The notes beneath the pieces were generated by a model. The model made no database searches and was not told where the DNA came from. It saw only the letters and a list, made by a program, of their open reading frames with translations. Both the position numbers and the translations under genes were made by a program. From an uncultured virus (IMG/VR IMGVR_UViG_3300030372_003518) (taxonomy: Duplodnaviria > Heunggongvirae > Uroviricota > Caudoviricetes), in IMG/VR virus record IMGVR_UViG_3300030372_003518: a stretch of DNA of 64,000 nt; one strand, given 5' to 3'. How positions within the stretch are numbered: the stretch's first letter is position 1; every line of letters begins with the position of its first letter. Positions 1-64,000 of this stretch are shown here, piece by piece.

Positions 1-86
1 CCACCAGCACATACAATTTCTTTTAACTTTTCCAAACCATCTCGCTATTGCATGAGATGTGTTAATTAACCATGCTCCTAGTTTTT

Positions 87-269
87 TCATTTTCCTTTAT
101 TTATTTTCCTCATCGTTTTTGCAAAGTTGTACTTTTTAGAGCCGGGAGGACAGCTTGAGCTTCCGAATTTTTTCCCTGTACAATCCCCTAAAGTACCCCT
201 TCTTTTAGCGTTTCGAAAAACCTTACCGATGAAGTCTTTTTTTTTCTTGGTTCTACCTTTTGTTGCCAT
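87..269 (-). CDS. small basic hypothetical protein
   Basis: 60 aa, K/R-rich; stop/start overlap with the neighbouring ORF. Confidence 0.7.
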   Translation of the reverse strand: MATKGRTKKKKDFIGKVFRNAKRRGTLGDCTGKKFGSSSCPPGSKKYNFAKTMRKINKGK

Positions 270-493
270 TACTTTTTAATTAACTTGCTTACGTGGTCGT
301 GAACACTTGCTTTTTCACCATGAGATTCGTATGCCATAGAGTGGTCTCCGCCATATTTGTGGCCGTAGATTTTCTTAGACATTGCTTCGCTCTCGTGTCT
401 TCTTGATGCAAATGATTGTTTTTTACCAGATTCCTTTCCATGTTTCATAGAAAGTGATTCATCTAATCTTGCGTTATAACCTTGTTTTTTCAT
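269..493 (-). CDS. small basic hypothetical protein
   Basis: 74 aa; downstream of a TATCTTTG promoter element (515-522, minus). Confidence 0.7.
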   Translation of the reverse strand: MKKQGYNARLDESLSMKHGKESGKKQSFASRRHESEAMSKKIYGHKYGGDHSMAYESHGEKASVHDHVSKLIKK

Positions 494-522
494 GATTTCT
501 AATTTTAATTAATACAAAGATA

Positions 523-813
523 CTAATATTTTCCTTGTCTATTTTTTGGAGACGACTTGGTAGAACCGCCTTTGCCTCCCCATAAAGTTCGACACGCCCA
601 ATACCTTGCTGTAAGCTTTGATTTTGCTGTTCCACACTTGTGTCTGGCTCTAAAACTTCTTCTTGCCGCAGCCGAATAATTGTGCCCATATCCTGTTGCT
701 CCAAAGTGAATGAGTTTTTCTTTACCATTCTCACACCCTTTAACCATTTTTTTCTTACCAGCCCTATCTGATTTCATGGGCTTGTTGCACGGCATGTTGC
801 TTTTATTTGCCAT
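523..813 (-). CDS. basic hypothetical phage protein
   Basis: 96 aa; KLIHFG...RRSFRARHKC...ARYWAC motif recalled from marine phage proteins. Confidence 0.75.
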   Translation of the reverse strand: MANKSNMPCNKPMKSDRAGKKKMVKGCENGKEKLIHFGATGYGHNYSAAARRSFRARHKCGTAKSKLTARYWACRTLWGGKGGSTKSSPKNRQGKY

Positions 814-815
814 TT

Positions 816-929
816 TTATTTTTTAGGTACACAATTAGGAACTTTTTTTCCCATTTTGTTCTTCATGCCTATCATTTCATATCCAGACCAGCATGGAGAT
901 TTTTTTCTACCTGTTTTCATTTTAGCCAT
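816..929 (-). CDS. small basic protein (PCWxGYEMIGMK...VPNCVP motif)
   Basis: Hand-translated 37 aa ORF MAKMKTGRKKSPCWSGYEMIGMKNKMGKKVPNCVPKK, below the ORF-track cutoff. Confidence 0.65.
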   Translation of the reverse strand: MAKMKTGRKKSPCWSGYEMIGMKNKMGKKVPNCVPKK

Positions 930-1038
930 ATTAATCTTTTTTTTTCATGTGAGAATTAAGTTTAGGGTACATGCTCTCACCTAGTTCCTCTAATTTATCA
1001 ATAAGCTTAATCAAAAGGTTAAATAATTTTTTCACCTT

Positions 1039-1350
1039 TTAGTTTCTATGCTTATTAATCTCTTCTTGAATCTCCTCTAGTCTTACCATTATTTTCATTG
1101 TAAGACCTCCTTCATATTTTTTCACAGGCTTACCGTCTTTGTATATTACAATAGTAGGTACGCTTTTAATTGAATTTTTTATTGCTGTGGACTGGTCTTC
1201 TACAAACGCATATTGAACTTTAGCGCTTCTTAATCTTTCTAGACCTTTGAATTTATTTGAGGTATTCCATTTATAATTAAAATGTACTACTGTCATATCC
1301 TGTCCATAAGAGAATAAGCTAAACAGTAAAGCAAAAATTAAAGTTCTCAT
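1039..1350 (-). CDS. exported thioredoxin-fold protein lacking CxxC
   Basis: N-terminal signal peptide; VHFNYKWN at the WCxxC position; IKSVPTIVIYKDGK cis-Pro motif. Confidence 0.6.
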   Translation of the reverse strand: MRTLIFALLFSLFSYGQDMTVVHFNYKWNTSNKFKGLERLRSAKVQYAFVEDQSTAIKNSIKSVPTIVIYKDGKPVKKYEGGLTMKIMVRLEEIQEEINKHRN

Positions 1351-1637
1351 TTTTTTATTATCTCGTATAGTTTTTCGTCTATGTCTTTTAACTTCTCTCC
1401 GTTGTCTTCTACTTTTTCTTGAGTTGACATAATTGTTTCTCTAATCAGTTGGTCTTTTAAGTCATATTCTGTTCTTGACACTTCAGGCTCTGGTAAACTC
1501 TTTGCCTCCTCAATCTCTCCTTGAAGCGCAAACCACATACCTACTAATGAAAATATTCCAGCCCCTATTATAATCAGGTTCTCTATTGAAATGTTTACTT
1601 TTTTCTTTTTAATATCGTCTATATCTAAATCAGCCAT
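1347..1637 (-). CDS. single-TM membrane protein with coiled coil
   Basis: Hydrophobic segment LIIIGAGIFSLVGMWFAL followed by heptads. Confidence 0.65.
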   Translation of the reverse strand: MADLDIDDIKKKKVNISIENLIIIGAGIFSLVGMWFALQGEIEEAKSLPEPEVSRTEYDLKDQLIRETIMSTQEKVEDNGEKLKDIDEKLYEIIKK

Positions 1638-1649
1638 AATATTGTTTTT

Positions 1650-1799
1650 TTAGTATCCCATTGATTTTTTCTCCATTCCGTAGCCTGGATTGTTTTTTAT
1701 TTTTCCTTTGTGCATTTTCATAAATGAATGCGCTTGCGCTTTTCCTACTGCGTTGTATGGAAAAGTTTTTGTTCCGTTTTTAGTTTTTACTGTAGGCAT
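1650..1799 (-). CDS. small hypothetical protein
   Basis: Likely start MPTVKTK at 1799, downstream of TATCTTTG (1836-1843, minus). Confidence 0.6.
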   Translation of the reverse strand: MPTVKTKNGTKTFPYNAVGKAQAHSFMKMHKGKIKNNPGYGMEKKSMGY

Positions 1800-1857
1800 A
1801 TTATTATTTTTTAAGATTTTATAAATATATTTGTACAAAGATAATAAATCTAATATA

Positions 1858-2304
1858 ATGCAATCAACAGGAGTAAACGACTGTCTTAAGTATTGGAGGG
1901 TAATTCGGTATTTCATAAAAGCTAAATACGGACTGACTACTGCTGACCTTGATATGTTACTTTTTCTTTACAGTGAAGATATTTTTTCAAAAGAAAAGTT
2001 TGAAGAGTTTGACAATCTACTAAGCTGGGACACTGATAGGTTTGATAGGTTGTTAAGAGATGGTTGGATAGAAGTGTTTCGTCGTAGGCGAAAAAAATTT
2101 AAAACTTTATATGGAGTAAGCTTTAAGGCTCAAAGGGTAATTAATAGTGTGTACAAAAAATTGTCTGGCGAAGAAATTCCTACTTCTCAATCAGCAAATC
2201 CTATGTTTGCTAAAAACGTAAAGTTTTCCGATAAGGTTTATCGCAAGATGATTTTAGAGATGAACGCTTCTATAAGACAACAACGACATCTTTCTCCTGA
2301 ATAA
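1858..2304 (+). CDS. MarR-like winged-helix DNA-binding protein
   Basis: YGLTxxDLDMLLFLY...FDRLLRDGWIEV...LYGVSFKA pattern typical of MarR wHTH; ATG at 1858. Confidence 0.55.
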   Translation: MQSTGVNDCLKYWRVIRYFIKAKYGLTTADLDMLLFLYSEDIFSKEKFEEFDNLLSWDTDRFDRLLRDGWIEVFRRRRKKFKTLYGVSFKAQRVINSVYKKLSGEEIPTSQSANPMFAKNVKFSDKVYRKMILEMNASIRQQRHLSPE

Positions 2305-2527
2305 TTGTCATAGGCTCATCTTTAATAATTAAAGTATAGCCTGCTCTTTTATCAAAATAGATTAAATCGTTTTCCTTAATAACCGCTACATCAGTTCCGC
2401 TTTTAATGACAATGCCTTTTTTGTATCTCATTTGATTTGCATCTTCAGCAGATAACATTAGACCTGATGAGGTGATAAGCTCTTCCTCTAAGGTTTTTAT
2501 AATTATGTTTTTACCTATTGGCTTCAT
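2270..2527 (-). CDS. groES: co-chaperonin GroES
   Basis: MKPIGKNIIIK...TSSGLML...GIVIKSG...IIQEKDVVVVL Cpn10 pattern; close to groEL. Confidence 0.9.
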   Translation of the reverse strand: MKPIGKNIIIKTLEEELITSSGLMLSAEDANQMRYKKGIVIKSGTDVAVIKENDLIYFDKRAGYTLIIKDEPMTIIQEKDVVVVL

Positions 2528-2711
2528 AATATGAACAATATATTTCTGTTATATAAGTCTCTTCACACACTCCGTTTTCACATATAGTTTCTCCTAACTG
2601 ATACTGCTCTACCTCATAAGTTATACATCTCTCGTCTTCTTTTTCACAAGAGACTGACAAAAGAAGTAGAAAAACAATAAGAGCTAAAAGTAAATAGTCA
2701 AATAATTTCAT
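2511..2711 (-). CDS. putative lipoprotein
   Basis: Hydrophobic N-terminus with lipobox-like SVSC; Cys-rich mature part. Confidence 0.55.
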   Translation of the reverse strand: MKLFDYLLLALIVFLLLLSVSCEKEDERCITYEVEQYQLGETICENGVCEETYITEIYCSYYEANR

Positions 2712-2890
2712 TTGGTATTTTTATAATCAATTATAAATCCTATTGCGACTATTATGTTCATCGCTATAGATGATAAAATTTCTACTAGGTCGTGAAATGA
2801 ATGTATAGATAAATGTATATGGCCTACAATCCAAAACGGAATCGCTAGGTTTTGACTTATCCATATAAGTGTAAATTTAATTAGTCTCAT
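2708..2890 (-). CDS. small two-TM membrane protein
   Basis: 60 aa with two hydrophobic segments. Confidence 0.6.
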   Translation of the reverse strand: MRLIKFTLIWISQNLAIPFWIVGHIHLSIHSFHDLVEILSSIAMNIIVAIGFIIDYKNTK

Positions 2891-3042
2891 TATAATTTTG
2901 TAAATATCTCTACGTGTTCCACCTCACATTTTTTATTTACACATGAGTAGTTCCCTACTATCCCTTCACCCTCTATTCCTATTTCATCGTACATGTGTTC
3001 TCCGCCCCATAGCAATTCTATTTCACACATTGGGCATATCAT
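2890..3042 (-). CDS. small zinc-ribbon protein
   Basis: Hand-translated 50 aa MICPMCEIELLWGG...YSCVNKKC; overlaps both neighbours. Confidence 0.6.
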   Translation of the reverse strand: MICPMCEIELLWGGEHMYDEIGIEGEGIVGNYSCVNKKCEVEHVEIFTKL

Positions 3043-4640
3043 TGGCTATCGTATGTTCTGGCCATAGTCACTATAGCGTTAGTAGATAATATTGTCACGG
3101 CTACACTCACTGCATTTTGCAGAGCCTCTTTTGTTACTTTTAAAGGGTCTATTACTCCAAGCTCATATAGGTCTCCATACTCTCCGGTTTTTATGTCCAT
3201 TCCCTGATTATCATTTAGCATACTTAAAGTTGGCCTTATAAAGTCTGTCCCTGCATTGCGATAGATTTGCAATAAGGGTTCTTGAAGGGCTTGGCCTAAA
3301 ATCGCTTTAGCGATTTTTTTTGAATTTTTTTTCTCCAATAGTTTAACGCCCTCTCTATACAGCGCAAGTCCTCCGCCAGGAAGTATACCTTCCTCTAGGG
3401 CGGAACGAACTGCGCATACTGCGTCATCTACTCTGTCGAATAATTCTTTTTGTTCAAGGTCTGTATTTCCTCCAACATATATTACACCCACACCTCCTGT
3501 GAGTGAGGCGATGCGGGATAGGATAAAGTCAGAGTCTGCTTTTGTCTTGGCTAAAGAAACCGACTCTTTTAATTGACCTACCCTTTCTTTTATTTTCTCA
3601 TCATCTACACTCTGGGTATCTTTTAATATAATAGTAGAGTCTTTCCCTACAATTATTTTTTTTGCTTTACCTAAATCAGCAAAGTTTATTATACTCAAAT
3701 CATCTCCTGTCTTTTCTGAAAAATATGTAGCACCAACTGACAGAGCTAAGTCTTGCATCAGTTCGTGTTGCTTATAGCCAAAGGAGGGTGGTGTTATGGC
3801 ACAAAGTTTCAAACTGTTCTTCATCACATTCGCCGCAAGGGTGTTTATGACATTTGGAGAACAGGGCGCTACAATTAATAATTTTTTACCCTCGTTTATA
3901 ATTGGTTTTAATACATTCTCTATTGTAAGTATATTGTTTATATCAGCATCAGCTACCAGCACATGAACATCCTCTAGTATACACTCATCTTTTTTCTGGT
4001 CATTAATAAAAAGAGGAGAATAATACCCTCTGTCTATTTTTAGTCCGTGTGTTGTTTCAAAACTTGTCTCACTGCTTTGAGACTTTTCTACAGTAACCAG
4101 TCCATTTTTCCCAACCTTTTTATATGTCTGAGCAATTATCTCTCCGGTCTTCACATCATTATTAGCAGATATAGTCGCTACATCTATAAGTTTACTCTGA
4201 GTTACTTTTTTACTTTTCTTTTTTAAATTCTCCACCACCCCAGTGGTAAGCTCTACTAAATCACGAAGCACCTGAGTTTTGTTTTCTACATATCCAAGCT
4301 CTTCCATACCTTTATTTACTAAAGCCTCAGTTAAAACTATAGCGGTAGTTGTTCCATCGCCTGCATTAGCTGCTGTACGAGATGCTGCTTCTCGCATAAT
4401 TTGAACAGCTAGATTTTCTACAGGGTCTAAAAGTTGAATTGATTTAGCAACAGTCACTCCATCTTTGGTAACTGTTATTCCATGAGTATGCTGGGGGGAC
4501 TCTATAAGAACAGTATTTCCCATAGGCCCAAGCGTTGACTTGACTGCCTCTGACATTTTCGATATACCTTCTGTGAGTTTTTCTTGCCCTTTTTCTTTAA
4601 AGTGCAAATCTTTCGGTGAGTACCCTCCGGTTGGTTGCAT
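3039..4640 (-). CDS. groEL: chaperonin GroEL
   Basis: TLGPMG, TKDGVTVAK, GDGTTTA, GILPGGG and GVIDPLKV motifs; probable ATG at 4640; no C-terminal GGM tail. Confidence 0.97.
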   Translation of the reverse strand: MQPTGGYSPKDLHFKEKGQEKLTEGISKMSEAVKSTLGPMGNTVLIESPQHTHGITVTKDGVTVAKSIQLLDPVENLAVQIMREAASRTAANAGDGTTTAIVLTEALVNKGMEELGYVENKTQVLRDLVELTTGVVENLKKKSKKVTQSKLIDVATISANNDVKTGEIIAQTYKKVGKNGLVTVEKSQSSETSFETTHGLKIDRGYYSPLFINDQKKDECILEDVHVLVADADINNILTIENVLKPIINEGKKLLIVAPCSPNVINTLAANVMKNSLKLCAITPPSFGYKQHELMQDLALSVGATYFSEKTGDDLSIINFADLGKAKKIIVGKDSTIILKDTQSVDDEKIKERVGQLKESVSLAKTKADSDFILSRIASLTGGVGVIYVGGNTDLEQKELFDRVDDAVCAVRSALEEGILPGGGLALYREGVKLLEKKNSKKIAKAILGQALQEPLLQIYRNAGTDFIRPTLSMLNDNQGMDIKTGEYGDLYELGVIDPLKVTKEALQNAVSVAVTILSTNAIVTMARTYDSQ

Positions 4641-4692
4641 TTGATTTAATTTTCTCAAATATATAAATTTATTTTTTATCTACCTTTACGTT

Positions 4693-5067
4693 ATGAAAAA
4701 ACTTTTAACAATACTACTTATAACACTTGCCTCATGTGGTACATACCAAGGGGGTAATTTCCACACTTATGACGGTATTTATTATAGCAATACCGATAAA
4801 TTAGATTCTTTACAAAAAAAAGTTATTAGAATTAGATACTATCCTGTATATATTTATAGAACTAACCCTTATTATAATTACTACCAGCCATATAGATACT
4901 GGGGTGATTATGGCTATTACTCAGGAACTTACACCCCATCTCATAGGAGCAATTCTAATAGAGGCAGTGTGAGTCCTCGTACTACTCCTTCTACACCTAG
5001 CGCTACGCCTAGCTCTTCGAGCCCTAGCAGCTCTGGCAGCAAGAGTAAAGGAGGTAAAATACAGTAA
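4693..5067 (+). CDS. lipoprotein with Tyr-rich and Ser/Pro-rich tail
   Basis: MKKLLTILLITLASC lipobox; TACCTTTA promoter-like element 4 nt upstream of ATG. Confidence 0.75.
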   Translation: MKKLLTILLITLASCGTYQGGNFHTYDGIYYSNTDKLDSLQKKVIRIRYYPVYIYRTNPYYNYYQPYRYWGDYGYYSGTYTPSHRSNSNRGSVSPRTTPSTPSATPSSSSPSSSGSKSKGGKIQ

Positions 5068-5270
5068 TGTCGAAATGTCGACTTTTTAATTTCTATATGG
5101 GGGAAATAAAAAAACTTTTTTTTATTTTTTTTTTCTTCTACAAACTACTCTTAAACTTGACATCTTGACATAAAGTATATAAAATAATAGTTAAATAACT
5201 GAAAATTAGAAGATTAAGTTTATGTCGACTTTTTTTCAACTCGACATGAGGTCGACGCAGAACGTCGACT
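5067..5270. repeat. iteron-like ATGTC(G/A)A repeats around an AT/poly-T tract (candidate origin)
   Basis: ATGTCGA 5067; ATGTCGAC 5075 and 5222; CTTGACAT 5156 and 5164; CTCGACAT 5240; GTCGAC 5251 and 5264. Confidence 0.5.
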
Positions 5271-5296
5271 TTTGTTGTTTTTGATTATAAAAGACA

Positions 5297-5322
5297 AAAG
5301 CTACCCTCTAAGGAGTAGCTTT
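5297..5322 (-). terminator. intrinsic terminator
   Basis: AAAGCTAC/GTAGCTTT hairpin with a U-run on the minus strand after ORF 5355-5543. Confidence 0.6.
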
Positions 5323-5354
5323 ATCCAACTATAACCAACTAAAAATATGAATAA

Positions 5355-5543
5355 TCAATCCATAAATCTTTCAAGCATTTTAGCCCTTCTTATACCTTCG
5401 GCTATCTGCTCTATATTTTCTTGCCTTTTTACCATCTTTCTAATCTCAGCTGCTCTTTCAAGTCCGCTTCTCGAATCAGGCCTGTCGTTTATTAGTCTCC
5501 CGTCCTTGACGTATAGACCGTTTACAAAATCACTTTTTGCCAT
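5355..5543 (-). CDS. hypothetical protein
   Basis: 62 aa, followed by a terminator. Confidence 0.7.
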   Translation of the reverse strand: MAKSDFVNGLYVKDGRLINDRPDSRSGLERAAEIRKMVKRQENIEQIAEGIRRAKMLERFMD

Positions 5544-5544
5544 A

Positions 5545-5688
5545 TTACCAATATTTAATTACTATGCTTATGAGTCCTGCGAATAATGTGAACTCGACCC
5601 AGTCATGCTCATCGTCTTTTCCGTAGTATTGAAACCCAAGTGCGAATCCTACTTTGATTCGATTTTGTATTTCAATCTCATAAGACAT
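5545..5688 (-). CDS. small hypothetical protein (probably leaderless)
   Basis: Hand-translated 47 aa MSYEIEIQNR...IVIKYW; TAACTTTG 4 nt upstream of ATG. Confidence 0.6.
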   Translation of the reverse strand: MSYEIEIQNRIKVGFALGFQYYGKDDEHDWVEFTLFAGLISIVIKYW

Positions 5689-5692
5689 ATTG

Positions 5693-5700
5693 CAAAGTTA
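5693..5700 (-). promoter_or_regulatory. Bacteroidota -7 promoter element (TAnnTTTG)
   Basis: TAACTTTG. The same motif precedes minus-strand genes at 515, 1836, 32478, 34316, 39781, 46462, 46846, 50452 and 56218. Confidence 0.7.
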
Positions 5701-6085
5701 CAAAAAAATATTAGATATTCAGAGTGTTTGGATAATATACGCATATACGCAGGACGACCCAACAAAAAAAGTGGAAAAAAAATCAGACGGGGGGGGTAAT
5801 TTTTTTGAACGGACAAGCAACATTTTTGGCGTTTTTTAGGTTGTTTAAACAGCCCCCTTAGTAGTTTGTTTAAACGAAGCGGGGTAAGAGCTTTGAGCTT
5901 ATCAGTTAGGCACGCCTAACCTTGCCCCCGTTTAAACCCCTCATCTCCGCCCCAAAGAAAAATAAAGCTCGGGGACAACTCATCTATAACTCATTGAACA
6001 CTAGCAAACAAAGGCAAAACTAACTCAAAACCTTATTTAGAATTAATCTAAATTAGCATTATCTTAAAAATATCCTAAGAATATC

Positions 6086-6116
6086 TTGCGATTGTCAATT
6101 TATCTTTGTAGCTTAC
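6086..6116 (+). promoter_or_regulatory. early promoter (host sigma70, Bacteroidota type)
   Basis: TATCTTTG at 6101-6108, or TTG-N20-TAGCTTAC; lies just before the structured leader and ribozyme array. Confidence 0.55.
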
Positions 6117-6120
6117 GAAG

Positions 6121-6345
6121 TAATTGGAGAAAAGGTCAACTCCATCGGAAAAGCAAAAGACCCGTAAAATACCGAATGAAGCGAGCAGATGATGATGAAC
6201 TTTGACATAGAGAGTTTAAACACTCTCAAAGTGAATTCAGCAACGGGGTAAAAGCTCGTTCAAAAAATGCTACAAAAACAAAGCAACGAAGTAGGGAAAC
6301 TGAAAAGCCCTTTCGATGATTAGCAAATTCACTTACTTAATCAAA
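6121..6345 (+). ncRNA. unassigned multi-stem, pseudoknotted RNA
   Basis: TGGAG/CTCCA, TGAAGCGAGC/GCTCGTTCA, CTTTGA/TCAAAG, GAGAG/CTCTC, CCCGT/ACGGG, AAGTGAATT/AATTCACTT; no ORF in the track. Confidence 0.5.
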
Positions 6346-6361
6346 CATAATTTTTTAGTTA

Positions 6362-6440
6362 ACTCGTCAGGGCGAGTATAAAATAGAGTATTAAGCCCTG
6401 AGCGTTAGCTGATAAAATTTATTTTGTCGGCTATCTTACT
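6362..6440 (+). ncRNA. pistol ribozyme 1 (non-canonical cleavage site)
   Basis: P1 ACTCG/CGAGT; pseudoknot TCAGGG/CCCTGA; TTAAG and GCGT core; P2 AGTA/TACT; 13-bp P3; TCT in place of GGT at the scissile junction. Confidence 0.8.
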
Positions 6441-6459
6441 AACAACTAAAAATTAAATT

Positions 6460-6771
6460 ATGGAAAATGTAATAAAATTTGACCTTAACAAAATGGGGTC
6501 ATCAGATATTCAAAGTATGAACAAAGTTATTAACGCTTACATACAAATTGAGCCGATAAATTATAACTTTTATGGCATTTCAGAAACGGGTTTTAATGAA
6601 AATTCGGGCTATGTTTATATAGCATTAGAAAATCAAATTTCAATATGTTCAGCGTTTAATAATGAAGTTGAATATCTAGTTACAAATTTTGACAATGGCG
6701 AAGAGTTTTTCTTTGAAACTTACGAAGAAGCTAAAGCCAAAAATTTAAAGGTTAATGACATAAGTTATTAA
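6460..6771 (+). CDS. early hypothetical protein
   Basis: 103 aa with an A-rich TIR. Confidence 0.8.
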   Translation: MENVIKFDLNKMGSSDIQSMNKVINAYIQIEPINYNFYGISETGFNENSGYVYIALENQISICSAFNNEVEYLVTNFDNGEEFFFETYEEAKAKNLKVNDISY

Positions 6772-6773
6772 TC

Positions 6774-6840
6774 AATCGTTAGGGCGATTTCAAACAGAGT
6801 ATTAAGCCCTAAGCGTCCCCGATTATCTCGGGGGGTTACT
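6774..6840 (+). ncRNA. pistol ribozyme 2
   Basis: AATCG-TTAGGG-CGATT...AGTA-TTAAG-CCCTAA-GCGT-P3-GGT-TACT, same architecture as the env25 pistol; predicted cut 6835/6836. Confidence 0.93.
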
Positions 6841-6860
6841 ATAACTAAAAATTAAAAATT

Positions 6861-7004
6861 ATGGATATTTTACAAAATTGTAAACCTCAGGGAACATACG
6901 AAAGCTGGAAAAATTGGCTAGCTGATTGTTATAATAAAAATGACTTTTTAGCGACTCATTTTCCTGAGGAATTTAAACTTGACAATGCAAGTATAAAAAG
7001 ATAA
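6861..7004 (+). CDS. small early protein (47 aa); 3' end overlaps pistol 3
   Basis: Hand-translated MDILQNCKPQ...DNASIKR; conserved leader ACTAAAAATTAAAAATTATG. Confidence 0.7.
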   Translation: MDILQNCKPQGTYESWKNWLADCYNKNDFLATHFPEEFKLDNASIKR

Positions 7005-7050
7005 TTAAGCATTGAGCGTTCAGCCCCGTTTAAACGGGGTTGAGGTTTAT
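6977..7050 (+). ncRNA. pistol ribozyme 3
   Basis: P1 ACTTG/CAAGT; pseudoknot CAATG/CATTG; P2 ATAA/TTAT; core TTAAG, GCGT, GGT; predicted cut 7045/7046. Confidence 0.9.
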
Positions 7051-7069
7051 ATAACTAAAAATTAAAATT

Positions 7070-7678
7070 ATGAAAAAATCTAAATTTAGTCGAGAAGATT
7101 ATTTAATTAAAGCGTCTGACATTATGAGGGATTATTTGTTTAAACCTAAGGGCTATAAAGTGCCAAAGGTTGAGCTTTCAGTTTCTTGGGCTACAAGTGG
7201 AAATAGAGCGAGAAACAAAAGCGGGCAAACCTTAGGTATGTGCTTTAATAAAGCGTCAAGCAAAAAGGGAATAAATCAAATCATTATTACCCCTAGCTTA
7301 GACGGGGAAACAATTAAAGGCACGCTTAGAATTTTAGATGTCCTAGCTCACGAACTAGTCCACGCAGTTGACGATTTAAAATCAGGACATAAAAAAGCGT
7401 TCAAAGATTGTGCAACGGCAATAGGTCTAATCGGTCAAATGAGAAGCACCAAAGCGAGCAAAGAATTAAATGAGTGGCTACGCAAAAATATCGTAGATAA
7501 GCTCGGGAAATTTCCGCACGCAGAGGTTACACTTTCAGGTAAAAAGCAAACCACTAGAAACATAAAAGTTTCTTGTGATTGTTGCGACTTTTCTTTTCGC
7601 ACCTCACGAACAAATATAAATACAATTGAAAATTGGGATTGTTTGGCGTGCGATGACGGGAGACTCGATGAATGCTAA
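7070..7678 (+). CDS. SprT-like zinc metalloprotease with C-terminal zinc ribbon
   Basis: LAHELVH HExxH motif, GHKKAFK, and CxxC...CxxC. Confidence 0.8.
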   Translation: MKKSKFSREDYLIKASDIMRDYLFKPKGYKVPKVELSVSWATSGNRARNKSGQTLGMCFNKASSKKGINQIIITPSLDGETIKGTLRILDVLAHELVHAVDDLKSGHKKAFKDCATAIGLIGQMRSTKASKELNEWLRKNIVDKLGKFPHAEVTLSGKKQTTRNIKVSCDCCDFSFRTSRTNINTIENWDCLACDDGRLDEC

Positions 7679-7679
7679 A

Positions 7680-7749
7680 ACTTGTTTGGGCAAGTATAAA
7701 AAGAAATTAAGCCCAAAGCGTCCGAGTTGTTTAAACGACTCGGGGTTTT
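7680..7749 (+). ncRNA. pistol ribozyme 4
   Basis: ACTTG/CAAGT; TTTGGG/CCCAAA; TTAAG; GCGT; P3 with GTTTAAAC; GGT; predicted cut 7745/7746. Confidence 0.9.
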
Positions 7750-7770
7750 ACTAACTAAAAATTAAAAATT

Positions 7771-7863
7771 ATGAAAAACTTTATTGAAGTAGTCGAGAAG
7801 ATTACTCCGTATATTTTAATAGTCATATTCTTATGGTTTATGTTTATGTTTATAACTCTCTGA
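7771..7863 (+). CDS. 30-aa hydrophobic membrane peptide
   Basis: MKNFIEVVEKITPYILIVIFLWFMFMFITL behind the conserved leader. Confidence 0.65.
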   Translation: MKNFIEVVEKITPYILIVIFLWFMFMFITL

Positions 7864-7970
7864 TTATGTATCGGGAGAGGTGGCACGGGTGGACTCAAAA
7901 GAAAGCCCAAATAAAGACAAGAGAGTGGGTTAAATCACTCTCTGACGCTGACGCCAAGCGTTTGAATATT
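7855..7970 (+). ncRNA. unassigned structured RNA in a ribozyme slot
   Basis: GGGT/GCCC, AGAGAGTGG/TCACTCTCT and ACGCT/AGCGT stems; possible pseudoknots TGGC/GCCA and TCAA/TTGA. Confidence 0.5.
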
Positions 7971-8001
7971 AATAAAGAATTAACTATTAAAAAATTAAAA
8001 A

Positions 8002-8211
8002 ATGAGTAAATCAAATTCAGAAATTTCGCAGTTTGGCGGGAAAGTATATACTGAAAAAAATACTACCCCTCAACAAAGACAATATATAATCCGAAAATAC
8101 GCACATCAACATTGTAAAGAGTTTAAAATCGAATTGCGTAAGGGTTATGACTTTGCCGAGACAATTACGCCAAACGGCACACGGGGAATTTCAATTAAAA
8201 AAGTAAAATAA
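8002..8211 (+). CDS. early hypothetical protein
   Basis: 69 aa with an A-rich TIR. Confidence 0.75.
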   Translation: MSKSNSEISQFGGKVYTEKNTTPQQRQYIIRKYAHQHCKEFKIELRKGYDFAETITPNGTRGISIKKVK

Positions 8212-8384
8212 TGGATAAATTTATAATCAATAAATATGTATTTGAAGCAATCGAGCATTTAGAAAGTATTGAAACACAAGAATGCGAAGAAACTGAAAAT
8301 TCAATTTACAAAGCTGAAAAGCTATTGGAGAAAATTCATTTAGAGTTATTTCCAAATCGTTTGAGCGATTCAAAACCACATTAA
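8211..8384 (+). CDS. small early protein (57 aa); 3' end overlaps pistol 5
   Basis: Hand-translated MDKFIINKYV...RLSDSKPH; TAATG coupling to the upstream ORF. Confidence 0.7.
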   Translation: MDKFIINKYVFEAIEHLESIETQECEETENSIYKAEKLLEKIHLELFPNRLSDSKPH

Positions 8385-8423
8385 GCTCAAAGCGTCCACT
8401 CTGTTTAAACAGGGTGGGGTTGT
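8355..8423 (+). ncRNA. pistol ribozyme 5
   Basis: AATCG/CGATT; TTTGAG/CTCAAA; P2 ACA/TGT; core intact; predicted cut 8419/8420. Confidence 0.9.
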
Positions 8424-8444
8424 TTAACTTTAAAAACTAAAATT

Positions 8445-8612
8445 ATGAACGATTTGTTATCACAAGATAAATTTGATGAGTATGTTGCCGTGCAAAAGAG
8501 TGGACTTTATAATATGTTCGACCCTAATGCTAGAGCAATGACAAGTTTATCTAAAGACGAATGGGTGCATATTATACGCAATTACAATGCGTATGACAAA
8601 GCATACTCATAA
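8445..8612 (+). CDS. small early protein (55 aa), DUF5049-like
   Basis: Hand-translated; VQKSGLYNMFD resembles the DUF5049 motif as recalled. Confidence 0.65.
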   Translation: MNDLLSQDKFDEYVAVQKSGLYNMFDPNARAMTSLSKDEWVHIIRNYNAYDKAYS

Positions 8613-8685
8613 GTGGACTATGCCACTCTAAAGAGACATTAAGCATAGAGCGTAAAGGGGGTGTTTAAACATCTCCTTTGGTTGT
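8612..8685 (+). ncRNA. pistol ribozyme 6
   Basis: AGTGG/CCACT; CTATG/CATAG; ACA/TGT; core intact; predicted cut 8681/8682. Confidence 0.9.
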
Positions 8686-8705
8686 ATAACTAAAAATTAA
8701 AAATT

Positions 8706-9155
8706 ATGAAAATCACTTACAATAAAGAGGAAAAACTTCAGTTAATACGCTATCTTTTTTGCACTAATCACGACTATTTTAGAGAGAATTATTTGCTCTT
8801 AGATTGGAACGAAAAAGATTATAAAGCAAGCAAAACTCGTAAAGACAAAAGTTACGAAGACACTCTTTTAAATATGCTCAAAAATGGGTATGAAATAATC
8901 TTACAAGATGATTATGTCCCTGAAGACGAAGAGGGCGAAATTGTTGCTCGATTTAATCTCAAAGAATTGTTTAATAATCTTGATAATCCTCAAATTGATG
9001 ACAATTATTACTCCTCACTAGAAAGTTTTAGTGATGAATTATTATCAGTAATGCTTAGCATAAATAAGGATTATGATACTAATTGGGATTCGGTAACAAT
9101 GACACGAATTGCGTCCGTTCTCTTTTATCACGAAAATACTTGGACACGAAAGTAA
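8706..9155 (+). CDS. early hypothetical protein
   Basis: 149 aa; stop codon lies inside hammerhead stem I. Confidence 0.8.
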   Translation: MKITYNKEEKLQLIRYLFCTNHDYFRENYLLLDWNEKDYKASKTRKDKSYEDTLLNMLKNGYEIILQDDYVPEDEEGEIVARFNLKELFNNLDNPQIDDNYYSSLESFSDELLSVMLSINKDYDTNWDSVTMTRIASVLFYHENTWTRK

Positions 9156-9218
9156 ATCTGATGAGGTCTTATAGACCGAAACTAGAGGGCGTTTAAACAA
9201 TGCCCCTAGTCATTTACT
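9151..9218 (+). ncRNA. hammerhead ribozyme 1 (type I)
   Basis: AGTAAAT-CTGATGA-GGTC/GACC-GAAA-stem III-GTC-ATTTACT; predicted cut after C9211. Confidence 0.95.
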
Positions 9219-9235
9219 AACTTAAAACTAAAATT

Positions 9236-9418
9236 ATGACAAATTTACAAATAACATTTACTCAAGAAGAGCTTGAAAACTTACGGCATTTACTTATGAC
9301 AATAGAAATGTTGGGTGCATTACCTAAAAGTATTCTTGATAAATACGATTTAGACGGGGATAAAATTAGTAGTATATCTACCGCTATAAATAATCAAATT
9401 ATATATTGTGTAAAGTAA
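9236..9418 (+). CDS. early hypothetical protein
   Basis: 60 aa between hammerheads. Confidence 0.75.
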   Translation: MTNLQITFTQEELENLRHLLMTIEMLGALPKSILDKYDLDGDKISSISTAINNQIIYCVK

Positions 9419-9488
9419 ATCTGATGAGACCTATAATACATAGAAAGGTCGAAACGGGGAAGTTGTTTAAACAACCCCGTCATTTACT
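9414..9488 (+). ncRNA. hammerhead ribozyme 2 (type I)
   Basis: CTGATGA-GACCT/AGGTC-GAAA-CGGGG/CCCCG-TC; stem I AGTAAAT/ATTTACT; predicted cut after C9481. Confidence 0.95.
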
Positions 9489-9505
9489 AACTAAAAATTA
9501 AAATT

Positions 9506-9619
9506 ATGACAAAATCTGAACAATTTGATTTCTTTCATACTATGCTTCAATATATTGAAGACCAAGCGTATGACGGGTGTGAAATAGCTAAAGAATTAAG
9601 TGAGAGATACTACAAGTAA
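9506..9619 (+). CDS. small early protein (37 aa)
   Basis: Hand-translated MTKSEQFDFF...SERYYK; conserved leader. Confidence 0.7.
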   Translation: MTKSEQFDFFHTMLQYIEDQAYDGCEIAKELSERYYK

Positions 9620-9682
9620 ATCTGATGAGTCCTAGTGGGACGAAAATAAGAGAGCGTTTAAACATTCTCTTATTCATTTACT
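9615..9682 (+). ncRNA. hammerhead ribozyme 3 (type I)
   Basis: CTGATGA-GTCC/GGAC-GAAA-stem III-TTC; predicted cut after C9675. Confidence 0.95.
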
Positions 9683-9702
9683 AATAACTAAAAACTAAAA
9701 TT

Positions 9703-9972
9703 ATGGAAGATTATATAAAATTTGGGTTTGAAACCCAAAAAGAGTGGGACGCTCTCTCTGATATAGAAAAAAGAGATGAAGCGTATGAATATTACCTAGA
9801 TAGAAGTTTGTATGATTTAGGAGATAACGGCTTACTAGAGGGTTGGTATCAAGATATTCACGACGCTATGTCAAGAAATTCTGTCCCCGAAGAAATTAAA
9901 CAAAGAGTATTTCAAACAATTGATTCGGGACACGGAATAGGCAAAGGCAGTTTCACTCGTAAACAATTCTAA
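9703..9972 (+). CDS. early hypothetical protein
   Basis: 89 aa. Confidence 0.8.
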   Translation: MEDYIKFGFETQKEWDALSDIEKRDEAYEYYLDRSLYDLGDNGLLEGWYQDIHDAMSRNSVPEEIKQRVFQTIDSGHGIGKGSFTRKQF

Positions 9973-10035
9973 GTAAATCTGATGAGTCTTTATGAGACGA
10001 AAGGGAGAATGTTTAAACATTCTCCCTCATTTACT
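9972..10035 (+). ncRNA. hammerhead ribozyme 4 (type I)
   Basis: CTGATGA-GTCT/AGAC-GAAA-GGGAGAATGTTTAAACATTCTCCC-TC; predicted cut after C10028. Confidence 0.95.
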
Positions 10036-10052
10036 AACTTAAAACTAAAATT

Positions 10053-10373
10053 ATGAATAAATCAAATATATATATTAAAGAACAAATAGTAACCACAAAG
10101 CTAATCGGAAAGGTTGGCGTAGATAGTGGGACAATTTGGATAGGCGACCCTTGTTACATTTTATCAGGTGAAAGACCAAAAGCACTCGGTAAAGATTGGA
10201 GTGAATTAGGTCATAAAACATTTAAGGACGGCAAGTGTCAACTACCTATATCATTTAACTTTGATATGGGACACGAAGGACTCGGTGTTATGAGTTCTAC
10301 CAAATATGGAGACGGGGTATATCCCGTATATATGGTTGGAGATAATGACGGAATGTATATAGATTTCACTTAA
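10053..10373 (+). CDS. DUF4241-like protein
   Basis: VGVDSGTIWIGDPCY and YGDGVYPVY motifs. Confidence 0.65.
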   Translation: MNKSNIYIKEQIVTTKLIGKVGVDSGTIWIGDPCYILSGERPKALGKDWSELGHKTFKDGKCQLPISFNFDMGHEGLGVMSSTKYGDGVYPVYMVGDNDGMYIDFT

Positions 10374-10392
10374 TAAATCATTATTTGAAAGA

Positions 10393-10467
10393 AAGTCGTC
10401 TGCACGACTTTAAAGAGACATTAGGTGCAGAGCGTAGAGAGAGTGTTTAAACATTCTCTCTGGTTGT
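10393..10467 (+). ncRNA. pistol ribozyme 7
   Basis: AAGTCG/CGACTT; TCTGCA/TGCAGA; TTAGG (A32G variant); GCGT; GGT; ACA/TGT; predicted cut 10463/10464. Confidence 0.9.
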
Positions 10468-10486
10468 TTAACTTAAAACTATAATT

Positions 10487-10792
10487 ATGAAAATAAATAA
10501 CGAAAAAATAGAAAAAATACATATAAAATCAATTGAAGCCGAGCCACTTATTAAGAGGTTTCAACAAGAAGAAATTGAAAATGAAAGTTTACTGCAAAGT
10601 TTTGATGAGGAGTTATGCGACCTTATGGAAAAATATATAGATGTAAACCACAAGTATAGAGATTGTATGCCCTTTTTTGATGATAAGGATATTGTTGAGG
10701 ATTTTAATTATGCCTTAAACATATTACAAAGATTAATAAAAGAAACTTATAAAAAAGGGGTCATTAAAGAAGATACCATATTAGGAGAATAA
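10487..10792 (+). CDS. early hypothetical protein
   Basis: 101 aa. Confidence 0.8.
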   Translation: MKINNEKIEKIHIKSIEAEPLIKRFQQEEIENESLLQSFDEELCDLMEKYIDVNHKYRDCMPFFDDKDIVEDFNYALNILQRLIKETYKKGVIKEDTILGE

Positions 10793-10808
10793 TTTAAAAG
10801 TAAATAAA

Positions 10809-10871
10809 GTAATTCTGATGAGGATTCAATATCCGAAAATAAGGGTTGTTTAAACGCCCTTATTAAATTAC
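10809..10871 (+). ncRNA. hammerhead ribozyme 5 (type I)
   Basis: GTAATT/AATTAC stem I (compensatory change relative to HH1-4); CTGATGA-GGAT/ATCC-GAAA; TTA triplet; predicted cut after A10865. Confidence 0.92.
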
Positions 10872-10889
10872 AAACTTAAAACTATAATT

Positions 10890-11273
10890 ATGAAAAATGA
10901 TTTTAATAGCACGGACTCAACAACAAATGTTGCCGTGCTAGAGGACAAAAAATGGGTTATGCTCGGACAAGAGGATACCGATTTTGATAGCTCAGCTACC
11001 TACGGAGATAAAAACACTTTGGTATGTGATAAATTAGATACCGAAGACGGATACGAAGTATGGTGGTTGCACACTTACGATAAGAATGACATTGAGCCTG
11101 ACGAAATGTTGAGCGATGAGCATTCTTATATGGAAGAAGTAGAGGATTGTTTAAAAGAAATGACTGACCGATACGGACAAGCTATAAATAAAGTTATCAA
11201 TTACACGATTGAGGTAGATGACTTTAAAGAAATGGTCAACCAAGCTAATGAGATATTAGCAGAGGTTGATTAA
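10890..11273 (+). CDS. highly acidic early protein
   Basis: 127 aa, D/E-rich. Confidence 0.8.
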   Translation: MKNDFNSTDSTTNVAVLEDKKWVMLGQEDTDFDSSATYGDKNTLVCDKLDTEDGYEVWWLHTYDKNDIEPDEMLSDEHSYMEEVEDCLKEMTDRYGQAINKVINYTIEVDDFKEMVNQANEILAEVD

Positions 11274-11292
11274 TTTTTAGTTTATAAGTGAG

Positions 11293-11329
11293 AAAAGAGG
11301 GGGTGTTTAAACATCTCCTCTTTTTTTTT
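11293..11329 (+). terminator. intrinsic terminator closing the ribozyme operon
   Basis: AAAAGAGGGGGTGTTTAAACATCTCCTC followed by 9 T. Confidence 0.85.
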
Positions 11330-11362
11330 GTCTAAAAATTAGGAATATTAAAATATTATCAC

Positions 11363-11370
11363 TAGATTTA
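11363..11370 (+). promoter_or_regulatory. putative -7 promoter element
   Basis: TAGATTTA(C) after the terminator; preceded by AAATATTATC, as is the element at 15108. Confidence 0.45.
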
Positions 11371-11396
11371 CAAAAGTTAATCAAAATAATAACTAA

Positions 11397-11588
11397 ATGT
11401 TCATTGAAATGCTGAGACTAATAAGAGGAAAGATTAAAAGGGTGTTTGCCAAAAGGGAAATATCTTATGCCTAATTAACATAATACGCTTTCAGTGGGTT
11501 GCAACAATAAAATTAGGGACGCCTTTAATAAAATGTAATTCGCTTCACAACATAAACGGGTAACGCCGTCTTATTAGTTTCGGTTTTT
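11397..11588 (+). ncRNA. structured RNA/leader overlapping a 25-aa ORF (11397-11474)
   Basis: 16-bp closing stem 11411-11426/11569-11584; CCTAATT/AATTAGG; pseudoknot CATTGAAA/TTTCAGTG. Confidence 0.55.
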
Positions 11589-11603
11589 CATTAAAAATAA
11601 AAT

Positions 11604-12164
11604 ATGAAAAAAATATTATATCACGGGACAAGCACAAAGTATCTTGACAAGATATTAAAGAAAGGACTGACCCCTCGCAAGAGTTTGGGTGTTAAGTCTA
11701 ATTGGGACGCAGAGTCAAGAGACGATATGATTTATTTAACGAGTGCATACGCACCTTACTTTGCACAAGCGTGTGTGGGGTCGAATGGTGGAGACCCGCT
11801 CGTATTAGAAGTCGAAGTAGAGAGCGACAACCTCTACCCTGACGAAGATTTCTTAGAACAATACTTACGCAATAAACATATTACTAAGGGAGATATATAT
11901 GAGAGAACAAAGTTTTATAAAGATAACTTGGAAGTGTTTAAACACTATACTAAAAAGAGTTTAAACGGACTCGGTAATGCGTGTCATAAAGGAATTATAG
12001 ACCCAAAAAGAATACGAAGATATGTAGTGTTGGACGCTAGTAAGATAATAATGTATAGCGACCCGACAATAACAAGAGCGAACTATATGTTACTTGGACA
12101 TCATTACAACGAGATATGTAGCGAGTATATATGGAACACTAAAGAAGTCCAATTAAATAAATAA
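11604..12164 (+). CDS. ADP-ribosyltransferase-fold protein (Tpt1/KptA NAD-binding-lobe-like)
   Basis: LYHGTS...ILKKGLTP...IYLTS...PLVLEV motifs. Confidence 0.65.
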   Translation: MKKILYHGTSTKYLDKILKKGLTPRKSLGVKSNWDAESRDDMIYLTSAYAPYFAQACVGSNGGDPLVLEVEVESDNLYPDEDFLEQYLRNKHITKGDIYERTKFYKDNLEVFKHYTKKSLNGLGNACHKGIIDPKRIRRYVVLDASKIIMYSDPTITRANYMLLGHHYNEICSEYIWNTKEVQLNK

Positions 12165-12175
12165 AATATGTAGCT

Positions 12176-12328
12176 ATGCAGATTGATTTAAAAGAAGTAA
12201 TTCAAAAGCTCAGAGACCTAAGAGACAACACTCCGTGTGTAGAGGATTCTCATACGCATTGTGGGTGTGAGAAATTTGATGAAATAATAGATGACTTAAT
12301 AAGAATACATTATGCAGATAAATTCTAA
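12176..12328 (+). CDS. small hypothetical protein (50 aa)
   Basis: Hand-translated MQIDLKEVIQ...HYADKF with Cys/His residues. Confidence 0.5.
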   Translation: MQIDLKEVIQKLRDLRDNTPCVEDSHTHCGCEKFDEIIDDLIRIHYADKF

Positions 12329-12494
12329 ACAAATAAAAAAGATAGTAAAGGAGATAGAGCGTTTAAACGCTCTCCCGATAAATCTTGTTGACTCTCCAAA
12401 GAGAGAAGTCAGGAAGATTGACAACCTATACTCTATGCAAGTATGGGCAATGGAAGAATTGTGGAAAGCATTAGAGATTAATAAAAATAAATAA
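12312..12494 (+). CDS. hypothetical protein
   Basis: 60 aa, on the operon strand. Confidence 0.55.
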   Translation: MQINSKQIKKIVKEIERLNALPINLVDSPKREVRKIDNLYSMQVWAMEELWKALEINKNK

Positions 12495-12604
12495 TGGGAA
12501 AAGGTAAGCAAAGGCACGAGACTAAAAGGGCGATACGCTTAACTTGGGGTAACCGAATCGTTGACACTCAAGACTTTTTCCTTTTTTAAAAAACAACTAA
12601 AACT

Positions 12605-12871
12605 ATGGAAAACTTAATAAAAAAACTAGATAAATGTAATACTAAAATTCAGTTTAGAATTATGTGCGACCAAAAAGATTATAAAAAATATCTTGAAGAT
12701 ACTGATGTATATTACAACATACACCCACAAGAATTAATTGATTTAAACTCTACCTTAGAAATATTAGACAAAAATAATGTTAACTACGATTTGGTATTAG
12801 AGAGATTTATTGAGGACAAACAAGACATTCAATACGATTGGATAGAAGAAAGAAATAACCTAAACAACTAA
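12605..12871 (+). CDS. hypothetical protein
   Basis: AACAACTAAAACTATG leader. Confidence 0.8.
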   Translation: MENLIKKLDKCNTKIQFRIMCDQKDYKKYLEDTDVYYNIHPQELIDLNSTLEILDKNNVNYDLVLERFIEDKQDIQYDWIEERNNLNN

Positions 12872-12875
12872 AACT

Positions 12876-13052
12876 ATGGAAAAATTAACAAAGGAACAAG
12901 TATTCAAATATGCAATGTGGGTATATCACGAATGCGATAGCCCTATATCTGAAATAGAATGGTTGGCTCAACAAATACTTGACACCCACAATGATAAAAA
13001 AGTAATCATACAAGATTTTACTGAAAATGTAAACGAATTATTAAACAACTAA
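12876..13052 (+). CDS. hypothetical protein (58 aa)
   Basis: Hand-translated MEKLTKEQVF...NELLNN; same leader. Confidence 0.75.
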   Translation: MEKLTKEQVFKYAMWVYHECDSPISEIEWLAQQILDTHNDKKVIIQDFTENVNELLNN

Positions 13053-13056
13053 AACT

Positions 13057-13269
13057 ATGGGAAAAAAACAAATTAAATATGCAATATATTTTAACTATCA
13101 AAAAGCGTGTTGGGGGACTGCACCAAGACAATTTGAAGCAATAACTAACAACCCTGAGAAGTGGTTAGAGGAGCATAATGAAAGCCGAATAGCTGAAGGA
13201 AATGAAGCTGAAGAATTATGGATGTTCGACATAGAAGAAGTAGGGGCAGAATATATTTATAAAGATTAA
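13057..13269 (+). CDS. hypothetical protein
   Basis: 70 aa; same leader. Confidence 0.8.
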   Translation: MGKKQIKYAIYFNYQKACWGTAPRQFEAITNNPEKWLEEHNESRIAEGNEAEELWMFDIEEVGAEYIYKD

Positions 13270-13273
13270 AACT

Positions 13274-13468
13274 ATGGAACAAAAAGTATATATAATAGAT
13301 GTAAGTTATGATGATTTTCAATTTCCTGACTTAAAAGCAAGCGGGTCATTAGAGGAGTTTATGGACATAGCGGAAAGTCAGGGGAATGTGTATTCACTTA
13401 ATGGATTCGCTAAAGCATTTAACGAGGGAAGAATAAACTCCCACACCGATATAATAAGAATAATTTAA
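13274..13468 (+). CDS. hypothetical protein
   Basis: 64 aa; TAAAACTATG junction. Confidence 0.8.
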   Translation: MEQKVYIIDVSYDDFQFPDLKASGSLEEFMDIAESQGNVYSLNGFAKAFNEGRINSHTDIIRII

Positions 13469-13480
13469 ACAACTAAAACT

Positions 13481-13636
13481 ATGGAATTAAAACAAACTGA
13501 TGAAGAACAATATTATGAAAACAATGTTTATAATATTATGTATTTAATACGAGATGTATTAACTCACGAAGATATAATTGAAATTAAAAAATTCATTGAT
13601 GACCAAATTGAAGAAAGAGATATACAACCCTTTTAA
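13481..13636 (+). CDS. hypothetical protein, paralogue A
   Basis: Hand-translated MELKQTDEEQYYENNVYNIMYLIRDVLT... (51 aa). Confidence 0.75.
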   Translation: MELKQTDEEQYYENNVYNIMYLIRDVLTHEDIIEIKKFIDDQIEERDIQPF

Positions 13637-13646
13637 AACTAAAACT

Positions 13647-13859
13647 ATGAAGCTAAATAAATATATAAAAGAACAAGCACAAGAGTTTAATCAACTTTTT
13701 GAAAAAAATAAAGAAGATTGTTTGGTTGATTACATTGTAGATATTGCAACTGAAATAGCAAGTATAAATGACTTATATGATTCACAAGAAGAATGGTTAA
13801 GTGATGAAAATAGAAGAAAAGCGTATGATAAAGCATACGAAATAATTGATATAAACTAA
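13647..13859 (+). CDS. hypothetical protein
   Basis: Start reassigned to the ATG after AACTAAAACT. Confidence 0.75.
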   Translation: MKLNKYIKEQAQEFNQLFEKNKEDCLVDYIVDIATEIASINDLYDSQEEWLSDENRRKAYDKAYEIIDIN

Positions 13860-13863
13860 AACT

Positions 13864-14070
13864 ATGAATGCAAATAAATTAAAAAAGTTTCTTTTAGATT
13901 TAGAAAAAGAAATTAAACCTTATAACAGAACATTAAAAGATGTAGATGTTAATTTCAGATACTCTGAAAATTCAGATGTTTATAAAGTCAATTCAATAGA
14001 GAATGATTTATATGATTCAGAATATAATAAAATAGTAGAAAGCATAATATTTAAACACTTAAACAATTAA
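13864..14070 (+). CDS. hypothetical protein
   Basis: 68 aa; same junction motif. Confidence 0.75.
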   Translation: MNANKLKKFLLDLEKEIKPYNRTLKDVDVNFRYSENSDVYKVNSIENDLYDSEYNKIVESIIFKHLNN

Positions 14071-14074
14071 AACT

Positions 14075-14239
14075 ATGGAACTAAAACAAACTGATGAAGA
14101 ACAATTTATTGAGAATAGTATTTTCAATATTCACTATTTAATACGAGATGTATTAACATACAAACAACTCTTAGGTATAAGAGATTTTTTAAATGAAATT
14201 ATTGATGAAAAAGTCAGTAATGGATATACTGAAAACTAA
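14075..14239 (+). CDS. hypothetical protein, paralogue B
   Basis: Hand-translated MELKQTDEEQFIENSIFNIHYLIRDVLT... (54 aa). Confidence 0.75.
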   Translation: MELKQTDEEQFIENSIFNIHYLIRDVLTYKQLLGIRDFLNEIIDEKVSNGYTEN

Positions 14240-14243
14240 AGCT

Positions 14244-14402
14244 ATGGAAGAAAAACACGCAATTAGGATATTAGATGAGGCATATAGTAGTGTTATGTCT
14301 TTGGTCAGAAGTGATGATGACCACGAAACTATTAATCTAATACAACCAATCCTAGACAAGATTGATGAGATTCAAAACGATATAGAAAACCTAAACAACT
14401 AA
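14244..14402 (+). CDS. hypothetical protein
   Basis: Start reassigned to MEEKHAIR after AACTAAAGCT. Confidence 0.7.
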   Translation: MEEKHAIRILDEAYSSVMSLVRSDDDHETINLIQPILDKIDEIQNDIENLNN

Positions 14403-14406
14403 AACT

Positions 14407-14577
14407 ATGAAACAAAAAAGAATAGATAATTGGGGGGTGTTTGTGGAAAACGAACAACTAGAAACTTATGAAATAAGATTACCCCAAAAGTTAGCCCAAA
14501 AGGTGTGGGACTTTATAGAGAACTCCGATAAACACGATTTAATAGGAGAGAATACAAATGGAAACTTAAATTGGTAA
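14407..14577 (+). CDS. hypothetical protein (56 aa)
   Basis: Hand-translated; conserved leader. Confidence 0.7.
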   Translation: MKQKRIDNWGVFVENEQLETYEIRLPQKLAQKVWDFIENSDKHDLIGENTNGNLNW

Positions 14578-14581
14578 AACT

Positions 14582-14746
14582 ATGGAAATAAAAAAATATT
14601 CAAGAAAGTATTACGAGTATATAGAGAAAAAAATACTACCAAATGAAGATGTTAAAGTGCAACTTCAATATTATAATGGAGAAATCGGTTATGATGAAGA
14701 TTATGTAAAGGAACATTTAGAGAACAATAACATAAAATTAATTTAA
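14582..14746 (+). CDS. hypothetical protein (54 aa)
   Basis: Hand-translated; TAAAACTATG junction. Confidence 0.7.
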   Translation: MEIKKYSRKYYEYIEKKILPNEDVKVQLQYYNGEIGYDEDYVKEHLENNNIKLI

Positions 14747-14749
14747 ACT

Positions 14750-15046
14750 ATGGAACGACACGACTACGAATTAAAACAAAGAGAGGATAGCCAATACGAA
14801 GTAAAAGCTGAAAGTGTTTGTGCAACAAAATTTACTGCCAACATACTCTTTGAATACAAAGGAAAAGAATATATGGCATGGGGAATACTTGAATGGGGCG
14901 GAGAACTAGGCGATAGCTATGGAGTGGACTTAGTTAACGGGGGAGAGGTCAATGAAAGCAACCCGTTATTTGACACTCTGCACGAGATTTCTTTAGATTT
15001 GCTAGAGAATTTCAAGATTACAAGAGAGAATTTAGAGTGGGAATAG
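14750..15046 (+). CDS. hypothetical protein
   Basis: 98 aa. Confidence 0.8.
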   Translation: MERHDYELKQREDSQYEVKAESVCATKFTANILFEYKGKEYMAWGILEWGGELGDSYGVDLVNGGEVNESNPLFDTLHEISLDLLENFKITRENLEWE

Positions 15047-15107
15047 TGTTTAAACATACTCTAAATAATTAATGGATTAAATATTTTTTTTTACCAAATA
15101 TTATCCA

Positions 15108-15115
15108 TACATTTG
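15108..15115 (+). promoter_or_regulatory. -7 promoter element for the replication module
   Basis: TACATTTG in intergenic DNA. Confidence 0.6.
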
Positions 15116-15225
15116 CATATTAAAAGAATATAGAGGTTGTTGAGTCCTAACTCTCCTTTAGGGGATATGAAAACATAATTTAGAAATTAATAGGATTTCT
15201 ACCCCTCTTTTTTAAAAAATTAATA

Positions 15226-15408
15226 ATGAATTGCAAGAATTGTGAAAGTAAAAACCTAGAGACACTCCAAGATGACTATAAAGGAGAGTATGCGGTTATT
15301 ACCTATCAATGTTTAGATTGCAATTATAAAACAACCAACTATTATGACATTAAATATACCAATACTCACGCCTTTTATAAAGAGCATAAAGAGGAAAGGG
15401 TCGCATAG
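15226..15408 (+). CDS. zinc-ribbon protein
   Basis: CKNC...CLDC. Confidence 0.65.
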   Translation: MNCKNCESKNLETLQDDYKGEYAVITYQCLDCNYKTTNYYDIKYTNTHAFYKEHKEERVA

Positions 15409-15646
15409 AAAATTTATTTCCGACCGCACTTATGAGATACATAATAATATCGTCCGCTCATTACTCTCGATAAATTTAGACACCCCAATCGAAGTCCAAC
15501 GAAATTTAAGAAGACGCAAAGGGGAAAAAAATAAGTTTATAATTTGCAAAATATCAGAGGAAGATTTACATTTACTTACCGAGACTAAAAGCAAAATGAA
15601 GCTAGTCAAAAAATATAGGAGAAGATTAATTTTACTTAACACTTAG
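15344..15646 (+). CDS. basic hypothetical protein
   Basis: 100 aa; overlaps the previous ORF. Confidence 0.5.
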   Translation: MTLNIPILTPFIKSIKRKGSHRKFISDRTYEIHNNIVRSLLSINLDTPIEVQRNLRRRKGEKNKFIICKISEEDLHLLTETKSKMKLVKKYRRRLILLNT

Positions 15647-15648
15647 AT

Positions 15649-15819
15649 ATGGAAGGAATAATGGCAGAAGTATATCGACATGAAATTGGGGCTTTACGCA
15701 AAAGATGTGATGAGGTCTTAAAAGAATTAGAGATAATCCAAGAGGATTCTTTAAACTTAACCTCTAAACAAAAAGAGGTTTTAGAAAAAGCAATTAACTT
15801 ACTAAAAGAAACACAATGA
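15649..15819 (+). CDS. hypothetical protein (56 aa)
   Basis: Hand-translated MEGIMAEVYR...LLKETQ; ATGA overlap with the next ORF. Confidence 0.65.
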   Translation: MEGIMAEVYRHEIGALRKRCDEVLKELEIIQEDSLNLTSKQKEVLEKAINLLKETQ

Positions 15820-16118
15820 AAAATTATATATTCAAACAATACGCTGACAATATATGTGAGCATTTAGATATAGACACGGAAGAATTGTTTGCTAGAACGA
15901 AAAAACCGCAGGTAGTAGAGGGGAGACAGCTCTTATATTTTCTTTGTAATATAAAAAGACAAATGGGATTAACTGAGATTTCTTCTTACGCAGAGAAGTT
16001 AGGGTTAAATGAGGACGCAAGTAATGTGCGAAGAGCAATAGAAAAAGTAAAGGAGAAACTAAGTGATGACCCTGACTATGTATATATTATAAAGAAACTT
16101 GAAGAAATCCAATTATAA
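15816..16118 (+). CDS. DnaA domain IV-like HTH protein
   Basis: ARTKKPQVVEGRQLLYFLC...LTEI...DASNVRRAIEKV resembles Bac_DnaA_C. Confidence 0.6.
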   Translation: MKNYIFKQYADNICEHLDIDTEELFARTKKPQVVEGRQLLYFLCNIKRQMGLTEISSYAEKLGLNEDASNVRRAIEKVKEKLSDDPDYVYIIKKLEEIQL

Positions 16119-16500
16119 TACATTAGACGAGGTGTTTAAACAAGCTCGAAAAGAACAAGGAAGTGTAAAGCTAGACGGCTTAGGTTATGAGGCGTCAATT
16201 TTTTTAGGTGTTAAAATTTCGAGAGATAATTTAAGCGGGGAAGTTAAGATATACGACCCAATTAAAAGTATAAATTATTATGTAGAGATAGAAGAAGAGC
16301 AGTATGAATCGTTTAAACAACTTGGGTGGAGAAAAGCAGTAATAGATTTGTCTCTTTTGAAATACAAAGATAAGTTAGATAGAATTAAAGAGTCAATAGG
16401 AAGGGAGATGAATGGAAATAGAAGCCCTAAAAGATTAAGGATATTAAAAGAATCAAGAGAGCAGATTTTAAGAAAGTATTATAAGCTCTTACAAAAATAA
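16099..16500 (+). CDS. hypothetical protein
   Basis: 133 aa; start uncertain. Confidence 0.7.
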   Translation: MKKSNYNTLDEVFKQARKEQGSVKLDGLGYEASIFLGVKISRDNLSGEVKIYDPIKSINYYVEIEEEQYESFKQLGWRKAVIDLSLLKYKDKLDRIKESIGREMNGNRSPKRLRILKESREQILRKYYKLLQK

Positions 16501-16521
16501 ACAACAACTAAAACTATAATT

Positions 16522-17175
16522 ATGAATAAATCTAAAACAACAACCAAAGCAAAACTGCAAACTACTTGGGAAGTATTGTCTGCCGTAGATGTGAGTCAGC
16601 ACACCGAAAAAAAAGGTAATTTGACTTACTTGTCTTGGGCGTGGGCGTGGGCAGAGGTTAAAAAACGATTCCCTAGTGCAACCTATACTATATATAGAAA
16701 CCCTCATACCAATCAACAATGGGATTATCAAGAGGGTGTGGGGTATATGTGTTCGACTAGCGTAACAATAAAAGAAGAAACATTAGAGATGTGGCTTCCT
16801 GTTATGGACTTTAGAAATAAATCTATGCTTTCGAACGCTACGACATTTGATATAAACAAAACTTTGATGAGATGTTTAACTAAAAACTTAGCAATGTTTG
16901 GTCTTGGTCATTACATATATGCGGGAGAAGATTTGCCTAACTCTAGTGCTGATAATTTAACAACAGCACCACCCGTTGTAAAAAAGAAAGCGGTAGCTAC
17001 TAAGCCAACTAAAAAAACAATGACTGAGGAAGAGTATCCGAAGATATTAAAAGGTGCAAAGCAATACCAAAAAGAAGGATTAAAAGAAGATGAGATACTA
17101 AATAAATTATTTGAAGTTTATCTTCCTGACCAAAAGTATTTACAAAAATTAAGAAAGGACTTGTATGGAAAATAA
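16522..17175 (+). CDS. single-strand annealing protein (Sak/Rad52-like, DUF1071)
   Basis: EKKGNLTYLSWAWAW...WLPVMD...RCLTKNLAMFGLGHYIYAGEDLP. Confidence 0.9.
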   Translation: MNKSKTTTKAKLQTTWEVLSAVDVSQHTEKKGNLTYLSWAWAWAEVKKRFPSATYTIYRNPHTNQQWDYQEGVGYMCSTSVTIKEETLEMWLPVMDFRNKSMLSNATTFDINKTLMRCLTKNLAMFGLGHYIYAGEDLPNSSADNLTTAPPVVKKKAVATKPTKKTMTEEEYPKILKGAKQYQKEGLKEDEILNKLFEVYLPDQKYLQKLRKDLYGK

Positions 17176-17956
17176 AAAAATTATAGAGAAGTTAAGACAA
17201 GACAAACATTATTATGGGAAGTTTGGTCAGCAGTTTCTTTCTAACTCAGACATAAAGGTTTTAGCTAATGAGCCAAAAAGGTTTAGAGCCAAAGTAGAAA
17301 CTAACAACGCACTTGAAGAGGGCAGATACTTTCATCAGCTTATATTAGAGCCACACAAGGCAAAAGACTTTCCAATGGTTGAAGCTAGCACACGCAACTC
17401 TAAGGACTATAAAGATTATTTAGAGAAAAATAAACTAGATTTTTGTTTAAAGAAATCCGAAGCCGATTTAATAAAAGAATGTGCAGATTGGTTTATGAAT
17501 GAAGATAATAACGCTACAAAATCATTAAGAGAATTAATATTTAGCTTTGAAGCATTACACGAAGAGCCAACCATAGCTGAGCTATATGGTCATAAATTTA
17601 AAGCGAAAGCCGATGTAATATGTAAGGATATTATTATCGACCTTAAAACAACAAGTAAAAATGTTGCGAATATAAATAGATATACATTTGATGAGTATGG
17701 ATATAGCTCTCAAGCGTATGTGTATCAAAAACTTTTCGGCATGCCAATATGTTTTGTGTTTATAGGCAAAACAAAAAAATATTACGGCACAAAGCCACAA
17801 GAGTTTTATTATGATGTAGCCATCATAAATCCATCTGAGTCCACGCTACAAAACGGCGAACAAAAGGTGCAAGAAGCCCTATTAATATATGATAAATATT
17901 ATGGGGAGAATGCTGATTCTAATATAGAGGAAGCGGTAATTAAAAAAGAAGTTTAA
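17165..17956 (+). CDS. PD-(D/E)XK exonuclease (RecE/DUF3799-like)
   Basis: LSNSDIK, GRYFHQLILEP, KAKADV...IIDLKTT, QAYVY; adjacent to the SSAP. Confidence 0.85.
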   Translation: MENKKIIEKLRQDKHYYGKFGQQFLSNSDIKVLANEPKRFRAKVETNNALEEGRYFHQLILEPHKAKDFPMVEASTRNSKDYKDYLEKNKLDFCLKKSEADLIKECADWFMNEDNNATKSLRELIFSFEALHEEPTIAELYGHKFKAKADVICKDIIIDLKTTSKNVANINRYTFDEYGYSSQAYVYQKLFGMPICFVFIGKTKKYYGTKPQEFYYDVAIINPSESTLQNGEQKVQEALLIYDKYYGENADSNIEEAVIKKEV

Positions 17957-17971
17957 CATAAATTAATAACA

Positions 17972-18232
17972 ATGTCAAAGACAAGAAAAGTAGTAAGCAC
18001 TACTAATATAAGTATCAACATAGACAAGATACCAAAAGACAAAATTGTCAAAGGAGAAAAAGGAAGTTATGCAAACATAACTATACTTAACTTTGATAGT
18101 GATGACGAGTATGGTAAAAACTCTACTGCTGTCGTTTCTAAAACGAAAGAAGAAAGAGAAGGTGATACGCCTACTACCTATTTAGGAAATGGGTGGTATA
18201 ATAAGAAAGAGGAAGAAGATAATCCTTTTTAA
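17972..18232 (+). CDS. putative ssDNA-binding protein
   Basis: Acidic C-terminus EEEDNPF; follows SSAP and exonuclease. Confidence 0.55.
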   Translation: MSKTRKVVSTTNISINIDKIPKDKIVKGEKGSYANITILNFDSDDEYGKNSTAVVSKTKEEREGDTPTTYLGNGWYNKKEEEDNPF

Positions 18233-18246
18233 TTTTTAGTTTAACT

Positions 18247-18300
18247 AAAGGGGGGAAGTGGTTTATAAGTTAGTTTTCATATTGTAACCCCCCTTTTTTT
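18247..18300 (+). terminator. putative terminator
   Basis: AAAGGGGGG...CCCCCCTTTTTTT with a large loop. Confidence 0.45.
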
Positions 18301-18309
18301 TATTTATCA

Positions 18310-20733
18310 TTGGAGACACAAGTAACAATTTTTCAGAACATTAAGACAACCGATACACCTTTTTATAAGAGTGTATTATATATACTGAATAGGATAAAAG
18401 AGGGTAGGTCTAAAGATTTAGTTAAAAAAATAAGGAATGAAAAAGATAAGACCCAACGAAATGAGTTGAAAAAAAGTTTACCGGCTATTTGTTTTTCAGG
18501 TAAGTTTAAAAAAAGAGCGGACACTTCTATAGAAGAGCATAGCGGATTAATATGCTTAGATTTTGACGGGTATAAAAAGAAAAAAGATTTACTTGAAGAC
18601 AAAGAGAATTTTCAAAAAAATAAATTTGTGTTTTCCGTTTTTGTTTCGCCATCAGGGAATGGATTAAAAGTATTAGTAAAAATTCCCCACGATATAGAAA
18701 ACCATACTAAATATTTTAATTCTCTAAAGAAAGAATTTAATTCTATTTACTTTGATACTACCACAAAAAACATTTCAAGAGTTTGTTATGAGAGCTATGA
18801 CCCTTTGCTTTTTGTAAATGAAACTTCTTCAGTATGGGAAGAAATAGAAGAGGAAGAGTATAAAGAAAAAAGCACTATAAAAGATACCCCAATATTAAAA
18901 ATACAAGATGAAAATAAAATTGTAGACATATTAGTTAAATGGTGGAAAGAGAAGTACCCCATGACAGAGGGACAGCGAAATCATCATGTATATATTCTAG
19001 CAATGGCGTTTAATGATTTTGGAATAGGAAAAAATTTAGCTTCATTTATATGTAATCAGTATTCATCGCAAGACTTTTCTCAAAAAGAAATTGAAACAAC
19101 AATAAACTCAGCGTATAGTAATACACAAAATTTTAATACTAAATTTTACGAAGATAGCGAAACAATAAATGAAATAAAGCAAAGACTAAAAAGAGGGGAG
19201 ACTAAAAAGCAAATAAAAAAAGATTTAAAAAAAGGGGAACTAGACGGAGAGACAATTGATTCGGTAGTGGAAAAAGCAGATGAGGACGGAGACCTAAAGT
19301 TTTGGTTTAAAAATGAAAAAGGTACAATTAAAATTATACCCATCCTGTTTAAACAATACCTAGAGGATAATGGTTTTTATAAATATTGCCCTGAAGCAAG
19401 TAAGAACTATGTGTTTGTAAAAGTAACAAACAACTTAATAGACCATACAAGTGAAAAAGAAATAAAAGACTATGTTTTAGACCACCTGTATTCATTTGAA
19501 GATGTATCAATATATAATTACTTTGCAGACCAAACTAGGCTATTTAGAGAGGAATTTTTAACTCTTTTGTCTACTATTGATATATATTTTATCGCTGACA
19601 CTAATAATTCCTCTTATTTATATTATAGAAATTGTGCTGTTCAAGTAACAAAGAACGAGGTAAGAGCAATAGACTATGTAGATTTAGGTGGGTATGTGTG
19701 GAAAGACCATGTGATAGATAGAGTGTATAAAGAATGTGAGATAATTGAGTGCGATTATAGTAAGTTTATAAGAAATATATGTGCACAAGATGATACCCGT
19801 GTAACCTCTATGGAGTCAACTATAGGTTTTTTAATGCACGCACACAAGAATTTATCTTATTGCCCAGCAGTTATTTTAAACGATGAAGTTATCTCAGACA
19901 ATCCTGAAGGTGGAACGGGAAAAGGAATATTTATGAACGCACTTTCTCATTTAAAAAAATTAGTAACCATAGACGGAAAAGCATTTACTTTCGAAAGAGC
20001 GTTTGCTTATCAATTAGTTTCTGCCGACACTCAAATACTCTGCTTTGATGATGTTAAAAAATATTTTGATTTCGAAAGATTGTTTAGTGTGGTTACAGAG
20101 GGGCTAACATTGGAAAAGAAAAATAAAGACGCTATTAAAATTCCCTTTCATAAATCTCCAAAGATTGCTATAACAACTAACTATGCTATTAAAGGAGCGG
20201 GAAATTCTTTTGCGAGAAGAAAGTGGGAGTTAGAGTTACATCAGCACTATACAAAAAAATATACACCACAAGATGAATTTGGTAGATTATTCTTTGGTGA
20301 TTGGGATGACGATGAGTGGTGTGTGTTTGATAATTATATGATAGGTTGCTTACAATTATATCTAAAACAAGGATTGATACAAAGCGAGTTTGTTAATTTA
20401 AAGATAAGACAACTATCCGCAGAGACATCTCACGATTTTATAGAATGGTGTGGGTTATTAGAAGGAGGAGAGCCAAATCAAAAATTAGAACCTGAGATGA
20501 GGATATATAAAAACGAAATGTATTTTGATTTTATTAATGAATACCCTGATTACGCACCTAAATCCAAAATGACTATCAGTAGAATTAGGTTTTATAAATG
20601 GCTACACTCTTATTGTATTTACAAGACAGGTCAGCCAGCTTTAGAGGGAAGGGATACAACAGGAAGGTGGTTTACTATTACATACAAGGATGAGGAGGAG
20701 CAAGAAATAAGCCAAGAGGAAATGCCGTTTTAA
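18310..20733 (+). CDS. primase-helicase (BT4734/VirE_N-like primase, PriCT, SF3 helicase)
   Basis: LPAICFSG...HSGLICLDFD...SPSGNGLK; EGQRNH; Walker A GGTGKG; FDD; ITTN. Confidence 0.88.
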   Translation: METQVTIFQNIKTTDTPFYKSVLYILNRIKEGRSKDLVKKIRNEKDKTQRNELKKSLPAICFSGKFKKRADTSIEEHSGLICLDFDGYKKKKDLLEDKENFQKNKFVFSVFVSPSGNGLKVLVKIPHDIENHTKYFNSLKKEFNSIYFDTTTKNISRVCYESYDPLLFVNETSSVWEEIEEEEYKEKSTIKDTPILKIQDENKIVDILVKWWKEKYPMTEGQRNHHVYILAMAFNDFGIGKNLASFICNQYSSQDFSQKEIETTINSAYSNTQNFNTKFYEDSETINEIKQRLKRGETKKQIKKDLKKGELDGETIDSVVEKADEDGDLKFWFKNEKGTIKIIPILFKQYLEDNGFYKYCPEASKNYVFVKVTNNLIDHTSEKEIKDYVLDHLYSFEDVSIYNYFADQTRLFREEFLTLLSTIDIYFIADTNNSSYLYYRNCAVQVTKNEVRAIDYVDLGGYVWKDHVIDRVYKECEIIECDYSKFIRNICAQDDTRVTSMESTIGFLMHAHKNLSYCPAVILNDEVISDNPEGGTGKGIFMNALSHLKKLVTIDGKAFTFERAFAYQLVSADTQILCFDDVKKYFDFERLFSVVTEGLTLEKKNKDAIKIPFHKSPKIAITTNYAIKGAGNSFARRKWELELHQHYTKKYTPQDEFGRLFFGDWDDDEWCVFDNYMIGCLQLYLKQGLIQSEFVNLKIRQLSAETSHDFIEWCGLLEGGEPNQKLEPEMRIYKNEMYFDFINEYPDYAPKSKMTISRIRFYKWLHSYCIYKTGQPALEGRDTTGRWFTITYKDEEEQEISQEEMPF

Positions 20734-20808
20734 AGGAGTGTCTAGGTATTAAGAGGCAAGAGAAAGTCTCTTAGAACGCTTCCTACGAGGTCAAATTTTA
20801 AAAAATAT

Positions 20809-22035
20809 ATGAAATTTAGAGAATATCAAGTAAAAATTATAAAAAATGCAGTCAGCGTTCTTAATCGTTATAGGTTCGTATATCTTTCTATGCAGGTTAG
20901 AACAGGTAAAACTTTAACAGCCATGGGGGTGGCTCAAAAACTAAAGATTAAGCGTATGCTTTTTGTAACAAAGAAAAAAGCTATCTCCTCTATAGAACTA
21001 GACTACACGAAACTCAATCCTAAATATGAGTTAGTTGTTATTAATTACGAAAGTCTACACAAGATTGAAGGGAAATTTGATTTTATAGTGTTAGATGAAG
21101 CTCATAGTATGGGGGCTTATCCTAAACCTAGTAAAAGAACTAAAATGGTTAAAGATATTATATCTAAAAACAAACCTTATGTAGTTTTAATGTCAGGGAC
21201 TCCTTCTCCTGAATCATTTAGTCAGCTTTATCATCAGGTGTATGGATGTCCTCATAATCCTTTTAATGTATTCACTAACTTTTATTCATTCGCTAGGGTG
21301 TATGTAGATGTAATGCCTGTGAAGATTGGGAGCTTGACTCATAATGATTATTCGCACGGAAAAGAATCTATATTGCACGCACTACAACCCTATATGATTT
21401 CCTATACTCAAAAAGAAGCGGGCTTTAAAGTAGAAACAATAGAGCAAATTAAGAAAGTAAAGATGAGTGATTTAACTTATGATATAATTAAAAAGTTAAA
21501 AAAAGATAAAGTGTTTGAAGGGAGAGAAGAAGTAATATTGGCAGACACAGGAGTAAAGTTAATGTCTAAAATTCATCAGTTATGTTCAGGCACTATAATT
21601 TTTGAAAGCCATAAAGCCCAAGTGATAGACCATACCAAAGCCAATTATATAGCTTCAGAGTTTAAGAATAAAAAGGTGGGTATTTTTTATAAGTTTACCG
21701 CAGAGTATAAAGCTCTAAAGGATATCTATGGAGACAAACTCACTAATGATATCCAAGAGTTTAAAGAAAGCGATAAGTCTATAGCGTTGCAAATTGTGAG
21801 CGGAAGAGAGGGGATAAGTTTAAAGGAAGCAGAATGCTTAATCTATTATAATATTGATTTTAGTGCATTAAGTTATTGGCAATCTCGTGATAGAATGACA
21901 ACCAAAGACACTAAAAGAAATAAAGTATATTGGATATTTGCTGAGAAGGGAATAGAAGACAAAATATATAAAGCTGTATCAAAGAAAAAAGACTACACTT
22001 TACGCCACTTTAAAAAAGATTTACTAAGTTTATAA
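20809..22035 (+). CDS. SF2 (SNF2-like) helicase
   Basis: FREYQ, RTGKT, DEAH, SGTP and QSRDR motifs. Confidence 0.88.
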   Translation: MKFREYQVKIIKNAVSVLNRYRFVYLSMQVRTGKTLTAMGVAQKLKIKRMLFVTKKKAISSIELDYTKLNPKYELVVINYESLHKIEGKFDFIVLDEAHSMGAYPKPSKRTKMVKDIISKNKPYVVLMSGTPSPESFSQLYHQVYGCPHNPFNVFTNFYSFARVYVDVMPVKIGSLTHNDYSHGKESILHALQPYMISYTQKEAGFKVETIEQIKKVKMSDLTYDIIKKLKKDKVFEGREEVILADTGVKLMSKIHQLCSGTIIFESHKAQVIDHTKANYIASEFKNKKVGIFYKFTAEYKALKDIYGDKLTNDIQEFKESDKSIALQIVSGREGISLKEAECLIYYNIDFSALSYWQSRDRMTTKDTKRNKVYWIFAEKGIEDKIYKAVSKKKDYTLRHFKKDLLSL

Positions 22036-22037
22036 TT

Positions 22038-22259
22038 ATGAAAGAACAAAAATTAATAGAGATGATGAACAAGCTTAACAAGCTTGACGAAATCATGCAA
22101 CAAGTAATACAGGAAATGTACAACCTAAAAAACCTATCAGTAGGAACATTAGAAACAATCAAAAGAATGCCTCAGTACGATAAAGCTTTAGATAAGCTAA
22201 AAAAAGAATCAGAAAAACAAAAAAAAGAAGCAACTAAAACAACTAAAGATGATAAATAA
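22038..22259 (+). CDS. coiled-coil hypothetical protein
   Basis: 73 aa. Confidence 0.7.
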   Translation: MKEQKLIEMMNKLNKLDEIMQQVIQEMYNLKNLSVGTLETIKRMPQYDKALDKLKKESEKQKKEATKTTKDDK

Positions 22260-22386
22260 AAACGAATTACTCTCCGTGTGCTGTGGTTTTCATCCCACTG
22301 GAGAAATCGATAAGTATAACACAGGAAGATGTTCTAACTGTCACGAGGGCTCAAGTTTTGAAATTATAAATGATTAAATTTGTATA

Positions 22387-22626
22387 ATGACCGAACAACA
22401 AATTCAAAAAAAGAAAATTGATGAGTTAGAAATGTTAGGTTATTATGTGATAAAATTAATTAAGACAAACAAAAATGGTATCCCTGATTTAGTTGCTCTG
22501 CATCCGACCGAGGGGGTGAAGTTTTACGAGGTTAAAACTCCAAAAGGAAAAGTATCTGCCCTTCAAGAATACCGTATAAAAGAATTAAAAGAATATGGAT
22601 ATACCACGCAAATTATCAGGGAATGA
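22387..22626 (+). CDS. VRR-NUC nuclease
   Basis: EQQIQ...GIPDL...FYEVKTPKGKVSALQ. Confidence 0.88.
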   Translation: MTEQQIQKKKIDELEMLGYYVIKLIKTNKNGIPDLVALHPTEGVKFYEVKTPKGKVSALQEYRIKELKEYGYTTQIIRE

Positions 22627-22969
22627 ATATTACTACGAAATGGAGGAAACTTTTTTAGAAGAACTAGAGCTATTACCTCCTATATATAGTGCGGCTATAA
22701 TAATGAAACTCGATATGTTAGCCACGCAGATATACAAAGAGAATAGAGAGTCTAAAAATTTTAAAAGATTTGGTCTGGTGGCTGGTGTAATAACTAAACG
22801 AGACCCTTTATATTTTAGCGTAGAATTTTTAAACTCTAAGTCTATGCACCCTTTATTTTATAAATTTGAAATAATTGATGTAGATGATTACCTAGATTAT
22901 ATTAACTTAAATCAAACTATTGACCATGGAAATGATACAAATCCAAAAACTATTAATAAAACTATTTGA
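22595..22969 (+). CDS. hypothetical protein
   Basis: 124 aa. Confidence 0.65.
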   Translation: MDIPRKLSGNEYYYEMEETFLEELELLPPIYSAAIIMKLDMLATQIYKENRESKNFKRFGLVAGVITKRDPLYFSVEFLNSKSMHPLFYKFEIIDVDDYLDYINLNQTIDHGNDTNPKTINKTI

Positions 22970-23327
22970 GAATGACTTTACTTTGCCGGGCAGAGACAGA
23001 AATAATGTTTATCAGCGTGCGGTATATTATAAGTTATGTCGTGATTTTACCCGCTCTTCCACTATAGATATAGGCAAATCAATTAGACGTGACCATGCTA
23101 CTGTCTTACATGGGTTAAAACTTTTTTTAAACCTTACATTGTGGAAAGAGGATAAATACCTCGAAGTATACAGTGAAGCAAGAGATAAAATTACAGACCA
23201 GCTCACTAAAACAAACGGATATTTACGTAAAACCTACAAACAAAAATACCAACAGCTTCTGTTTAAACATATTCTTCTTAAAGAAAAACACGCTAAATTA
23301 AAAACAAGATTAGAAAAAATTACTTAA
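22927..23327 (+). CDS. DnaA domain IV-like HTH protein
   Basis: RDRNNVYQRAVYYKLCR...IGKSIRRDHATVLHG (RDHTTV signature); start uncertain. Confidence 0.75.
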
Positions 23328-23350
23328 CTTTAGAGTAAGGATTATTATAT

Positions 23351-23578
23351 ATGTCTTACACTTATGATGATATAGACAAGATTATGGAGTTCACAAGCTG
23401 GACAAACTCTAAAAAGATTGATAAACTTTTAGAGATAGATGCTGACTTGTATTGTAATCTAGGAAGTGAATCAAGTAAGACAGAAGTTGAAAACGTCAAG
23501 CGACAGTCAAGGAAGATTTATAGAGCAATAAAAAAAATAGATAGTTATCAGGGAGGTCTTTTGTTAAGAGAACAATAA
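23351..23578 (+). CDS. hypothetical protein
   Basis: 75 aa. Confidence 0.75.
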   Translation: MSYTYDDIDKIMEFTSWTNSKKIDKLLEIDADLYCNLGSESSKTEVENVKRQSRKIYRAIKKIDSYQGGLLLREQ

Positions 23579-23588
23579 ACCGAATGGT

Positions 23589-23777
23589 ATGCACATAACG
23601 CCTATAGAAAAGAAACGCATCCAGAATATTAACTTCATAATGGATGACATTCACGACTCCGTTAGTAATATATACGAAAGTTTAGTAGACCAAGACTACG
23701 ACTCCACAAGAGAGTCGATTATATCTCTTAACCACAAACTTAAAAGTATTAACGAATCAATAAGCCATGACATATAG
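23589..23777 (+). CDS. hypothetical protein
   Basis: 62 aa. Confidence 0.7.
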   Translation: MHITPIEKKRIQNINFIMDDIHDSVSNIYESLVDQDYDSTRESIISLNHKLKSINESISHDI

Positions 23778-24486
23778 TGACTTTAGACCACGGCTTAGGG
23801 GTAATAGAAAAGCCGCTTATGAAAATATAACTAAAAATGAGAAAAGAATTTTAGTTGTCGGAGACCTACACGCTCCCTTTACATTACCTAATTATTTAGA
23901 TTTCTGCATAGATGTATATGCTAAATACAACTGTAATCAAGTAATTTTTATTGGAGACATTATTGATAACCACTACTCCAGCTTTCACACAACAGACCCT
24001 GACGGATTAGGAGGAGGTGATGAGTTAGATTTAGCAGTAGAGGATGTGGCTAGATGGTACAGTCAATTCCCTGTGGCTGATGTGATGATTGGTAATCACG
24101 ATAGGATGATAATGCGTAGAGCTTTTGATTCTCAAATACCTCAGAGATGGATTAAAAGTTATAATGACGTCTTAGGAACACCGGATTGGAACTGGCTAGA
24201 AAATGTAGTATATGATGATGTGCTTTACGAGCATGGAGAGGGTGGTCAAGCGGCTACGAAAGCTCGCAACAACATGATGTCTTCTGTTTGTGGACACACA
24301 CACACCTCTGCTTATGTGCAGTGGTATGTAGGGAAAAGGTTTAGAGTATTTGGTATGCAGGTAGGATGTGGAATAGACGCTAAAAGCTATGCTGCTGCAT
24401 ACGCTAAAAACTTTAAGAGACAAGCTATAGGATGTGGTGTTGTTATAGGGGGGCACACGGCAATTAACTGTTTAATGCACTTATAA
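23767..24486 (+). CDS. calcineurin-like metallophosphoesterase
   Basis: GDLH, GDIID, GNHD, HG and GHTH motifs. Confidence 0.92.
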   Translation: MTYSDFRPRLRGNRKAAYENITKNEKRILVVGDLHAPFTLPNYLDFCIDVYAKYNCNQVIFIGDIIDNHYSSFHTTDPDGLGGGDELDLAVEDVARWYSQFPVADVMIGNHDRMIMRRAFDSQIPQRWIKSYNDVLGTPDWNWLENVVYDDVLYEHGEGGQAATKARNNMMSSVCGHTHTSAYVQWYVGKRFRVFGMQVGCGIDAKSYAAAYAKNFKRQAIGCGVVIGGHTAINCLMHL

Positions 24487-24555
24487 TGTTTAATACTGAT
24501 AATCCTCAACAGGACTTTTTTGTAGTAATTATATTGAATTTTTTAATATTATACG

Positions 24556-24750
24556 CTATCTACGCTTGGCTCTTCTAGCAGCTCTGCGAGCACGCCTTTG
24601 TGCTCTTTTAGCTAAACGAGTTTTAGAAGTGGACTTAGAATGAATACGAGAAGGTAATCTCCCTGAAGGAGTTTCATCTTCCCACTGCTTAGCCATCTCA
24701 GGCTTATTAGCGTACATCCATCTTCTTTGTGCTTGACTTTTAAAAGGCAT
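24556..24750 (-). CDS. small basic protein
   Basis: MPFKSQAQRRWMYANKPEMAKQWE with an Arg-rich tail. Confidence 0.75.
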   Translation of the reverse strand: MPFKSQAQRRWMYANKPEMAKQWEDETPSGRLPSRIHSKSTSKTRLAKRAQRRARRAARRAKRR

Positions 24751-27700
24751 TAATCAAATATATTTAATTCATCTTTTACCTCTCTAATAATATCTCGAAT
24801 TTCTTTTTTCATCATGTCAGTTTCTTCATATATATCTTCCCCTAAAAGTGATTCCCTTTGTCTTTTAGACATAGGTGAGCTAGTTTCTCCTGCGCCTCTA
24901 GCTTCTGATGCTATTTTTTGTAATCTTGATAGCCCATACTGAACAGGTTGAGCAGATAAATCTGAAGGTAAAACACCTAAACCATTTAAATAAGCAAGTT
25001 TTAATAAAATAGACACCGCTTCTTTTTCAGCATCATTTAATTCGTAGTCATCAATTTTCCCTGTGTTATGTATTTTTTGTAAAGTTGCAGCGGCCTCTGC
25101 TTGGTCAAATGTGATACTAAAAACACCAAATTGTTCAAAAAAGTCTTGATTGTTGCCTTCAAAAAACTGAAAAGGGTCTTGACCATCTTCTCCCTTATCA
25201 ACTTGCTCTATTAAGTAATTAGCCACTTGCAAAATACCTGGGTCTGTAATAGGAAGAGGGCTGAAAAAATCAGTCACCACATTACCTGCCCTTCCTTTAA
25301 TTCTGTTGTTTAATTTTTCTTTAGCTTCTTCGTCGTCGTCAATACCTAATAATGATAAAATAGCAGCGTAAGAAGCGGTTGCAATCATAACCCCTAAAGA
25401 ACCAAAAACCATTTTTTCTAAAACTGTACCGGTTAATGATGTCATTGCTTTACCTTTTTCTTCAAAACTGGTGTTGGGGTCAGAAATAACTTGAACATCA
25501 ATATAGTTTCTTGTTTTTTCATTCATTATAAAAGATGAAAAAGGCATAAAAGATTTCATCATTAACCTAATGACTTGTCTATCAGGATTATAAAGTTCTG
25601 CCTGTAAATCTACATCAGAAACATATTGAAACCTGTCAACGTTTCTTTGAGCTTCATTGGCAGCTTCCTTATCTATAATGTGGTTTTCAATATCAAAACC
25701 TTCTTCAAATATATTAACACCCTTTTTGTTCATTTCTTTTGCATAGTAAGTAATCCATGAGATGTTAGCTGCAAGTTTATCACCCGGTAATAAAAACTTT
25801 TCCAACCAAAACTGATTAGCTTTTTTAATAAGTTTAAACACGCTGTTAACTCCCTTTTTAATTTTTTGCAATGGGGTGTTTGCTTTTTTCTTCACATCAT
25901 CTTGTATATTATCAATAACGGCAGTAGAGCCAATTCCTCTATTAGCAATAGCGTAGCCTGAATTTTTTACAAAATCACGAAATTTTTTATCTGTAAGATA
26001 CACCTGAAAACCTTGGCTAGTCAAGACACCTCCAGCATTTACAAACGTATTAACTAAAGGTACAGTTTGTTTTACATACTGCGTTATACCACCTAAAACT
26101 CTGGCAGTACCTATTGTAGCCCCAAAATCTCCAACATCCGCCAAAGCTTTTTGTCCCTTAGTTCTTTTTTTACGACCTCTTTTTGAATTTACATATTTTT
26201 TTATCTTATTAATAACTAAATCCCGTGACTCTCCTTCTCCTAAAATCTCTTTTATATCATTACTTTCTAAATACCCTTTTAATTTAGCAATATTTTCAGC
26301 TGAATAAGCATCAGCCAAAGCTCTTCTTATATTATTCAATTGGTTGTTATCAAAATTTAAATCAATATACCTATCTATTAAAACATCAGGCCCTGTTACA
26401 TCTTTAAATAACCCAGTTTCTTTGTCGTATATTTTTCTATCCTGACCAATTTCATCTGAGATAGGTGCATCTAAATCAGGGACAGCTTCTACAACTTTTG
26501 TTCTAAATATATCTGAAGTATAATTTTCTTCTGTTTTTAAATCTCTATTATATATTTCTAATCCTATCCTGTCTAGTAAAGGCTTTATTGTTCGCCATTG
26601 CTCGGTTATCCATTCTACTCCTTCTACATTAATAGGGTCTACCTTAGCTTGGACTTCATCTGGATTGTTTGAGTCTTTTAAAATTTTATCAAATACTCTA
26701 CGATATAAAGCTCCTAATTCTTTTTCGTCATCTTTGGTTGAGTTTTCAAAAGCTATTACATCATTTTCAATTAATTTTTTTCTTCTATTAAATTCCTCTT
26801 GTTTATCTTTTTGCGTACCAATAGGTGACCTTCTAACGAAAGCAAACATTCCACGTTCAGTTATATTATCCTCTGTGTTATATGCTTCATTATTTGGTTT
26901 TTTTGAATTAGGAAATTCTTTTTTATAGTTTTCTTTAATTCTACGAGATTCTGTTTCTGCTCTTGCAAAATCAGATTGAACATTACTAAGAGAACTATTG
27001 TCAGAAAATTGATTAGCTTTTTTTCTACTATTAAACACAAAGTCAATTGTTTGAGTCAAAGATGCTAACCCTTCTAACCAAAGAGCTTCAACAGAGTCTT
27101 TTATAGGGATTCGTGATTCACTAATTTTCAATCCATCTTTTATATCGTTTTCTCTGCTAATGTTACCTTCATAATTATTTACAATCTTAGACATATTTGC
27201 AGTTGAACCATTAGTTGCAAAATTATTTAAAGCATCCAAGGCAAAAGCTGCCTCCTCATTTGTAAGCTTACTTGTGTCAATTTTTAAAAATCTTTCTACT
27301 AAATCTTTTTGTTGTTTATCTATGTTAATTACCTCATTAGAAAATGGGTCTACACCGGTGTCTAATATACTTTGTATTACTCCTCCAATACTATCAAATC
27401 CTTTTGCTAAAGAGCTTCTTATTTCTTTTTCTTTTTTATTTGCTTGGTTAATTTTTTCTTCTGGTGTTAACTCTGCTTCGGGATATAATAATGATTTTAA
27501 TTCTTTTAAAGGTATTGTCGTTTTAAGGTCACCCATTAAAGCCTTGTATGTTTCTTCCTCTAATTTTTGTTCTTGTTGTTTAATTTTATCTATTTCTTTT
27601 GTGCTATAATTATCAACTTCGGATACTATAAAAGGAGCTGCCGGTTTTATTTTACCTAACCTTTTCGTCGTAGGCTTCAAACCCTCTTTTACTTTTCTAG

Positions 27701-29927
27701 CGAACTCCATATACTCTTTTAAATTATCCACCTGGTTAGGATTTATTTTTAAAAACTGTTCAGCAGCAGTAAGTAATTGTGCGTTTATTTTTTTTCTTGC
27801 AGTTGAAGACTTAATGGTTTTAGCTATGGATTTTTGTATTGTATTAGCGTCTTTCACCTCTCGTTTAACAGCAGCATCATCAAAAGTTTTGTCTATTTTT
27901 TTTATAAAATTATCTACTTTTTTTACATTATTGTAATTTAATTTTGAAGCTTCTTTAATTAATGTACGAGCTCTCAAAGCAAAAACCTCTCCTTTTGGCT
28001 GTAACTTACCAATTAAATCTAACACCGCTTTCTTTCTTTCACCTGGCAAAGTTTTTTCGTCTTGTATTTTTTTTCTAATTACTTCATCTTTTCTTAAAAC
28101 TTTTTGTAAAGGCAATTCATTAGGGGGTACAATATCAATGTCTTCATCCAATACAACCTCAGTTTCTGTTTGCGTATCAGGCAAAGGAATTGTTGTTGTA
28201 ACTGGCGCACTCTTTTGAATTATTTCATCAAGCTTTGATAATACCTGTTGTTCTGTAGGAGACTCTACGCCCTCTTCAAATAAAGCTTTTTCAGCCTCTT
28301 CTCTGGTGGCTGTTTGTTCTGTGACCACCCCTATCTTACCTTCGCTAATATTTTCTAATTCTTTATTTATTTCACTTATCCTGTCTTTTTGTTTCTTTAC
28401 AAGCGCAGGGTTTTTGTCTTTTATAAAATTTTCTAAAGTAATTAATTCCTGCAACAAAGAAGCGGCTTTGGTCTTATCTGCATCACTCAGTTCTAAACCG
28501 TCTAGCTGACTGCTTACATTCTGTGCGGTGTAATAATTATCCATTATTTCCTGCATTTCTAAATTGGTAATTTTACCCTTTTCTACCTCTCTTTTTAAAA
28601 CTTCCTGTAAAAACAACTCTGAGTTAGGAGCTTCTACTATGGGGAGGGTGGATAGGTCGACGGAAAAATCCCCCGTTTCAGGTTTAAAAGCTTTTACTAT
28701 ATCATCATGAGGGGATTCGTTTATTTTATTAGCAAGGTTTCTAGCCTGCGCTGATTGGACAACCAATCTCACCCCTGGCCCTGCTGTTCTTAAAGGGCCA
28801 CCAGCAGCACCTCCTATTAAATAAGTATCAGCTGTTTCAAGAAAGAAATTTTCAAACGCCTTCTCGTCCCCTGTTAAAACTAAATCTAACGCTCTTTCAG
28901 ACACATCAGTTAATACTTCGCTTGTTCCCTCTACATTCCACCCTTTTAAAAAGTTATAAAAAATTGACTTAAAGCTTTCTTTTACTTTATCCTTTCCTCC
29001 TTCTTTATATAATTGTTTTAATACTTTAAAAGAAGAATTACCAAGCACCCTTGTAAATTTTTCAAAATATCCTTCAGCAACCCCTGTCCCTACGGCATTC
29101 AAATATCTTGAAACAGTCATTTCTTCTCCTTCTACTTGCAACTGTCGGCTTTTGTTCGCAGCAGCCGAAGCTCCTAACATATAGAGACCCCCTGGTGTCA
29201 TGGCTAAAGCTATAGATGGAATAGCTGCTGCTACCTCATTTAATAATCTTTTAACCCCACGCCCTGTATTCTCTACAGAAACTAAATCTTGACCTATAGA
29301 TGTTTCAAATTGAGCTAACGATTCATTTATTATATCAGCTTCTTCTTGTAATTTATCACTCCATTCAATTCGACTAGATGCAGGGTATTCTTCACGTACA
29401 ATATTTCCCTCTGAATCCATTAACCTTATAGGTTCAGGTATATCTCTCGAGCCCATTCCTGGGGTAGAAGACAATATCCTCTCTCTATCTTTTGGTGAAA
29501 GTGCGTTCCACTTTTTTCTAAACTCTGGGTTAAGAGATTGGCGAATAGAAACATCTAGCTCGCTAAGCCCTACTCCTACTCTTTGAAGGCCGCTTATAGT
29601 AGACTTAAGAGATGATTTAAATTTTTTCCAGCCCTCTCCTTTAGGTACTTCTGTAGCAAAATTATTTTGAGATGAGTCGAAAAATCCCAATGTGCCACTT
29701 TCCGATGGAGAATCTGTATCTTGGTTGAAATTGTCTTTTTTTTTTAAGCCATAAAGCTCTTCAAATGCTTCGAAAGAATTTCCTGGGTATCTAGGCTGAA
29801 TGACTTCGTCATAAAACATTTTTCTTTTGGTTGGGTCAGAAAGATAATTTTTAAAATCATCTATTGACTCTAAGCCAAACTCATCTTTGAACGTGTCAAA
29901 TAATATTTGTACTTTTTCTTCATCCAT
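24750..29927 (-). CDS. large internal virion (ejected/cargo) protein
   Basis: 1725 aa, helical; last large gene of a podovirus-type structural operon; function inferred from position. Confidence 0.6.
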   Translation of the reverse strand: MDEEKVQILFDTFKDEFGLESIDDFKNYLSDPTKRKMFYDEVIQPRYPGNSFEAFEELYGLKKKDNFNQDTDSPSESGTLGFFDSSQNNFATEVPKGEGWKKFKSSLKSTISGLQRVGVGLSELDVSIRQSLNPEFRKKWNALSPKDRERILSSTPGMGSRDIPEPIRLMDSEGNIVREEYPASSRIEWSDKLQEEADIINESLAQFETSIGQDLVSVENTGRGVKRLLNEVAAAIPSIALAMTPGGLYMLGASAAANKSRQLQVEGEEMTVSRYLNAVGTGVAEGYFEKFTRVLGNSSFKVLKQLYKEGGKDKVKESFKSIFYNFLKGWNVEGTSEVLTDVSERALDLVLTGDEKAFENFFLETADTYLIGGAAGGPLRTAGPGVRLVVQSAQARNLANKINESPHDDIVKAFKPETGDFSVDLSTLPIVEAPNSELFLQEVLKREVEKGKITNLEMQEIMDNYYTAQNVSSQLDGLELSDADKTKAASLLQELITLENFIKDKNPALVKKQKDRISEINKELENISEGKIGVVTEQTATREEAEKALFEEGVESPTEQQVLSKLDEIIQKSAPVTTTIPLPDTQTETEVVLDEDIDIVPPNELPLQKVLRKDEVIRKKIQDEKTLPGERKKAVLDLIGKLQPKGEVFALRARTLIKEASKLNYNNVKKVDNFIKKIDKTFDDAAVKREVKDANTIQKSIAKTIKSSTARKKINAQLLTAAEQFLKINPNQVDNLKEYMEFARKVKEGLKPTTKRLGKIKPAAPFIVSEVDNYSTKEIDKIKQQEQKLEEETYKALMGDLKTTIPLKELKSLLYPEAELTPEEKINQANKKEKEIRSSLAKGFDSIGGVIQSILDTGVDPFSNEVINIDKQQKDLVERFLKIDTSKLTNEEAAFALDALNNFATNGSTANMSKIVNNYEGNISRENDIKDGLKISESRIPIKDSVEALWLEGLASLTQTIDFVFNSRKKANQFSDNSSLSNVQSDFARAETESRRIKENYKKEFPNSKKPNNEAYNTEDNITERGMFAFVRRSPIGTQKDKQEEFNRRKKLIENDVIAFENSTKDDEKELGALYRRVFDKILKDSNNPDEVQAKVDPINVEGVEWITEQWRTIKPLLDRIGLEIYNRDLKTEENYTSDIFRTKVVEAVPDLDAPISDEIGQDRKIYDKETGLFKDVTGPDVLIDRYIDLNFDNNQLNNIRRALADAYSAENIAKLKGYLESNDIKEILGEGESRDLVINKIKKYVNSKRGRKKRTKGQKALADVGDFGATIGTARVLGGITQYVKQTVPLVNTFVNAGGVLTSQGFQVYLTDKKFRDFVKNSGYAIANRGIGSTAVIDNIQDDVKKKANTPLQKIKKGVNSVFKLIKKANQFWLEKFLLPGDKLAANISWITYYAKEMNKKGVNIFEEGFDIENHIIDKEAANEAQRNVDRFQYVSDVDLQAELYNPDRQVIRLMMKSFMPFSSFIMNEKTRNYIDVQVISDPNTSFEEKGKAMTSLTGTVLEKMVFGSLGVMIATASYAAILSLLGIDDDEEAKEKLNNRIKGRAGNVVTDFFSPLPITDPGILQVANYLIEQVDKGEDGQDPFQFFEGNNQDFFEQFGVFSITFDQAEAAATLQKIHNTGKIDDYELNDAEKEAVSILLKLAYLNGLGVLPSDLSAQPVQYGLSRLQKIASEARGAGETSSPMSKRQRESLLGEDIYEETDMMKKEIRDIIREVKDELNIFD

Positions 29928-31372
29928 TAGTCTGCTCCTGGTAATGTTTTAGTATCATCTAGTGCTCCTGCTATTATTGCATCGTCGATTATTTGGTCAA
30001 ACCCTCTCTGTCTAATTAACAGCTCTCCTAAAAGCACTTGTAATTCAGCACCGTCATCACTTAAATTAAAGTTTACTGTAGTTGGCTTATCAGCATTTGG
30101 TTTATAATATTTAATAGTGGCCTTACCACTTCCATCTCTTGTAAGTGTTATGTCTCTGTAATCAAAGTTTTGAAACGCACTAACTATAGTACTTTCTATA
30201 TTTTCTGGTGTTAAACCTGCTGTAGGGAAGAAGCTACGTGCATAATTTCTTATGGCTGGCAGGGTACGAGATTTTCCAGCTCTATTTGCTTCTGCATTAG
30301 TTGCATCAATAGAAGCCTCTCTCCATTCTATATCTAAATCTATAAGCGTTTGAGCCTCATACGGTTGCGCTTGTTTGCTAAATTCTGACCTACTTTCTAC
30401 TGTATCTACAATATAATCTTCTGCCTCTTTTCTTTGTGCATCACTAACTAGAGGATTGTCATTATTATCTACATATAAAATACTTGTATCTTTTTGTAGC
30501 TCAGCCAAATAAGCGTCCCTTTCTTCTTGCGTTTGCAAGCTATAATATTGTGTAGGCAATTCTTGAATCTCATACCCTGTTACCTCTTTTTTAAGTATAT
30601 CAAACACATGAGTGTTTTGTTGCACTGCTGCCGCAGCTTGTTTTCTCACATATTCTTCATTAAACTCTACGACTTTCTTGCCATCTTTTTCAACTTGTAT
30701 TAACAGTTTACCTGATACTTCACCGCCTAAGTCATCTCTAAATGTATTTGGTTTTACATTTAACATATTAGTAATAAGACCCTCTGTATCAAAAGCTGTT
30801 TGTTCATTCACGCTTCTTCTTAAAAAGAGAGCCATATCTATTACCTCTTTCTCTCCATCCTCATCTAATACAAAGAACGTTGTTTCTCCGGTTTCTGGGT
30901 CAATCATTGAAGACACACCATCCAAGCTAAATAATCTTTGGTTTTTTTGGTTACCATAATTGGCTAACGCAGACCCATCTCCCGCTGCAAGCTCTGCCGC
31001 TGTATCATAGCCGGCAACATAAGCTTTGCCACCTGCTATCATAGCCGTAGCTCCACTATTAACCGTACCACGAAACGTAGTCCACTCTTGCTCGGTTATC
31101 TCCCCTCTTTTAAGTTGATTCAGTTTGTCTAGCATGGCTTTAGAAACCATTGTAGAATACTGCCCCATTAACTGCTGATACTTAGTACCACCACCCATAG
31201 GTCTTTCCATTAACATCTTAGTGAACTCCTTCTGGTCTTCTTCTATCTTGTCCCTTCTACCCTGCCTATCTTTTTCTATACTTTTGATAGACTCTCTGGC
31301 GTCTTTTGTAATTTGCCCCCAGTCAACTTGAGTAGGCTCGGTGTCTCTTATGTATCCAAATCCAACTGCCAT
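29927..31372 (-). CDS. putative internal virion protein
   Basis: 481 aa; position in the operon. Confidence 0.55.
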   Translation of the reverse strand: MAVGFGYIRDTEPTQVDWGQITKDARESIKSIEKDRQGRRDKIEEDQKEFTKMLMERPMGGGTKYQQLMGQYSTMVSKAMLDKLNQLKRGEITEQEWTTFRGTVNSGATAMIAGGKAYVAGYDTAAELAAGDGSALANYGNQKNQRLFSLDGVSSMIDPETGETTFFVLDEDGEKEVIDMALFLRRSVNEQTAFDTEGLITNMLNVKPNTFRDDLGGEVSGKLLIQVEKDGKKVVEFNEEYVRKQAAAAVQQNTHVFDILKKEVTGYEIQELPTQYYSLQTQEERDAYLAELQKDTSILYVDNNDNPLVSDAQRKEAEDYIVDTVESRSEFSKQAQPYEAQTLIDLDIEWREASIDATNAEANRAGKSRTLPAIRNYARSFFPTAGLTPENIESTIVSAFQNFDYRDITLTRDGSGKATIKYYKPNADKPTTVNFNLSDDGAELQVLLGELLIRQRGFDQIIDDAIIAGALDDTKTLPGAD

Positions 31373-31378
31373 ATTTAA

Positions 31379-32059
31379 TTATTCAGGAAATAAAGTTGAC
31401 CAATCAATCCCTTTTTTATCTAAAAAGTCTCTACCGGCTTGAACATTACCCTTCCTCTCAGCTATTCTCTTTGCTCTTTTGCCTAATCTAGCTTCTCTGT
31501 ACTCTGGTGTACCGCTATATAAATCTTCCGCTTCCAATACTCCTAACCCCATATCAACTAATCCTCCTACGCCAGCCATTAAAGCTTCTTGTCTCGCTCT
31601 TCTTGCGTCTGCGGCTATCATTTGCTGTCCTTGAACCTCCCCTAAATCAAGCCCCACTCGTTGCCCTTGTAAAGCTACATCTTGTTGAGCAGCTAACTCA
31701 TCTAATCTTTGCATCTCGCTAGCCATATCTGCACGCTGCTGTCTCTGCGCCTGCTGTTGAGCTTGCATTACTCTACCCGCAGTCGCTGCTGCACCCCTTT
31801 GGTCTCCCTCCACGCCCGCTTGTAAAGCAGCTGTCCCTTGAGCAAGTAAGGCTTCTCTTTCTAACTCATAAGGTTCTTTAGCGATAGACAAACCTCTTAA
31901 ATAGTTTGTGTCTAATCTTTTTCTAGCTTCAGCTAATGCTTTTGCTGCATCTCGTTGAGCATCCCTTTCTAAGTCAGCTTGCTTTCCTGCTTGTATAAAA
32001 CTAAATGCAGAGCCGGCTGCGGATAGTCCCAATGATGCAATTGTTGTAAGTCCTGCCAT
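31379..32059 (-). CDS. putative ejection/pilot protein
   Basis: Gly/Ala hydrophobic N-terminus and Q/A-rich coiled coil. Confidence 0.6.
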   Translation of the reverse strand: MAGLTTIASLGLSAAGSAFSFIQAGKQADLERDAQRDAAKALAEARKRLDTNYLRGLSIAKEPYELEREALLAQGTAALQAGVEGDQRGAAATAGRVMQAQQQAQRQQRADMASEMQRLDELAAQQDVALQGQRVGLDLGEVQGQQMIAADARRARQEALMAGVGGLVDMGLGVLEAEDLYSGTPEYREARLGKRAKRIAERKGNVQAGRDFLDKKGIDWSTLFPE

Positions 32060-32060
32060 A

Positions 32061-32471
32061 TTATATTTTTTTTATCATTTCGTGTGTGTAAGAATCTCCC
32101 TTTATGTATCCTAATTCTTCGTATGTTTTACTTAAACCTTCATGCCTTAATAGTGCATATATATATTTACTTCCATTGTCCTGACAGATGTTTGTTAAAA
32201 CAGCTATCAAAAACTTTACCGCCTCGTGTTTTAGTTGGGTATCCTCTATTTTTTTGTCGGAAATAATCCAGTCTACCCACGAAACTTTTGAGTTGGTCAT
32301 ATACATAAATCCAGCACAAATAGGCTTTTCTTCATGTAAAATCATCAATCCTCCTCTTCCTTCATCTGGTAAAAAATCTATGGGAGGCGGTTGCCATCCC
32401 CACTCTTTCCACCATCTAACTAATACATTTTCATAATCTGAAGGAGTTAATTCTTTTATATTAAATTCCAT
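32061..32471 (-). CDS. GNAT-like acetyltransferase
   Basis: PICAGFMY...WVDWII...YEELGY; usual position before podovirus ejection genes. Confidence 0.55.
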   Translation of the reverse strand: MEFNIKELTPSDYENVLVRWWKEWGWQPPPIDFLPDEGRGGLMILHEEKPICAGFMYMTNSKVSWVDWIISDKKIEDTQLKHEAVKFLIAVLTNICQDNGSKYIYALLRHEGLSKTYEELGYIKGDSYTHEMIKKI

Positions 32472-32491
32472 TCTATGCAAAGATACTAATT

Positions 32492-34297
32492 TTACGGATA
32501 GCTTTTCATTACATCGCTTTCAACTGCAAATAATTCAGTGGCTTGTGTGTTAAAGTTAGTTATAGTAAATACACAATAATGTCCAAGTAAACCATGAGAT
32601 TCTGCTTCAGAACTTTTTATAAACAAAATATACGGGTCATTCAAAGGAAATGTTACAGTGTTAGCAGAAGTGGTACTAACTATAATTTCATTAATTCCGT
32701 TTTTTAAATCAACGTTGATTTGCGTAACCACACCCCCATAAGATATAGTGGTATATGAAGGTAAAGAATGATAAACATAATCACCCACACTTAAAAACTT
32801 GCCAATAGACACTAGGGGGTTGGTGGAAAAACTAAGCGTAGCTGTCCCTGCATTCAAAGCAACGTTTGAGGTCTTACCTATACCGTTTGCTGACCTCATA
32901 GCGTATTGCCCTTCAAGTGCCGGCACTTCACCTTTTTGTCTTAAATATGCAAACCACGCACCTTCTTTCTTTTTAAACCACCCATCTTCCATAAAACCAT
33001 TTATTTGTATATCCGTTTCTAAATATGCTTCCCAAGCATTATTAGACTCTAAATTTAAAGTTTTAAATATTTTATTTTCTAGTGGGTTTTGGTTAAACAC
33101 GCTAGTTACTTGAGAATGATATTGCTCTCCGTAATAATTATTCCTAAGTTCGTTAACATTGTGTTGATATAAATTTCCTCCTTTAAAAGAATAAAAAAAG
33201 TTATTCATTCCTATCATGTATTCTGGTATGTAAGAATAAAATGAAGGCCATCCTTGTGAGTTCTGGCTATAGCTCACTGTCCATTCTGTGTCTACTGGGG
33301 ATGGGATAGGCGGAACTACACTTGGAGGATTAGGAGTTGGTGTAGGAGGCGTTGGAGTTGGTGGAGTAGACGAAGCACAATCTGTGGAAAACCTAAGATT
33401 GTTTTCACCTAAAAAGTATTGTCCATTAGTTGATTCAGGATATAATGTTTGATAACTTATAGTTCCGAAGTCTTCATTAACATTTAGCGTTATTGTTCCA
33501 GAATAAAAATCATAAGTGTTCCCATCTAATGCAGTTACATTGGCTCTTTCTAATTTTGAACCAGTGTAAGCTATTAGGTTTTCTTTTCCATTATTCAAAA
33601 ACGCAATAGGCCACTCAGCTGGTACGTTATTTATTACATATACCCCTGTGTTTACATTATATATACCCCATGTACCATTTATTACATAATATGAAAGTGT
33701 TGTATCTGGAAATGGAAATATGTCAGGCCATTCTATTGTACTGCTAAAAACTGTAAGATTGTTTGTAAAACTCAAACAAAACTCAGGTGTTCCAGGAGTT
33801 ATTGGTGGAGCAGGTGTTGGAGAAGGGACAGGCGTTGGATTTAAAGCCGCATCACACGCAGCACAATCAGCATAGGTTGGTATGCTTGCAATATCCAAAT
33901 AAGAAACATTAGGTGTGCTTACACCATTAGTCCAACAAATAGATTGATAAGCTAGTGTGGCTGGCCATGCAGTAAACCCAGCAGGTGCTCTAAATATTTG
34001 TTTTTGACTTGCATTTGTACAATTTTCGTATTCATAATATATATATCCTGCTAAAGGTGTAGGGTCTGCATTACCACAATTGGTTGTACATGTTTTGTCT
34101 TTATCAAACCATTCTCCCCCTAATGAATTAGGTATAATCTGAGCAGTTTCATCTAAACAATACGTAGCAAAAGTGTTAGCTGGTACATCTATTTGTATTT
34201 CTGTGCCATCACAACACGTAACAAGCCATGAACATATAGATGTATCACTTCCTACGGAGTCTATGGGACACGAAAAACGTATTGACTTACATGCCAT
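32492..34297 (-). CDS. virion protein: Cys/Pro-Thr-rich N-terminal part plus C-terminal part of tail muzzle
   Basis: PTP repeats; WTVSYS...GWPSFYSYIPE...NNFFYSFKGGNLYQH...KIFKTLNLES. Confidence 0.6.
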   Translation of the reverse strand: MACKSIRFSCPIDSVGSDTSICSWLVTCCDGTEIQIDVPANTFATYCLDETAQIIPNSLGGEWFDKDKTCTTNCGNADPTPLAGYIYYEYENCTNASQKQIFRAPAGFTAWPATLAYQSICWTNGVSTPNVSYLDIASIPTYADCAACDAALNPTPVPSPTPAPPITPGTPEFCLSFTNNLTVFSSTIEWPDIFPFPDTTLSYYVINGTWGIYNVNTGVYVINNVPAEWPIAFLNNGKENLIAYTGSKLERANVTALDGNTYDFYSGTITLNVNEDFGTISYQTLYPESTNGQYFLGENNLRFSTDCASSTPPTPTPPTPTPNPPSVVPPIPSPVDTEWTVSYSQNSQGWPSFYSYIPEYMIGMNNFFYSFKGGNLYQHNVNELRNNYYGEQYHSQVTSVFNQNPLENKIFKTLNLESNNAWEAYLETDIQINGFMEDGWFKKKEGAWFAYLRQKGEVPALEGQYAMRSANGIGKTSNVALNAGTATLSFSTNPLVSIGKFLSVGDYVYHSLPSYTTISYGGVVTQINVDLKNGINEIIVSTTSANTVTFPLNDPYILFIKSSEAESHGLLGHYCVFTITNFNTQATELFAVESDVMKSYP

Positions 34298-34342
34298 AAA
34301 GAGTTTATTTGTTTACAAATTTACGAATTTATAAATTAAAGT

Positions 34343-35758
34343 TTACAATCCTCCTCCCCAATTCCCAGTGCCGTAATGGTATGTTTGTATAAAATCAAAA
34401 TTAAATTTTCCTACAGGATTAAATTGAGCGTAAGGTAAGACTTTGTGAGGGATATTGTATTTTTTTATAAACTCAGAAAGAGCTATAGGACCTACCATTT
34501 GTCTTACAAAAGTACCCAGAGGCCTTCCTTCTATTTCTTTTCTATTGAGTATTTCTGGTAAATTAGCGGCAATGTTTGCTTTTAAGGTTTCTAAAAACAT
34601 GTTCCACAAATCTGAAGGAGGAGAAATAATAAAACCATTTTGATAATCTTCATCACCTGCTGATGATTCTAATAAATAAATAGAGTGACTGTCTAATTGT
34701 TTGGTAAAATCATTATACACTTCAAAATCCATATCACATATTACTCCCCCAATATCTCTGGCTATTAAATATCTTACAAAATCTATTTTATAAATAACTG
34801 GACATTGATTTAAAATTTCATAAAACTCTTTATCATAACGTTGTAAGTATGTGTTAATTCCCTCCCTATCACACCACTTGTTTCTTTTGTATCCTTTTAT
34901 TGTATCCCAACTATAATCACATCTAAACCATTCTTTGCTCCATCTGTTTTTGTCTTGTGGGGCTACTTGATGTATTATGTTAGGACGATAGTTAGTTTCA
35001 TATATCTTATTAAAATCTTGAATTGTTCTTACATCATCTTTTAAGCCAACAAGTCTAGGATTACCTTGATTAGGATGGTATAATTGACGCTGGTTTTTTT
35101 TATCATACAAATGATATATTCCAGGATAAGGTATATTTGTTATATCATACCCTGCTAAAAAAGTATTAAAGGTAGCGTAGGTTTCTTCAAAATACATATC
35201 TCCTTTTTGTTGATATATATCTAAATCAAGAACTCCAATGTCGCTAAAGAAATAACCAGCAGCTATAGTGCTTGGGCCAAGATACTTTTTTTCTTCAACT
35301 CCTTGAGCTCCAGGCCAAAACCTACCTTTGTCATCAACTTTATCTACTATATTAATATAACAAGCATCCCAACTTTTATCATCAGGTAAATAATACATAG
35401 AAGGAAACCCACTAAATATTACTTTGCCTTTATAATCATTATGATGATTTATTAATTTTGTGTCAAATCCTTTATCAAACCTCATGTGGGCATCTATCTG
35501 TAAATAATATTTATGATGTGGCTTGACGTAATTCCTTATTTGTTCACGAGCCCATACTACTCCCTTAGTAGTTGTATAATTACTATAAACCTCAGTAACA
35601 TTGATGTGATTTATATTTTCAGGATATTCGCTTTGATTAAAAACAACTATATGTAAATTATTTTTATCAGCAGCATTTTCAAGCAAACTATTAATTGTTT
35701 TTATTAACTCATCATCACAGTATGATGCTATAGAAATTAATAGTTCAGGTTTTTTCAC
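34343..35758 (-). CDS. bifunctional glycosyltransferase: Gnt1/GT60-like plus GT32 (DxD)
   Basis: ISIASYCD...GVVWAR...YLQIDAHMRF; PNIIHQ...KIDFVRY...GGVICDMDFE. Confidence 0.8.
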   Translation of the reverse strand: MKKPELLISIASYCDDELIKTINSLLENAADKNNLHIVVFNQSEYPENINHINVTEVYSNYTTTKGVVWAREQIRNYVKPHHKYYLQIDAHMRFDKGFDTKLINHHNDYKGKVIFSGFPSMYYLPDDKSWDACYINIVDKVDDKGRFWPGAQGVEEKKYLGPSTIAAGYFFSDIGVLDLDIYQQKGDMYFEETYATFNTFLAGYDITNIPYPGIYHLYDKKNQRQLYHPNQGNPRLVGLKDDVRTIQDFNKIYETNYRPNIIHQVAPQDKNRWSKEWFRCDYSWDTIKGYKRNKWCDREGINTYLQRYDKEFYEILNQCPVIYKIDFVRYLIARDIGGVICDMDFEVYNDFTKQLDSHSIYLLESSAGDEDYQNGFIISPPSDLWNMFLETLKANIAANLPEILNRKEIEGRPLGTFVRQMVGPIALSEFIKKYNIPHKVLPYAQFNPVGKFNFDFIQTYHYGTGNWGGGL

Positions 35759-35759
35759 T

Positions 35760-37043
35760 TTATTTTATTTTATAATGGACATAAAAGTTTCTAAAGAATG
35801 TACCACCAAAAGGCTCTTCTCTACCGTGTTCACATAGAGCTGATTCATATAAAATCATATCTCCTGGTTGAGCATAAACTTTATACCACTCTCCATCATG
35901 ACCTTGTATATCTAGTGGCCAATCATCAGACTCAGGCTTGTCTTTACAACCACAAGCTAAGTTTTTATCTACTATAATTATAGAGCTAATATGATGAGTT
36001 TCTACTCTATCGTAATGTTTTTCAAGAGTAGCTCCTTTTTTATAGGACCTTATACCATATATAAACGAAGGCTCTATATTACCATTATCAATCCATTGCT
36101 GATGCACAGGTAGTAACTGATTGTGTATTAAAGTTCTAATAGAGGGCAACGCATCAAAAGATAGAATTTCCGTCTCTCCCCCTTTTATAATATCTTCTTT
36201 ACCAACAAACTCTTCATTAACAGCTCTATCTTTTAACAGCTGATATGAGTCATTAATTATATTCCAAGTTTCATCAGGACATTTTTGTAATGAAAAACCA
36301 AGCTCTGTAAGCTTAGGTATTTGGTCTTTAGATGTAAAAACTTTTGGTGTATCTGTTTTAGTTGTAACCGGTTCTTTACGTTGTAATTCAGAGGCTTTAA
36401 CAAAATAGGATTTACTTGCAGCCTTATCTTTGACTACCTCTTTAGGTTTTTCTTCTATAGAATCATAATACATTTTTTCGTCTCCCGCTCCATCCCAACT
36501 TCTTTCTCTCCACCAAGAAGTAATAATATATTTCTTACCCTCTTCTACCGTAACACCTTCGTGCAAATATTGGTCTTGTATTTGCCCATCTTTCATGTTG
36601 TACCACCATAAAGCTTTCCCGGTTGCAGGTTCAATGGTTTTGTTTAAAGTGGGAAAATATGTTCCTCCACCTTTAAAATCTTCATTCAAATAAATCATTA
36701 ATGTATGAGTTCTATTACCAGAAGCCTTACAGTGCATATCATAGGCAGGCCCACTAAAAAAATCATTGTGCGGTTTAAAGTATTGACCAGGCTCATATAA
36801 TTGTCCTTGTATAGCTTCACCTTTTTCAAGTTCTAAACCTAGGGTTTTTGAAATTTTACTTTTAATATTAGACATCAGTGTAGTGTTCATGTCTAAATTA
36901 GATGTGCTAGATGTTCTGTGTTCAGTAACATCGGTTCTATCAGTTCCGCCTACCACCACAGAAGAACGACTGTGATTAGCGTCAATAATGTTAATTAATT
37001 CTTGACACTCTTCGGGTGTTAAATAATTATGTATTTCTTCCAT
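35760..37043 (-). CDS. prolyl 4-hydroxylase plus a second 2OG-Fe(II) dioxygenase domain
   Basis: IHNYLTPEEC, RTSS, YEPGQYFKPHND, RTHTLMIYLN, GGGTYFP, LHEG...GKKY; second HxD...H set (KHYD...EHGR). Confidence 0.9.
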   Translation of the reverse strand: MEEIHNYLTPEECQELINIIDANHSRSSVVVGGTDRTDVTEHRTSSTSNLDMNTTLMSNIKSKISKTLGLELEKGEAIQGQLYEPGQYFKPHNDFFSGPAYDMHCKASGNRTHTLMIYLNEDFKGGGTYFPTLNKTIEPATGKALWWYNMKDGQIQDQYLHEGVTVEEGKKYIITSWWRERSWDGAGDEKMYYDSIEEKPKEVVKDKAASKSYFVKASELQRKEPVTTKTDTPKVFTSKDQIPKLTELGFSLQKCPDETWNIINDSYQLLKDRAVNEEFVGKEDIIKGGETEILSFDALPSIRTLIHNQLLPVHQQWIDNGNIEPSFIYGIRSYKKGATLEKHYDRVETHHISSIIIVDKNLACGCKDKPESDDWPLDIQGHDGEWYKVYAQPGDMILYESALCEHGREEPFGGTFFRNFYVHYKIK

Positions 37044-37096
37044 TTGATTAAATTAAATTTAAATAAAGTTATGAATAAAAAATTGAATGTCAAACT

Positions 37097-39769
37097 TTAT
37101 GGACACGATGTGGTCGTACAAAGAACTGTAAATGATGAACCGTTCCATTCTCTGTAGAAAGACCCTGTGTTATACACTCCAGATATTGCTCCTCTTGTAC
37201 AAGCACTATCCCTATATAAAGCAGTAGCTGAACAGAAGTCAGTAGTGTTCATATAAAATTCTTGGTAATTGCTACACGTAATGCTTGATACACTTGAAAC
37301 AAACTCTAAGTCTATTGGGTTACATGATGCGCTAGGCGCAGGAGTCGGAACAGGACTTGGAGTCGGGCTAGGACTTGGAGTCGGGCTAGGACTTGGAGAT
37401 GGGCTAGGTGTGGTTGCCTCACATGCACTACAGTCTTCGTGGAATGAATCTGGTACATTTGAATTTACTGAACCTGGAGCATCTTGAACTTCGTAACAGT
37501 ATCCATCGTCCATTTTTACTGAGCTCCCTGCTGATAAAATTGAAGAGGAAGCTATTTCGCTATATGTCCCTGCGCTTCCATCACATCTGTTTACTAAATA
37601 ATAGTATGTTGACACTGTTGGTACTGGCACTGGACTAGGAGTCGGGCTAGGCGCAGGAGTCGGTGTTGGACTAGGTGTTGGACTAGGCGCAGGAGTCGGT
37701 GTTGGACTTGGAGCACATCCTCCACAAGAACCATAATTTGCTAGAGTGGTAACGCTACAATCTGACGCTGTTCCTACAGCTAAAATTTCCCAACATTTAG
37801 TTCCATTAAATCCGCTTCCACATGAACCTCCTCCTCCTCCACTAATTTGAAGTGATGTTCCAACTGCACTAGAACCATAAGTTCCAGTAACAGTTACATA
37901 AGCTGAAGATGAGCTTGGGTCGGCACAATCTCTAATCTGAATATTAGTCGTAGGTGTAGGGGTTGGTGAAGGTGTAGGTGCAGGTGTTGGTACTGGACAC
38001 GGTAATTTTGCGTTAACAGTTCCACTAGCGTTAATAAATAACACATAATCTGGAGTGCTTTGTCCTAGAACGTTTGAAACACCATACCATAATGAAGCGC
38101 CATTAAATATAGTTGACTCTGATGAGTTTGCATACATTGTATCTCCCACTTGAATTAGTCCCACATTCGCTCTACTTGTAAATATGTAATCTGGAGTGGT
38201 TAATGCACACGACTGGAAATCTTGACCAGTACCACTTCCAGCAAACGCTGTACTAAATGTAGTTGGACTTTCACAATCAAAACAATTAACATGACTAGTT
38301 AAACTTTCTATATCTACAGTAGAAGTTGCAGTTGTGGTTGCAGTATAATTAAAACATAAATTATTTCCGCTTCCATTATACTCTACTACATTAGGCCAGC
38401 TTGAGGTAGTAGTAAGTTTTCTAAATACTTGAGTTGTATTAGTGTAACACTCAGTATAAGTTGCATAATCATAAGTTGGTGTAGCACCACACGCTGTACA
38501 ACTACTGTAAACAGAATTTAAAGTAACTGACGAGTCATATAAAGATGCTGCATCATCAATAATTTCCCAACAATCTGTATTTGTAAACTCAGGGTTTACT
38601 CCGCCGGCAGCTCCAGTTATTTGTATCACATTACCATTTTGTAATGTTGTTGGTGAACTTAATCCAGTTACTCTTATTTTGTACGTTGGTGTAGTTGTAA
38701 AACACTGTCTTATTTCCACATCTTGTGTAAACACAGGAGCTGGTGTTGGAGATGGTGTAGGAGTAGCCATACAATCTACAATTGAATCAACAACTCCAAG
38801 TGAACTTATTAATAATGCATATCCACTATCTAAGTTTGGATAATGACCATTTACATTTGTTACACCATACCATTTAAGACCCCCGTTCCAAATATTAGTC
38901 AGACCAGAGTTTGTATATATTATATCATTTACTTGTATCGAAGCCACATTCGCTCTTGATGTATACATGCTGTTGGTAGCTTGAAGTGGACAAGCAATAC
39001 TTGAAGCGCTTTGTCCGTTTCCTACAGTATTAGTAGAAAATATTTCTGTTCCACTTACCGCAGGTGTTGGGCTAGGTGTTGGGCTAGGTGTTGGGCTTGG
39101 ACTCGGAGTTGTAGCCTCACAAGTAGCACAATCAACGTAAGTGTCCACTATATCATTAGTGCTTGTTGAGCCTGTGGTTGAAGGGTTTTCATAACACAAG
39201 TTGCTATCCTTAACAACTGCTGGGAAAGAACTGCCCGAAACTTTTCTAAATACTTTAGTTACAGCAGTTCCACAAACTGTATATTCTCTATAATCATAAG
39301 TTACAGTTGGAACAGGTGTTGGACTAGGGCTAGGGGTTGGACTAGGGCTAGGGATTGGAGCAGGTGAAGTACCACACGCTGTACAATCTGAATAACTAAC
39401 TAGACCATTAACATTTATAGTAGATGTTGAACCAGTAGCCTGTGGGTTGTGATAACAAATACTATTATAAGACACTGTTGCTGGAAAACTTCCCCCTGAA
39501 ACAATTCTAAATACTTCATCACTCGCTATACCATCACACGCTGTATATACTCTATAATCATAAACAATAGGAGTAGGCGTAGGAGTAGGTGTCCCACAAT
39601 TAGGGCAATCCTCTTCAGCAAATAACACTCCAGAAGCTTGCTGCCTCACAATTGATTCATCTGAATACCATCCGTCAGGAGCAAATGTAGATAGCGCTGC
39701 ATCTAAATAAAGAGCGGTAGCAGTTGAAAAACTTGCTGAGCTATAATAATATGTTCCTGTTGTTGCCAT
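37097..39769 (-). CDS. Pro-Ser/Thr-repeat, Cys-rich virion decoration/fibre protein
   Basis: Repeated CxxC modules linked by (PS/PT)n tracts. Confidence 0.7.
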
Positions 39770-39794
39770 TTACAATTTTACAAAGTTAATTAAT

Positions 39795-42700
39795 TTAAGG
39801 TATTGCACATCGTGAATCTCCACATCCTGATACTAGAACTGTTACTTCTCCATTTTGCCCACTTCCCCCTACATCATATAATGATGCACATCCAGTTGTT
39901 GTACCAAATCTATACTGAACCTCGTCCCCTACAACAATACCTAATGACACATCCGCTTTTAAATAAACTGCTTGCAAACTTACACAATCAGTACCTAAAT
40001 AATAGTTATATGTAGGTGTTGGCACTGGTGTTGGCGCAGGTGTAGGAGCAGGTGTTGGCGCTGGTGTAAACGTACAGTTACAACAGGCATCAAATATGCT
40101 AGCAGACGAATAACAAAGTTGTTGTCCTAACGCATTTCTTAAATCATATATTAAATATAGTTTACTACCACTTGCAGGTAATCCAAATTGAGCGCTGTAT
40201 AAATCTGGAGCACCAGTTGTATCAATTGGTGTTGCCAATATTGAAGCTGCTAATAAACTATTTATGTCAGTTGAATTGTTTTCAAATAAAGTATCAGTTC
40301 TTAAATACCTAAACTGATTTTCATTAGGGTCAAACTGGAAATTGTCAAAGTTTAACTTGTTGTTTTTCATTGTAATTACCGCACCATCTGGTGGTATTAC
40401 GGCAGAACCTTGAGGGCCTACAAGCTCTCTATATTGTGAAACAATTGGTTCACTTGCACTGGTTAAAAATGTAACCAAGTCGGATTGTGTTGGAGATGTT
40501 ATAGATGAGTCTGACCAACTAAATTCGGTGTGAGTAAATTGGCCGGCATTTGAATTATTTGTTAGAGTAATACTGTATACATTAAACAATTCTTCTTCAG
40601 GACATTGAACCGTAACCTGTATTGTATCGTTTACAACCGCATCAGTAGTAACAATTAAAACCACTTCAGTTGGCGTTGGATTTGGTTTTGGAAACTTTAG
40701 AGTTCCACTTTGGTAAACTAATCCTGTTGTATATGTAACCCCATCATATATAGCTTGTATTGTGTATCCAGTTCCAGAAGCCTGTCCTTCTGTTTCAATA
40801 TCTACCCCACCCTCAGTTACAATTTGCTGTTCTGTTCCTTCAGTTACTATTAAATCTGTATTTTCAAAAGGTATTACATAATCTATTTCTACATAATAAA
40901 GGTTAGAGGGAGGCCCTACATCTTCACCTATATTCACACAATAAACAAATTCTTCGCCTGCAACTACGGTAATGTTTTTAGTTACACCACACCCTGTACA
41001 GAGTTCTGTCTCTGGCTTTATTATGGTGTTAGTTGAAAAAACATATTCTTGCATGTATGGGTCATAACCCCCCAGCTTTTGAGTAGGCGAGGCTTCAGCA
41101 AATAAATCTCTAAACCAACTACGCATTCCCTCGTTAGATATTACAGTAAGAACTTCATTTTGAGCTGACGACCCCGTTAGTTTTATAACTACATTTCTTT
41201 TGGCATCAGTAAAATATTTGTTTTCGCCAAATTCTGCAAAACTTTCAGGGTGATTACTTATACCATAATCTTCTATACGAGCTATTTGTGTTCCTAAAAC
41301 TTCTGGAACAGATGTTATAACTCCTCCTCCTGTTGAATCGGAAAGTAAGTTTTTACCCGCAAGTACGTAAGAAATCTTATCTTCTTGTAAAACAAGTATA
41401 TCTGTTTCTCTTGCGAATAATATCTCTACATCACCATAAGTTTCTTCAAGAGCTTTAAAGTTTAATAAACCTAAATTAAATTCATTTAATTTATTTACAT
41501 TTGACTCATCATTGTATACACCGCTATATGTTAAATCAGCAAACCTATGCGCTGCTTTATACTCTTCGTTTGATGTTGTAAATATTCTGTTACCTAAAGT
41601 AACTTCTTTACCTTTTATAGAATCTCTTATCTTATTACTTTCAACTCCATTACCAAAAGTATAACAGTTAAAAAATCCTGTATTTACAATAGCTGACTGG
41701 TTTATTAAACCAGTGGTTGAATCTGCACTTTGATTTTGAACGTTACCTAAATGTAAATCTCCATTTATATCAAATGATTCACTGTTCTCATACCATACAT
41801 CTGCAAGCGCATCTTCTGGTTCAGTTTCAAATACAAACGTAGAGTCAGCTCTATAAACTGTAAAGTTTACTTCTACCCTAGATATTCTGTGCGACCTATC
41901 TCCCCCATTGTAACACGAGCTTGAACCTGATACTAATAAATATATTAAATTATTCCCATCAGGGTCTTGCGTACTTGTATCTTCATATAGTCTATAATAA
42001 AAATCATTATTCGGAGTAGATGCTGTAGAGTCAAAATATGAAGCCGACGCTATTTGGCTAGCGTTTAAACTTCCTGTGTATGTAATAGAAGTTGCATAAG
42101 GCGGGCTAGCTTGTGAGTTTACTGTGTTGATATATGTATTTACTATTTGCTCATTTTCCGCAATATCTTCTACACCTTCATTCAACACTTGTGAAACATT
42201 GTCCCCTTGCCACCACTCCGACATATTGGCATAATTACGTGTGGACGTTAATGTTTTAGTTAAAGTATAATTCTTTTTTGTACATGATGGGTCAACATCT
42301 TCAGGAACTCCTTCTCTAGTAAACTGAATACTCATTTGTATTCTAGTTCCTGCCGGAACATCATAAACATTAAATGCAGTAGTTATTCCTGAAGAATTTA
42401 CTCCCGTAAATAATGGATAAGCCACAACAGGATAATCGTCAGTTTGACCTTTAGCTGATGCCTTATAAGGGCCTGTACTTATAATAGCATCAGTCCCAGT
42501 TTCTGCTACAAAATTTGATGCGTTAATTTTCATATACGTACCACCAAAGACCTCTACCTCAGCACCAGCAGCATCATAAATTTTTATAAATCCAGAAGAC
42601 TGATTTTCTTTTTCTAAAACAGTAGCATATATACACGAATTTTTAACACCTGTTGAATCTGCTTTTACAATTAATCTATCACCTGCTTCTACTTTTGCAG

Positions 42701-44795
42701 CATTCTCACCATCTAATAAAAAGTAACTAGAGTTTGTGCCTGACTCGCTATAAACTATATTACTATAAATAGTTTGATAATTTGCAGCAGTTGGTTTTAT
42801 TACAAACTTATATTTTGTTGCCCAAGTAGGTGCGTATTGAGTGTTAGGTATTTCTACTTGGATATAGTTTCTTTTGTTGGAGACACCACAAGGGAGATTG
42901 ACTGCATTAAGTGGGCTTACCTGAGCGGTAGAAGCTCTATTAAAATCATCCATGTAAACCATCCCAATTTCATAACCTCTATTACTATGTAAACTTTCAA
43001 TAGTTGGTGAAGTCTGAGCGGTCACAGTAGCGCTTGAATATCTAAAATATGCAATCATTGGGTGTACACCAGATACACTATAAGTTGCAGCGTTTAATTG
43101 TATTTGAATTTTTTTAGAAGATGGCCCGTCTATCCTAAGACCCAATTCTTCTCCTTTAGCAGGAGTTAAAGCAGTAGCAGAGGTTCTTCCTGTTTGGACT
43201 AAGGTGTTATAGTTAACATCAAAAGATGCAGGTATAGTTCTGTTAAACAAATCGGTTAGTGTGTTCCCGTTTCCAGCATTAGCTACAGTTTGTATTGTTG
43301 TAGCTGTTCCTATTTTTTCTACAAAATCTGTATCAGTTGCTAAATCATATACTGTTTGATAAGTTTTAAGCAGCGTGTAGCTCCAAGTTAAATATAATAT
43401 ATCATTAAAAGGAACAGCAGCTGGCCCTGTAGAAATATGGTCTGCTGCATAAGCAATACCAAATGAAAATGTTAGGGTAGTGCCTGCTACTAATTGAGAA
43501 GGAATTTGTTGTCCCGTGACCGGGCTTACTCTTGCTTCTAATAAAGATAAATCAAAAGTTAGCTCACTATCATCTACATTTTGAGTATGACCAGTTGCCG
43601 GTGTAAAATCTATTGTATATGTTGGACCTAAAGTAAAACCATCTGGTAATGTTGTATAGTTTATATCTTCAGATTTTAATGTAGATAAAAAAGTAAAATC
43701 TACTTTTCCTCTTGAAGACACTAAGTCGTATCCTTCAGTGTAATTTCCATAAACTAATCTATTGCCCATTAAAGTTTGTGCTTTAGCAAGCTGTGGAACA
43801 TTATCAAAAGTTCTTAATATTTCCGAGCTAGGTAATACAGTAAATATTTTACGCTCAGTAAAAGCTATAGTTCTACTTTGATTGTCTGTAAATCCTAATT
43901 GTTTTTTATTAAATGTTTCTACAATTTTTATAGAACTAGAATCGGCTTCTTTAAATACTATTTGAATATCGGTAACTTTTGAACTACCTGTGTCGAAAGT
44001 TATATTACAAGCATTTAAAGTATTTACCATACCTTCATTAAGATAGCTATTTGAGCTAAAATCAAATTGTCCAGGCTGAAAAGAAGGTTCAGAAAATTGT
44101 GATATTGCTGAATACTCATTGTTTTCATATTTATATCTATATGCAAAACAAATAAATTTGTCTTCTAAAAATGTATCTACTTTACCCGTAACATTAAATG
44201 GTTGGATGGTAGGAGCACTAGTGGGAGGTTTTTTAATAACTAATATATCGTCCTGATTGAAACCATCCGTTAATAAACCGGGTTGTGGGTCGCCATAATT
44301 TTGGTTTATATTAATTACCCTAGGCGGATTGTAGTTATCTGTAAAAAATAATAAATTATCTATTTTGTCTACACCTGTTATCAGGTATAAAGGGTTAAAA
44401 TTAAGTGTAGTGTTAATGCCATTTCCATCATCAATACTAATGATATGATAAATTAATTGTCCCGTTTCTACATCATAAGAAATAATTAAATCTAATTTAC
44501 CAGTTGCTCCTTGAGTAAATGCAGGGTCATGAACAAACCAATAAATAACTAAATTAGCTCCATCTTCAAATGCTCCAATACATCTTGCTTGAGAACTTAA
44601 TTTTGTACCATCTACATACTGTATCTCGGTTAACGGTATATTCCCTTTAGAATTTTCAACAGCTCCTATTTCGGACTCTTCTGTTGAACCAAGCCTTACA
44701 TTAACAGCATTTACATATTCTCCGTTTGGAACAAGCCTTTCATCTAGGCTTTTGTTCATACGGCCAGCTATAAAATTTCTTTGAATGTTTGCCAT
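39795..44795 (-). CDS. tail stabilisation (muzzle) protein, N-terminal and major part
   Basis: FIAGRMNKSLDERLVPNGEY...GAVEN; FAYRYKY..NEYS; GNGVESNKIRD; YGISNHPESFA; C-terminal PAPT repeat. Confidence 0.75.
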   Translation of the reverse strand: MANIQRNFIAGRMNKSLDERLVPNGEYVNAVNVRLGSTEESEIGAVENSKGNIPLTEIQYVDGTKLSSQARCIGAFEDGANLVIYWFVHDPAFTQGATGKLDLIISYDVETGQLIYHIISIDDGNGINTTLNFNPLYLITGVDKIDNLLFFTDNYNPPRVININQNYGDPQPGLLTDGFNQDDILVIKKPPTSAPTIQPFNVTGKVDTFLEDKFICFAYRYKYENNEYSAISQFSEPSFQPGQFDFSSNSYLNEGMVNTLNACNITFDTGSSKVTDIQIVFKEADSSSIKIVETFNKKQLGFTDNQSRTIAFTERKIFTVLPSSEILRTFDNVPQLAKAQTLMGNRLVYGNYTEGYDLVSSRGKVDFTFLSTLKSEDINYTTLPDGFTLGPTYTIDFTPATGHTQNVDDSELTFDLSLLEARVSPVTGQQIPSQLVAGTTLTFSFGIAYAADHISTGPAAVPFNDILYLTWSYTLLKTYQTVYDLATDTDFVEKIGTATTIQTVANAGNGNTLTDLFNRTIPASFDVNYNTLVQTGRTSATALTPAKGEELGLRIDGPSSKKIQIQLNAATYSVSGVHPMIAYFRYSSATVTAQTSPTIESLHSNRGYEIGMVYMDDFNRASTAQVSPLNAVNLPCGVSNKRNYIQVEIPNTQYAPTWATKYKFVIKPTAANYQTIYSNIVYSESGTNSSYFLLDGENAAKVEAGDRLIVKADSTGVKNSCIYATVLEKENQSSGFIKIYDAAGAEVEVFGGTYMKINASNFVAETGTDAIISTGPYKASAKGQTDDYPVVAYPLFTGVNSSGITTAFNVYDVPAGTRIQMSIQFTREGVPEDVDPSCTKKNYTLTKTLTSTRNYANMSEWWQGDNVSQVLNEGVEDIAENEQIVNTYINTVNSQASPPYATSITYTGSLNASQIASASYFDSTASTPNNDFYYRLYEDTSTQDPDGNNLIYLLVSGSSSCYNGGDRSHRISRVEVNFTVYRADSTFVFETEPEDALADVWYENSESFDINGDLHLGNVQNQSADSTTGLINQSAIVNTGFFNCYTFGNGVESNKIRDSIKGKEVTLGNRIFTTSNEEYKAAHRFADLTYSGVYNDESNVNKLNEFNLGLLNFKALEETYGDVEILFARETDILVLQEDKISYVLAGKNLLSDSTGGGVITSVPEVLGTQIARIEDYGISNHPESFAEFGENKYFTDAKRNVVIKLTGSSAQNEVLTVISNEGMRSWFRDLFAEASPTQKLGGYDPYMQEYVFSTNTIIKPETELCTGCGVTKNITVVAGEEFVYCVNIGEDVGPPSNLYYVEIDYVIPFENTDLIVTEGTEQQIVTEGGVDIETEGQASGTGYTIQAIYDGVTYTTGLVYQSGTLKFPKPNPTPTEVVLIVTTDAVVNDTIQVTVQCPEEELFNVYSITLTNNSNAGQFTHTEFSWSDSSITSPTQSDLVTFLTSASEPIVSQYRELVGPQGSAVIPPDGAVITMKNNKLNFDNFQFDPNENQFRYLRTDTLFENNSTDINSLLAASILATPIDTTGAPDLYSAQFGLPASGSKLYLIYDLRNALGQQLCYSSASIFDACCNCTFTPAPTPAPTPAPTPVPTPTYNYYLGTDCVSLQAVYLKADVSLGIVVGDEVQYRFGTTTGCASLYDVGGSGQNGEVTVLVSGCGDSRCAIP

Positions 44796-44796
44796 T

Positions 44797-45711
44797 TTAT
44801 TTTAACCACTTATTCTCACCTCTCAAGTTCATTAATAATCTGCTTGGGTGAATATTACTTAACCTTATTTTTGCGTTTCTTAATAAAGCTTGCTTATCTT
44901 TTTTTGCTCTATTAACTATATATTCCTGAACTCCAAATCTTCCATTTAAGATGGCGTACTTAATATATGCGTAAATGTATTCCTCAAAAAGCTTGTTTAA
45001 AGTAATGCTGCTATTATCTCCATTTTCCATTCCATCTGAAATATACTGAAGCACACAATCTTGATTAGCCATAGTAGAGTCAAAATTTATTACCCCCGCT
45101 TTTTTATCAATAGTAAAAGTCGGATTAAAATTAGCTGTTTCTGTATTTAAACCATAACGAGCCCCAATTCTATATAAGTCATTATTACAGTTGATACACT
45201 CAGGATTTACTGTTTGGTCATTTATTTCGTTTAAATATATAGTTTGCAACGACCCATCTTTTCTTTCACTATCTAAATTAGATTCTACTTCTGTAGCGTT
45301 CCCCTCTGAGTCATAAGCAAATGTAGATGTAGCTGATTGAATGAAAGATACCGCTGATTGTACTTGTATGTTTTCTGTTAATTCTCTTAAAACATTATCT
45401 TTAAGTAGATAAAGCTTAACCCAATTTACATAATCAGAAGGTAAAACAAAGCGCAGGTCATCATACACTTTAAGTTCTAAAGCTTTTATTTGCTTAAAAG
45501 CATCGTAGTTAAGCTCTTGAATACCACGTTTAGCGTGAAATAATATTTGATATCTATTGACATTATTAATTAACTCGTGGTTTCCTTCATACATTAATTG
45601 AAAATTTTTAACTATATCCTCTAAACTCACATATTGATAAGAACCCCAATTTGCATCTGTAGGATTTACACCATCGTTTGTATAATATTTTTTTTGATTT
45701 ATATATGCCAT
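44797..45711 (-). CDS. tail ring/connector structural protein
   Basis: HAKRGIQELNYD...LPSDYVNWVK; position in the operon. Confidence 0.6.
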   Translation of the reverse strand: MAYINQKKYYTNDGVNPTDANWGSYQYVSLEDIVKNFQLMYEGNHELINNVNRYQILFHAKRGIQELNYDAFKQIKALELKVYDDLRFVLPSDYVNWVKLYLLKDNVLRELTENIQVQSAVSFIQSATSTFAYDSEGNATEVESNLDSERKDGSLQTIYLNEINDQTVNPECINCNNDLYRIGARYGLNTETANFNPTFTIDKKAGVINFDSTMANQDCVLQYISDGMENGDNSSITLNKLFEEYIYAYIKYAILNGRFGVQEYIVNRAKKDKQALLRNAKIRLSNIHPSRLLMNLRGENKWLK

Positions 45712-45713
45712 AA

Positions 45714-46445
45714 TTAAAGATTAGTTTGATTTTGTTGCTGTTCTTCGGCTTGCCCAAATTGAAATACATCAGGCTCTCTTATAGACACCCCTGCATATTG
45801 TAATATTTTAGCTACTAAATTGTTTGCATCATCTTTCGGAAGCTCAAAGTCTTGATAATCAGCTTGACTCTGGTCAAACAGAGGTTCACCGCCATAAAGA
45901 GTAACATAAGTCCACTTAGGGTCTAAAGGATATCTTATATACTGAGCTTGCACATCATTAATATTACTAAAAGTGTTTGGATATACTGTAATTTCATCAG
46001 CTTCTTGTGTATAAGCTGGAAACGTGGTAGATGGTGAGGTTAACAAGGAGTTATTAAGAAGTGTTATTTTATTATGTGTAACCTTCTCCGCCTCCCCTTT
46101 TAATACTCCTCCTGAAAAACAAAGAACTTTATTTATTAAATAATAATCTGAACCTGTTGTTGCTTCAGAAGGAAGAAAAAAAACATTTTGTGTTTTTTGA
46201 GTTAAAAAAGAAGTAATAGAAAATGTATCAATAACCTCTTCATAGCTGAGCTTTATATCCGCATAACCCGTGCCTGACACACGCATATTCTCTTCATTGA
46301 TTTGCTCATTATATCTTATAAAATATTCATCAAAAATATCAAGCTGTGCTTGTTTTGCAAATAAGTTAAAATCACCAGGAGAGATATACCCATAGTTATT
46401 CTTGTTTATTATAGAAAGAACAGTGTTCCTAACTGAATTTATCAT
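45714..46445 (-). CDS. head-tail connector/ring protein
   Basis: INKNNYGYISP.DFNLFAKQAQLDIF; probable ATG at 46445. Confidence 0.6.
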   Translation of the reverse strand: MINSVRNTVLSIINKNNYGYISPGDFNLFAKQAQLDIFDEYFIRYNEQINEENMRVSGTGYADIKLSYEEVIDTFSITSFLTQKTQNVFFLPSEATTGSDYYLINKVLCFSGGVLKGEAEKVTHNKITLLNNSLLTSPSTTFPAYTQEADEITVYPNTFSNINDVQAQYIRYPLDPKWTYVTLYGGEPLFDQSQADYQDFELPKDDANNLVAKILQYAGVSIREPDVFQFGQAEEQQQNQTNL

Positions 46446-46480
46446 CTTGAAATGTTTTATACAAAGATAATCAAAATAAA

Positions 46481-46505
46481 AAAGCACCCTGAATTAGGGC
46501 GCTTT
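46481..46505 (-). terminator. intrinsic terminator
   Basis: AAAGCACCCT/AGGGCGCTTT hairpin with a U-run on the minus strand. Confidence 0.6.
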
Positions 46506-46534
46506 CCTGTCGATAGTAAAGGAAGGATATTTCT

Positions 46535-46816
46535 TTATGCGACTGCAATTCCACTTACAGCATAAGGTAGGTTGTCTACATCATACGCTGGGTTTGTCCA
46601 AGAAGTAGTTAAAGCTGCTACAACTGCGGATTCAATAGTGTCTCTTTGCGTTTCATCTCCCGCACCTGCTGTTGCGTGAGTAACAGTGGTTACTTGACCA
46701 CCTCTATATGTAATTGTTACTGTAGTAGTAGATGCTTGCTCTATTAATACAATTCCGGTAATCGCTACCAATTGGTATTGCTCTCCGGTTACTGGGATAT
46801 TTAAAAATTTTTGCAT
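46535..46816 (-). CDS. small structural protein
   Basis: Thr/Ala-rich 93 aa with its own promoter element. Confidence 0.6.
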   Translation of the reverse strand: MQKFLNIPVTGEQYQLVAITGIVLIEQASTTTVTITYRGGQVTTVTHATAGAGDETQRDTIESAVVAALTTSWTNPAYDVDNLPYAVSGIAVA

Positions 46817-46850
46817 TGTAAAAAAATTAATAGTTAAACTTATCGCAAAG

Positions 46851-47681
46851 TTACGAATTTTTTGCTAACGATTTTAAATGCTTAAACGACTCCAGCCCAT
46901 CATCACTTTGAAAGAACGATGCTATTATATACATAGGGTCTTCACCATAAGGCACATTACACATTTTCTTTTTGTTAGACGGGGTATTAAACCACACTTC
47001 ACGTTTTTGATTTCTTAACTGCAATAAACCTTTGTCTATTATGTTTTGAATAGAAGCATTAAGTTTAAGCATTGGGTCTTTAAGTAATCTCATAAACCCA
47101 CCAGGGTCTCTTTTTGCAAAGATTAATATATCACGTCTTAATTCAGATGTAGTTACAGTGGTAATATCTCTTTGAAATAAAACTCTAGCTACATTTTCTA
47201 CTTGCTCTACATCTAATTGTCTAGCTTCAATTAATGCGTCAACCTCTGTATTAAGGTCACTCACTATTTCAGCCGCTTCTTTAGCCTTGTTTATTTCAAC
47301 AAAAATTCTCCCATTACCTGGGTGTAAAGCTAAAAATTGCTGTAGGACTTGGTTGTTTTTAGGCACATACAAAAACCCATCTTCAAAAACGATAGGCTCT
47401 AAAATTGCATTATCATCTTGGTCGTCCTGAAAAGGAGAGTTTTGATTTCTTGCGTATCGCAGTGGTCTGTTAGTACCAGTTTCTTCGTCAAAGTGTAATA
47501 AAGGGAATCTGTTCGTGTGTCTTGACGCTAATATAAGCGATAAGGGAGCAGTTTCTCTAGTAAGTTTATATGATTTGTCTACGTATTTAGGAGTAGACTT
47601 TTTTGGTTGAGGCTTAGTTTTTTTCTTTTTTTTAACTACCTCTTTGGTTTCCTGTGTAGGAATATCTTTTTCTTTTTCCAT
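46851..47681 (-). CDS. hypothetical protein downstream of the capsid gene
   Basis: 276 aa; LRYARNQNSPF...IVFEDGFL. Confidence 0.75.
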   Translation of the reverse strand: MEKEKDIPTQETKEVVKKKKKTKPQPKKSTPKYVDKSYKLTRETAPLSLILASRHTNRFPLLHFDEETGTNRPLRYARNQNSPFQDDQDDNAILEPIVFEDGFLYVPKNNQVLQQFLALHPGNGRIFVEINKAKEAAEIVSDLNTEVDALIEARQLDVEQVENVARVLFQRDITTVTTSELRRDILIFAKRDPGGFMRLLKDPMLKLNASIQNIIDKGLLQLRNQKREVWFNTPSNKKKMCNVPYGEDPMYIIASFFQSDDGLESFKHLKSLAKNS

Positions 47682-47711
47682 TGTTATTTAATTTAATTTA
47701 ATTTAAAATTT

Positions 47712-47742
47712 AAAAATAGGAGCACATTGCTGTGCCCCTATT
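47712..47742 (-). terminator. terminator after the major capsid gene
   Basis: AATAGGAGCACA/TGTGCCCCTATT hairpin with U-run. Confidence 0.65.
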
Positions 47743-47752
47743 GAATTAAGTA

Positions 47753-49213
47753 TTAATCTTGAAATAAGAAGAAGTTGTTTGCACCTAAAGTACATACAGC
47801 TCTTTCACTCAAGAAGTTTACTTGCATGTTATCCACATCACTTGTCGCAGCACCACCAGCAGAACCAGTAATCCACGTTTTGTAACGTCTGTCTTCAGTT
47901 TCTGAAGCTCTATATCTAACATGTAAGAAAGGTCTTTTAGCGTTTTTACCAAGAATTTGGTCGTAAACACTTGTAGAACCAGCTGGAACTAATAGTCCAT
48001 TGATTTTACCAGAACCTGCACCTGATGGTAAACCACCTCTCATTGTAGGGTCGTTTAAGTATTTCCAATCAGTTTTGTAGAAGTCATAACCTCTTCTAAA
48101 TCCAGAAAACCCTAGATTTAAAGCCATTTCTTCGTCATTGTCAAATAGACCGTAAGAAGTACCACCCGCTCCATAAGAGTTTTGAGCAGCTAACATGTCG
48201 TCCATATCAAAAATGAATTGTCTGTTTGCGAAAATTACATTTTCTTCTATAGCTCCCTGCTTGTCTAATCTACTAATGATAGAGTCAAAATCTGCTAAAG
48301 TAGTTGGGTTACCACCATCCCAGATGTTTCCTCTTTGCGTAACTGCGTAGAAAATTCCATCAGAACCAGCACCTGGGTCTGCTGCCGCTTTGGCGCTACC
48401 TAAGATAGCAGCTGCACCTGAGTTTTGCTCAGCTGGTACAGTTTCAATCATTGCTGTTTCTAAATAATCATCAAATCTAAGTCTTGTTTCATGCTCAGAT
48501 TTTAAATACCAAAGGTATCCTGTAGCTCCATCTTCAGTAGTAATTTCTACCCATCCAATTTGAGCCATATCAGAACCAGATACATTGTAAGTATCTTTAA
48601 TGATAATAGGCTTGTTGTCAAAAATGAAGTCATTAGCTTCTAATGAACCTGTCATTCCTGCTGTACCTTTTTTAAATTCTGAACCGTAAATGAATACAGT
48701 AACATCTGCGTTACCTACGCCTGTTCCTGCTGTCACTAAACCACCTGCTTCGTAAAAGTCAGCGGTGAATTTTCCTGGTACAACCGAATTGTCGACTGCA
48801 CTAACCACTGCTTTGTTTGAACCAGAGCCATCATTTTGAACAACCATAATTGTTTGTCCTACTCTGATTACCTGCTCAGCAGCAGCTGGGTCTAATGCAT
48901 CATTTACTTGAAATTCTACTTGGTCATCTCCTGCGCCACCAGCGCTTCCCACACTTGTATATTTCGTGTGTAACCTACCTTGCTCTGCCCATTTGATAAG
49001 GTCTGAGTTTGTAGGCATCTCTGCTCCTACCATTCTAAGGAATGAGGAGATTGTTCTATTACCATATCTTTCGAATTCTTTTTCGTAAGTATCTGGTAAG
49101 TATTGATTTAACCAATCGAAATCCGCATTAGTTAAATAATTTTGAGCTGTTGGAGTTCTTTCTGAACTCGGTGTCAACGCATACGTTGGCGTTGATTTCA
49201 CTTGTCCTGCCAT
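47753..49213 (-). CDS. major capsid protein
   Basis: 486 aa following portal and scaffold; QYLPDTYEKEFERYGNR...WAEQGRLH; followed by a terminator. Confidence 0.85.
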   Translation of the reverse strand: MAGQVKSTPTYALTPSSERTPTAQNYLTNADFDWLNQYLPDTYEKEFERYGNRTISSFLRMVGAEMPTNSDLIKWAEQGRLHTKYTSVGSAGGAGDDQVEFQVNDALDPAAAEQVIRVGQTIMVVQNDGSGSNKAVVSAVDNSVVPGKFTADFYEAGGLVTAGTGVGNADVTVFIYGSEFKKGTAGMTGSLEANDFIFDNKPIIIKDTYNVSGSDMAQIGWVEITTEDGATGYLWYLKSEHETRLRFDDYLETAMIETVPAEQNSGAAAILGSAKAAADPGAGSDGIFYAVTQRGNIWDGGNPTTLADFDSIISRLDKQGAIEENVIFANRQFIFDMDDMLAAQNSYGAGGTSYGLFDNDEEMALNLGFSGFRRGYDFYKTDWKYLNDPTMRGGLPSGAGSGKINGLLVPAGSTSVYDQILGKNAKRPFLHVRYRASETEDRRYKTWITGSAGGAATSDVDNMQVNFLSERAVCTLGANNFFLFQD

Positions 49214-49240
49214 GATTTTATATTTATTTTAAAATTATTA

Positions 49241-50428
49241 TTAAGTTTTCTTTATACTCTTTATTTTCAATCCTCGGCTTGAAGGCTGAGAGACTGACTT
49301 AACTTGAAATCCTGATTTTACAGAAACCTCTGGAGCATTACGTTCTGTCATATTGACGTTTTTAGTTTTACGTATTACTTCATCTGTTGCCTGCGACTTG
49401 CCTTGTTCATAAAAAAACTGAGCAAATTTTTCAGGATTCATTGCGAGAGCTAAAGCCTTGTGGTAACCTTCTGCATCTTTTATAAAACCGTTGCTGTCCA
49501 AATATTTATTAATTAAATTTAATGGAGTGGCGTTAGTTTTTTTAATTTCCGCAGCTGTACCGGGGGAATAAACCATCTCATCTTCTCCTATTTTGAATTT
49601 AAAACCTTTAAACTCAGGAGTGAATAATTCGTCGCTTTTTTTGACAAACCATTCCCTTTTTTGAGATGCTTGTTCCTGCTGGGTTTTAGCATTCTCTAAA
49701 TATTGCCTATACTCAATAAGTTCTTGGTTATTAGCAGTGGCAGAACTTTCTCTTGACTCAAGAGGCTGTTTGTATTGTTGCTGCTGTTGTTTTAAAAACT
49801 TTCTTGCCTTAGCAATCTCTTTTTTCTTTGCTAGCTTTATTTTTTTTATCTCCGCTGGTTCATGTACTTCTTCATCAAAAGTAAACTCTTCCATCAAAGA
49901 ATCAATATCATCAGAATCTAAACCTTCTTCTGTTATTGTTAAATATTCTCTAAGCAAAGCGTCTGGCGAATAGTCTGAATAATCTTGCTGTAAACGAGCG
50001 TAATCATTCATTCCTCTTCCAGTTTCTTGTTTATATTTTAGGTAAGCCGCTACGTCTTTAGGCAAATCTTCTGCCTCCTCACGTTTGCTAATTAACTCAT
50101 CCATTGAGTTAACTTCCTTACCATACCTTTTTTCAATAAATGAAAGAACATCTTCTTCATTAACCTCGGGTGGCTGTGTAAGCGCCGGAGGCTCTTCTTC
50201 AACTGGAGGCGTTTCAGCCTCTTCTTTTATTTCCTCTTGTACTCCCTCCTCTTCTTTTATATCTTCCTGTACATCTTCCTGTACTTTTTCTTCCTCTTTC
50301 ACCTGCTCAGCCTCAACAGGCTGTTCAGTAGCTTCTTGTTTTTGCTCGTGCTTTTCTAAAAGCTCTTGCTCTATTTGTTGAGTAGATTTCTCTTCTACAT
50401 CAGTTACTTCTCTTACTTTTATATCCAT
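49241..50428 (-). CDS. capsid scaffolding protein
   Basis: Acidic coiled coil between portal and capsid genes. Confidence 0.7.
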   Translation of the reverse strand: MDIKVREVTDVEEKSTQQIEQELLEKHEQKQEATEQPVEAEQVKEEEKVQEDVQEDIKEEEGVQEEIKEEAETPPVEEEPPALTQPPEVNEEDVLSFIEKRYGKEVNSMDELISKREEAEDLPKDVAAYLKYKQETGRGMNDYARLQQDYSDYSPDALLREYLTITEEGLDSDDIDSLMEEFTFDEEVHEPAEIKKIKLAKKKEIAKARKFLKQQQQQYKQPLESRESSATANNQELIEYRQYLENAKTQQEQASQKREWFVKKSDELFTPEFKGFKFKIGEDEMVYSPGTAAEIKKTNATPLNLINKYLDSNGFIKDAEGYHKALALAMNPEKFAQFFYEQGKSQATDEVIRKTKNVNMTERNAPEVSVKSGFQVKSVSQPSSRGLKIKSIKKT

Positions 50429-50476
50429 TTGATTTGATTTAATTTATTTTGCAAAGTTACGTAAAATATAGACACA

Positions 50477-52912
50477 CTATCTAGGCTCAAATTCAGCTAA
50501 GTCAAACCCATCTAAAGAATCTTCGTTAGACTCAAAGTTTTTAGGAGGTAAATTGTTTTTACGCTGATTTATTAACTCAGATTGTTGTGTATTTTGTTGA
50601 CTAATTCTATCGCTTTTAGCTTTTTCTTTTTCATCTTCCCTGCCACTAATTTGCGATTGAGTTAGTCCTTGTAGTTGAAGGTTATATTGAAACTCCTGCG
50701 CCATTAATTGAGATTTTAATTGAGCTTCTGTTTTTTGTTTTTCAATTTCAAAAGCTATATCTGCCTGTCTATACTTCATTTTAGCTTGAGTTTCCATTTC
50801 TATTTTTTGTGCAGCTACTTGAGCAGCCATTTGTTGAGACTGTAATTGTTGTTGAGATATCACCGCTTGCTTTTGAAGCTCTCTCTTTTCATCAGCCTCT
50901 TCTTTAGCTTTTCGTTTTACTTTTAATAATTGATTAGCTAATTTTAAATTCTTTATCTCTCTTATATCAATAGCGTCTTCCAAGTTAATATCCCCTTTGG
51001 ATAAAGCCATTTGTATGTTCTGTTCAAGCATAGCTTTTTGCTCTTCATCAGGAGAAAGTTCAATAAATATTCCAAAATCATAAATATATAGCTGTGCTAT
51101 ATCTCCAAGTATACTTACATTATATTTACCAATTTTATTTATAAAATCTTCTTTAAAGTCAGAATATTCTAATACATCTGCTACCCTATAAGTCAGCGCT
51201 TCTGCTAACGTTCTATATATGTAAAGACTTCCATCTAATATATGACGGGTAGCAGTGTTAGAACTTAATGCAGCTAATTTTTGAACACCTACTAAGGCGT
51301 CTGAATTAGCAATTGTTCCATCTCTGGCTTCATTTAAGCCGGTTACAGCTCGAATCATGTCTAAGTAGTGGTTAAGGTTTGCTATAAGCATTTGTGTCTT
51401 AGAAGCCCCTGAATTGCTTGTGAGCTGTTGTATAGGAACTTTACCTTGGTTATAATCTCCTTCCTGCGTATAACTTCTACCAATTACACTACCAGTTTGG
51501 AAATATAATCTTAATGCGTCTTGCGGATTATACGCCGCACCTGTTCCTAAATCTACTTCGTTTAAACCATCTGCATCAATATATACTCCATCTGGAACTG
51601 TTCTAGCTATTACTTGTTGAAGTTTTAAATGAGTCATTTGGATTAAGTCAGCATAAGGAATCATTCTCCTTACTAAAGACTCCACTACACCTTTGTACAT
51701 TCTAGGCGCAACTGCAACATAATTTGGTATTGCATGCTGAGAAGCTGACTTAGGTCTTACCATGTTTTTAGCAAGCTCCCACTTAAGTATAATGTTAGTC
51801 CCCATTACCATCACACCTTCATACCACACGTCTATCGTTTTTTCAATTTTTTCAAAATTTCCTTCTTCCATCATTTCTTCTGGAGGATTAAATCCATCAT
51901 CTTTTTCTATCATCTTCATATTACCATTATCGGAAACTTTCTTTTTGTAAACTATTTTTTTAGTTGTCTTATAATTAAAATACATTAACGTACATGTATC
52001 TCTGTAAAAAATATCGTTTTCATAAAACTGTGCTACATTAAAATAGTTAAACCAAGTTTGGCTGTACTTTGATATTTTATCTAAATCTTCTCTGGTTAAT
52101 GTAGGGTCTATTTTATTAAGCTCTGTAATTGGAACAGTTTTAATTTCACCCCAATAAAAACAATCTTTAAAGTGAGGGTCTTCTGTATAGCTATATACAA
52201 TATTTGCTGGGTCAACATAAGATATATCTACTCCTGCGCCTGGTAAAAATTCATGTTTAGCTACCGCCATTCCTGTTACCATTATATCGTAATCTAACCT
52301 TTTGCGTATATCATCATAGTGGTTTTCTGCAAACATTGTGTCAATAGCTTCTTCTTCCGCAATTTCAATAGCAGGCTTGTAGTTTAAGTTCATATAAAGA
52401 CTTAACTCTTCATCGCTTGCAGGTAATTCATCGGGATTCATAATAAAAGGGTCAAAGCCTGTCCCTTCTTGAATAACGCTTAACACATCCTTAGCCGCCA
52501 TCTGCCCCTCAATCATTTCTTGATATTTATTTCTTTTAGATTGAGACAAGGCGTCTTGAGCATAGGCGTTTACTTTAAAAAGCCTGTCAGACATTCCGTT
52601 TACCACTATATCAACAAATTTTGGAATTATAGGCACAGGTGTCCAATCTAAATTTAGATAAGATAAATCCCCATCCACAGCTAGCTCATTTTTATATTTA
52701 GCTATAGACTGTTCGCCTCTTGCATAGAGTCTTAATCTATTAAAATCTCTCCATTGTTGATAATACCTACAACCAGTAGAATCTTTTCTAAACCATTCGT
52801 ATTGTATTGCTTGTCCAATTTGTAATCCAAACTCGTAAGTTTCCTTTTCTGCGTCTGAGACAAATTGACTAGGAAATCCTACAGATGAAATATTTATTGT
52901 AACTTCTTTCAT
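50477..52912 (-). CDS. portal protein
   Basis: 811 aa after terminase; NLDWTPVPIIPKFVDIVVNG; TGLNEARDG; Q-rich C-terminus. Confidence 0.85.
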   Translation of the reverse strand: MKEVTINISSVGFPSQFVSDAEKETYEFGLQIGQAIQYEWFRKDSTGCRYYQQWRDFNRLRLYARGEQSIAKYKNELAVDGDLSYLNLDWTPVPIIPKFVDIVVNGMSDRLFKVNAYAQDALSQSKRNKYQEMIEGQMAAKDVLSVIQEGTGFDPFIMNPDELPASDEELSLYMNLNYKPAIEIAEEEAIDTMFAENHYDDIRKRLDYDIMVTGMAVAKHEFLPGAGVDISYVDPANIVYSYTEDPHFKDCFYWGEIKTVPITELNKIDPTLTREDLDKISKYSQTWFNYFNVAQFYENDIFYRDTCTLMYFNYKTTKKIVYKKKVSDNGNMKMIEKDDGFNPPEEMMEEGNFEKIEKTIDVWYEGVMVMGTNIILKWELAKNMVRPKSASQHAIPNYVAVAPRMYKGVVESLVRRMIPYADLIQMTHLKLQQVIARTVPDGVYIDADGLNEVDLGTGAAYNPQDALRLYFQTGSVIGRSYTQEGDYNQGKVPIQQLTSNSGASKTQMLIANLNHYLDMIRAVTGLNEARDGTIANSDALVGVQKLAALSSNTATRHILDGSLYIYRTLAEALTYRVADVLEYSDFKEDFINKIGKYNVSILGDIAQLYIYDFGIFIELSPDEEQKAMLEQNIQMALSKGDINLEDAIDIREIKNLKLANQLLKVKRKAKEEADEKRELQKQAVISQQQLQSQQMAAQVAAQKIEMETQAKMKYRQADIAFEIEKQKTEAQLKSQLMAQEFQYNLQLQGLTQSQISGREDEKEKAKSDRISQQNTQQSELINQRKNNLPPKNFESNEDSLDGFDLAEFEPR

Positions 52913-55155
52913 CTCATTAATTCACTTAAAATTCCTTTATTATTATATGTTGCAAAGTTAAGGTTTATTTTTGATTGTTTTTGTTCAGGTAAATATAAAT
53001 TCTTTTGATTTGCCATTATCGCTAAGCCTGAACTAATACTTGCATCATATTTAGTTCTACTGCTTATATCAAACCGTGCCCAATCTTCTAAAGTCCTTGT
53101 GAAATACATAGAGCCCATCTCCCCTATAGGTCTATATGTAGCATCTAAATCTATGCCTACATATTTTTCTATATAAGATTCTACAGCAGAGGCATGTGAC
53201 TGCTTTACATCTTCAGAAGTGTTAGGTATTCCTCCTAATTCTTTTTCCGTTTTAGATAATTTATTATAATGTTTATCAGGCCTGTTCATACAAAAACCTC
53301 TATATCCTCTATTTTTAAAATGATAAAGCAATCTAGGTTTATTGTTTTCTACAAGTATTGGCATACTATAAAACACACAAGCCATTAATACTTCTTCAAA
53401 AAATATCTCAGCTGTTTGAGGTCGTGCTACATATTCTAAAAAAAACTCATTACTTGGCGCTTCCTCCATGCTAAATTTAGTCAATCCATGCAAAGCACCG
53501 TTAGAACCTCCACCACCTACTGTTCCTGATATGTCATAAGAGTCACATCCAAATGCCCCTATATGTTCGTTAACAGGAAAATACATCCCGTGTTTTTGTA
53601 TTTTTTTATTAGTTAATATTTTTTTAGGAGTCCACGTTATTTTAAATCTTCCCCTAGAATCTGGTGTCCAAATTACCTCTGAATCTTTTTGTCCATTTTT
53701 CCAGTAAAACCTTCCTCTTGTTACGTGATGCTCCATAATAAGAGAGTCATTATAATCTATTTGACTGTATATCTTAGTTAAATTAAACAGCGATGACTGA
53801 CTCTCATCTCTAAATGCGTGAGACTCAGTTCTAGGAAACTGTCTATAATATTCATTAAGTGCATCTGCATCTTTTTTTAAAGACTCTACTTCTGCTTCCC
53901 AATAATCTATCGCTCCCACGGTAATCATTTCATCATCAACCCCTAATACCGGTTTCTCAGGAGTTCTAAAAACAGGCATTCCATATTTATCTATAAAACC
54001 TTCCATGTTCCATTCCATAGGAATAAACAAAGAATATAAACCGCTTTTAGTTTGTCCATTTGCATTACGGTTAGCTATATTAGAATCTTCAAATAGTTTC
54101 TTAAAATTATCACCACCCTTACTTAGCGCATTAGAGGTAGAGCCCATCATACATTTTCCAATTATTTTACTTCCAAGTCTCAAACACGTTTTAGTTACCC
54201 TCCAGTTGTTTTGAATATTGTTGGGTTTTATCCATTTACCAGATTCATCGTGAACTAATAATAATAACTTCTCTCCATCATAAGAGTTGTCGTCAGTATT
54301 TTTCCAGTCAATGGTGGTATCTAGCCCTGTTAATTCTTCGTCTACTTCATCATACATATTTTTTTTAGTAATCTTAGAAGCTGGAACTCTAAACGCTAGT
54401 TCTGTTTTAGGTTTATCCATCCCGTCCTGAATAGGTTTAAAAAAGAAAGGAAGCCTATTAGCAATAGGCACAACTTTATCAGTAAACATTTTTTTTGCAT
54501 CCGCTCCTGTTTTAGACAAAATACCTACTCTTGAATCTCTAACTAATGTTCCTGTGTTTATACATTCAGAAGACCCCATAAAAGAAAATCCAGAACGTCT
54601 TATTTTTAAATAGTCTAAACCAAAACATCTTTTGTCCGCTTTACACGCTTCCCAATAAATAAAAAATATTCTATTAGCTTCTCTAAAATCAGGATATCCA
54701 ACATCAATACTTGTCCACTGTAAATACATATAATGAGAGCCGGTTATATAGGTAGGTTTGCCATTATTATAAAACCAAAAACCAAACTCTCTTTTATCAA
54801 ACTCTGCTTCTATGTAATCCACCCATTTAGATTTAAACTGAGGAGGGTGTTCGTTCCACTGAAATATAGAATTAATTCTACCAAGCTCTCTTGGAAGCTC
54901 ATCTCTTTCCCAGTATTGTTTTTCTTTTTTATCGGAACGTTTATAAGCATCTTTAGGAATAGGGGGCAATCCAATGGCTAATCCATTAACATTTATTATC
55001 TCTCCTACTTGTCCACTTTTAGAGATTACTACAAAATCATATTTTTCGTTATACCCGTATAGCCAAGTGCGAGCTCGATTCTTTTTAGTAAAAACAGCTT
55101 TAGGCACATAATCTTTAATTACGTGATATAAATTATTTTGAGCGTCTTTCTGCAA
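52909..55155 (-). CDS. terL: terminase large subunit
   Basis: KIRRSGFS Walker A; LLVHDESGK Walker B; GST; FGCDSYD nuclease; ILVENN. Confidence 0.92.
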   Translation of the reverse strand: MQKDAQNNLYHVIKDYVPKAVFTKKNRARTWLYGYNEKYDFVVISKSGQVGEIINVNGLAIGLPPIPKDAYKRSDKKEKQYWERDELPRELGRINSIFQWNEHPPQFKSKWVDYIEAEFDKREFGFWFYNNGKPTYITGSHYMYLQWTSIDVGYPDFREANRIFFIYWEACKADKRCFGLDYLKIRRSGFSFMGSSECINTGTLVRDSRVGILSKTGADAKKMFTDKVVPIANRLPFFFKPIQDGMDKPKTELAFRVPASKITKKNMYDEVDEELTGLDTTIDWKNTDDNSYDGEKLLLLVHDESGKWIKPNNIQNNWRVTKTCLRLGSKIIGKCMMGSTSNALSKGGDNFKKLFEDSNIANRNANGQTKSGLYSLFIPMEWNMEGFIDKYGMPVFRTPEKPVLGVDDEMITVGAIDYWEAEVESLKKDADALNEYYRQFPRTESHAFRDESQSSLFNLTKIYSQIDYNDSLIMEHHVTRGRFYWKNGQKDSEVIWTPDSRGRFKITWTPKKILTNKKIQKHGMYFPVNEHIGAFGCDSYDISGTVGGGGSNGALHGLTKFSMEEAPSNEFFLEYVARPQTAEIFFEEVLMACVFYSMPILVENNKPRLLYHFKNRGYRGFCMNRPDKHYNKLSKTEKELGGIPNTSEDVKQSHASAVESYIEKYVGIDLDATYRPIGEMGSMYFTRTLEDWARFDISSRTKYDASISSGLAIMANQKNLYLPEQKQSKINLNFATYNNKGILSELMR

Positions 55156-55411
55156 ATCCTTGTTTTGTATTAGTTTTTTCTATTTTATCTCCTGATTCTA
55201 AAACCTCTTCTTCTGCATCTATCTTATTAAGTATATCAAAGGCATCAAATATAGCCAGCTTCTTTGTGGCTGCTGCATTTTTTAATCTATCAGCTGCCAG
55301 CTCATCTTCTGGGTCAGGTTTAATTATATCTTCTTTAGCTACCTTTATTAATTGCTCTACTGCTCTTCGACCTGCTTGAATAATACTTTTTTTTAATTCT
55401 TCTGAGTTCAT
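55133..55411 (-). CDS. putative terminase small subunit
   Basis: Helical 92 aa ORF overlapping the terL start. Confidence 0.55.
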   Translation of the reverse strand: MNSEELKKSIIQAGRRAVEQLIKVAKEDIIKPDPEDELAADRLKNAAATKKLAIFDAFDILNKIDAEEEVLESGDKIEKTNTKQGFAERRSK

Positions 55412-55971
55412 AGTTTTAATGTTATTTGATGGTCATACATACGATATAATTTTTCATCATCTACAGTAAACTCATATTCACTGTCGGGTTTAAAACAAAT
55501 TCTATCTCCCTTTTCAACTCCTTTAGAAGATAAGTATTTATTAGGGTATTTCATAATTCCTATCAAAGGTTCTTCTGTTCCTAGTTTAGATACAAAAGAT
55601 TCTTCTTTAGGTATAGGTTTTACAAAACAATACCTATCATGACAATACCACTCACCTTTGTGCTTATACATAAAGAACTGGTCGTTTTCAATAAAAAATA
55701 AATTGTCTTTAAAAAAACTCTTTCCGCTTTTTTGTCTTCCTTTCATATCGTTGTAAAACTTAAACACGTTATGATGAACCAAAAGAATGTCTCCTTTTTC
55801 TATTTGCCCGTTATATCCTATTGGAGTAGATACCACTTCTGCTTCTCTGTTAGAAGCTTTATGGTTTTCTTCTGAGGTGCTGGTTATAATTTCCATTCCT
55901 TCTATGGTCTTAGTATTTTTATAACGCTTATCATCTACAGGTTTAACGATAAAATAAAAAGGTGACTTCAT
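55408..55971 (-). CDS. tandem GroES-like co-chaperonin
   Basis: Two repeats of (F)IVKP...(E)KGD(I/R)(L/I) Cpn10-like pattern. Confidence 0.55.
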   Translation of the reverse strand: MKSPFYFIVKPVDDKRYKNTKTIEGMEIITSTSEENHKASNREAEVVSTPIGYNGQIEKGDILLVHHNVFKFYNDMKGRQKSGKSFFKDNLFFIENDQFFMYKHKGEWYCHDRYCFVKPIPKEESFVSKLGTEEPLIGIMKYPNKYLSSKGVEKGDRICFKPDSEYEFTVDDEKLYRMYDHQITLKL

Positions 55972-56195
55972 TAAAAATTTATATTATATTCTATTGAGAC
56001 TGGCATATTTGAATTAAACTCTTTCCATAATAGTATTTCATCATTTTGCTGTATCCATATTTTTACACTATTAGACTGTTGCACATATTGAATAAGATGA
56101 ATAGTGTATTTTCCTCCTAATACTTCTTGCCCTACTATGTAGTGCATAGCATCCGACTTATAGTTAGAGCCTATAGAGATTTTTCTTATATCCAT
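55971..56195 (-). CDS. hypothetical protein
   Basis: IRKISIGSNYKSDAMHYIVGQ. Confidence 0.75.
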   Translation of the reverse strand: MDIRKISIGSNYKSDAMHYIVGQEVLGGKYTIHLIQYVQQSNSVKIWIQQNDEILLWKEFNSNMPVSIEYNINF

Positions 56196-56233
56196 TGTAT
56201 TAGATTAAATTTAACTACAAAGATATAAATTAT

Positions 56234-56371
56234 TTATCTGCCCTGACCTTTGTATCTTTTAAGATAATTTTTAGAAGATTTAAGTTTAGAAGATTTGGTT
56301 TTAGCATGAACACCCGGTCTTCTTTTTTTAGGCTTTTCTAAATAAACAAAAAGAATGTTTCTTCTAGCCAT
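56234..56371 (-). CDS. small basic protein (45 aa)
   Basis: Hand-translated ...RPGVHAKTKSSKLKSSKNYLKRYKGQGR. Confidence 0.6.
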   Translation of the reverse strand: MARRNILFVYLEKPKKRRPGVHAKTKSSKLKSSKNYLKRYKGQGR

Positions 56372-56829
56372 TATTTTTGTTGAATAGTCTTAAACTTCTC
56401 CGCTCCCCTCGAACCGAAGTATGCTACATAGACGGTAATAAGCAAGCTTTTCAGCAAATCAACCCAACCGCTATCTACATCAAACTCCAAACCTGTGCTA
56501 TCAATAAAGATTAGCAAGACCATAGATATAGTTAAGAATATTAACGCCATTGGACGAGTGTTCTTGGACATCCAAGAATCCGACTTCATGTCGCTTGCCC
56601 ATCTTTTAGAAACTTCCTGCATCTCTACAGTGTCTTGCTCTAAAAGCTTGAGAGCTTTCTCCTTGTCCTCCGGCGGGAGCTCAGGGTCTTTTTTAATGAG
56701 GTTTTTAACAACTCCCATTATCCCTCTATCTGGCAATACATCTCCCATATTGGAAATGATTCCAGAGCCTGCTCCTAATAAAAATTTACCTACCGCTGTG
56801 TCTTTTAACTTTTTCTTTTCTTTACCCAT
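56371..56829 (-). CDS. holin-like membrane protein
   Basis: SDSWMSKNTRP plus two TM helices ending AYFGSRGAEK; next to the endolysin. Confidence 0.75.
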   Translation of the reverse strand: MGKEKKKLKDTAVGKFLLGAGSGIISNMGDVLPDRGIMGVVKNLIKKDPELPPEDKEKALKLLEQDTVEMQEVSKRWASDMKSDSWMSKNTRPMALIFLTISMVLLIFIDSTGLEFDVDSGWVDLLKSLLITVYVAYFGSRGAEKFKTIQQK

Positions 56830-56921
56830 TTGATTTTTTTTGTTTTTCTTCCGGCTGCTTGCTTGTACCCATTAAGCACATAGCGCCTAGCCATTTTCTC
56901 TATTCTTTTTAAACCCATACA

Positions 56922-57383
56922 TTAAATTTGCTCGTAGTGTGTTTTGCCGTTTTTCTTATACGCTTTTAAACACCTACCCCTGTTTTCGTTGTTATTAACA
57001 TAAGAGACATGCACCCAATCAGGGTTTTTCTTGTCACCAAACTCCCATATCAACTGGTCAAAGTTAAGGTTATTCTTTATATAGTCAAACATTTGTGCGT
57101 TAGTTTTATGCCCATACGTGTCATCTATATCTATAGCTTTTCCTTGACAATGCTGTGAACGCTCACTTCCTCCTATAGCAGAATTTAATTCTTTACATCT
57201 AAAAAATGAATTTATTTTAATTGGGCCTCCTACCCATTCTCTTAATGGTTCAAAGATTGCTTGAGCAATAGTTCTCATATTTCCAAGCTCATAAGCATCA
57301 GGATTGTTGTCTATGTTTAATCGTAAAGCAGTGTTGGATTTTATCCCTTCTTTAAATGATATGTGTTCACTTATTTTTTCCAT
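56922..57383 (-). CDS. endolysin, peptidase M15 family
   Basis: SFFR...NSAIGG...SQHCQGKAIDI...WVHVSY. Confidence 0.9.
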   Translation of the reverse strand: MEKISEHISFKEGIKSNTALRLNIDNNPDAYELGNMRTIAQAIFEPLREWVGGPIKINSFFRCKELNSAIGGSERSQHCQGKAIDIDDTYGHKTNAQMFDYIKNNLNFDQLIWEFGDKKNPDWVHVSYVNNNENRGRCLKAYKKNGKTHYEQI

Positions 57384-57522
57384 TTTCCAGTAGTTGCCAA
57401 ATTTTGATTACTGTATAGATTAAGGTGGCTATAATTAATAAGCCTTGTAGAACCTGATTTATTTCTGACACACTTATCACGTAAACAATAACTCCCAGAA
57501 ATGTAGGTTCAAAATCTGACAT
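57367..57522 (-). CDS. small holin-like membrane protein (51 aa)
   Basis: Hand-translated; two hydrophobic segments; immediately upstream of the endolysin. Confidence 0.55.
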   Translation of the reverse strand: MSDFEPTFLGVIVYVISVSEINQVLQGLLIIATLIYTVIKIWQLLENGKNK

Positions 57523-57887
57523 TATTCTTCAGTTGTTATTTCATCCCAACTCTGAGTGTCCTCGTTCCACGCATATTTTTTATCATCCTCGGGTTTTGGT
57601 GTAGGAGCTTGCCAATCATAATTCTCATCTAAAGACCAACTTGGATAAGGTTGAGGTGAAATAAATACATCATTAACATCATCATAACTAAATCCGATTC
57701 CCGCAAATTGTTTTCTCATATTATTATTATATGAGGTTTGTATCCAATTTGAATGACCAAATAAAGTAGAACAAAATTCTACTCCTTTAACTTCACTTTC
57801 GGTTTCACCATCAAGTAGCTCGTTGTTGTGTATAACTACTACATTAGTTACTATATTGTTTTCGTCAAGTTCTGCAAAATGTGCCAT
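57522..57887 (-). CDS. tail-fibre-associated protein
   Basis: MAHFAELD...WIQTSYN...RKQFAGIG...QPYPSW. Confidence 0.7.
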   Translation of the reverse strand: MAHFAELDENNIVTNVVVIHNNELLDGETESEVKGVEFCSTLFGHSNWIQTSYNNNMRKQFAGIGFSYDDVNDVFISPQPYPSWSLDENYDWQAPTPKPEDDKKYAWNEDTQSWDEITTEE

Positions 57888-57897
57888 AATTTATATT

Positions 57898-60800
57898 TTA
57901 ACTGTGGACATACGTTCCACTACCTGTGTATGTTAATATTGTTTCACTTCCGCTTGTTGTTACTGTTGGCGAACCTGTAACACTTCCTGAATAATCAGAG
58001 GTGTTCATTCTTAGTATTATTACTCCAGAACCTCCAGAACCACTTGTATAGCTTCCAGCATCTCCTGTAGCACCCCCACCTCCACCGGTGTTTGTACTTC
58101 CTGCTGTACCACTGCCATTATAAGGGCCTCCTTGACCACCACCACCTGAACCAGCTGCTCCTCCGCCGCCCGTATATCCTGAACCAGTTCCTCCTGTTCC
58201 ACCACCTCCTCCTGCATAAGCAGTAGATGTGGCGTCAATAGCAACCATTAAACCTGCTCCCCCTCCTCCTGGATATGGCCCGCTTCCGTCTACAGCTACA
58301 CCTACAGAGCCAGCTCCACCACCACCACCACCTAAGTATGGATGAGTTGCCGCCATTCCATCTCCTCCTGCAAAACCTTCATTTGCTGTTCCCGCTGCGG
58401 CAGTTGGGCCTCCTGTCCCTGAACCACTACCACCACCTGAACCACCAGTAGATGGAGCAATATTATTAGAACCTCCACCACCACCACCAACTGTATTCAC
58501 AGTAGCACCTCCAGCTATTGTAGAGGCTGAACCAGCATTACCAGGGTCTTGATAATTTGTTGCGTTATCGATTGAAGCTCCACCAGCTCCAACAGTTATT
58601 GTATAAGTTCCAGCTGCTAATGTAATAGCAGTTTCAGCACTAGCGCCTCCACCTGAAGTGTTACCGTAAGATGTTCTCAGTCCACCAGCTCCTCCACCTC
58701 CACCGTTAGAACCACCAGATGCTCCACCAGCTACTACTAAATATTCCATTTCTCCAGACGCAACAGCTGGCTGCGCTGGGTTTTCTTTAAAGGCAAAATA
58801 TATATATTCATTTCCAGCTACATTATCTCCTATTGCTACTCCTCCTGCGGTTATTTCCCATCCTGTTGACGTTATGGTCATACCCGGCGCATTTGATGTA
58901 TTATTACCATCCTGATTATTAGGCTCTAAATATCCTCCCGCAGTAATTCCTCTTGCTGTATCATATAACCTCCAGTTATCAGCGCCTACTGTAGATTTTA
59001 TAAGCACGAAGTTAGGCGCAAATCCTGTTGTAACAGCTTGTCCTGTAAGCCCATCTCCAACATAACTTCCAAAATGACTATAACCTGCAATACTTTTAAA
59101 AGCGTATGCGATTGCATTTTGATTTCCTGACAAAGTCCAACTGGGACAAAATACGGTATCATTAACTATGCTAAATAAATTTGTATAAGTTCCTGGTGAG
59201 CTTGTTGAATTTATGTTCATACCTTTATTTAAACCCATTGCAGTATGATAAACATACCAGTCTTCTACGCCATCAGTTCTTTTAAGAAAAATTGCATCGG
59301 GTGTTGTTCCTAAACCGTGTCCAACCGTAGTGCTTCCGCTAGGTGAAGATGGGGTTGTAAATTTTATAATACTAAATCCAGCTGCTTGATTTGCAGCCAC
59401 ACTACTTGATTCAGTACCATCTGTGTTTATAGCTGGACTGGAAGTTGCTTTCCAGTTATATGAAACGTAAGTATTACCCAAATCATTAGTAGCTCCGTTA
59501 CCCGCAGTAGTCCACCCATCAGCATCAAACGAACTTACAGCATTGGTAGTGGTATAGTCTGCTGCTGTTAGATTACTAGAAATCATTTGTTCAGGCCCTC
59601 TTAAAGTGTCAAACCAAGCGTGGTCTTCAGTGCCGTCGCTTCTTTTTATCCACACTAAGTTTGGGCTAAATCCAAGTCCTGCTATAGAACGTATAGTATC
59701 ACTTCCGTCATAGGTGTTTGAATTAAAACTATCTGCTAAAACTGGAGCACTACTTGCGTCTGAAGCAAAGGCCATATAGATATATTCATATCCATTTCCA
59801 TTGACTTGTCCTGAACCACTACCACCACCTGTTCCTACTGATTGAAACCCGTTAGAAAAAAAATCTATTTTTGCACCTGCTTCACTAGCCTCAACGGCAG
59901 TTGAATTAGCAAATAACCTTTCGTCTCTTGGATTTGAAGTTTGTCTTTTATTATCAACAATAAACCAGCTATCCGTACCGCCAGAAATTACTTTTATCAT
60001 CAACCAAGCAGGCTCAAACCCTGTATTTATGATTGGGCCGGCTGTTGAACCGTTACCTGTATATGTTCCAACTTTTGAGTATTGAGATTTATCAGCAAAG
60101 CAGTACATTATATAATCTTTTCCTGATGCAGAATAATCACCAGTATTAGTAAAATCTATTGTTGATGCGCCTAATGTTGTAGAGAGTCCACTTGTAACAG
60201 CTTGAGAAGTCGTATTTAATCCTTCAATTCTAATCAAGCTTCCTGTTGCAGTTGTCCAAACATACCAGTTTACTGCATCCGATACGTTTTTAAATATCAC
60301 CATTGTTGGTGCTGTGCCAAGCCCGTGTCCTACCTGAACATTACTTCCTGTTCCTGTGTATTGAACTATTGAAAATCCTGCTGCCTGATTCACTTGAACT
60401 GTTGATGTTATATTACCATCTCCATTACTAACCGTAGTTCCTGCGTTTGCTTTCCAACACCAAGCCACATATTTAGAACCAGTGTCATTAATTTCATTAT
60501 CACTACCTACTGTAAACCCATCCGAATCGAAAGCATTTAACCTATTAACACTACCTAAAACGTTTGCCGCTGTACTATTTGATACTATAAAGTTTCTTAT
60601 TCCCCTAGAAGAATCGTACCAGTTATGATTTTCAACAGCGGTATCTCTTTGTTTAATCCAAACTAAATCTGGTTGAAATCCAACGCCAGTTATATTATTT
60701 GTTCCACCATTCCCATCATATAAAACAGTATTAAAGTTCTCACTTGCAACAGGGGGTATATCTTCTGATTGTAAATCTCTCCAAGCTCCACCATCCCAAA

Positions 60801-60951
60801 ACTCTATTAAGTTAGTTGTAGTGTTATATCTCCACTCACCAGTAGATGGACTAGCAGGTCTTTCTGCTGTCGTTCCATTTGGAAGTTGCAAAGCAGTGTT
60901 TAAACTTCCTAAGTCAAATAAATCCGGTGATGTAATTTTTGTTGTTGCCAT
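57898..60951 (-). CDS. tail fibre protein with repeated GFxPDLVWIK modules and Gly-rich C-terminal domain
   Basis: MATTKI N-terminus; GTTAERP; repeated modules; LVVAGG...GGSGVIILR domain. Confidence 0.75.
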   Translation of the reverse strand: MATTKITSPDLFDLGSLNTALQLPNGTTAERPASPSTGEWRYNTTTNLIEFWDGGAWRDLQSEDIPPVASENFNTVLYDGNGGTNNITGVGFQPDLVWIKQRDTAVENHNWYDSSRGIRNFIVSNSTAANVLGSVNRLNAFDSDGFTVGSDNEINDTGSKYVAWCWKANAGTTVSNGDGNITSTVQVNQAAGFSIVQYTGTGSNVQVGHGLGTAPTMVIFKNVSDAVNWYVWTTATGSLIRIEGLNTTSQAVTSGLSTTLGASTIDFTNTGDYSASGKDYIMYCFADKSQYSKVGTYTGNGSTAGPIINTGFEPAWLMIKVISGGTDSWFIVDNKRQTSNPRDERLFANSTAVEASEAGAKIDFFSNGFQSVGTGGGSGSGQVNGNGYEYIYMAFASDASSAPVLADSFNSNTYDGSDTIRSIAGLGFSPNLVWIKRSDGTEDHAWFDTLRGPEQMISSNLTAADYTTTNAVSSFDADGWTTAGNGATNDLGNTYVSYNWKATSSPAINTDGTESSSVAANQAAGFSIIKFTTPSSPSGSTTVGHGLGTTPDAIFLKRTDGVEDWYVYHTAMGLNKGMNINSTSSPGTYTNLFSIVNDTVFCPSWTLSGNQNAIAYAFKSIAGYSHFGSYVGDGLTGQAVTTGFAPNFVLIKSTVGADNWRLYDTARGITAGGYLEPNNQDGNNTSNAPGMTITSTGWEITAGGVAIGDNVAGNEYIYFAFKENPAQPAVASGEMEYLVVAGGASGGSNGGGGGAGGLRTSYGNTSGGGASAETAITLAAGTYTITVGAGGASIDNATNYQDPGNAGSASTIAGGATVNTVGGGGGGSNNIAPSTGGSGGGSGSGTGGPTAAAGTANEGFAGGDGMAATHPYLGGGGGGAGSVGVAVDGSGPYPGGGGAGLMVAIDATSTAYAGGGGGTGGTGSGYTGGGGAAGSGGGGQGGPYNGSGTAGSTNTGGGGGATGDAGSYTSGSGGSGVIILRMNTSDYSGSVTGSPTVTTSGSETILTYTGSGTYVHS

Positions 60952-60953
60952 AA

Positions 60954-62156
60954 TTAGCTAGTTAATTTAAATGCTAGATATATATATGTGCTTCCACTTC
61001 CGTTTACCAAATCTGATGTTCCATAAGGCTCAAATCCAGTTGCCGTTACAGTAATAGAGTGAACGGTATCTGACTGTAATCTTTCGTTACTTTGCAGGGG
61101 CATCCATTCAGTCCAATGGTCGGAAGAATTAGTAGCCGAGTTTCCTGTCCACCACTGCTCAGCACCACTAGCTCTTTTAAGAATTATAAAATCAGGTTTA
61201 AACCCACATGAAACACTAGGAGACCCTTGACTTCCACTTCCAGTATAACTTCCAAAATGACTATAATCACTTTGAGGTGTAAAACAATAAGCAATATGCT
61301 CATCTGTACTAGTATTAACAGGGCCCCAAGTTCCAATGCTAAATACAGATGAAGTTGGCGCAGTATCATTCCAAACATTAGATGCTGTTCCCTCTGCCGT
61401 TGTTTCGTTTAAAGCTAAATATTTTGTTGGCCCTAAGCTTGTATGAAATACTGCCCAAGCTGATGCGGTTGACAAGTTTTTAACAACAATAAACTCAGGA
61501 GTCGCCGATAACCCGTGACCAATAGTTTCATTATTTCCTGTACCTGTATATTTTACAATACTTATTCCCGTCTCATTATTAGCTTGAACTGTTGAGGTTA
61601 TAGACCCTGTTCCATTGCTGCTTGTAGTACCTCCATTAACTCTCCAACTTATACCATAAGTATTGTGGCCGCTTCCATTAACAGTATCATTAGTTCCTAA
61701 AGTAAATCCATCACTATCAAAAGATTTTAATGTTTGAGCATCCGTTCCTTCCACTGCATCCGATGCGCTTTGTATATATTTAGTTGCTCCTCTTGTAGAG
61801 TCAAACCAATACCAAGGGTCACTGTTAGAGCTTGTGTCATAATTTTTTATAATCACTAAATCAGGTTGATTTCCAAATCCCGTTACTGCTTGTTCTGCCG
61901 CTGTTCCTGTCCAGTTTAATAATTTAAAAACTTTTTCAGGAGGAAGTGCTACGTTGTTTAATTGTTTCCAATCCGTTCCATTGTAATACTCTTCACAAGA
62001 AGCTGAACCTTCCGATGCTTCATTCGTATTATTTCTTATCATACCTTCGCTAGCGGTAGGTCTATTATTATTAGTCCCTGTTGGCATTTTAAGCCCGCTC
62101 TCGGAGGTTGACTCATTTAAATCTAAAACTTCTGGTATTACTTTTGTTGTTGCCAT
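60954..62156 (-). CDS. tail fibre protein (paralogue)
   Basis: Same MATTK N-terminus and PDLVIIK module. Confidence 0.7.
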   Translation of the reverse strand: MATTKVIPEVLDLNESTSESGLKMPTGTNNNRPTASEGMIRNNTNEASEGSASCEEYYNGTDWKQLNNVALPPEKVFKLLNWTGTAAEQAVTGFGNQPDLVIIKNYDTSSNSDPWYWFDSTRGATKYIQSASDAVEGTDAQTLKSFDSDGFTLGTNDTVNGSGHNTYGISWRVNGGTTSSNGTGSITSTVQANNETGISIVKYTGTGNNETIGHGLSATPEFIVVKNLSTASAWAVFHTSLGPTKYLALNETTAEGTASNVWNDTAPTSSVFSIGTWGPVNTSTDEHIAYCFTPQSDYSHFGSYTGSGSQGSPSVSCGFKPDFIILKRASGAEQWWTGNSATNSSDHWTEWMPLQSNERLQSDTVHSITVTATGFEPYGTSDLVNGSGSTYIYLAFKLTS

Positions 62157-62157
62157 A

Positions 62158-63033
62158 TTATGATTCTATCCAAGTTAAAGTTTCTTCATCCCAAAGATAC
62201 GAATTTCCGTCGTTAGGCTTTGGTGTAGGTGCTGCCCATCCAGATTTTAAATGTTGACTTTCTACTTCAGGTTCAATATCCTGTATAGTCCAACTTGGAT
62301 AAGGCTTAGGGTCTGTTACGTTTGTTATTGTCCACACTTGTTCTCCCTCATGCCAATAATATTTATCTTCTGGTTTAGTAATCCATTCTTGTGTACTTTC
62401 TTTCCAATAATGTTCCCCTTCCGGCTTTTCTACAGGACATTCCCATATACACGAATCTTCATTTAAAGTCCACGACTCATAAAGTTGAGGCGCATAAAAC
62501 GCATCTTTTACAGGGTCGTAAGTATCTCCTACCCCTGCATAATTTTTTCTAAAAGGTGTGCCACCATTTTGGTGAACACCACCTATTGTATTATAAGAAG
62601 TTCTTTTACATAGTCCACCTTTTCCATAATACCCTTCCCAGTAAATAGTGTTGTCTACTTCAGTTGGCTCAAGGGCCTGAAGCTCGTCAATCTTAGCTTG
62701 AATCTGCGTCTCTATCTCTGCCACTTCTTCTGTTGTTTTACCTGTTCTACTCTCTTCTAAATCTTTTATTTCCTGCTCGATTGTTTCATCGCCTGTAAAT
62801 TTCTCATAAGTTTCAAGCACTCCCGTTATTACTCCCGTTACTACGCAAAGAGCATTATCTATCTCTTGCTGCTTTGCATCTATCTCTTGCTGCTTTGCTT
62901 CAATAGCTGCTGTATCTTCTTCTGTTGGTTCTTCAATAGAAGTAAGCGTACCCATCTCACTCCATAATACTGAAAGCTCTTCTCTTAGAGTTCCTGTTGT
63001 TTGGTCGTTATTTAAAATTGCGTAATGTGCCAT
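62158..63033 (-). CDS. tail-fibre-associated protein with coiled-coil insertions
   Basis: MAHYA...RTSYNT...FRKNYAG; paralogue of 57522-57887. Confidence 0.7.
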   Translation of the reverse strand: MAHYAILNNDQTTGTLREELSVLWSEMGTLTSIEEPTEEDTAAIEAKQQEIDAKQQEIDNALCVVTGVITGVLETYEKFTGDETIEQEIKDLEESRTGKTTEEVAEIETQIQAKIDELQALEPTEVDNTIYWEGYYGKGGLCKRTSYNTIGGVHQNGGTPFRKNYAGVGDTYDPVKDAFYAPQLYESWTLNEDSCIWECPVEKPEGEHYWKESTQEWITKPEDKYYWHEGEQVWTITNVTDPKPYPSWTIQDIEPEVESQHLKSGWAAPTPKPNDGNSYLWDEETLTWIES

Positions 63034-63034
63034 A

Positions 63035-64000
63035 TTAACTAAAACTTACTGTATCTGTTCCTGCTGTAAAACTGGTTACTTTATCCCCACCATCGGTAGC
63101 TGTTGAACTTGTTAATCCACTTCCTACTGAAATAGTAAAAGTATTAGGGTATCTTAATATTACTATTCCTGAACCTCCAGCTCCCCCTGTAGTAGGTGTA
63201 CCTCCACCTCCAGCTCCCCCACCACCTCCAGTGTTAACTGTTGCTGCTGTTCCGCTTGAAGGTAACCCTTGTGTTGCACCGCTTCCTCCACCACCATCTC
63301 CTCCAGGGCTAACAGTAGAGTCGTTTCGTGAACCTCCACCACCTCCTGCGTATGTAACTGATGCTCCTGTAATTGAAACTGCTACTCCGTCTCCACCATG
63401 TCCCGCAGCGTCAGTGTTACCTGCTTCAGCTGCTCCACCACCACCACCACCAATAGCCGGTGAACTTGATAGGTTTCCAGGCCCTCCTCCGAATCCTTGA
63501 TTTGCAGTTCCTGAACTTGTAGAGCTAGTGTTATATCCTGAACCTCCTCCTGAACCTCCAGCACTCCCCACTATAGCCGTGTCTCTTCCGTGTCCCCCTC
63601 CAGTAGAGGTGATGGTGGCAAACACAGAGTCAGACCCGTTTGTAATATAAGCTCCACCAGCTCCTACAGTTACGGTGTAGTTAGTTGATAAAGCTAAAGT
63701 TAAACTAGATTCTGCGCTTGCTCCTCCTCCAGAAGTTGACCCATAAGATGTTCTGAGCCCTCCAGCTCCTCCTCCACCTCCTATAGAATTATCACAACCT
63801 CCTCCACCACCAGCTACCACTAAATAATCTACCGTAACACTTGGGTCAGCTGCGGTTGTTTCAGCAAATCTCTTCCAGTCTGCGTTGTCTTTGTATTCTA
63901 ATCTAGTATCGGTAGTATTTAAACGTAGGTCTCCGGTTGAGCCGGCAGGTCTTTGAGCTTTAGTTCCCTTAGCCCATACTAGACCTCCAGTGTTACCACT
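63035..64000 (-). CDS. glycine-rich tail fibre protein (5' part outside the window)
   Basis: Frame appears open to the window edge; VDYLVVAGGGGG...GGSGIVILRY. Confidence 0.7.
   Translation of the reverse strand, partial: SGNTGGLVWAKGTKAQRPAGSTGDLRLNTTDTRLEYKDNADWKRFAETTAADPSVTVDYLVVAGGGGGCDNSIGGGGGAGGLRTSYGSTSGGGASAESSLTLALSTNYTVTVGAGGAYITNGSDSVFATITSTGGGHGRDTAIVGSAGGSGGGSGYNTSSTSSGTANQGFGGGPGNLSSSPAIGGGGGGAAEAGNTDAAGHGGDGVAVSITGASVTYAGGGGGSRNDSTVSPGGDGGGGSGATQGLPSSGTAATVNTGGGGGAGGGGTPTTGGAGGSGIVILRYPNTFTISVGSGLTSSTATDGGDKVTSFTAGTDTVSFS

Follow-up and report, generated by a model that had tools for sequence, protein, structure and literature searches.

The leader boxA of bacterial rRNA operons, which is associated with NusB-S10, NusA, NusG, SuhB and S4, is a 12-nt box that follows a promoter and hairpins within an untranslated leader. 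Published consensus sequences are UGCUCUUUAACA for E. coli and AUGAUCUUUGAAA for B. subtilis, the latter of which is described as binding NusB (PMC13753749), and G2, C5, U6 and U8 of the box have been named as key NusB-S10 contacts (PMC3177189; PMC2800207). In E. coli, a boxA no more than 100 nt before a gene is reported to repress its translation, and lambda nutL to do so at ~200 bp, probably via an RNA loop to polymerase (PMC5725501). Pistol ribozymes (Rfam RF02679), whose association with phage genes has been described, cut at a modestly conserved GU junction according to the same account (PMC4604425).

The lambdoid nut site combines boxA with boxB and is used with the N protein, nutL lying before the N gene. 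The lambda leader is cut by RNase III, which is thought to free N from the RNA loop tethered to the polymerase. The locus considered here, positions 6105-6345 of the genome of an uncultured phage, is a genuine non-coding leader, situated between a Bacteroidota-type promoter box and the first pistol ribozyme. It is rather likely to be the untranslated leader of the first early operon, in which boxA would load host NusB-S10 and pistol 1 would cut the leader off the mRNA. Its layout, equally, seems to be that of an rRNA-operon leader, with a promoter, short hairpins and then boxA, and it probably works like an rrn boxA leader, a membership assigned from sequence and position. The promoter box, untranslated leader, conserved boxA-like site, variable 3' module and pistol are present in the sequence as follows:

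6082..6089, plus strand, alternative promoter box TATCTTGC of the TAnnTTGY type, from which the start would be ~6094
6101..6108, plus strand, Bacteroidota sigma-A -7 box TATCTTTG, with a predicted start site at 6113
6113..6175, plus strand, 5' hairpin region (6113-6123, 6125-6144, 6145-6148/6172-6175)
6184..6209, plus strand, conserved core, matching the divergent homolog L246 at 24 of 26 nt
6196..6208, plus strand, boxA-like site TGAACTTTGACAT, a putative NusB-S10 site by sequence and position
6210..6227, plus strand, hairpin with a GTTTAAAC palindrome cap (the same cap as on ribozyme stems), not in L246 or L241
6268..6345, plus strand, exchangeable 3' module, instead of which runs X10 and X14 have 115 other letters
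6362..6438, plus strand, pistol ribozyme 1 (38.2 bits; predicted cut 6435/6436)
6460..6771, plus strand, first early gene (103 aa, without family)
11399..11410, plus strand, second boxA-like site GTTCATTGAAAT, in a second non-coding early leader stretch after a terminator-like hairpin

The window, that is, the whole stretch analysed, holds 64,000 of the 65,967 bases of the virus record. Protein family scans revealed that the phage genome encodes GroEL, Sak, helicase and terminase, and DNA near-identical to the window is present in marine runs. The promoter boxes and AT-rich gene starts suggest a host among the Bacteroidota. From ~6100 the plus strand carries an operon of small genes punctuated by seven pistol ribozymes, all above the Rfam gathering score, and five hammerhead-like cores. 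Several of the small early proteins scanned have no family, and a protein search found no viral relatives of the neighbour proteins at 6460 and 7070. The early protein at 11604-12164 weakly matches PHROG families resembling RNA 2'-phosphotransferase (E 7e-4) and possibly adopts an ADP-ribosyltransferase-like fold. A non-coding block at the late/early strand switch (5690-5850), present in 68 family loci, is a candidate packaging or genome-end site. The sequence-only reading had described the leader as free of open reading frames, and this was borne out, there being no ORF of at least 40 aa on either strand from 5839 to 6460.

Homologs of the leader were collected in two rounds. A pattern for pistols with the GTTTAAAC cap yielded five related phage loci, one of which (L238) has the leader in the same place; the core common with L238 then yielded eight metagenome loci, six of them true homologs, L243 and L244 being dropped as chance matches. 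The leader of L247 is identical to that of the window, L242 and L245 differ by 8 changes per 263 nt, L246 is the only divergent full-length homolog, and L248 and L249 are short leader forms like L238 and L241. The short forms lack anything 3' of ~6210 and occur ahead of at least two different pistols. When contigs of four runs were compared with the leader, the X10 and X14 strain was found to keep it to 6267, and one further short form was seen. The same leader in L242, L246, L238 and L248 is followed by different first genes and pistol copies, which shows cassette exchange at the ribozymes. Pattern, profile and neighbour-protein searches found no homologs of the leader outside one small clade, nor did nhmmer find any in 80 GroEL-linked loci; a pistol was present in 3 of 50 GroEL-linked records. 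Searches built on the helices noted earlier returned chance matches (at least 120 stretches, 80 contexts of which were read, 30, and 48), apart from one already known homolog among the 48.

The main promoter box has the form TAnnTTTG, which also precedes the leader in L242, L246 and L241. In flavobacterial promoters this box occupies -12 to -5 (PMC9723704), which would place the beginning of transcription at ~6113. Such a start would leave the 8-bp closing helix 6105-6112/6269-6276 outside the RNA, since 6105-6112, the first 8 nt of the stretch originally noted, overlap the promoter box and precede the start. This helix was rejected: if the main box is used its 5' strand belongs to the promoter DNA, three of its eight pairs are kept in L246, and its 3' strand is replaced in X10 and X14. 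The alternative box at 6082 matches motif SM5 of the promoter study (PMC9723704), is kept as TATCTTGT in L242, and was not seen in L246 or L241; a start from it would put the 6105-6112 strand inside the RNA.

The conserved core, which is boxA-like, had been omitted from the sequence-only reading. In sliding blocks compared with L246, positions 6184-6209 form the peak, all other blocks having 8-21 of 26 identical nucleotides, and the core survives in short forms that have lost the rest of the leader. The boxA-like site is promoter-proximal and lies on the transcribed strand in untranslated RNA. G2, C5, U6 and U8 are all kept in TGAACTTTGACA at 6196-6207, where purine 9 is also present, and the site differs from the B. 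subtilis boxA at 2 of 13 positions. The A at position 4 departs from the gammaproteobacterial consensus GYTCTTTAANA. BoxA was more than half paired in single-sequence folds of nascent prefixes (mean unpaired 0.32-0.48) and unpaired in a consensus fold of four sequences.

Comparison with Bacteroidota drew on nine rRNA loci from plasmid records, no Flavobacteriaceae rRNA leader being among them. Their leader boxes were of the GTTCTTTGA or GATCATTGA type, and spacer boxes were found in seven of the eight loci holding a 16S end (GTTCTTTGACAT in 4/8, GATCTTTGACA in 3/8). The window site matches two spacer boxes of the GATCTTTGACA group at 12 of 13 nt, and these may not represent the boxA of the host. 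An A at position 4 occurred in 0/9 of these loci.

A 19-base core pattern, applied to one genome per species, gave 12 matches, of which 10 looked coding and two (L301 and L307) fell in Saccharibacteria 16S rRNA leaders, where the 16S start motif follows 76 and 91 nt later. The boxA-position sequence in these two leaders is identical to that of the window over 12 nt and sits between the promoter and the 16S gene; NusB is encoded by both genomes, as it is by a Bacteroides control genome. A third leader of the same order, L344, has T at the one differing place. The L301 leader was also observed to share 22 nt (L301:600-622, L307:600-622) with the L246/L241 core, including 11 nt upstream of the boxA G. 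A 20-nt pattern matched 46 of 201 genomes of the Saccharibacteria phylum at two mismatches, with frequent matches to reversed controls and no clear enrichment, and it matched only 4 of 251 genomes of the order; many of the Saccharibacteria genomes sampled may lack rRNA genes.

Further boxA-like sites were sought in the family leaders, using block 5690-5850 as the anchor of the early leader in 68 loci, 53 of which were distinct and long enough. The pattern G[TCA][TA]C[AT]TTGA[AC]A gave 14 matches in 13 of the 53 leaders against 0.68 expected and 0 on the reverse strand, and a narrower pattern gave 10 matches in 40 leaders against 0.36 expected; because the pattern was shaped after the sites had been seen, the excess of canonical sites is firm, that of the variant weaker. 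Eleven of the 14 matches lie outside the clade of the window, and a T follows all 14, though T is not in the pattern. A canonical boxA occurs in 10 other family leaders at a similar place, and in Tenacibaculum phage Gundel_1 the first promoter box is followed by GTTCTTTGAAAT. Forty of the 53 leaders have no match; in four ribozyme-rich loci of this kind (L236, L237, L239 and L240) the first gene directly follows the promoter. The phage genome itself contains two pattern matches in all (1.3 expected on both strands), each on the transcribed strand in early non-coding sequence. The region around the second, 11283-11603, consists of a terminator-like hairpin with a 9-T tail and then a ~270-nt non-coding stretch holding the 11399 site. 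Long non-coding early leaders with a canonical boxA and hairpins of their own were seen in other family members, namely L071, L073, L036, L039, L015 and L017. The leaders of L036, L039, L071 and L073, scanned or otherwise covered, had no Rfam match, and kinship of the GAACTTTGACAT leader of L071 was rejected as borderline only, 21 and 38 of 1000 shuffles being as good.

The sequence-only reading had proposed that the leader is a multi-pseudoknot RNA, on the basis of a series of complementarities. A sequence and helix scan recovered every one of them where it had been placed; two also appear below as parts of the long-range pairings:

6125/6140, plus strand, TGGAG/CTCCA
6134/6159, plus strand, GGTC/GACC
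6145/6172, plus strand, TCGG/CCGA
6160..6249, plus strand, long-range pairing of 6160-6165 with 6243-6249, the partner being absent in short forms
6161/6243, plus strand, CCCGT/ACGGG
6177/6254, plus strand, TGAAGCGAGC/GCTCGTTCA, 9 bp with one bulged G
6199/6226, plus strand, ACTTTGA/TCAAAGT
6210/6222, plus strand, GAGAGT/ACTCTC
6229..6343, plus strand, 9-bp pairing 6229-6237/6326-6334, within the loop of hairpin 6317-6343
6229/6326, plus strand, AAGTGAATT/AATTCACTT
6317/6338, plus strand, TGATTA/TAATCA

Three pairs of these helices share bases and so cannot all form in full: GACC with CCCGT at 6161-62, CTCTC with TCAAAG at 6226-27, and TCAAAG with AAGTGAATT at 6229-31. The pairings were not better than those of shuffled controls, as the minimum free energy of -43.9 corresponds to z -0.83, with 40 of 200 shuffles equally good. 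Watson-Crick helices of at least 5 bp numbered 25 against 23.3 in shuffles, those of at least 6 bp 6 against 5.9, those of at least 8 bp 2 against 0.44 (32 of 500 shuffles had as many), and those of 9 bp 1 against 0.11 (53 of 500 shuffles). Nor was conservation of the fold supported. By an automatic alignment whose 3' half is uncertain, none of 14 tested helices is complete in L246 and seven have at most half of their pairs there; the ending of short forms at ~6210 and the replacement of 6268-6345 in X10 and X14 also speak against conservation. Homologs retain 5' hairpins with different pairs, hairpin 6210-6227 keeps one or two of its six pairs in L246 and L241, and the four-sequence consensus fold contains short 5' helices only, with the core left unpaired. 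Covariation is anecdotal because the homologs amount effectively to two divergent lineages; weak compensatory change was found in the two long-range pairings and not in the remaining helices. The multi-pseudoknot fold as listed was thus rejected, being not above shuffles, made of overlapping helices and mostly broken in L246. Some folding of the leader is likely, and the elaborate fold is strain-specific or optional.

Covariance models of Rfam 15, applied to 6105-6345, gave no family match even at E up to 10, setting this ~250-nt non-coding phage RNA apart from the structured RNAs catalogued there and excluding a known Rfam ribozyme or riboswitch class. K-turn, box C/D, SAM-I and hammerhead-like readings of GAUGA repeats were rejected, having no Rfam support and an unconserved partner motif.

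Release by pistol 1, which had also been proposed, fits the layout: cleavage would free a piece of ~320 nt (predicted 6113-6435, ~323 nt) that includes most of the pistol. Its junction is C-U in the window instead of G-U, with G in L242 and in X10 and X14, so that release of the leader is less sure in the exact strain of the window. T-rich tails follow several of the pistol stems. The five hammerhead-like cores (CTGATGA...GAAA; 9158, 9421, 9622, 9979 and 10815), none above the Rfam cut-off, lie between early genes and are interleaved with pistols (9140-10870). The genome contains 29 copies of the palindrome GTTTAAAC against 2.4 expected, 19 of these within 5843-12361; it caps ribozyme stems, is also found upstream of the promoter and inside genes, and is present in 12-26 copies per locus in relatives L236-L240. 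It may serve, at the DNA level, as a protein site or as a point of cassette exchange.

An unlikely alternative to the boxA leader is that pistol 1 releases a free-standing structured RNA of ~320 nt with its own job against host defence, as decoy or scaffold; its protein-binding core would be the conserved block, and the boxA likeness would be incidental. Consistent with a discrete RNA, as the sequence-only reading had envisaged, a metatranscriptome contig of run X20 (172 nt, depth 3.9) covers 6137-6267 together with 39 nt from the variant module, leaving the rest of the 1121-nt stretch compared uncovered; against it, this is the sole RNA evidence, could be DNA, and belongs to a class of data, contigs, that cannot prove transcription. 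In alignment-free comparison L246 has counterparts of both long-range pairings at close to the same offsets: that of the 6160 pairing is 6 bp long, differs in its bases and lies where expected (3-7% of shuffles), that of the 9-bp pairing, which is 10 bp in L242, is likewise 6 bp (15% of shuffles), and the joint p against shuffles is 0.0125 for a pair chosen after looking. Furthermore, only one of the eight L242 substitutions breaks a listed pair, and strains carry differing 3' modules rather than simple loss. Against these points stand folding z scores of -0.07 to -1.26, no better than shuffles, across all four leaders, the helices broken in L246, the short forms before different pistols, and the finding of homologs in one small clade only. 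The decoy, scaffold and ribozyme ideas gained no positive evidence.

A distinctly doubtful reading would have a fixed boxA platform carry a swappable RNA payload. Strains would exchange folded 3' modules (window, L246, X10/X14 type, or none) like early genes, and pistol 1 would free boxA-bearing RNA in the first minutes of infection, which could soak up NusB-S10 and curb rRNA synthesis, or counter host defence.

It is quite improbable that the conserved block binds a phage-coded regulator, as an RNA- or DNA-level operator just past the early promoter, instead of host Nus factors. In its favour are the several small early proteins without family, a position 4 atypical for Bacteroidota, and the conservation that continues for 12 nt upstream of boxA, a stretch left unaccounted for by boxA itself. 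It would leave unexplained the canonical boxA of the other family leaders, the 11399 site and the rRNA-leader match; also against it, the block occurs only once in the phage genome. Least probable of all is a neutral spacer or a conserved micro-ORF (MMMNFDI..., 6189-6251), the latter rejected because, even with a core that begins with ATG and a frame open for 20 codons in the window and 13-20 in L241, L246 and L242, its four invariant codons show no synonymous change, amino-acid changes fall in codons 2-3, X10, X14 and X20 lose the frame through a 1-nt deletion at 6231, and the AT-rich start context of real early genes is absent.

In the favoured reading, that of a boxA leader, host sigma-A RNA polymerase would start near 6113, as judged from the box, and host NusB-S10 would bind boxA (6196-6208) as it emerges, forming with NusG and NusA an rrn-type elongation complex. 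This complex would carry transcription through ~5 kb of small genes, seven pistol and five hammerhead ribozymes; the ribozymes are read from the sequence, and from them we infer a need for read-through. As a counterpoint, Nus factors are described as dispensable for countering Rho at the rRNA loci of E. coli (PMC5725501). A Rho-type C-over-G skew is absent from the early region. Finally, pistol 1 would cut the leader and, by analogy with lambda N, free the first gene from the polymerase-tethered RNA loop; ribozyme cleavage downstream of boxA and upstream of that gene would open the loop. Folded RNA 3' of boxA would be an optional, strain-variable module.

The leader resembles described systems in part. 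In contrast to rrn leaders, the phage boxA heads a ribozyme-cut, protein-coding operon, has A at position 4, and is accompanied by extra conserved sequence upstream (12 nt) and optional variable RNA downstream. Shared with rrn leaders is the order of promoter, hairpins and box, the promoter box lying 88-103 nt from boxA in the phage leader and 46-75 nt from it in three Bacteroidota rRNA leaders. Like lambdoid nut, it has an early-leader boxA, which lies ~250 nt upstream of the first gene with structured RNA in between, as compared with ~200 bp in lambda (PMC5725501). However, the phage hairpin after boxA (6210-6227) is unconserved, and an N-like protein was not found among the early proteins scanned, where short N-like proteins can escape profiles; with no conserved boxB and no N found, the leader does not, by its sequence, amount to a complete lambdoid nut site. 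Where lambda uses RNase III, cleavage of the phage leader would fall to a pistol ribozyme. The pistols themselves, of which the first has C at the usual G, adjoin the boxA leader and are not the finding. Among titles and abstract openings of the open-licence literature, no paper was found that combines boxA with ribozyme-punctuated phage operons.

If the boxA reading holds, lytic phages of marine Bacteroidota would use the host rRNA elongation machinery through an RNA signal alone, and self-cleaving ribozymes would stand in for host nucleases. It would also provide a way to test whether rrn-type antitermination works in Bacteroidota, and would suggest what phage pistol ribozymes may do.

Follow-up and report, generated by a model that had tools for sequence, protein, structure and literature searches.

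Why would a phage place a self-cleaving ribozyme in front of nearly every gene of one operon? The question is raised by a 64-kb stretch of DNA (64,000 nucleotides; here called the window) from an uncultured virus (IMGVR_UViG_3300030372_003518), a marine phage of about 60 kb that probably infects a flavobacterium. Between about 6.1 and 11.33 kb the window holds a block of 15 same-strand genes, small and mostly orphan ORFs, 12 of which are preceded by a self-cleaving ribozyme, with seven pistols and five type-I hammerheads within 4.5 kb.

An earlier reading made from the DNA alone (the sequence-only reading) had proposed the seven pistols, and all seven sites matched the Rfam model RF02679 above its gathering score of 34.5 bits; only the last start differed, by one base (10394 instead of 10393). 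No other match of any Rfam family reached gathering level in the 64 kb. All lie on the + strand: pistol 1 at 6362..6438 (38.2 bits; predicted cut after 6433), pistol 2 at 6774..6840 (65.8 bits; cut after 6835, 25 nt before ATG 6861), pistol 3 at 6977..7050 (55.1 bits; after 7045, 24 nt before ATG 7070), pistol 4 at 7680..7750 (67.8 bits; after 7745, 25 nt before ATG 7771), pistol 5 at 8355..8424 (58.2 bits; after 8419, 25 nt before ATG 8445), pistol 6 at 8612..8686 (54.6 bits; after 8681, 24 nt before ATG 8706) and pistol 7 at 10394..10468 (53.6 bits; after 10463, 23 nt before ATG 10487). The four pseudoknot pairings claimed earlier (TCAGGG/CCCTGA, TTTGGG/CCCAAA, TTTGAG/CTCAAA and TCTGCA/TGCAGA) were all present. 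Across the 21 unique pistols compared, drawn from window and relatives, pairing was canonical in 103 of 105 cells for P1 and 118 of 126 for the pseudoknot, values that 1,000 partner shuffles never reached (maxima 90 and 93, respectively). The scissile step of pistol 1 is C^U, compared to G-U in the other 20 of these 21 pistols, and judging by its sequence this copy may be impaired; in its ortholog, in the related locus L226, the cut site is the canonical GG^TT, and P1 and the pseudoknot have changed in compensation. It was also noted that four of the pistol P3 hairpins, with GUUUU-like tracts after them, score as terminator-like, which counts against the reading we favor below, and that P3 of pistol 6 has 22 nt of exact identity with the hairpin of the operon terminator.

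For the hammerheads we used a descriptor demanding CUGANGA, a stem II hairpin, GAA, an A15.1-U16.1 pair closing a stem III hairpin, H17, a stem I of at least 4 bp, and no mispair beside the core, following acceptance rules in sections of Perreault et al. 2011. Run on both strands of the window, it returned exactly the five positions named by the sequence-only reading (9151, 9414, 9615, 9972, and 10809), and it gave no match when the 64 kb were shuffled 50 times. The five, all on the + strand, are hammerhead 1 at 9151..9218 (cut after C9211, 24 nt before ATG 9236; z −4.4; GTTTAAAC in stem III), hammerhead 2 at 9414..9488 (after C9481, 24 nt before ATG 9506), hammerhead 3 at 9615..9682 (after C9675, 27 nt before ATG 9703), hammerhead 4 at 9972..10035 (after C10028, 24 nt before ATG 10053; z −4.7) and hammerhead 5 at 10809..10871 (H17 = A; after A10865, 24 nt before ATG 10890), these cuts, too, being predicted. 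None of them reached the Rfam gathering score. A permissive search matched only 9415-9487, within hammerhead 2, to Hammerhead_1 (27.8 bits versus a gathering score of 34), and two others weakly to Hammerhead_3. Since all seven hammerheads of the related locus L169 were missed as well, the Rfam hammerhead models are insensitive to this subtype. Among 16 hammerheads compared, the core, G10.1-C11.1, A15.1-U16.1 and H17 were fixed, while stems II and III used all pair types. In the window copies stem I is plain and short (6 to 7 bp) and encloses the preceding gene's stop codon, and the stem II loops are closed and 3 to 5 nt long except in the 9414 copy, whose loop has 13 nt; inspection of these sequences gave no recognizable loop-loop or pseudoknot contact. 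Minimum free energy folding produced the three-way junction in four of the five. The 10809 copy had no stem I in its optimal fold, and its stem I is compensatory (GTAATT/AATTAC). For the ribozymes as a whole, the helices to be expected appeared in such folds, at z scores of −2.3 to −4.7.

All 12 ribozymes lie on the coding strand, one per gene junction, except within 7771..8384 (+), where four small ORFs (7771-7863, 7833-8009, 8002-8211, and 8211-8384) overlap or abut one another and neither Rfam nor the hammerhead descriptor detected a ribozyme. In 12 of 12 units, irrespective of class, the predicted cut falls 23 to 27 nt before the ATG, at the ribozyme's own 3′ edge, so that nearly the whole ribozyme would be left on the upstream RNA. 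On their other side the ribozymes abut or overlap the stop codon of the preceding gene, and several hold it inside stem I or P1. The served genes, all on the + strand, begin with ORFs of 103 aa (6460..6771; no family match) and 47 aa (6861..7004), the latter overlapping pistol 3 by 28 nt at its 3′ end and being one of two ORFs that overlap pistols by 28 to 30 nt. An ORF of 202 aa (7070..7678) follows, with a weak SprT-like match (HExxH; phrog_6361, PHROG E 1.3e-30; Pfam SprT-like 21.6 bits, under the cut-off of 25.6). Downstream of the four-ORF block are ORFs of 55 aa (8445..8612), 149 aa (8706..9155; stop codon within stem I of hammerhead 1), 60 aa (9236..9418), 37 aa (9506..9619), 89 aa (9703..9972), 106 aa (10053..10373; weak DUF4241 match, phrog_5209), 101 aa (10487..10792), and, last in the block, 127 aa (10890..11273). 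Between cut and ATG lies a conserved, A/U-rich, Shine-Dalgarno-free leader of about 20 nt, whose strong form is confined to the 12 ribozyme-served genes; a shorter leader box precedes the tightly packed, ribozyme-free genes of the next operon. A GTTTAAAC hairpin apex is common to 10 of the 12 ribozymes, pistols 3, 4, 5, and 7 included and pistol 1 not, and to the operon terminator, and a fixed GUUUAAAC occupies the P3 apex in five of the seven pistols. This conserved apex motif sits on unrelated hairpin arms.

The sequence-only reading had bracketed the array between one promoter (about 6100) and one terminator (11293). The terminator was confirmed, with 15-pair arms, a GTTTAAAC apex and a T9 run at 11290..11329 (+), and this one strong terminator closes the block. 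The promoter fared less well: the candidate TATCTTTG (6101..6108, +), a Bacteroidetes-type −7-like box, is identical in L226 and lost in the relative L275. The pattern TAnnTTTG occurs three times in 5700-11700 (2.8 expected), the 6101 box being the sole intergenic copy, and no internal gap of the block holds one. As this box is no more than a candidate promoter, a single transcript is an assumption, and transcription may depend on a polymerase of the phage itself and on unrecognized promoters. Two RNA runs were compared, of which one gave nothing and the other two short contigs, 7691-7860 (depth 8) and 8635-8798 (depth 2). Both bridge predicted pistol cut sites and could represent uncut RNA or carried-over DNA.

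Relatives were located through a neighboring chaperonin gene, and 163 chaperonin-linked loci were scanned. This search of related phage contigs, which had been proposed from the sequence, did reveal similar arrays, with five to nine hammerheads or pistol/hammerhead mixes at like spacing. By the pistol and hammerhead scanners, 12 of the 163 loci had at least two ribozymes; hammerhead counts were nine in L262 and L264, seven in L271 and L169, six in L273, and five in L251, and Rfam-confirmed pistols numbered six in L226, four in L275, three in L227, and two in L230. In 10 related loci there was one ribozyme per small ORF, and the cut-to-ATG distance was 20 to 27 nt, or 31 to 34 nt where a small hairpin was inserted. 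Among the first 80 loci, the scanners found no ribozyme in 72, and only 3 of 80 whole records had at least one pistol. As most relatives are without arrays, the layout is dispensable for this type of phage. Where arrays are present, orthologous genes in a 96%-identical relative can be served by the opposite ribozyme class: gene 9236-9418 follows a hammerhead in the window and its aligned ortholog a pistol in L226, while the gene block at 7771 follows a pistol in the window and a hammerhead in L226. Homology at the swapped slots starts in the leader, with the breakpoints there and not in the ribozyme. Cassettes have been gained, lost and reordered between genomes with 96%-identical flanks, and exchange at unit borders was evident both from the L226 map and from joints in DNA run X6 (e.g., 8421 to 8685 and 8203 to 8357); the 8445..8612 cassette is missing in L226 and in the run-X6 variant. 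In L275 one pistol matches the window pistol at 7680 exactly in P3, but its P1 and pseudoknot are unrelated. Given the conserved layout and the reciprocal class swaps at orthologous slots, we infer that selection keeps cleavage at that position.

Several other explanations could account for parts of this pattern. The leader is conserved far beyond what translation initiation alone would need, and its strong form is found only at the ribozyme-served genes. It could therefore contain, or directly follow, a phage-specific promoter, such that genes are transcribed separately and the ribozymes only trim upstream read-through RNA. The candidate promoter near 6100, unconserved in L275, is in line with this, as are the giant unannotated ORFs and the crAss-type muzzle domain of this phage; some phages with crAss-type features encode their own RNA polymerase. 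We nevertheless consider separate promoters unlikely: the shorter box found before ribozyme-free genes in the next operon agrees with a translation signal, a promoter placed wholly between cut and ATG, as the leader is, would leave no space for a 5′ UTR, and no known promoter consensus is enriched. The ribozyme-plus-leader units might instead act chiefly, like the analogous promoter-stem-loop repeats of T4, as DNA homology patches for cassette shuffling between co-infecting phages, with cleavage incidental. Such patches would explain the rearranged cassettes, whose breakpoints lie at unit borders, the long exact stretches that hairpin arms and terminator have in common, and the L275 pistol with the shared P3. 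They would, however, have no need for intact catalytic cores, compensatory stems and a fixed cut-to-ATG distance, all of which are kept across lineages, and the breakpoints fall in the leader rather than in the ribozyme, and we give this account little credence. Homology-driven shuffling is in itself compatible with a self-cut transcript, as a side effect of it.

Conditional cleavage, which would time or dose expression through, for example, Mg2+, ribosome release at an overlapping stop or a factor on the GUUUAAAC apex and would deliberately leave some junctions uncut, is suggested by the stops inside stem I or P1, the two ORFs running into pistols, the minimal look of the hammerheads, the non-consensus cut site at 6362, the apex motif conserved on unrelated arms and the two RNA-library contigs spanning cut sites. 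These contigs may, however, be DNA carry-over, no ligand-binding or expression-platform element was visible, and the interchangeability of two unrelated classes is hard to square with class-specific regulatory input, which makes regulation of this kind improbable. We think it very unlikely that ribozyme pairs excise genes as RNAs that a host RtcB-type ligase closes into circular messages, although 5′-hydroxyl and 2′,3′-cyclic-phosphate ends are established RtcB substrates and 11 genes each lie between two ribozymes. No RtcB, RNA ligase or Pnkp is encoded in the window, the minimal RNA-library data held no back-joined contig, and, in the relevant section of Perreault et al. 2011 (PMC3088659), spliced or circular products of multi-hammerhead RNAs were sought and none detected. 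It is just as doubtful that the motifs only resemble ribozymes, being decayed or inactive, and that the hairpins themselves do the work by leaky termination, as RNase sites or by blocking exonucleases. The terminator-like P3 scores, the sequence relationship between the operon terminator and a P3 hairpin, and the hammerheads missed by Rfam would agree with this, whereas the CUGAUGA...GAAA...UH and UUARG/GCGU cores and the covarying pseudoknot are kept in more than 70 copies at a dozen loci, and six pistols score 54 to 68 bits.

The best explanation overall, and one that we hold to be rather probable, is that one transcript cuts itself into mostly single-gene messages and that its units are exchangeable. 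The polymerase would read through the block, and every ribozyme would fold and then cut. Each upstream message would end in a compact folded ribozyme with a 2′,3′-cyclic phosphate, and each downstream message would begin with a 5′-hydroxyl and a short, standard, unstructured leader. Of the resulting messages, 11 would carry one gene each and another one four genes. Translation start and decay of each message would thereby be freed from its neighbors, in effect a natural ribozyme insulator. The unit of exchange would be the ORF plus its 3′ ribozyme, recombining with other units via the shared leader, which would explain why cassettes differ between close relatives and why a given slot can even hold the other class of ribozyme. 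The protein-free cutting of one early transcript put forward by the sequence-only reading agrees with the coding-strand ribozymes at the junctions, the lack of internal TAnnTTTG boxes, the terminator at the end and the conserved layout. The sequences directly show the motifs, their spacing, covariation and recurrence, and the class swaps; that the RNA is one early transcript, that it cleaves in vivo and that insulation or stability gains from this are what we infer. Weighing against the explanation are the two RNA contigs across predicted cut sites, the low Rfam scores and plain build of the hammerheads, the C-U step of pistol 1, the candidate status of the promoter, the terminator-like P3 hairpins and the many relatives that have no array. 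A layout this dense, mixed and swappable makes the purpose of phage ribozymes testable.

A parallel in outcome is phage T7, whose early polycistronic RNA is cut between genes by RNase III into messages ending in hairpins. There, a host protein enzyme acts on double-stranded stems and leaves 5′-phosphate and 3′-hydroxyl ends, whereas the window RNA would cut itself, leaving 5′-hydroxyl and 2′,3′-cyclic-phosphate ends, and the array is no member of the T7 system. Synthetic ribozyme insulators of the RiboJ type are inserted into 5′ UTRs or intercistronic gaps, where a cut at the 3′ edge strips the upstream context. Each gene of the block would likewise begin with the same short leader after the cut; unlike these engineered parts, the array occurs in nature, has 12 repeats, and is tied to cassette exchange. 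A further reference for the pistol family is Weinberg et al. 2015. The window pistols share, with the family as outlined in parts of Harris et al. 2015 (PMC4604425; RF02679), the 6-bp pseudoknot of the P1 loop, the UUARG and GCGU cores, the P3 hairpin, the G-U cut step before the P2 3′ strand and the association with phage genes and other ribozymes. They differ from usual pistols in having seven copies in one operon, a fixed GUUUAAAC P3 apex in five of seven, and one C-U cut site. The hammerheads have the full catalytic core, three stems, open stem I and H17 of bacterial and phage type-I hammerheads (RF00163; Perreault et al. 2011, in the portions covering them), and differ from these in their scores under the Rfam gathering threshold, a short plain stem I with the stop codon within it, the mostly small stem II loops and the lack of any recognizable tertiary contact. 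According to passages in reviews, ribozyme classes are found clustered with one another and close to phage genes. The novelty supposed by the sequence-only reading is put too strongly: our literature search found none equally dense or equally mixed in print, but multi-ribozyme phage RNAs and the same processing idea are already in Perreault et al. 2011 (PMC3088659). In the cases described there, prophage polycistronic RNAs carry multiple hammerheads on either side of one gene or a short run of genes, and the authors suggested that long phage transcripts are processed in this way into single-gene mRNAs. Triple arrangements cleaved in vitro, that of A. tumefaciens also when expressed in E. coli. 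One hammerhead of a haloarchaeal phage precedes a start codon by 13 nt, and a 5′ end was mapped at most 3 nt from its cleavage site. The window resembles these prophage RNAs in having several coding-strand ribozymes interspersed among small phage genes that vary from case to case. Unlike the arrangements described there, with two or three ribozymes of one class, it packs 12, of two unrelated classes, into 4.5 kb, and it goes beyond them in its fixed 23- to 27-nt cut-to-AUG distance, conserved leader, shared apex, and class swaps at orthologous slots.

The sequence-only reading had placed twelve self-cleaving ribozymes in the gaps of an early operon, and its seven pistols were all recovered with the Rfam pistol model (RF02679). 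These copies, starting at 6362, 6774, 6977, 7680, 8355, 8612 and 10394 on the plus strand, scored 38.2 to 67.8 bits against a gathering score of 34.5, and they were the only gathering-level Rfam matches in the whole 64-kb window. The pseudoknot, between the P1 loop and the 6 nt separating UUARG from GCGU, had 5 to 6 of its 6 pairs in each window copy. Over 21 unique pistols, canonical pairs filled 103 of 105 cells in P1 and 118 of 126 in the pseudoknot, and none of 1000 partner shuffles matched this pairing or came close, although the control overstates independence since the 21 copies are related. Because MAFFT left the variable stems ragged, covariation was taken from core-anchored parses, without a covariance model. 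Between P3 and the 3' strand of P2, 6 of the 7 window copies have a G-U step as the cleavage site; pistol 6362 has C-U there, with G-U in the other 20 of the 21 pistols and in its ortholog in L226, a close relative. When folded alone, all seven pistols formed P3 together with either P1 or the pseudoknot helix, and the ribozyme units gave z-scores of -2.3 to -4.7. Mg2+-dependent self-cleavage as in the pistol family, leaving 5'-OH and 2',3'-cyclic-phosphate ends, is predicted for the window copies. We also noted a mosaic pistol in the related locus L275 (5850-5920, minus strand), in which the P3 hairpin was identical to that of window 7680-7750 while P1 and the pseudoknot were unrelated, implying recombination inside the ribozyme.

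For the five claimed type-I hammerheads, the two methods gave different answers: none reached the Rfam gathering score (RF00163, 34 bits), but all five were found with a descriptor built on the Perreault 2011 acceptance criteria. A permissive Rfam search of 5800-11600 returned a best Hammerhead_1 match of 27.8 bits (9415-9487) and weak Hammerhead_3 matches at two sites. The descriptor demands CUGANGA, a stem II hairpin, GAA, A15.1-U16.1 closing a stem III hairpin, H17, a stem I of at least 4 bp and no mispair beside the core. Searched on both strands, the window had exactly five matches, at 9151, 9414, 9615, 9972 and 10809 on the plus strand, the same positions as claimed, and 50 shuffles had none. 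In the related locus L169, Rfam likewise missed 7 of 7 descriptor-positive hammerheads, and we therefore regard the sub-threshold scores as a limit of the model and not as counter-evidence. The core (C3 U4 G5 A6 N7 G8 A9, G12 A13 A14, A15.1-U16.1, H17) was complete in all five copies. Among 16 hammerheads compared, this core was invariant, stems II and III occurred in several pair types, and hammerhead 10809 had a compensatory change in stem I; this covariation is supportive and not independent evidence, because the descriptor itself required pairing. Folded alone, four of the five adopted a three-way junction in the optimal fold. With regard to a loop-loop or pseudoknot contact between stems I and II, which supports fast cleavage at low Mg2+, stem I lacked an internal loop, and the stem II loops were 3 to 5 nt long in four copies and 13 nt in 9414. 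By sequence the hammerheads look minimal.

The ribozymes are laid out by a strict positional rule. The block comprises 15 same-strand ORFs of 30 to 202 aa, nearly all without a family match, the exceptions being one weak SprT-like and one weak DUF4241 match. A ribozyme lies directly upstream of 12 of these ORFs; the other three (7833, 8002 and 8211) overlap or abut their upstream neighbor. Both ribozyme types have their predicted cut at their own 3' edge, and in all 12 units, regardless of class, the predicted scissile bond is 23 to 27 nt upstream of the next ATG. The predicted cuts follow positions 6433 (the C-U pistol), 6835, 7045, 7745, 8419, 8681, 9211, 9481, 9675, 10028, 10463 and 10865. 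At the other end, the ribozymes abut or overlap the stop codon of the preceding gene: hammerheads 9151, 9414 and 9615 carry the TAA within stem I, and two ORFs overlap a pistol by 28 to 30 nt. Ribozymes and leaders together occupy about 1.07 kb of 4.53 kb, as calculated from the coordinates. The leader consensus is AACTAAAAAYTAAAATT-ATG and includes no Shine-Dalgarno sequence; high leader scores were confined to the 12 genes served by a ribozyme. In the next operon, where there are no ribozymes, the genes follow a shorter box that is related to the leader. This second small-gene block (12605-16500, plus strand) has its genes 4 to 5 nt apart, each behind a short CAACTAAAACT box, and the phage thus packs small genes in two ways, with and without ribozymes. 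Two closely similar stretches of about 90 nt (13497 and 14091), both starting AAAACAAACTGATGAAGAACAAT, probably belong to paralogous small ORFs of the second block.

As for transcription, the terminator claimed at 11293 was confirmed as a strong hairpin followed by a T9 run (11290-11329) at the end of the block. The promoter proposed at about 6100 fared less well. The sole intergenic TAnnTTTG box is indeed at 6101 and is identical in L226, but it is not kept in L275, and the array promoter is therefore unproven. In the array-region scan, TAnnTTTG was at chance level (3 found versus 2.8 expected), and a sigma-70 promoter scan likewise did no better than chance (25 found versus 27.9 expected). 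Two RNA contigs, at 7691-7860 and at 8635-8798, run across predicted pistol cut sites, which may reflect uncut RNA or DNA carry-over; both came from RNA-library run X20 and none from run X21, and such contigs cannot show ends and are not informative on expression level or absence of transcription. The window encodes no RNA ligase, RtcB or Pnkp, which weighs against ideas of circular RNA. Enzymes of the calcineurin-like metallophosphoesterase fold can open 2',3'-cyclic phosphates, and the one encoded at 23767-24486 is a candidate for processing the ends that the ribozymes would leave. For the protein at 11604, a weak PHROG match to RNA 2'-phosphotransferase (E 7e-4 over 29 residues) was discarded as unreliable.

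The strongest evidence for selection on structure or cleavage, as judged from sequence comparison, came from L226, whose flanks are 96% identical to the window. The 60-aa gene at 9236-9418 lies behind a hammerhead in the window and its ortholog behind a pistol in L226; conversely, the 7771 block is behind a pistol in the window and behind a hammerhead in L226. It is a self-cleaver, and not a particular RNA, that is conserved at these orthologous slots. In both swapped slots, homology begins in the leader. The same comparison linked each ribozyme to the gene upstream of it, with the pistol of the SprT-like gene and hammerhead 9414 of the 60-aa gene both retained; the exchangeable unit is therefore an ORF plus its 3' ribozyme, joined through the leader. 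Joints of the same kind (8421->8685 and 8203->8357) were found in DNA sequencing run X6.

The two classes also share a hairpin apex. The palindrome GTTTAAAC occurs 29 times in the window, compared to 2.3 expected, and caps P3 or stem III in 10 of the 12 ribozymes, as well as the terminator hairpin. In RNA, folding places G-C and U-A pairs so that they close a UUAA loop. Some of the hairpins are alike beyond the apex, with 22 exact nt in common between the terminator and P3 of pistol 8612, and 15 of 20 arm positions matching between pistol 10394 and hammerhead 9972. Other apex-bearing arms are alike at just 1 to 3 of 20 positions, and the apex is still kept. L275 has 12 copies (0.4 expected) on its ribozyme hairpins and operon terminator, and a hammerhead-only lineage of relatives lacks the motif. 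The boldest reading is a shared GTTTAAAC mark on all message 3' ends.

Copies of the palindrome were also seen away from the array. The 560-nt gene-free stretch before it holds four (5843, 5868, 5930 and 6214), of which the first two are separated by 25 nt and the last sits in a small hairpin, and a further apex hairpin lies at 12356-12373 (GTTTAAAC at 12361); counterparts of the pre-array and 12361 copies are conserved in L226 and L275. Ten more copies lie beyond 15 kb (15048, 16134, 16311, 19347, 23261, 25832, 42063, 51560, 60898 and 61196), mostly without flanking inverted repeats. This enrichment outside the early region hints that the palindrome also has a role at the DNA level, for example as a protein-binding, methylation or restriction-related site.

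The window belongs to a phage, judging by its gene content. Genes for a Sak single-strand annealing protein, a primase-like protein and a helicase lie on the plus strand, together with one for a PDDEXK-like nuclease domain (DUF3799), and the minus strand carries large structural genes, including one with a crAss-type muzzle domain. This C-terminal muzzle domain protein (32492-34297, minus strand) is encoded beside two giant minus-strand ORFs (24750-29927 and 39795-44795; 1725 and 1666 aa, without a Pfam match), giving the virion module crAss-like features. Divergent from the array, on the minus strand, is a cpn10/cpn60 chaperonin pair (2270-2527 and 3039-4658), which serves as a marker for a very large group of roughly 60-kb uncultured phages. 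The chaperonin has 546 relatives in IMG/VR, and metagenome contigs hold at least 582 more; its nearest cultured relatives, with 37% identity, belong to Flavobacterium podophages that are also about 60 kb long. We infer a flavobacterial host, with which the A/U-rich leaders are consistent. The DNA runs containing the array stretch were marine metagenomes.

A search for similar arrays in related phage contigs had been proposed, and such arrays were found. Scanning with the hammerhead descriptor and pistol seeds gave two or more ribozymes in 12 of 163 chaperonin-linked loci. Pistol counts were taken from Rfam, because the first form of the seed regex missed the pistol of L201/L202 and the relaxed form gave one false seed each, unsupported by Rfam, in L262 and L264. 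One lineage has hammerheads only (nine each in L262 and L264, seven each in L271 and L169, six in L273 and five in L251). The window lineage mixes classes, with six Rfam pistols in L226, four in L275, three in L227 and two in L230, and hammerheads alongside. All of these related array loci have a single ribozyme for each small ORF, and the cut-to-ATG distance is 20 to 27 nt, or 31 to 34 nt in units with an inserted small GAAA-loop hairpin. In some units of the hammerhead-only lineage (L262, L264, L273, L251 and L169), a GGC-GAAA-GCC hairpin sits directly 3' of the 3' strand of stem I, with leaders such as TTAATCAGGCGAAAGCCAC..., and its tetraloop could help the hammerhead fold. The window had the largest ribozyme count among the loci examined. 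Among the first 80 chaperonin-linked loci, 72 had no ribozyme by the scanners; when the 80 whole records were searched with the Rfam pistol model, three of them had a pistol, one apiece. Since most relatives lack any ribozyme, the array is a recurrent but sub-lineage trait.

The 14-mer GTAAATCTGATGAG matched at least 119 loci in viral contigs, once each, which is chance level for so large a collection, and the exact 21-nt leader matched 22 loci, none related; the loci from these scans (L001-L142) held four hammerheads and three pistol seeds, at most one per locus. For the 202-aa array protein, no relative was found in viral contigs. The four cultured relatives checked had no array: Tenacibaculum phage Gundel_1, itself among the scanned loci, has one pistol (65.6 bits, L001 2564-2642), Cellulophaga phage phi19:3 one type-I hammerhead (L308 12000-12052), Flavobacterium phage elemoB one hammerhead candidate (L306 29945-30002), and MW202828 no ribozyme. 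The three single ribozymes lie between small genes, carry no ribozyme annotation in the feature tables, and could serve as tractable single-unit models.

We consider the array, very dense as it is, to be real, and the proposed transcript cleavage is well motivated as a mechanism. In a broader model, each small gene would travel with its own 3' self-cleaving module, and pistol and hammerhead, although unrelated classes, would be interchangeable in that position. Every operon message end, whether ribozyme- or terminator-made, would then show the same GUUUAAAC-capped hairpin, which might be a mark recognized by some factor, from the phage or the host, with a role in the stability, sorting or antitermination of early mRNAs. 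That plug-and-play cassettes, interchangeable classes and a GUUUAAAC recognition mark on every message end all hold together seems rather unlikely to us, and the GUUUAAAC apex common to both classes and the terminator is best seen as an unexplained lead. A suggested benefit is that rapidly shuffled accessory genes would be expressed regardless of context in hosts without Shine-Dalgarno-led initiation. With 12 ribozymes of two classes in one operon under one positional rule, the array makes the purpose of phage and bacterial self-cleaving ribozymes measurable: the layout predicts specific RNA ends, and a pistol or a hammerhead before the same gene in near-identical phages is a natural swap experiment. 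The array also offers compact natural insulator parts.

Ribozyme arrays in phage are not new in themselves. Perreault 2011 (PMC3088659) describes multiple hammerheads flanking single genes in prophages, with triple arrangements that cleaved in vitro and in one case also in E. coli; processing into single-gene mRNAs was proposed there, and spliced or circular products are reported as not detected. Twelve predicted ribozymes among 15 same-strand ORFs of a phage fit a multi-ribozyme arrangement in the sense of that study. Harris 2015 (PMC4604425) associates pistols with phages. A 2019 review places the ribozyme classes in one another's vicinity and in that of phage genes, states that the exact motif seems unimportant, and calls the purpose of bacterial and phage self-cleaving ribozymes, glmS excepted, largely elusive. 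In our full-text literature search, no array of such density or mixture of classes was described; what Weinberg 2015 and Roth 2014 say on clustering density may be relevant to this. This kind of array has thus been known in outline since 2011, and what is new here is its density, the mixed classes, the fixed spacing, the class swaps at orthologous slots and the shared hairpin apex.

Follow-up and report, generated by a model that had tools for sequence, protein, structure and literature searches.

The early region described here raises the question of why a phage should place self-cleaving ribozymes of two unrelated classes, pistol and hammerhead, before almost every one of its small early genes, at nearly the same distance from the start codon. 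The role of many such ribozymes in bacteria and phages is still open (PMC6765202). The window, i.e. the whole analysed stretch of 64,000 nucleotides (IMGVR_UViG_3300030372_003518), belongs to an uncultured, groEL-bearing marine phage of flavobacterial type, and the array, which comprises 12 ribozyme units around 15 ORFs, is the head of its early operon; phage genes are present. Among annotated phages no close DNA relative was found, the best matches being 41-46 nt long. An assembly artefact was considered and rejected because the window is matched at 99.9% by two metagenome contigs, one over 5.1 kb and the other over 3.0 kb.

Identity of the ribozymes

All seven pistols pass the Rfam gathering threshold (RF02679, 34.5 bits) with 38.2-67.8 bits. 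Helix P1 has five of five pairs in every one, the pseudoknot 5-6 of 6 and helix P2 3-4 of 4, and the conserved core, UUA(A/G)G and AGCG, is present in all seven. At the predicted cut, six of them have the usual G^U and pistol P1 has C^U, position 6435 being a G in related strains and a C also in L616; among the 90 pistols of the close phage family, 6 carry A^U or U^U. All cut sites given here are predictions from the geometry of the family.

The five hammerheads are of type I according to a descriptor and to folding, with intact CUGAUGA, GAAA and UH cores and three stems, stem I being open. The criteria (CUGANGA, GAAA, UH, three stems) followed the methods of PMC3088659. None reaches the Rfam gathering score of 34 for RF00163, and only HH2 matches at all (27.8 bits), so that membership rests on the descriptor and on covariation. 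In a set of eight hammerheads, five from the window and three from L004, 97.3% of the cells are paired, three of the four pairs of stem II show two-sided changes, and the covariation score was reached by none of 500 shuffles. For fast cleavage at low Mg2+, stems I and II must make a tertiary contact; no shared pairing of these stems was obvious by eye in the alignment. A third ribozyme class was detected by Rfam neither in window positions 5000-25000 nor in 13 array loci (L188 left out).

Organisation of the array

All features lie on the plus strand. Transcription probably starts near 6113, downstream of a putative Bacteroidota-type -7 promoter element (TATCTTTG, 6101..6108) that fits the motif TAHHTTTG (PMC6847099). 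Within the array, this motif occurs on the plus strand only at 6101, 8468 and 10256, the last two inside ORFs, and a sigma-70 promoter scan was uninformative, with 25 sites where 26.9 were expected. At the first cut, an RNA of about 323 nt that contains no ORF (6113..6435) would come off the 5' end.

Pistol P1 (6362..6440, cut 6435^6436; 38.2 bits) precedes an ORF of 103 aa without family (6460..6771), and P2 (6774..6840, cut 6835^6836; 65.8 bits) one of 47 aa (6861..7004), whose 3' end passes through helix P1 of pistol P3 (6977..7050, cut 7045^7046; 55.1 bits). The following ORF of 202 aa (7070..7678), weakly SprT-like but under the Pfam cut-off, is the commonest gene in the arrays of the family, and all 35 copies follow a pistol. 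P4 (7680..7750, cut 7745^7746; 67.8 bits) is followed by four ORFs (7771-7863, 7866-8009, 8002-8211 and 8211-8384) on a single uncut fragment (7771..8384), the start at 7866 being set from the homologue in L005. P5 (8355..8424, cut 8419^8420; 58.2 bits) stands before an ORF of 55 aa without family (8445..8612), and P6 (8612..8686, cut 8681^8682; 54.6 bits) before one of 149 aa (8706..9155).

The stop codon of the latter lies within stem I of HH1 (9151..9218, GUC, cut 9211^9212), and the same arrangement links the ORF of 60 aa (9236..9418) to HH2 (9414..9488, GUC, cut 9481^9482) and that of 37 aa (9506..9619) to HH3 (9615..9682, UUC, cut 9675^9676). HH3 is followed by an ORF of 89 aa (9703..9972), found behind both ribozyme classes in relatives, and HH4 (9972..10035, CUC, cut 10028^10029) by one of 106 aa (10053..10373; phrog_5209, weak DUF4241). 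P7 (10394..10468, cut 10463^10464; 53.6 bits) precedes an ORF of 101 aa without family (10487..10792), and HH5 (10809..10871, UUA, cut 10865^10866) one of 127 aa (10890..11273), again behind both classes in relatives. A probable intrinsic terminator, in which a T tract follows a hairpin of -15.7 kcal/mol, lies at 11295..11329; it is absent from the output of the terminator scan. Nine of 11 ribozymes overlap the upstream stop codon or begin at most 2 nt from it, and in 57 of 101 hammerheads this stop codon lies in stem I.

Leaders in the window

The preliminary description had listed the leaders between predicted cut and ATG, and the same lengths were obtained here: 24, 25, 24, 25, 25 and 24 nt for P1-P6, 23 nt for P7, 24, 24, 27 and 24 nt for HH1-HH4 and 24 nt for HH5. 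Only 1.4% of operon positions lie 23-27 nt before a start. Its portrayal of the leaders as unstructured, SD-less and A-rich likewise holds. Their folding energy is 0 to -0.3 kcal/mol (11 leaders, P1 left out) and 0 to -2.0 kcal/mol when 20 nt of coding sequence are included (all 12), an SD is absent from all 12, and A is found at -3 in 12, at -6 in 11, at -12 in 12 and at -13 in 7 of them. Start regions of F. johnsoniae have little structure from -20 to +20 and are helped by A at -3, -6, -12 and -13 (PMC6847099). The initial 5-7 nt of each leader are base-paired within the ribozyme until the products separate, and folding predicts, as had been proposed, that the ribozyme body of either class would stay on the upstream RNA as a 3' hairpin (-8.8 to -17.2 kcal/mol).

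The 12 leaders are, however, not independent, since pistol and hammerhead leaders have up to 22 bases identical, as in P7/HH5 and P3/HH2. Likeness between pistol and hammerhead leaders of the window (0.78) compares with 0.75 among its pistol leaders and 0.54 between window leaders and same-class leaders of other phages. The idea that two folds converged independently on one length inside this genome therefore had to be given up.

Spacing and class exchange in other phages

The spacing of about 25 nt is real outside the window genome, too. In the close family, the cut-to-ATG distance is 24.96±1.05 nt for pistols (n=81) and 25.14±2.19 nt for hammerheads (n=69), and 13 of the 41 gene families seen in at least two loci occur behind both classes. 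Related phages swap the two classes freely before the same gene and keep the distance. In a set of 195 non-redundant ribozymes from further viral contigs, the cut falls 23-27 nt ahead of a start in 23.6%, as opposed to 3.4% of random positions. In cultured flavobacterial phages, a pistol stands 24 nt before gp006 of Gundel_1, phi19:3 has a pistol 23 nt before gp045 and a hammerhead 34 nt before gp050, and in elemoB an in-frame ATG follows a hammerhead at 28 nt. In four contigs of the family, no ORF beginning with ATG lies within 200 nt of the pistol.

A single leader length could not be upheld. It is phage-specific (ANOVA, 13 loci, p=8e-6), ranging from 20-21 to 26-29 nt by phage, it is longer with an SD (median 33.5 nt versus 25 nt), and inserted hairpins lengthen it in L157 (21 versus 31 nt). 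Without an SD (90 cases), the length is 20-28 nt in 48 and less than 20 nt in 5. Leaders of other phages carry a 5' hairpin in 39 of 150 cases, compared with 26 in shuffles (shuffle maximum 35). In these comparisons host type is approximated by SD status, which a regular expression assigned, because taxon labels were too few: among 121 genome loci, 21 pistols pass the descriptor and only one is labelled Bacteroidota. A sequence pattern gave 119 loci, but true pistols were rare among them (L253 and the L094/L281 contig).

Cleavage products and their stability

Selection on the cleavage products, which the preliminary description had deduced from the window, gains from the relatives, in which the distance does not depend on the class, and loses the argument from independent folds. 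Paired over 41 mixed loci, pistols minus hammerheads give -0.31 nt (p=0.11) for cut-to-ATG and +0.93 nt (p=4e-6) for helix-end-to-ATG; in pooled SD-less phages (23 pistols, 29 hammerheads) the classes give p=0.42 and p=0.034, respectively. Counted per locus in unrelated SD-less phages, the two measures are not distinguishable (p=0.79 for leader length, p=0.16 for helix-end distance, 16 loci each). The closer agreement of the cut-to-ATG distance in the first two comparisons would suit sharp selection on one product length, with stability as the main gain, the ribozymes acting as natural RiboJ insulators whose 5'-OH products escape 5'-monophosphate-dependent decay. RNase J is above cut-off in none of 41 genomes from the family of a Polaribacter genome and RNase E/G in all 41, a distribution on which protection of mRNA through the 5'-OH end is plausible. 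However, the host was assigned from TerL relatives only, and the preference of RNase E/G for monophosphate ends, a property of the E. coli enzymes, is assumed for the Flavobacteriaceae. RiboJ does double transcript levels in E. coli, but it keeps a 5' hairpin (PMC6206723) that the window leaders lack, so the likeness is loose. Moreover, lengths vary with phage, SD and inserted hairpins, and the matching lengths are explicable by descent because the leaders are homogenised across the classes and the products start with near-identical bases in register. We regard this explanation as unlikely.

The opposite effect, in which cuts shorten mRNA life or dampen read-through so that potentially toxic early genes are uncoupled and quickly silenced, has a precedent in the glmS ribozyme of B. 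subtilis, whose 5'-OH product is destroyed by RNase J (PMC3328962). Bare A/U-rich 5' ends without hairpins would be poor barriers to decay, the P3 hairpins of the pistols with their U-rich tails may partly terminate transcription (four score as terminator-like), and that of P6 has 22 nt in common with the terminator at 11295..11329. Since the U tract is missing after the hammerhead hairpins, the leaders carry strong initiation signals and RNase J was not found in the sampled host family, this seems improbable.

Recombination at the ribozyme units

The arrays of the family hold 51 gene families in shifting order, and breaks in the alignments cluster at the cassettes (22 of 29, versus 27% expected). 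HH1 and HH4 have 30 identical nt across cut and leader, and a contig of a related strain passes from 9209 straight to 10027 at this repeat, with the loss of three ORFs; L004 and L005 contain hybrid pistols. GTTTAAAC occupies the last loop of 10 of the 12 window ribozymes, with 19 copies in 5800-12400 against 0.3 expected. An integron-like attC reading was considered: GTTTAAAC sits in loops, and no integrase was found among 30 proteins scanned. One backward joint, from 10044 to 8378, was seen in the contigs; it is no proof of excised DNA mini-circles.

These observations could also mean that the cassettes persist chiefly at the DNA level, as repeats through which modules are exchanged and which carry GTTTAAAC, with cleavage slow or incidental and the spacing no other than the length of the copied unit, much as the PeSL cassettes of T4-type phages mediate module exchange (PMC2839356). 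The RNA-library contigs, which are uncut, would agree: both contigs inside the array (7691-7860 and 8635-8798, from a single run) bridge a pistol cut site. They represent uncut RNA or DNA carry-over and are never evidence of cleavage, and the chance that an uncut piece of 170 nt spans a cut site is 0.26. A mere patch of homology, however, would not need invariant cores and covarying stems, and the same spacing is found in single-copy ribozymes and in arrays from which GTTTAAAC is absent (Gundel_1, L157, L039). We therefore give this alternative little credence.

Against the processing role proposed below speak, besides the bridging contigs, relatives without ribozymes: L159, whose groEL is 78% identical, has a matching early region with the same type of start region and no ribozyme in 10 kb, nor any pistol in the whole record, and pistols are missing from three of five close viral records and three of five GenBank relatives. 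Plain 5'-UTR cleavage by a twister in an E. coli reporter, which left stability and protein level unchanged (PMC5052635), counts on the same side.

Proposed function of the array

With a probability of roughly 60%, we favour the reading that the early transcript is divided by the ribozymes into mRNAs of one gene each, with every cut just outside an unstructured zone of about 20 nt, and that the cassettes double as crossover points. A single transcript of about 5.2 kb would be cut in vivo by 12 cis-acting ribozymes, releasing the 5' RNA and mRNAs of 194-700 nt, 11 with a single gene and one with four. Each intergenic gap would hold one cassette, a ribozyme cutting at its own 3' edge followed by an A-rich initiation region, and each cut would provide a 3' hairpin for the upstream mRNA and a 5'-OH with a bare leader for the downstream one. 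The floor of about 20 nt may reflect the single-stranded zone required by SD-blind Bacteroidota ribosomes; genome compaction would hold the leaders near it, and recombination among cassettes would equalise them inside one phage. Pistol and hammerhead would then be interchangeable parts for transcript cutting, and the likely gain, translation and half-life of each gene independent of its neighbours, would allow cassettes to be reshuffled without retuning. Self-cleavage of clustered phage hammerheads has been observed in E. coli as well as in vitro (PMC3088659). For the window and its relatives, the folds, the distances, the exchange of classes and the reshuffling at cassettes are seen in the sequences themselves, whereas cutting in vivo, separation of the products and any influence on translation or half-life are deduced from them.

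More tentatively, the marine flavobacterial phages of this family may be widespread and their early region a ribozyme-punctuated gene library, in which a cassette is both the crossover site that imports a gene and the device that makes an autonomous, context-free mRNA. The two classes would be drop-in equivalents, a terminating upstream ribosome may strip stem I and release the next message, and some slots might release non-coding RNAs.

The family is a natural experiment, with two unrelated catalysts exchanged before the same genes and the predicted cut about 25 nt from the start. Gundel_1, phi19:3 and elemoB, which are cultured and whose hosts are too, share this geometry and make the processing idea directly testable. 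For Bacteroidota, in which ribosomes take no account of the SD, the cassettes could serve as insulator and leader parts without further design, and they offer a route for the turnover of small genes in phage early regions.

Comparison with known systems

The early polycistronic mRNA of T7 is cut between genes by RNase III into shorter mRNAs with 3' hairpins, a process that depends on a host protein and yields 5'-monophosphate ends. Cutting in the window is predicted, in contrast, to be protein-free and to leave 5'-OH ends.

Ribozyme clusters between phage genes are already published. Perreault et al. (2011) described clustered hammerheads flanking genes in prophages and phages, proposed that they process long phage transcripts into single-gene mRNAs, and reported a halovirus case, placed 13 nt ahead of an early start codon, for which the mapped 5' end agrees (PMC3088659). 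The window resembles these clusters in having several ribozymes beside individual genes or small gene blocks that vary in identity; the clusters tested there consist of three hammerheads, whereas the window has 12 units of two classes. The narrow cut-to-start distance, class exchange before the same gene and cassette-bounded reshuffling set its family apart, and the accessible text of PMC3088659 gives no spacing rule. For pistols, a link to phage genes has been noted and polycistronic RNA processing suggested, the purpose being left open (PMC6154101; PMC6765202). Those pistols have the same fold as ours and the G53-U54-type cut site of six of our seven but come mostly from Firmicutes, and the accessible parts of these papers describe no arrays, spacing or mixing with hammerheads. 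A mixed, interchangeable array was not found in the literature searched, although the original pistol and twister papers and their supplements may list such arrays.

Like RiboJ, the window ribozymes would strip upstream sequence by self-cleavage and leave a standard 5' end before the ribosome site; RiboJ, however, is synthetic, leaves a 5' hairpin of 23 nt and works with an SD (PMC6206723), whereas the leaders of the window lack both hairpin and SD, and what is cut off upstream is an mRNA in its own right. The PeSL cassettes of RB49 and phi1 are likewise repeated intergenic expression cassettes beside small, non-essential early genes shuffled by recombination (PMC2839356), and in the window family, too, modules are exchanged, the break points lying at the repeated units. 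A PeSL, however, consists of a promoter and a terminator (PMC2839356), whereas TAHHTTTG lies on the plus strand of the array only at 6101 and inside two ORFs; the array probably has one promoter, and its cassettes would act on the RNA by cleavage. If the gene-library reading is true, they are an RNA-level counterpart of integron and PeSL cassettes and give phage pistols a concrete function.

Ribozymes and leaders of the array

The array (ribozymes at 6362-10871, + strand) comprises seven pistol ribozymes above the Rfam threshold (P1 to P7) and five type I hammerheads (HH1 to HH5), the latter identified by descriptor and folding and supported by covariation, with Rfam's own model remaining below its cut-off. 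Two contigs (L636 and L627) agree with the window at 99.9%; the cut site of P1 is C^U, with a G there in contigs of three related-strain runs and a C in another contig (L616). With cuts predicted from family geometry, all 12 distances from cut to next ATG in the preliminary description (23-27 nt) were reproduced; the observation is real and the distances were correctly counted. The leaders are, as proposed, unstructured, A-rich and devoid of a Shine-Dalgarno-type (SD) site, with A enriched where it promotes translation initiation in F. johnsoniae (PMC6847099), and the ribozyme body would indeed leave the upstream mRNA with a structured 3' end, since folding gives 3' hairpins of -8.8 to -17.2 kcal/mol in both classes.

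Ribozyme helix makes up the first 5 nt of each pistol leader and the first 6-7 nt of each hammerhead leader; a repeated start region of 17-20 nt follows. Leaders are as similar between pistols and hammerheads (0.78) as between pistols (0.75), compared with 0.54 for same-class leaders of other phages and about 0.6 for 18 ribozyme-free starts of the same genome, and long stretches are identical, namely 22 nt in P7/HH5 and P3/HH2, 30 nt in HH1/HH4 and 22 nt in P6 and the terminator. The 12 distances are therefore not independent, and the window alone cannot argue for convergence.

Genome setting and host

The array opens the early arm of the + strand, and an arm with a phage groEL (3039-4658, TTG start) runs divergently. 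It is preceded by a putative Bacteroidota -7 element (sequence match, 6101, +) and ends in a hairpin with a T tract (11295-11329), a putative terminator not among the sites listed by the terminator scan. No PHROG family was found for 13 of the 15 array proteins scanned. Besides groEL, the window encodes Sak, helicase, primase, portal and TerL as tailed-phage genes. Among annotated phages, TerL has 87 relatives, all of them in Flavobacterium, Cellulophaga, Tenacibaculum or Maribacter phages or in one unassigned record, and a marine metatranscriptome is among the best run matches, which points to a flavobacterium as the probable host.

Directly after the terminator, an ORF (11604-12164) has a weak PARP/RNA 2'-phosphotransferase-like match below the cut-off; related strains carry a different sequence beyond 11612. 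Further downstream (12605-14750), about 11 short ORFs without ribozymes share a common 13-nt start region, and those at 13481 and 14075 are paralogues.

Exchange of ribozyme classes in the close family

A close family of 48 metagenome and 19 viral loci was fetched by the window-type hammerhead pattern, and 55 of the 67 carry elements, with 84 G^U pistols, 6 non-G pistols and 70 hammerheads among 160 non-redundant ones. After removal of four elements with no start within 40 nt, leaders average 24.96 ± 1.05 nt for pistols (n = 81) and 25.14 ± 2.19 nt for hammerheads (n = 69, among them a distinct group with hammerheads only, at 19-29 nt). Exchange of the classes before the same gene family stands out as the strongest new finding: 13 of the 41 gene families seen in at least two loci stand behind both, with leaders of 23-28 nt. 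The order of the 51 gene families shifts between loci, and of 29 clusters of alignment breaks, 22 coincide with cassettes, i.e., ribozyme plus start region (27% expected); in a related-strain contig, HH1 is joined to HH4 across their common 30-nt repeat.

Pairing the two classes within the 41 mixed loci, two of which belong to the window's own strain, gives a pistol-minus-hammerhead difference of -0.31 nt in leader length (p = 0.11) and of +0.93 nt in the distance from ribozyme helix end to ATG (p = 4e-6). This comparison leans towards the product end as the quantity held, within the limits set by the relatedness of the loci, an effect size of about 1 nt and the nearly identical first bases of both classes' products; in unrelated phages, a per-locus test did not tell leader length and helix-end distance apart as the conserved quantity. 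The earlier argument that two unrelated folds converging on one leader length reflect selection on the products is partly right, and has to rest on the comparison with relatives rather than on the window's 12 values.

Leader length in other viruses

In a survey of at least 455 viral loci, one source contributing 80 of its 546, descriptors identified 83 pistols and 112 hammerheads beyond the window. Of these 195 non-redundant ribozymes, 23.6% cut 23-27 nt before a start, compared with 3.4% of random positions. With SD status assigned by regular expression rather than from a known host, and 45 ribozymes without a start within 50 nt dropped, the median of SD-less leaders is 25 nt in both classes (30 pistols, 42 hammerheads), shorter than the 33.5 nt of SD-bearing leaders (n = 78, p = 1.4e-7); counted per locus, the values are 24 and 34 nt (p = 4e-5). 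The 90 SD-less cases divide into 5 shorter than 20 nt, 48 of 20-28 nt, 19 of 29-50 nt and 18 beyond that. Leader length depends on the phage (13 loci, 46 elements, p = 8e-6), and some arrays (loci L157, L417 and L038) insert a small hairpin that lengthens the leader by its own size. In cultured flavobacterial phages, the predicted distance is 24 nt in Gundel_1, 23 and 34 nt in phi19:3 and 28 nt in elemoB. The corresponding 5' ends would lie at 2638 in Gundel_1, at 20373 and 21774 in phi19:3 and at 17218 in elemoB. In elemoB (NC_062741.1, 17190-17264), the annotated start of gp69 at 17232 falls within the hammerhead, and translation more likely begins at the in-frame ATG at 17190.

In 39 of 150 leaders, loci L332, L046, L038, L049 and L125 included, the freed ribozyme strand can refold to a 5' hairpin (shuffles 26, maximum 35), possibly a product-release switch.

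The probable mechanism and evidence against it

In the window, 9 of 11 ribozymes start inside the upstream ORF or at most 2 nt from it. Of 117 hammerheads in all, 101 have a nearby upstream ORF, whose stop lies in stem I in 57 and at the core UGA in 18 more. The cassette thus takes up the whole space between genes, and the predicted cut lies just outside the low-structure zone from -20 to +20. After cleavage, the downstream piece would be held by 4 bp in pistols and by 6-7 A/U-rich bp in hammerheads, with computed energies of -3.4 kcal/mol for HH1 and -1.8 kcal/mol for HH5, and should part easily, perhaps aided by the terminating ribosome. From a transcript of 6113-11330, complete cleavage is predicted to yield pieces of 323, 400, 210, 700, 674, 262, 530, 270, 194, 353, 435, 402 and 465 nt. 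Each gene would then be carried by a separate mRNA that starts with a standard bare leader and ends in a 3' hairpin, regardless of the upstream gene. In B. subtilis, RNase J1 destroys 5'-OH ends (PMC3328962). RNase J is above the cut-off in 0 and RNase E/G in all 41 genomes of the family of a Polaribacter genome, so that the stable 5'-OH end proposed earlier could exist in the flavobacterial host group; these counts are permissive, not proof.

Several observations speak against cleavage or a need for it. Of three contigs from one RNA run, two fall within the array, and each spans a pistol cut site with no cleavage seen; they may represent DNA or precursor. The close relative L159 has no ribozyme in 10 kb and carries a ribozyme-free homologue of a cassette gene of another locus (L005). 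Of 5 close viral records, 2 have pistols, as do 2 of 5 GenBank relatives, and a twister ribozyme in an E. coli 5'-UTR changed neither stability nor output (PMC5052635).

Further features of the array

The window has 29 copies of the motif GTTTAAAC where 2.7 are expected, 19 of them in 5800-12400 (0.3 expected; found across 5843-12368), and the motif occupies the last loop of 10 of the 12 ribozymes and the terminator's loop. Six other loci, all fetched for having at least one copy, contain 12-26 each (L005, L253, L281, L001, L006, L009), in four of them mostly outside hairpins; L157, L039, L159 and Gundel_1 have none or one. The motif resembles a DNA site that has been fitted into unoccupied loop positions.

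In four loci (L604, L605, L632, L614), a P7-like pistol is followed by about 200 nt without an ATG-started ORF, which might reflect release of a non-coding RNA or translation from a non-AUG codon; a loose end at 10478 of the window, in run X2, groups with these. The ORF-free 5' RNA before the first pistol (6113-6435) has a GTTTAAAC hairpin at 6214, and in related strains 6268-6345 is swapped for 115 other letters. These strains also have 77 extra letters, roughly one cassette's size, at 6856-6860, just before the ATG at 6861.

Comparison with known systems

Hammerhead clusters flanking variable phage genes were described by Perreault et al., with three clusters active and single-gene mRNAs proposed (Perreault et al., 2011; PMC3088659), and according to a review the purpose of such ribozymes is open (PMC6765202). 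Elsewhere, 5'-UTR ribozymes drive translation in fungal RNA viruses (PMC13725137), theta ribozymes flank tRNAs in gut phages (PMC10879173), and PeSL cassettes shuffle modules of T4-type phages (PMC2839356). RiboJ, to which the ribozymes had been likened as insulators, is more closely matched by the leaders with a 5' hairpin (those of the five loci named for refolding and others) than by the window's leaders. A literature search found no mixed pistol-hammerhead arrays or spacing rule, supplements and most subscription papers being outside its reach. Ribozyme clusters between phage genes are a known arrangement, and the mixed, exchangeable pistol-hammerhead array is a variation on it.

Follow-up and report, generated by a model that had tools for sequence, protein, structure and literature searches.

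Proline-rich tail-tip linkers as the probable target of a phage-encoded prolyl hydroxylase and glycosyltransferase cassette

Hydroxyproline-linked glycans have been described from plants, algae and protists. In the HRGP pathway of plants and green algae, a peptidyl prolyl-4-hydroxylase (P4H) is followed by HPAT1-3 (GT95) and SGT1 (GT96), two families that are related to each other (PMC8012813), and in the Skp1 pathway of Dictyostelium and Toxoplasma, which comprises PhyA, Gnt1 (GT60), PgtA and Glt1 (GT32), Gnt1 requires a hydroxylated proline (PMC6939170). Viral counterparts are represented by the chlorovirus P4H, which is active in vitro and hydroxylates proline peptides, and the same source, citing unpublished data, reports purified virions to lack detectable hydroxyproline (PMC7019647). 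In addition, mycobacteriophage transferases glycosylate the structural proteins of their own phages (Freeman et al. 2023, as described in PMC12619734 and PMC11256854). In marine viruses, P4H genes belong to the most frequent auxiliary genes, with records from 62% of Baltic water stations; the purpose they serve has been called cryptic (PMC9301287). No report of hydroxyproline-linked glycans on a bacteriophage was found in the literature, and the available portions of PMC12801897, PMC13738210 and PMC12386605 give no account of a phage hydroxylase/transferase system.

The locus considered here lies in a 64,000-nucleotide stretch of DNA (the window) from an uncultured marine podophage related to phi13:2, in which a cassette is inserted in a split muzzle operon; all features below are on the minus strand. 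The N-terminal gene encodes a muzzle (tail-tip) protein of 1666 aa (39795..44795; PHROG 14478 virion structural protein, E 7e-212) with 32% identity to the Cellulophaga phi18:3/phi13:2 structural protein, and at its C-terminal end a Pro-rich linker (40014-40064) is accompanied by a single 4-Cys module. It is followed by an 890-aa beads-on-a-string protein (37097..39769), a two-domain 2OG enzyme of 427 aa (35760-37043), a fused transferase of 471 aa with a GTG start (34343-35758) and the muzzle C-terminal gene of 601 aa (32492..34297; PF25729 crAss muzzle C-terminal domain, E 1e-18). In the last of these, a conserved 265-aa domain has gained Cys modules and a pair of Pro-rich linkers (33785-33838 and 33296-33364) on its N-terminal side, and residues 340-600 are 33% identical to phi13:2 gp121. 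The initial annotation had placed the 2OG enzyme directly upstream of the transferase, and the two ORFs indeed adjoin, with 1 nt between the 2OG-enzyme stop and the transferase GTG. The arrangement is no assembly artefact, because four marine runs, each from a different study, contain contigs covering the region, one of which spans 33194-37660. Loss of the cassette in runs X5, X8 and X12 was considered and rejected, the partial word shares there reflecting strain divergence. Promoter and terminator scans gave nothing informative (74 vs 57 +/- 8 and 7 vs 6.9, respectively), and NCBIfam yielded no useful match.

In the three genes flanking the enzymes, (P-S/T/A/V)n tracts measure 123, 11 and 18 residues, exceeding the maxima of 12, 6 and 6 obtained from 2000 shuffles per protein, and the remaining annotated genes of the window lack tracts of this kind. 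The 890-aa protein is the main candidate substrate, and its gene position suggests that it belongs to the virion. It consists of about ten modules of 60-100 aa, most with a C..C..CxxC pattern and mutually homologous (E down to 8e-22), which are joined by seven (X-Pro)n linkers (39569-39604, 39308-39364, 39062-39106, 38735-38761, 37952-38002, 37619-37711 and 37334-37408). The linkers had been described as extensin-like; extensin is characterized by Ser-Pro3-5 repeats (PMC4769139). The presence of Pro tracts in all three genes stands, but the likeness to extensin in the strict sense fails, because the tracts are alternating X-Pro dipeptides and no Ser-Pro3+ motif occurs in the three proteins. 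The window linkers also offer hydroxyl residues, with 36 Thr and 25 Ser beside 97 Pro.

Domain 1 of the 2OG enzyme (residues 1-184; 36492..37043; PF13640, E 2e-15) is a peptidyl P4H of the algal/collagen/chlorovirus type by family and fold and not of the PhyA type. The iron triad H92-x-D94 and H161 and the residue K171, a Lys that binds 2-oxoglutarate in this class, are invariant in 13 of 13 aligned sequences and align with those of solved P4Hs. Solved P4Hs were matched by phmmer at E 2e-25 to 6e-12, the latter value belonging to the chlorovirus enzyme. In the fold comparison (VIA), the top five rows gave Z 17.6-19.7 with rmsd 2.5-3.4 over 156-174 aligned residues, with the Chlamydomonas P4H at Z 19.7 (27% identity) and the chlorovirus P4H at Z 19.0; the next class began at Z 14.9, and Dictyostelium PhyA/PHD 6T8M ranked ninth (Z 13.7, 17% identity). 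The Chlamydomonas P4H has been solved with (Ser-Pro)5, and its Tyr140 contacts the substrate proline (PMC9676403). The equivalent residue is Phe89 in domain 1, and Phe occupies this position in 140 of 140 pattern-matching domain-1 ORFs, duplicates included. At residues about 235-427 (35760..36341; PHROG 2954/3531), the same protein contains another 2OG domain, unrelated to the first and not mentioned in the initial annotation, which belongs to an unnamed 2OG-oxygenase family and retains H343-x-D345 and H406. Sequence and profile searches yielded no solved relative of domain 2, and the Atlas returned just unnamed clusters. Among the folds listed for it, those of AviO1 (Z 11.8) and EvdMO1 (Z 11.6), both orthosomycin oxygenases, ranked best, a lead only, since this part of the model is of low confidence. 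Stand-alone relatives of domain 2 are common, and in one lineage domain 2 occurs without domain 1 between a repeat gene and an HPAT gene.

Some phages modify their DNA by a pair of oxygenase and transferase, and the cassette could by analogy hydroxylate a base and then glycosylate it. Such a role would accommodate domain 2, which has no assigned activity. DNA glucosylation in phages is also mentioned in PMC12619734. However, the fold match of domain 1 to P4Hs (Z 17.6-19.7) far exceeds that to TET (Z 10.7) and to AlkB proteins (at most Z 13.1), the genes reside in the tail operon at a distance from the replication genes, which are on the other strand, and the cassette co-varies with protein linkers, as detailed below. 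DNA hypermodification is therefore regarded as highly improbable.

The N-domain of the transferase (34994..35758) scored 58 bits against PF11397 (GT60-type GlcNAc transferase; cut-off 21; E 1.3e-15). It displays IASYCD at 10, GVVWAR at 66 and LQIDAHMRF at 86, in agreement with the Gnt1 motif set quoted earlier for a GT60 domain, and D89-x-H91 and H216 are invariant in 17 of 17 sequences. The C-domain (34343..34990) had been called GT32-like, for which its own score against PF04488 falls just short (E 8.7e-4, 20.4 bits, cut-off 23), but D342-x-D344 is present and relatives 42-60% identical to it exceed the cut-off (30.7-35.4 bits). One of them, a stand-alone GT32 with 60% identity (30.7 bits), is the sole transferase behind the P4H in locus L154. 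The transferase had no solved relative by single-sequence search, and the solved proteins nearest to the GT60 profile were polypeptide GalNAc transferases (E 0.003).

This last match agrees with a mucin-type reaction, in which GT60 would act as a polypeptide HexNAc transferase on linker Ser/Thr and GT32 would extend the glycan, while the hydroxyproline made by the P4H would stay unglycosylated and serve just to stiffen the linkers or tune recognition. GT60 holds Ser/Thr polypeptide GlcNAc transferases (PMC8724618, PMC6939170), and in Toxoplasma the GT32 enzyme Glt1 extends the glycan (PMC6939170). Moreover, none of 80 canonical phage GT60 loci carries either 2OG domain in the flanks examined, Thr repeats accompany 42 of these 80 vs 0 of 75 cassette-less controls, and nine contigs of the window's own clade combine linkers and GT60 without P4H. 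Nevertheless, the window GT60 groups in a starred clade with HPAT-fused or HPAT-adjacent GT60s, separate from the P4H-less ones, in trees that took in no characterised eukaryotic GT60 (none was returned by the searches); context points both ways on a Gnt1 or Ser/Thr subtype. All other members of the starred clade with known context sit with an HPAT-like enzyme. Minimal cassettes composed of P4H and one transferase (11 HPAT-only and 10 GT32-only) and the restriction of Ser/Thr-poor linkers to P4H carriers also argue against an exclusively mucin-type reaction, which is considered unlikely.

Enzymes and linkers were compared across 142 distinct related contigs containing the whole muzzle-to-muzzle slot. 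The 84 contigs without the cassette hold 0-30 Pro-rich residues (median 0), the 49 with P4H hold 117-384 linker residues each, and the nine with GT60 but without P4H hold 22-334 Pro-rich residues; neither a cassette without linkers nor long linkers without a cassette was encountered among the 142, a sample enriched by the queries used and one in which adjacent genes can hitchhike together. The expected co-occurrence with repeat genes was thus seen in 49 of 49 P4H contigs, but on the clade host tree the cassette changes only two times and P4H four times, which reduces it to just one to two independent pairs. Linker composition adds one-sided evidence. Where P4H is present, linkers may be poor in Ser/Thr, as in PAPAPAPAPA (Thr/Pro 0.13) or a PV-rich type lacking Ser (Thr/Pro 0.24), and such linkers were seen exclusively with P4H, whereas those of GT60-only phages have Thr/Pro 0.47-0.86; the evidence is one-sided because Thr/Pro is not always low with P4H domain 1, ranging from 0.01 to 0.93 outside the clade. 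The median Ser/Pro was 0.31 for P4H with GT60 (n=18) vs 0.09 for P4H with HPAT or GT32 (n=28). Between L190 and L191, whose enzymes are 96% and 91% identical, the repeat shifts from (PSPV)n to (PT)n, which leaves the acceptor undecided because both repeats offer a hydroxyl residue.

The transferase beside P4H is variable. Among 82 contigs with an intact P4H-to-muzzle stretch, the partner is an HPAT-family enzyme in 42, GT60 in 26, GT32 alone in 10 and a GT-B set in 4, and GT60 and HPAT never occur together in these 82. The nearest relatives of the C-domain GT32 are the sole transferase beside P4H in 11 contigs. HPAT was assigned by PF23452, over the cut-off in 4 of 6 proteins tested and in 3 of 8 further ones, and a model of the HPAT-like protein has a GT-A fold (pLDDT 88). 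An HPAT-like gene beside P4H in L390, noticed by eye, failed Pfam and profile comparison and was not counted. The 2OG enzyme is present in 67 of 74 HPAT-anchored loci, and 19 of the 22 lying outside the clade, in phages with different structural genes, have an adjoining Pro-rich gene. Natural fusions join GT60 with HPAT, GT60 with a 2OG domain, and HPAT, GT-B and GT60 directly behind P4H; the joint or fused occurrence of GT60 and HPAT outside the clade weakens the idea that GT60 simply replaces HPAT as hydroxyproline initiator. The two-domain P4H and the HPAT-like gene were found in no cultured phage.

A further possibility is that the cassette acts on the host, by altering envelope glycans, masking receptors or modifying a host protein such as EF-Tu, and is simply carried along in a variable slot within the tail operon. 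By sequence, domain 1 is matched best by a bacterial P4H, an EF-Tu-modifying enzyme according to its PDB title, other cassettes include dehydratase, epimerase, carbamoyltransferase, aminotransferase and APS kinase genes typical of surface-glycan clusters, and the independent events inside the clade are few. Many phage P4Hs also have no repeat neighbour: when 32 additional P4H loci from outside the clade were inspected, only 15 proved to have a Pro-rich gene at a distance of up to 8 kb, 13 showed neither repeat nor transferase by the profiles used, and L184/185 and L447/449/451 combine P4H, HPAT and GT60 with no Pro-rich gene in the stretch examined. Contrarily, the strict pairing of cassette and linkers, the variation of linker composition with the enzyme set, and the lack of a signal or membrane segment in either enzyme on inspection speak against a host target, as does the recurrence of the order repeat gene-2OG-HPAT in unrelated phages, the module being found in at least five other phage architectures. 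A host target is accordingly thought quite improbable.

Considering that in relatives the enzymes appear only with proline-repeat linkers, the phage probably sugar-coats its own tail in a manner resembling that of plants or protists, the linker prolines of its tail-tip proteins being hydroxylated and O-glycosylated by the cassette. From the observed gene anatomy, family assignments and co-occurrence, the chemical steps and their benefit are proposed as follows. The modification would be post-translational and take place in the host cytoplasm, where domain 1 would hydroxylate prolines of the alternating (S/T/A/V-Pro)n linkers between the small Cys modules of both muzzle proteins and of the 890-aa protein. 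These linkers would then be O-glycosylated by the fused transferase with nucleotide sugars supplied by the host, at least one of the two transferase domains taking hydroxyproline as acceptor. The linkers may in this way become long, sugar-coated spacers keeping binding modules at a distance from the tail tip, and the sugar genes would constitute an exchangeable cassette varying the coat. Stiffer linkers, shielding from host proteases or better adhesion, as suggested initially, are conceivable benefits. Several observations weigh against this reading: the Phe in place of Tyr140, the P4H loci outside the clade with no Pro-rich neighbour, the lineage in which HPAT accompanies domain 2 only, the chlorovirus virions negative for hydroxyproline, the small number of independent events and the Ser/Thr offered by all window linkers.

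The previously suggested sequence of GT60 first and GT32 as extender is one of two orders, because GT32 alone can partner P4H. Tentatively, GT32 may take hydroxyproline in place of the HPAT-like enzyme of relatives, and GT60 may add HexNAc to neighbouring Ser/Thr or extend the glycan; GT60 first and GT32 second is possible, if doubtful. The GT32-first order is slightly preferred, because the nearest relatives of this GT32 are sole P4H partners, because the other GT60s of the window's clade sit with an HPAT-like enzyme where context is known, and because P4H+GT60 linkers are richer in Ser than P4H+HPAT/GT32 ones.

A wider reading appears quite possible, namely that several unrelated tailed-phage lineages have their own cytoplasmic hydroxyproline O-glycosylation, with a fixed P4H, interchangeable initiators (HPAT/GT95-like, GT60 and GT32) and glycosylated polyproline tail-tip stalks whose sugar coat changes, in the manner of a serotype, when cassettes are exchanged. 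If so, the abundant marine viral P4H genes would gain a target, GT32 would be a new hydroxyproline-initiating family, and soluble relatives of plant and protist enzymes would belong to the phage gene pool. The locus names a candidate substrate for a viral P4H, and the question can be tested on short peptides with just two enzymes, both small and soluble; the predicted modified peptides would escape standard virion proteomics. Soluble, bacterially expressed P4H/transferase pairs are also possible glycoengineering tools.

Compared with the HRGP pathway, the phage system shares the type of P4H and the non-contiguous X-Pro repeats, and phage relatives carry a PF23452 enzyme directly behind P4H; however, the phage enzymes are soluble and would work in the bacterial cytoplasm rather than the ER/Golgi, and the window lacks both an HPAT gene and the Ser-Pro3+ extensin motif. 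The Skp1 pathway shares a cytoplasmic P4H and the GT60 and GT32 families. Of the initial proposal of Skp1-style modification, self-modification of Pro-rich linkers is retained, given that the enzymes track linkers, domain 1 is of the peptidyl-P4H type and HPAT stands behind the same P4H in relatives. The Skp1 identity is abandoned: by fold, the hydroxylase falls outside the PhyA type (Z 13.7, against 19.7 for the algal P4H), most phage GT60s lack a P4H, the GT60 family includes Ser/Thr transferases, and GT32 can be the sole P4H partner. Moreover, the phage target would be many repeat prolines instead of one, neither a Skp1 substrate nor a PgtA-type GT2/GT74 was found among 41 window ORFs (Pfam scan) or in the cassette, and Glt1 acts at the fourth sugar position, on fucose, rather than at the second. 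The PBCV-1 P4H (vCPH/A085R) is likewise virus-encoded and of the same structural class, but belongs to a eukaryotic virus and was considered here without a linked transferase, and the phage enzyme differs in having a second 2OG domain. Mycobacteriophage transferases resemble the proposed system in being phage-encoded and directed at the phage's own structural proteins, although their glycans lie at the C-termini of capsid and tail-tube subunits instead of repeat linkers at the tail tip, and the available text of PMC12619734 and PMC11256854 mentions no proline hydroxylase. Finally, the mucin-type alpha-GlcNAc transferases of protists (Dictyostelium Golgi, Trypanosoma cruzi) are GT60 enzymes acting on Ser/Thr-rich repeats and, despite being Golgi enzymes, suit the P4H-less phage GT60s, whereas the window GT60 represents a divergent subclade that always occurs with a P4H.

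Five ORFs, all on the minus strand, lie at the positions given by the initial annotation: the muzzle N gene (39795-44795), which carries a linker tract, a gene for an 890-aa Cys/Pro protein with linkers between its modules (37097-39769), a 427-aa 2OG enzyme matching PF13640 (35760-37043), a 471-aa transferase (34343-35758), and the muzzle C gene (32492-34297), which has a Pfam match to the crAssvirus muzzle C-terminal domain. The GT60-type N-domain of the transferase was confirmed by PF11397 (E 1.3e-15), and the GT32-like C-domain matched PF04488 with a score just below the cut-off. The region is covered by contigs of four marine runs, each from a different study, and a single contig spans 33194-37660. 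The Pro-rich linkers claimed for the flanking structural genes are present: their (P-S/T/A/V)n tracts reach 123, 11 and 18 residues versus maxima of 12, 6 and 6 in 2000 shuffles, but the term extensin-like does not hold in the strict sense, as the Ser-Pro3+ motif is absent from the window linkers. Such tracts are absent from all other annotated genes of the window. The linkers add up to 186 residues, of which 97 are Pro, 36 Thr, 25 Ser, 10 Ala and 9 Val, and set apart modules of 60-100 aa that are homologous to one another, most of them with C..C..CxxC. Because the DUF7483/Gly-rich fibre genes at 57898-64000 (minus strand) are devoid of Pro-rich linkers, only the tail-tip module carries linkers of this kind. 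A conserved 139-aa gene follows the muzzle (32061-32480, minus strand) and also occurs in relatives lacking the cassette; in MW202828, the gene in the equivalent position bears the annotation acetyltransferase subunit.

Genes of terminase, portal, capsid, ring and ejection type, together with a muzzle 32% identical to those of Cellulophaga phages phi18:3/phi13:2 and Flavobacterium phages, indicate a phi13:2-related podophage, for which we infer a flavobacterial host. The muzzle genes gp120 and gp121 of phi13:2 adjoin each other, and therefore the 890-aa gene and the enzymes represent an insertion into a split muzzle; the crAss001 muzzle is described as a hexamer at the tail tip (PMC10172136). 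Among 50,697 cultured-phage records, neither the two-domain 2OG enzyme (best cover 43%) nor the HPAT-like gene of related contigs was found. The window also encodes GroEL and GroES far from each other (3039-4658 and 55408-55971, both minus strand), an SprT-like metalloprotease match among early genes (7070-7678, plus strand; E 2e-4, under the cut-off), and a 186-aa ORF (11604-12164, plus strand) whose weak PARP catalytic-domain match (E 0.002, under the cut-off) makes it a possible ADP-ribosyltransferase candidate.

Domain 1 of the 2OG enzyme (residues 1-184) keeps H92-x-D94, H161 and K171 in 13/13 relatives. Fold comparison gave Z 19.7 with Chlamydomonas P4H, 19.0 with chlorovirus P4H, 18.0 with Bacillus P4H and 17.6 with human collagen P4H, and lower scores with the Dictyostelium Skp1 hydroxylase (13.7) and TET (10.7). 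By both sequence and fold, domain 1 ranks with the algal, chlorovirus, Bacillus and collagen P4Hs, and a role of the cassette in DNA modification is highly improbable. The algal P4H was crystallised with (Ser-Pro)5; Tyr140, a conserved residue of that enzyme, touches the target proline (PMC9676403); the equivalent residue is Phe89 in the window enzyme and Phe in 140/140 matching ORFs, duplicates included. Domain 2 (35760-36341, minus strand; 9411-9995 in viral contig locus L195) belongs to a different, widespread and unnamed 2OG family with H343-x-D345 and H406 and many stand-alone members, and a search by sequence for a solved relative found none. In one phage lineage, domain 2 by itself is flanked by a Pro/Thr repeat gene on one side and an HPAT-like gene on the other; its role may be that of an additional proline hydroxylase or of an oxygenase that tailors sugars.

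We consider it probable that the linkers are hydroxylated and O-glycosylated: the P4H would hydroxylate linker prolines, and the transferase would then glycosylate the linkers with hydroxyproline among the acceptors. No sugar-synthesis gene occurs in the cassette or was found elsewhere in the window, and the donor sugars would therefore be supplied by the host.

Loci for comparison came from seven scans of viral contigs seeded with the transferase (13 loci), the HPAT-like gene (74), the ring protein (best 80 of 387), the P4H (80 of 284), P4H domain 1 (80 of 350), the canonical GT60 (80 of at least 534), and the muzzle C domain of cassette-less members (80 of at least 532). Dropping repeated contigs and loci missing either muzzle gene left 142 contigs. 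The 84 without the cassette had 0-30 Pro-rich residues (median 0), the 49 with P4H and transferases had 117-384, and the nine with GT60 and no P4H had 22-334, in proportions that reflect the queries chosen, not prevalence. On the host tree the cassette state changes twice and the P4H four times, giving one to two independent pairs, so that the exception-free pattern within the clade is weak as statistics.

The partners of the P4H were counted in 82 distinct contigs that retain the whole stretch from P4H to muzzle. An HPAT-like partner occurs in 42 (alone in 11), GT60 in 26 (fused to GT32 in 12, accompanied by a radical SAM gene in 7 and by a GT-B enzyme plus epimerase in 7), GT32 alone in 10, and a GT-B/carbamoyltransferase set in 4, while GT60 and HPAT share a cassette in 0/82. 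The 277-aa HPAT-like protein, with a predicted GT-A fold, exceeded the cut-off of PF23452, the hydroxyproline O-arabinosyltransferase family, in 4/6 tested and 3/8 more distant members. Close hosts carry HPAT and GT60 cassettes in an intermixed pattern (3 changes). Contig loci L103 and L113 have identical muzzle N (1655/1655) and linker proteins (867/867) but different cassettes, GT60 with radical SAM versus HPAT with a dehydratase, with a crossover near the P4H, reflecting either a recombinant or a chimeric assembly. Larger cassettes (L119:11266-15962, L146:10257-12716, L100:9738-13690) add an APS kinase, a deacetylase, a DegT aminotransferase with an acetyltransferase, or a carbamoyltransferase; the neighbour of the APS kinase resembles a sulfotransferase by motif, and these cassettes likely yield tailored or sulfated glycans.

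Members of the GT60 family include Gnt1, which is specific for hydroxyproline, as well as polypeptide transferases acting on Ser/Thr (PMC6939170, PMC8724618), which bears on the residue that takes the sugar. Canonical phage GT60s (400-430 aa) occur in at least 534 viral loci, often beside Thr-rich repeats, are encoded by four cultured jumbo phages that infect Xanthomonas and Stenotrophomonas, and probably constitute a separate, mucin-type glycosylation system. A 2OG domain flanked 0/80 of the loci examined (L224-L303, 80 of at least 534), and Thr repeats were present at 42/80 versus 0/75 controls. Within the clade, the median Thr/Pro was 0.78 for GT60 without P4H (n=9) versus 0.41 with P4H (n=49), in rows that are not independent. 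P4H-less phage GT60 loci look like Thr-directed systems. With a P4H, some linkers are Ser/Thr-poor (PAPAPAPAPA-type, Thr/Pro 0.13; Val-rich, Thr/Pro 0.24, no Ser), which points to hydroxyproline as acceptor. For the window cassette, sugars on Ser/Thr only are considered unlikely.

Which transferase domain would act on hydroxyproline can be weighed from relatives. The window GT60 belongs to a starred clade of 12 rows that is separate from the P4H-less GT60s; where context is known, the remaining members of this 12-row clade lie next to HPAT-like enzymes or are fused to them. The GT32 domain shares 60% identity with the only transferase of L154 and groups, in another starred clade, with GT32s that stand alone in ten clade contigs. 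Median linker Ser/Pro was 0.31 in P4H+GT60 contigs (n=18) versus 0.09 in those with P4H and HPAT or GT32 (n=28). These observations slightly favour an arrangement in which GT32 would replace HPAT on hydroxyproline and GT60 would act on Ser or extend the glycan, a situation comparable to plant extensins, in which both Hyp and Ser are glycosylated (PMC8012813). However, GT60 is the sole transferase of the P4H+radical SAM cassettes, and the Toxoplasma GT32 is described as an extension enzyme (PMC6939170); the converse order, with GT60 acting first, is almost as probable.

The association of hydroxylase and transferase extends to unrelated lineages, defined as lacking matches to clade markers and having different structural genes. 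One or both 2OG domains are present in 67/74 HPAT-anchored loci, and in 3 of the 7 others the gene lies at a contig edge. Outside the clade, 22 loci hold both HPAT and 2OG genes, and a Pro-rich gene adjoins in 19; they lie behind tape-measure genes (L192 group), among tail-fibre/baseplate genes of large phages (L183, L186-188), in a portal/terminase block where domain 2 is the sole 2OG domain (L195 group), or among unassigned genes (L190/191). L154 has a repeat gene, P4H, GT32 and then a tape-measure gene (contig cut on the upstream side), the L400 group combines repeat genes with P4H, GT60 and a carbamoyltransferase, and in L430 the gene immediately behind the P4H encodes a fusion of HPAT, GT-B and GT60 domains. 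Among 32 new non-clade P4H loci searched with profiles, 15 had a Pro-rich gene, 14 a transferase/sugar gene, 10 both and 13 neither; the link of P4H to these genes is not universal. A host target, with the cassette hitchhiking in the tail operon, is considered quite improbable. Metagenomic proteins P0013, P0016 and P0017 (1600-2500 aa) fuse several GT60 domains to 2OG domains.

Mycobacteriophages are known to encode glycosylation of their own virions (Freeman 2023, as cited in PMC12619734, PMC11256854), chloroviruses encode a P4H, and hydroxyproline glycans occur in plants, algae and protists; in searches of open-access papers we found none joining the three in a phage. P4HA ranks with the most frequent viral auxiliary genes in a Baltic survey, which describes its use as cryptic (PMC9301287). 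The nearest viral precedent is the chlorovirus P4H, reported as active on peptides with hydroxyproline undetected in virions (PMC7019647, citing unpublished data), a result that calls for caution with the phage proposal. Identity with the Skp1 pathway, as first suggested, fails on hydroxylase type (Z 13.7 for the Dictyostelium enzyme versus 19.7 for Chlamydomonas P4H) and on substrate. The phage cassette would work like the plant/algal and Skp1 pathways, while differing from the latter in these two respects.
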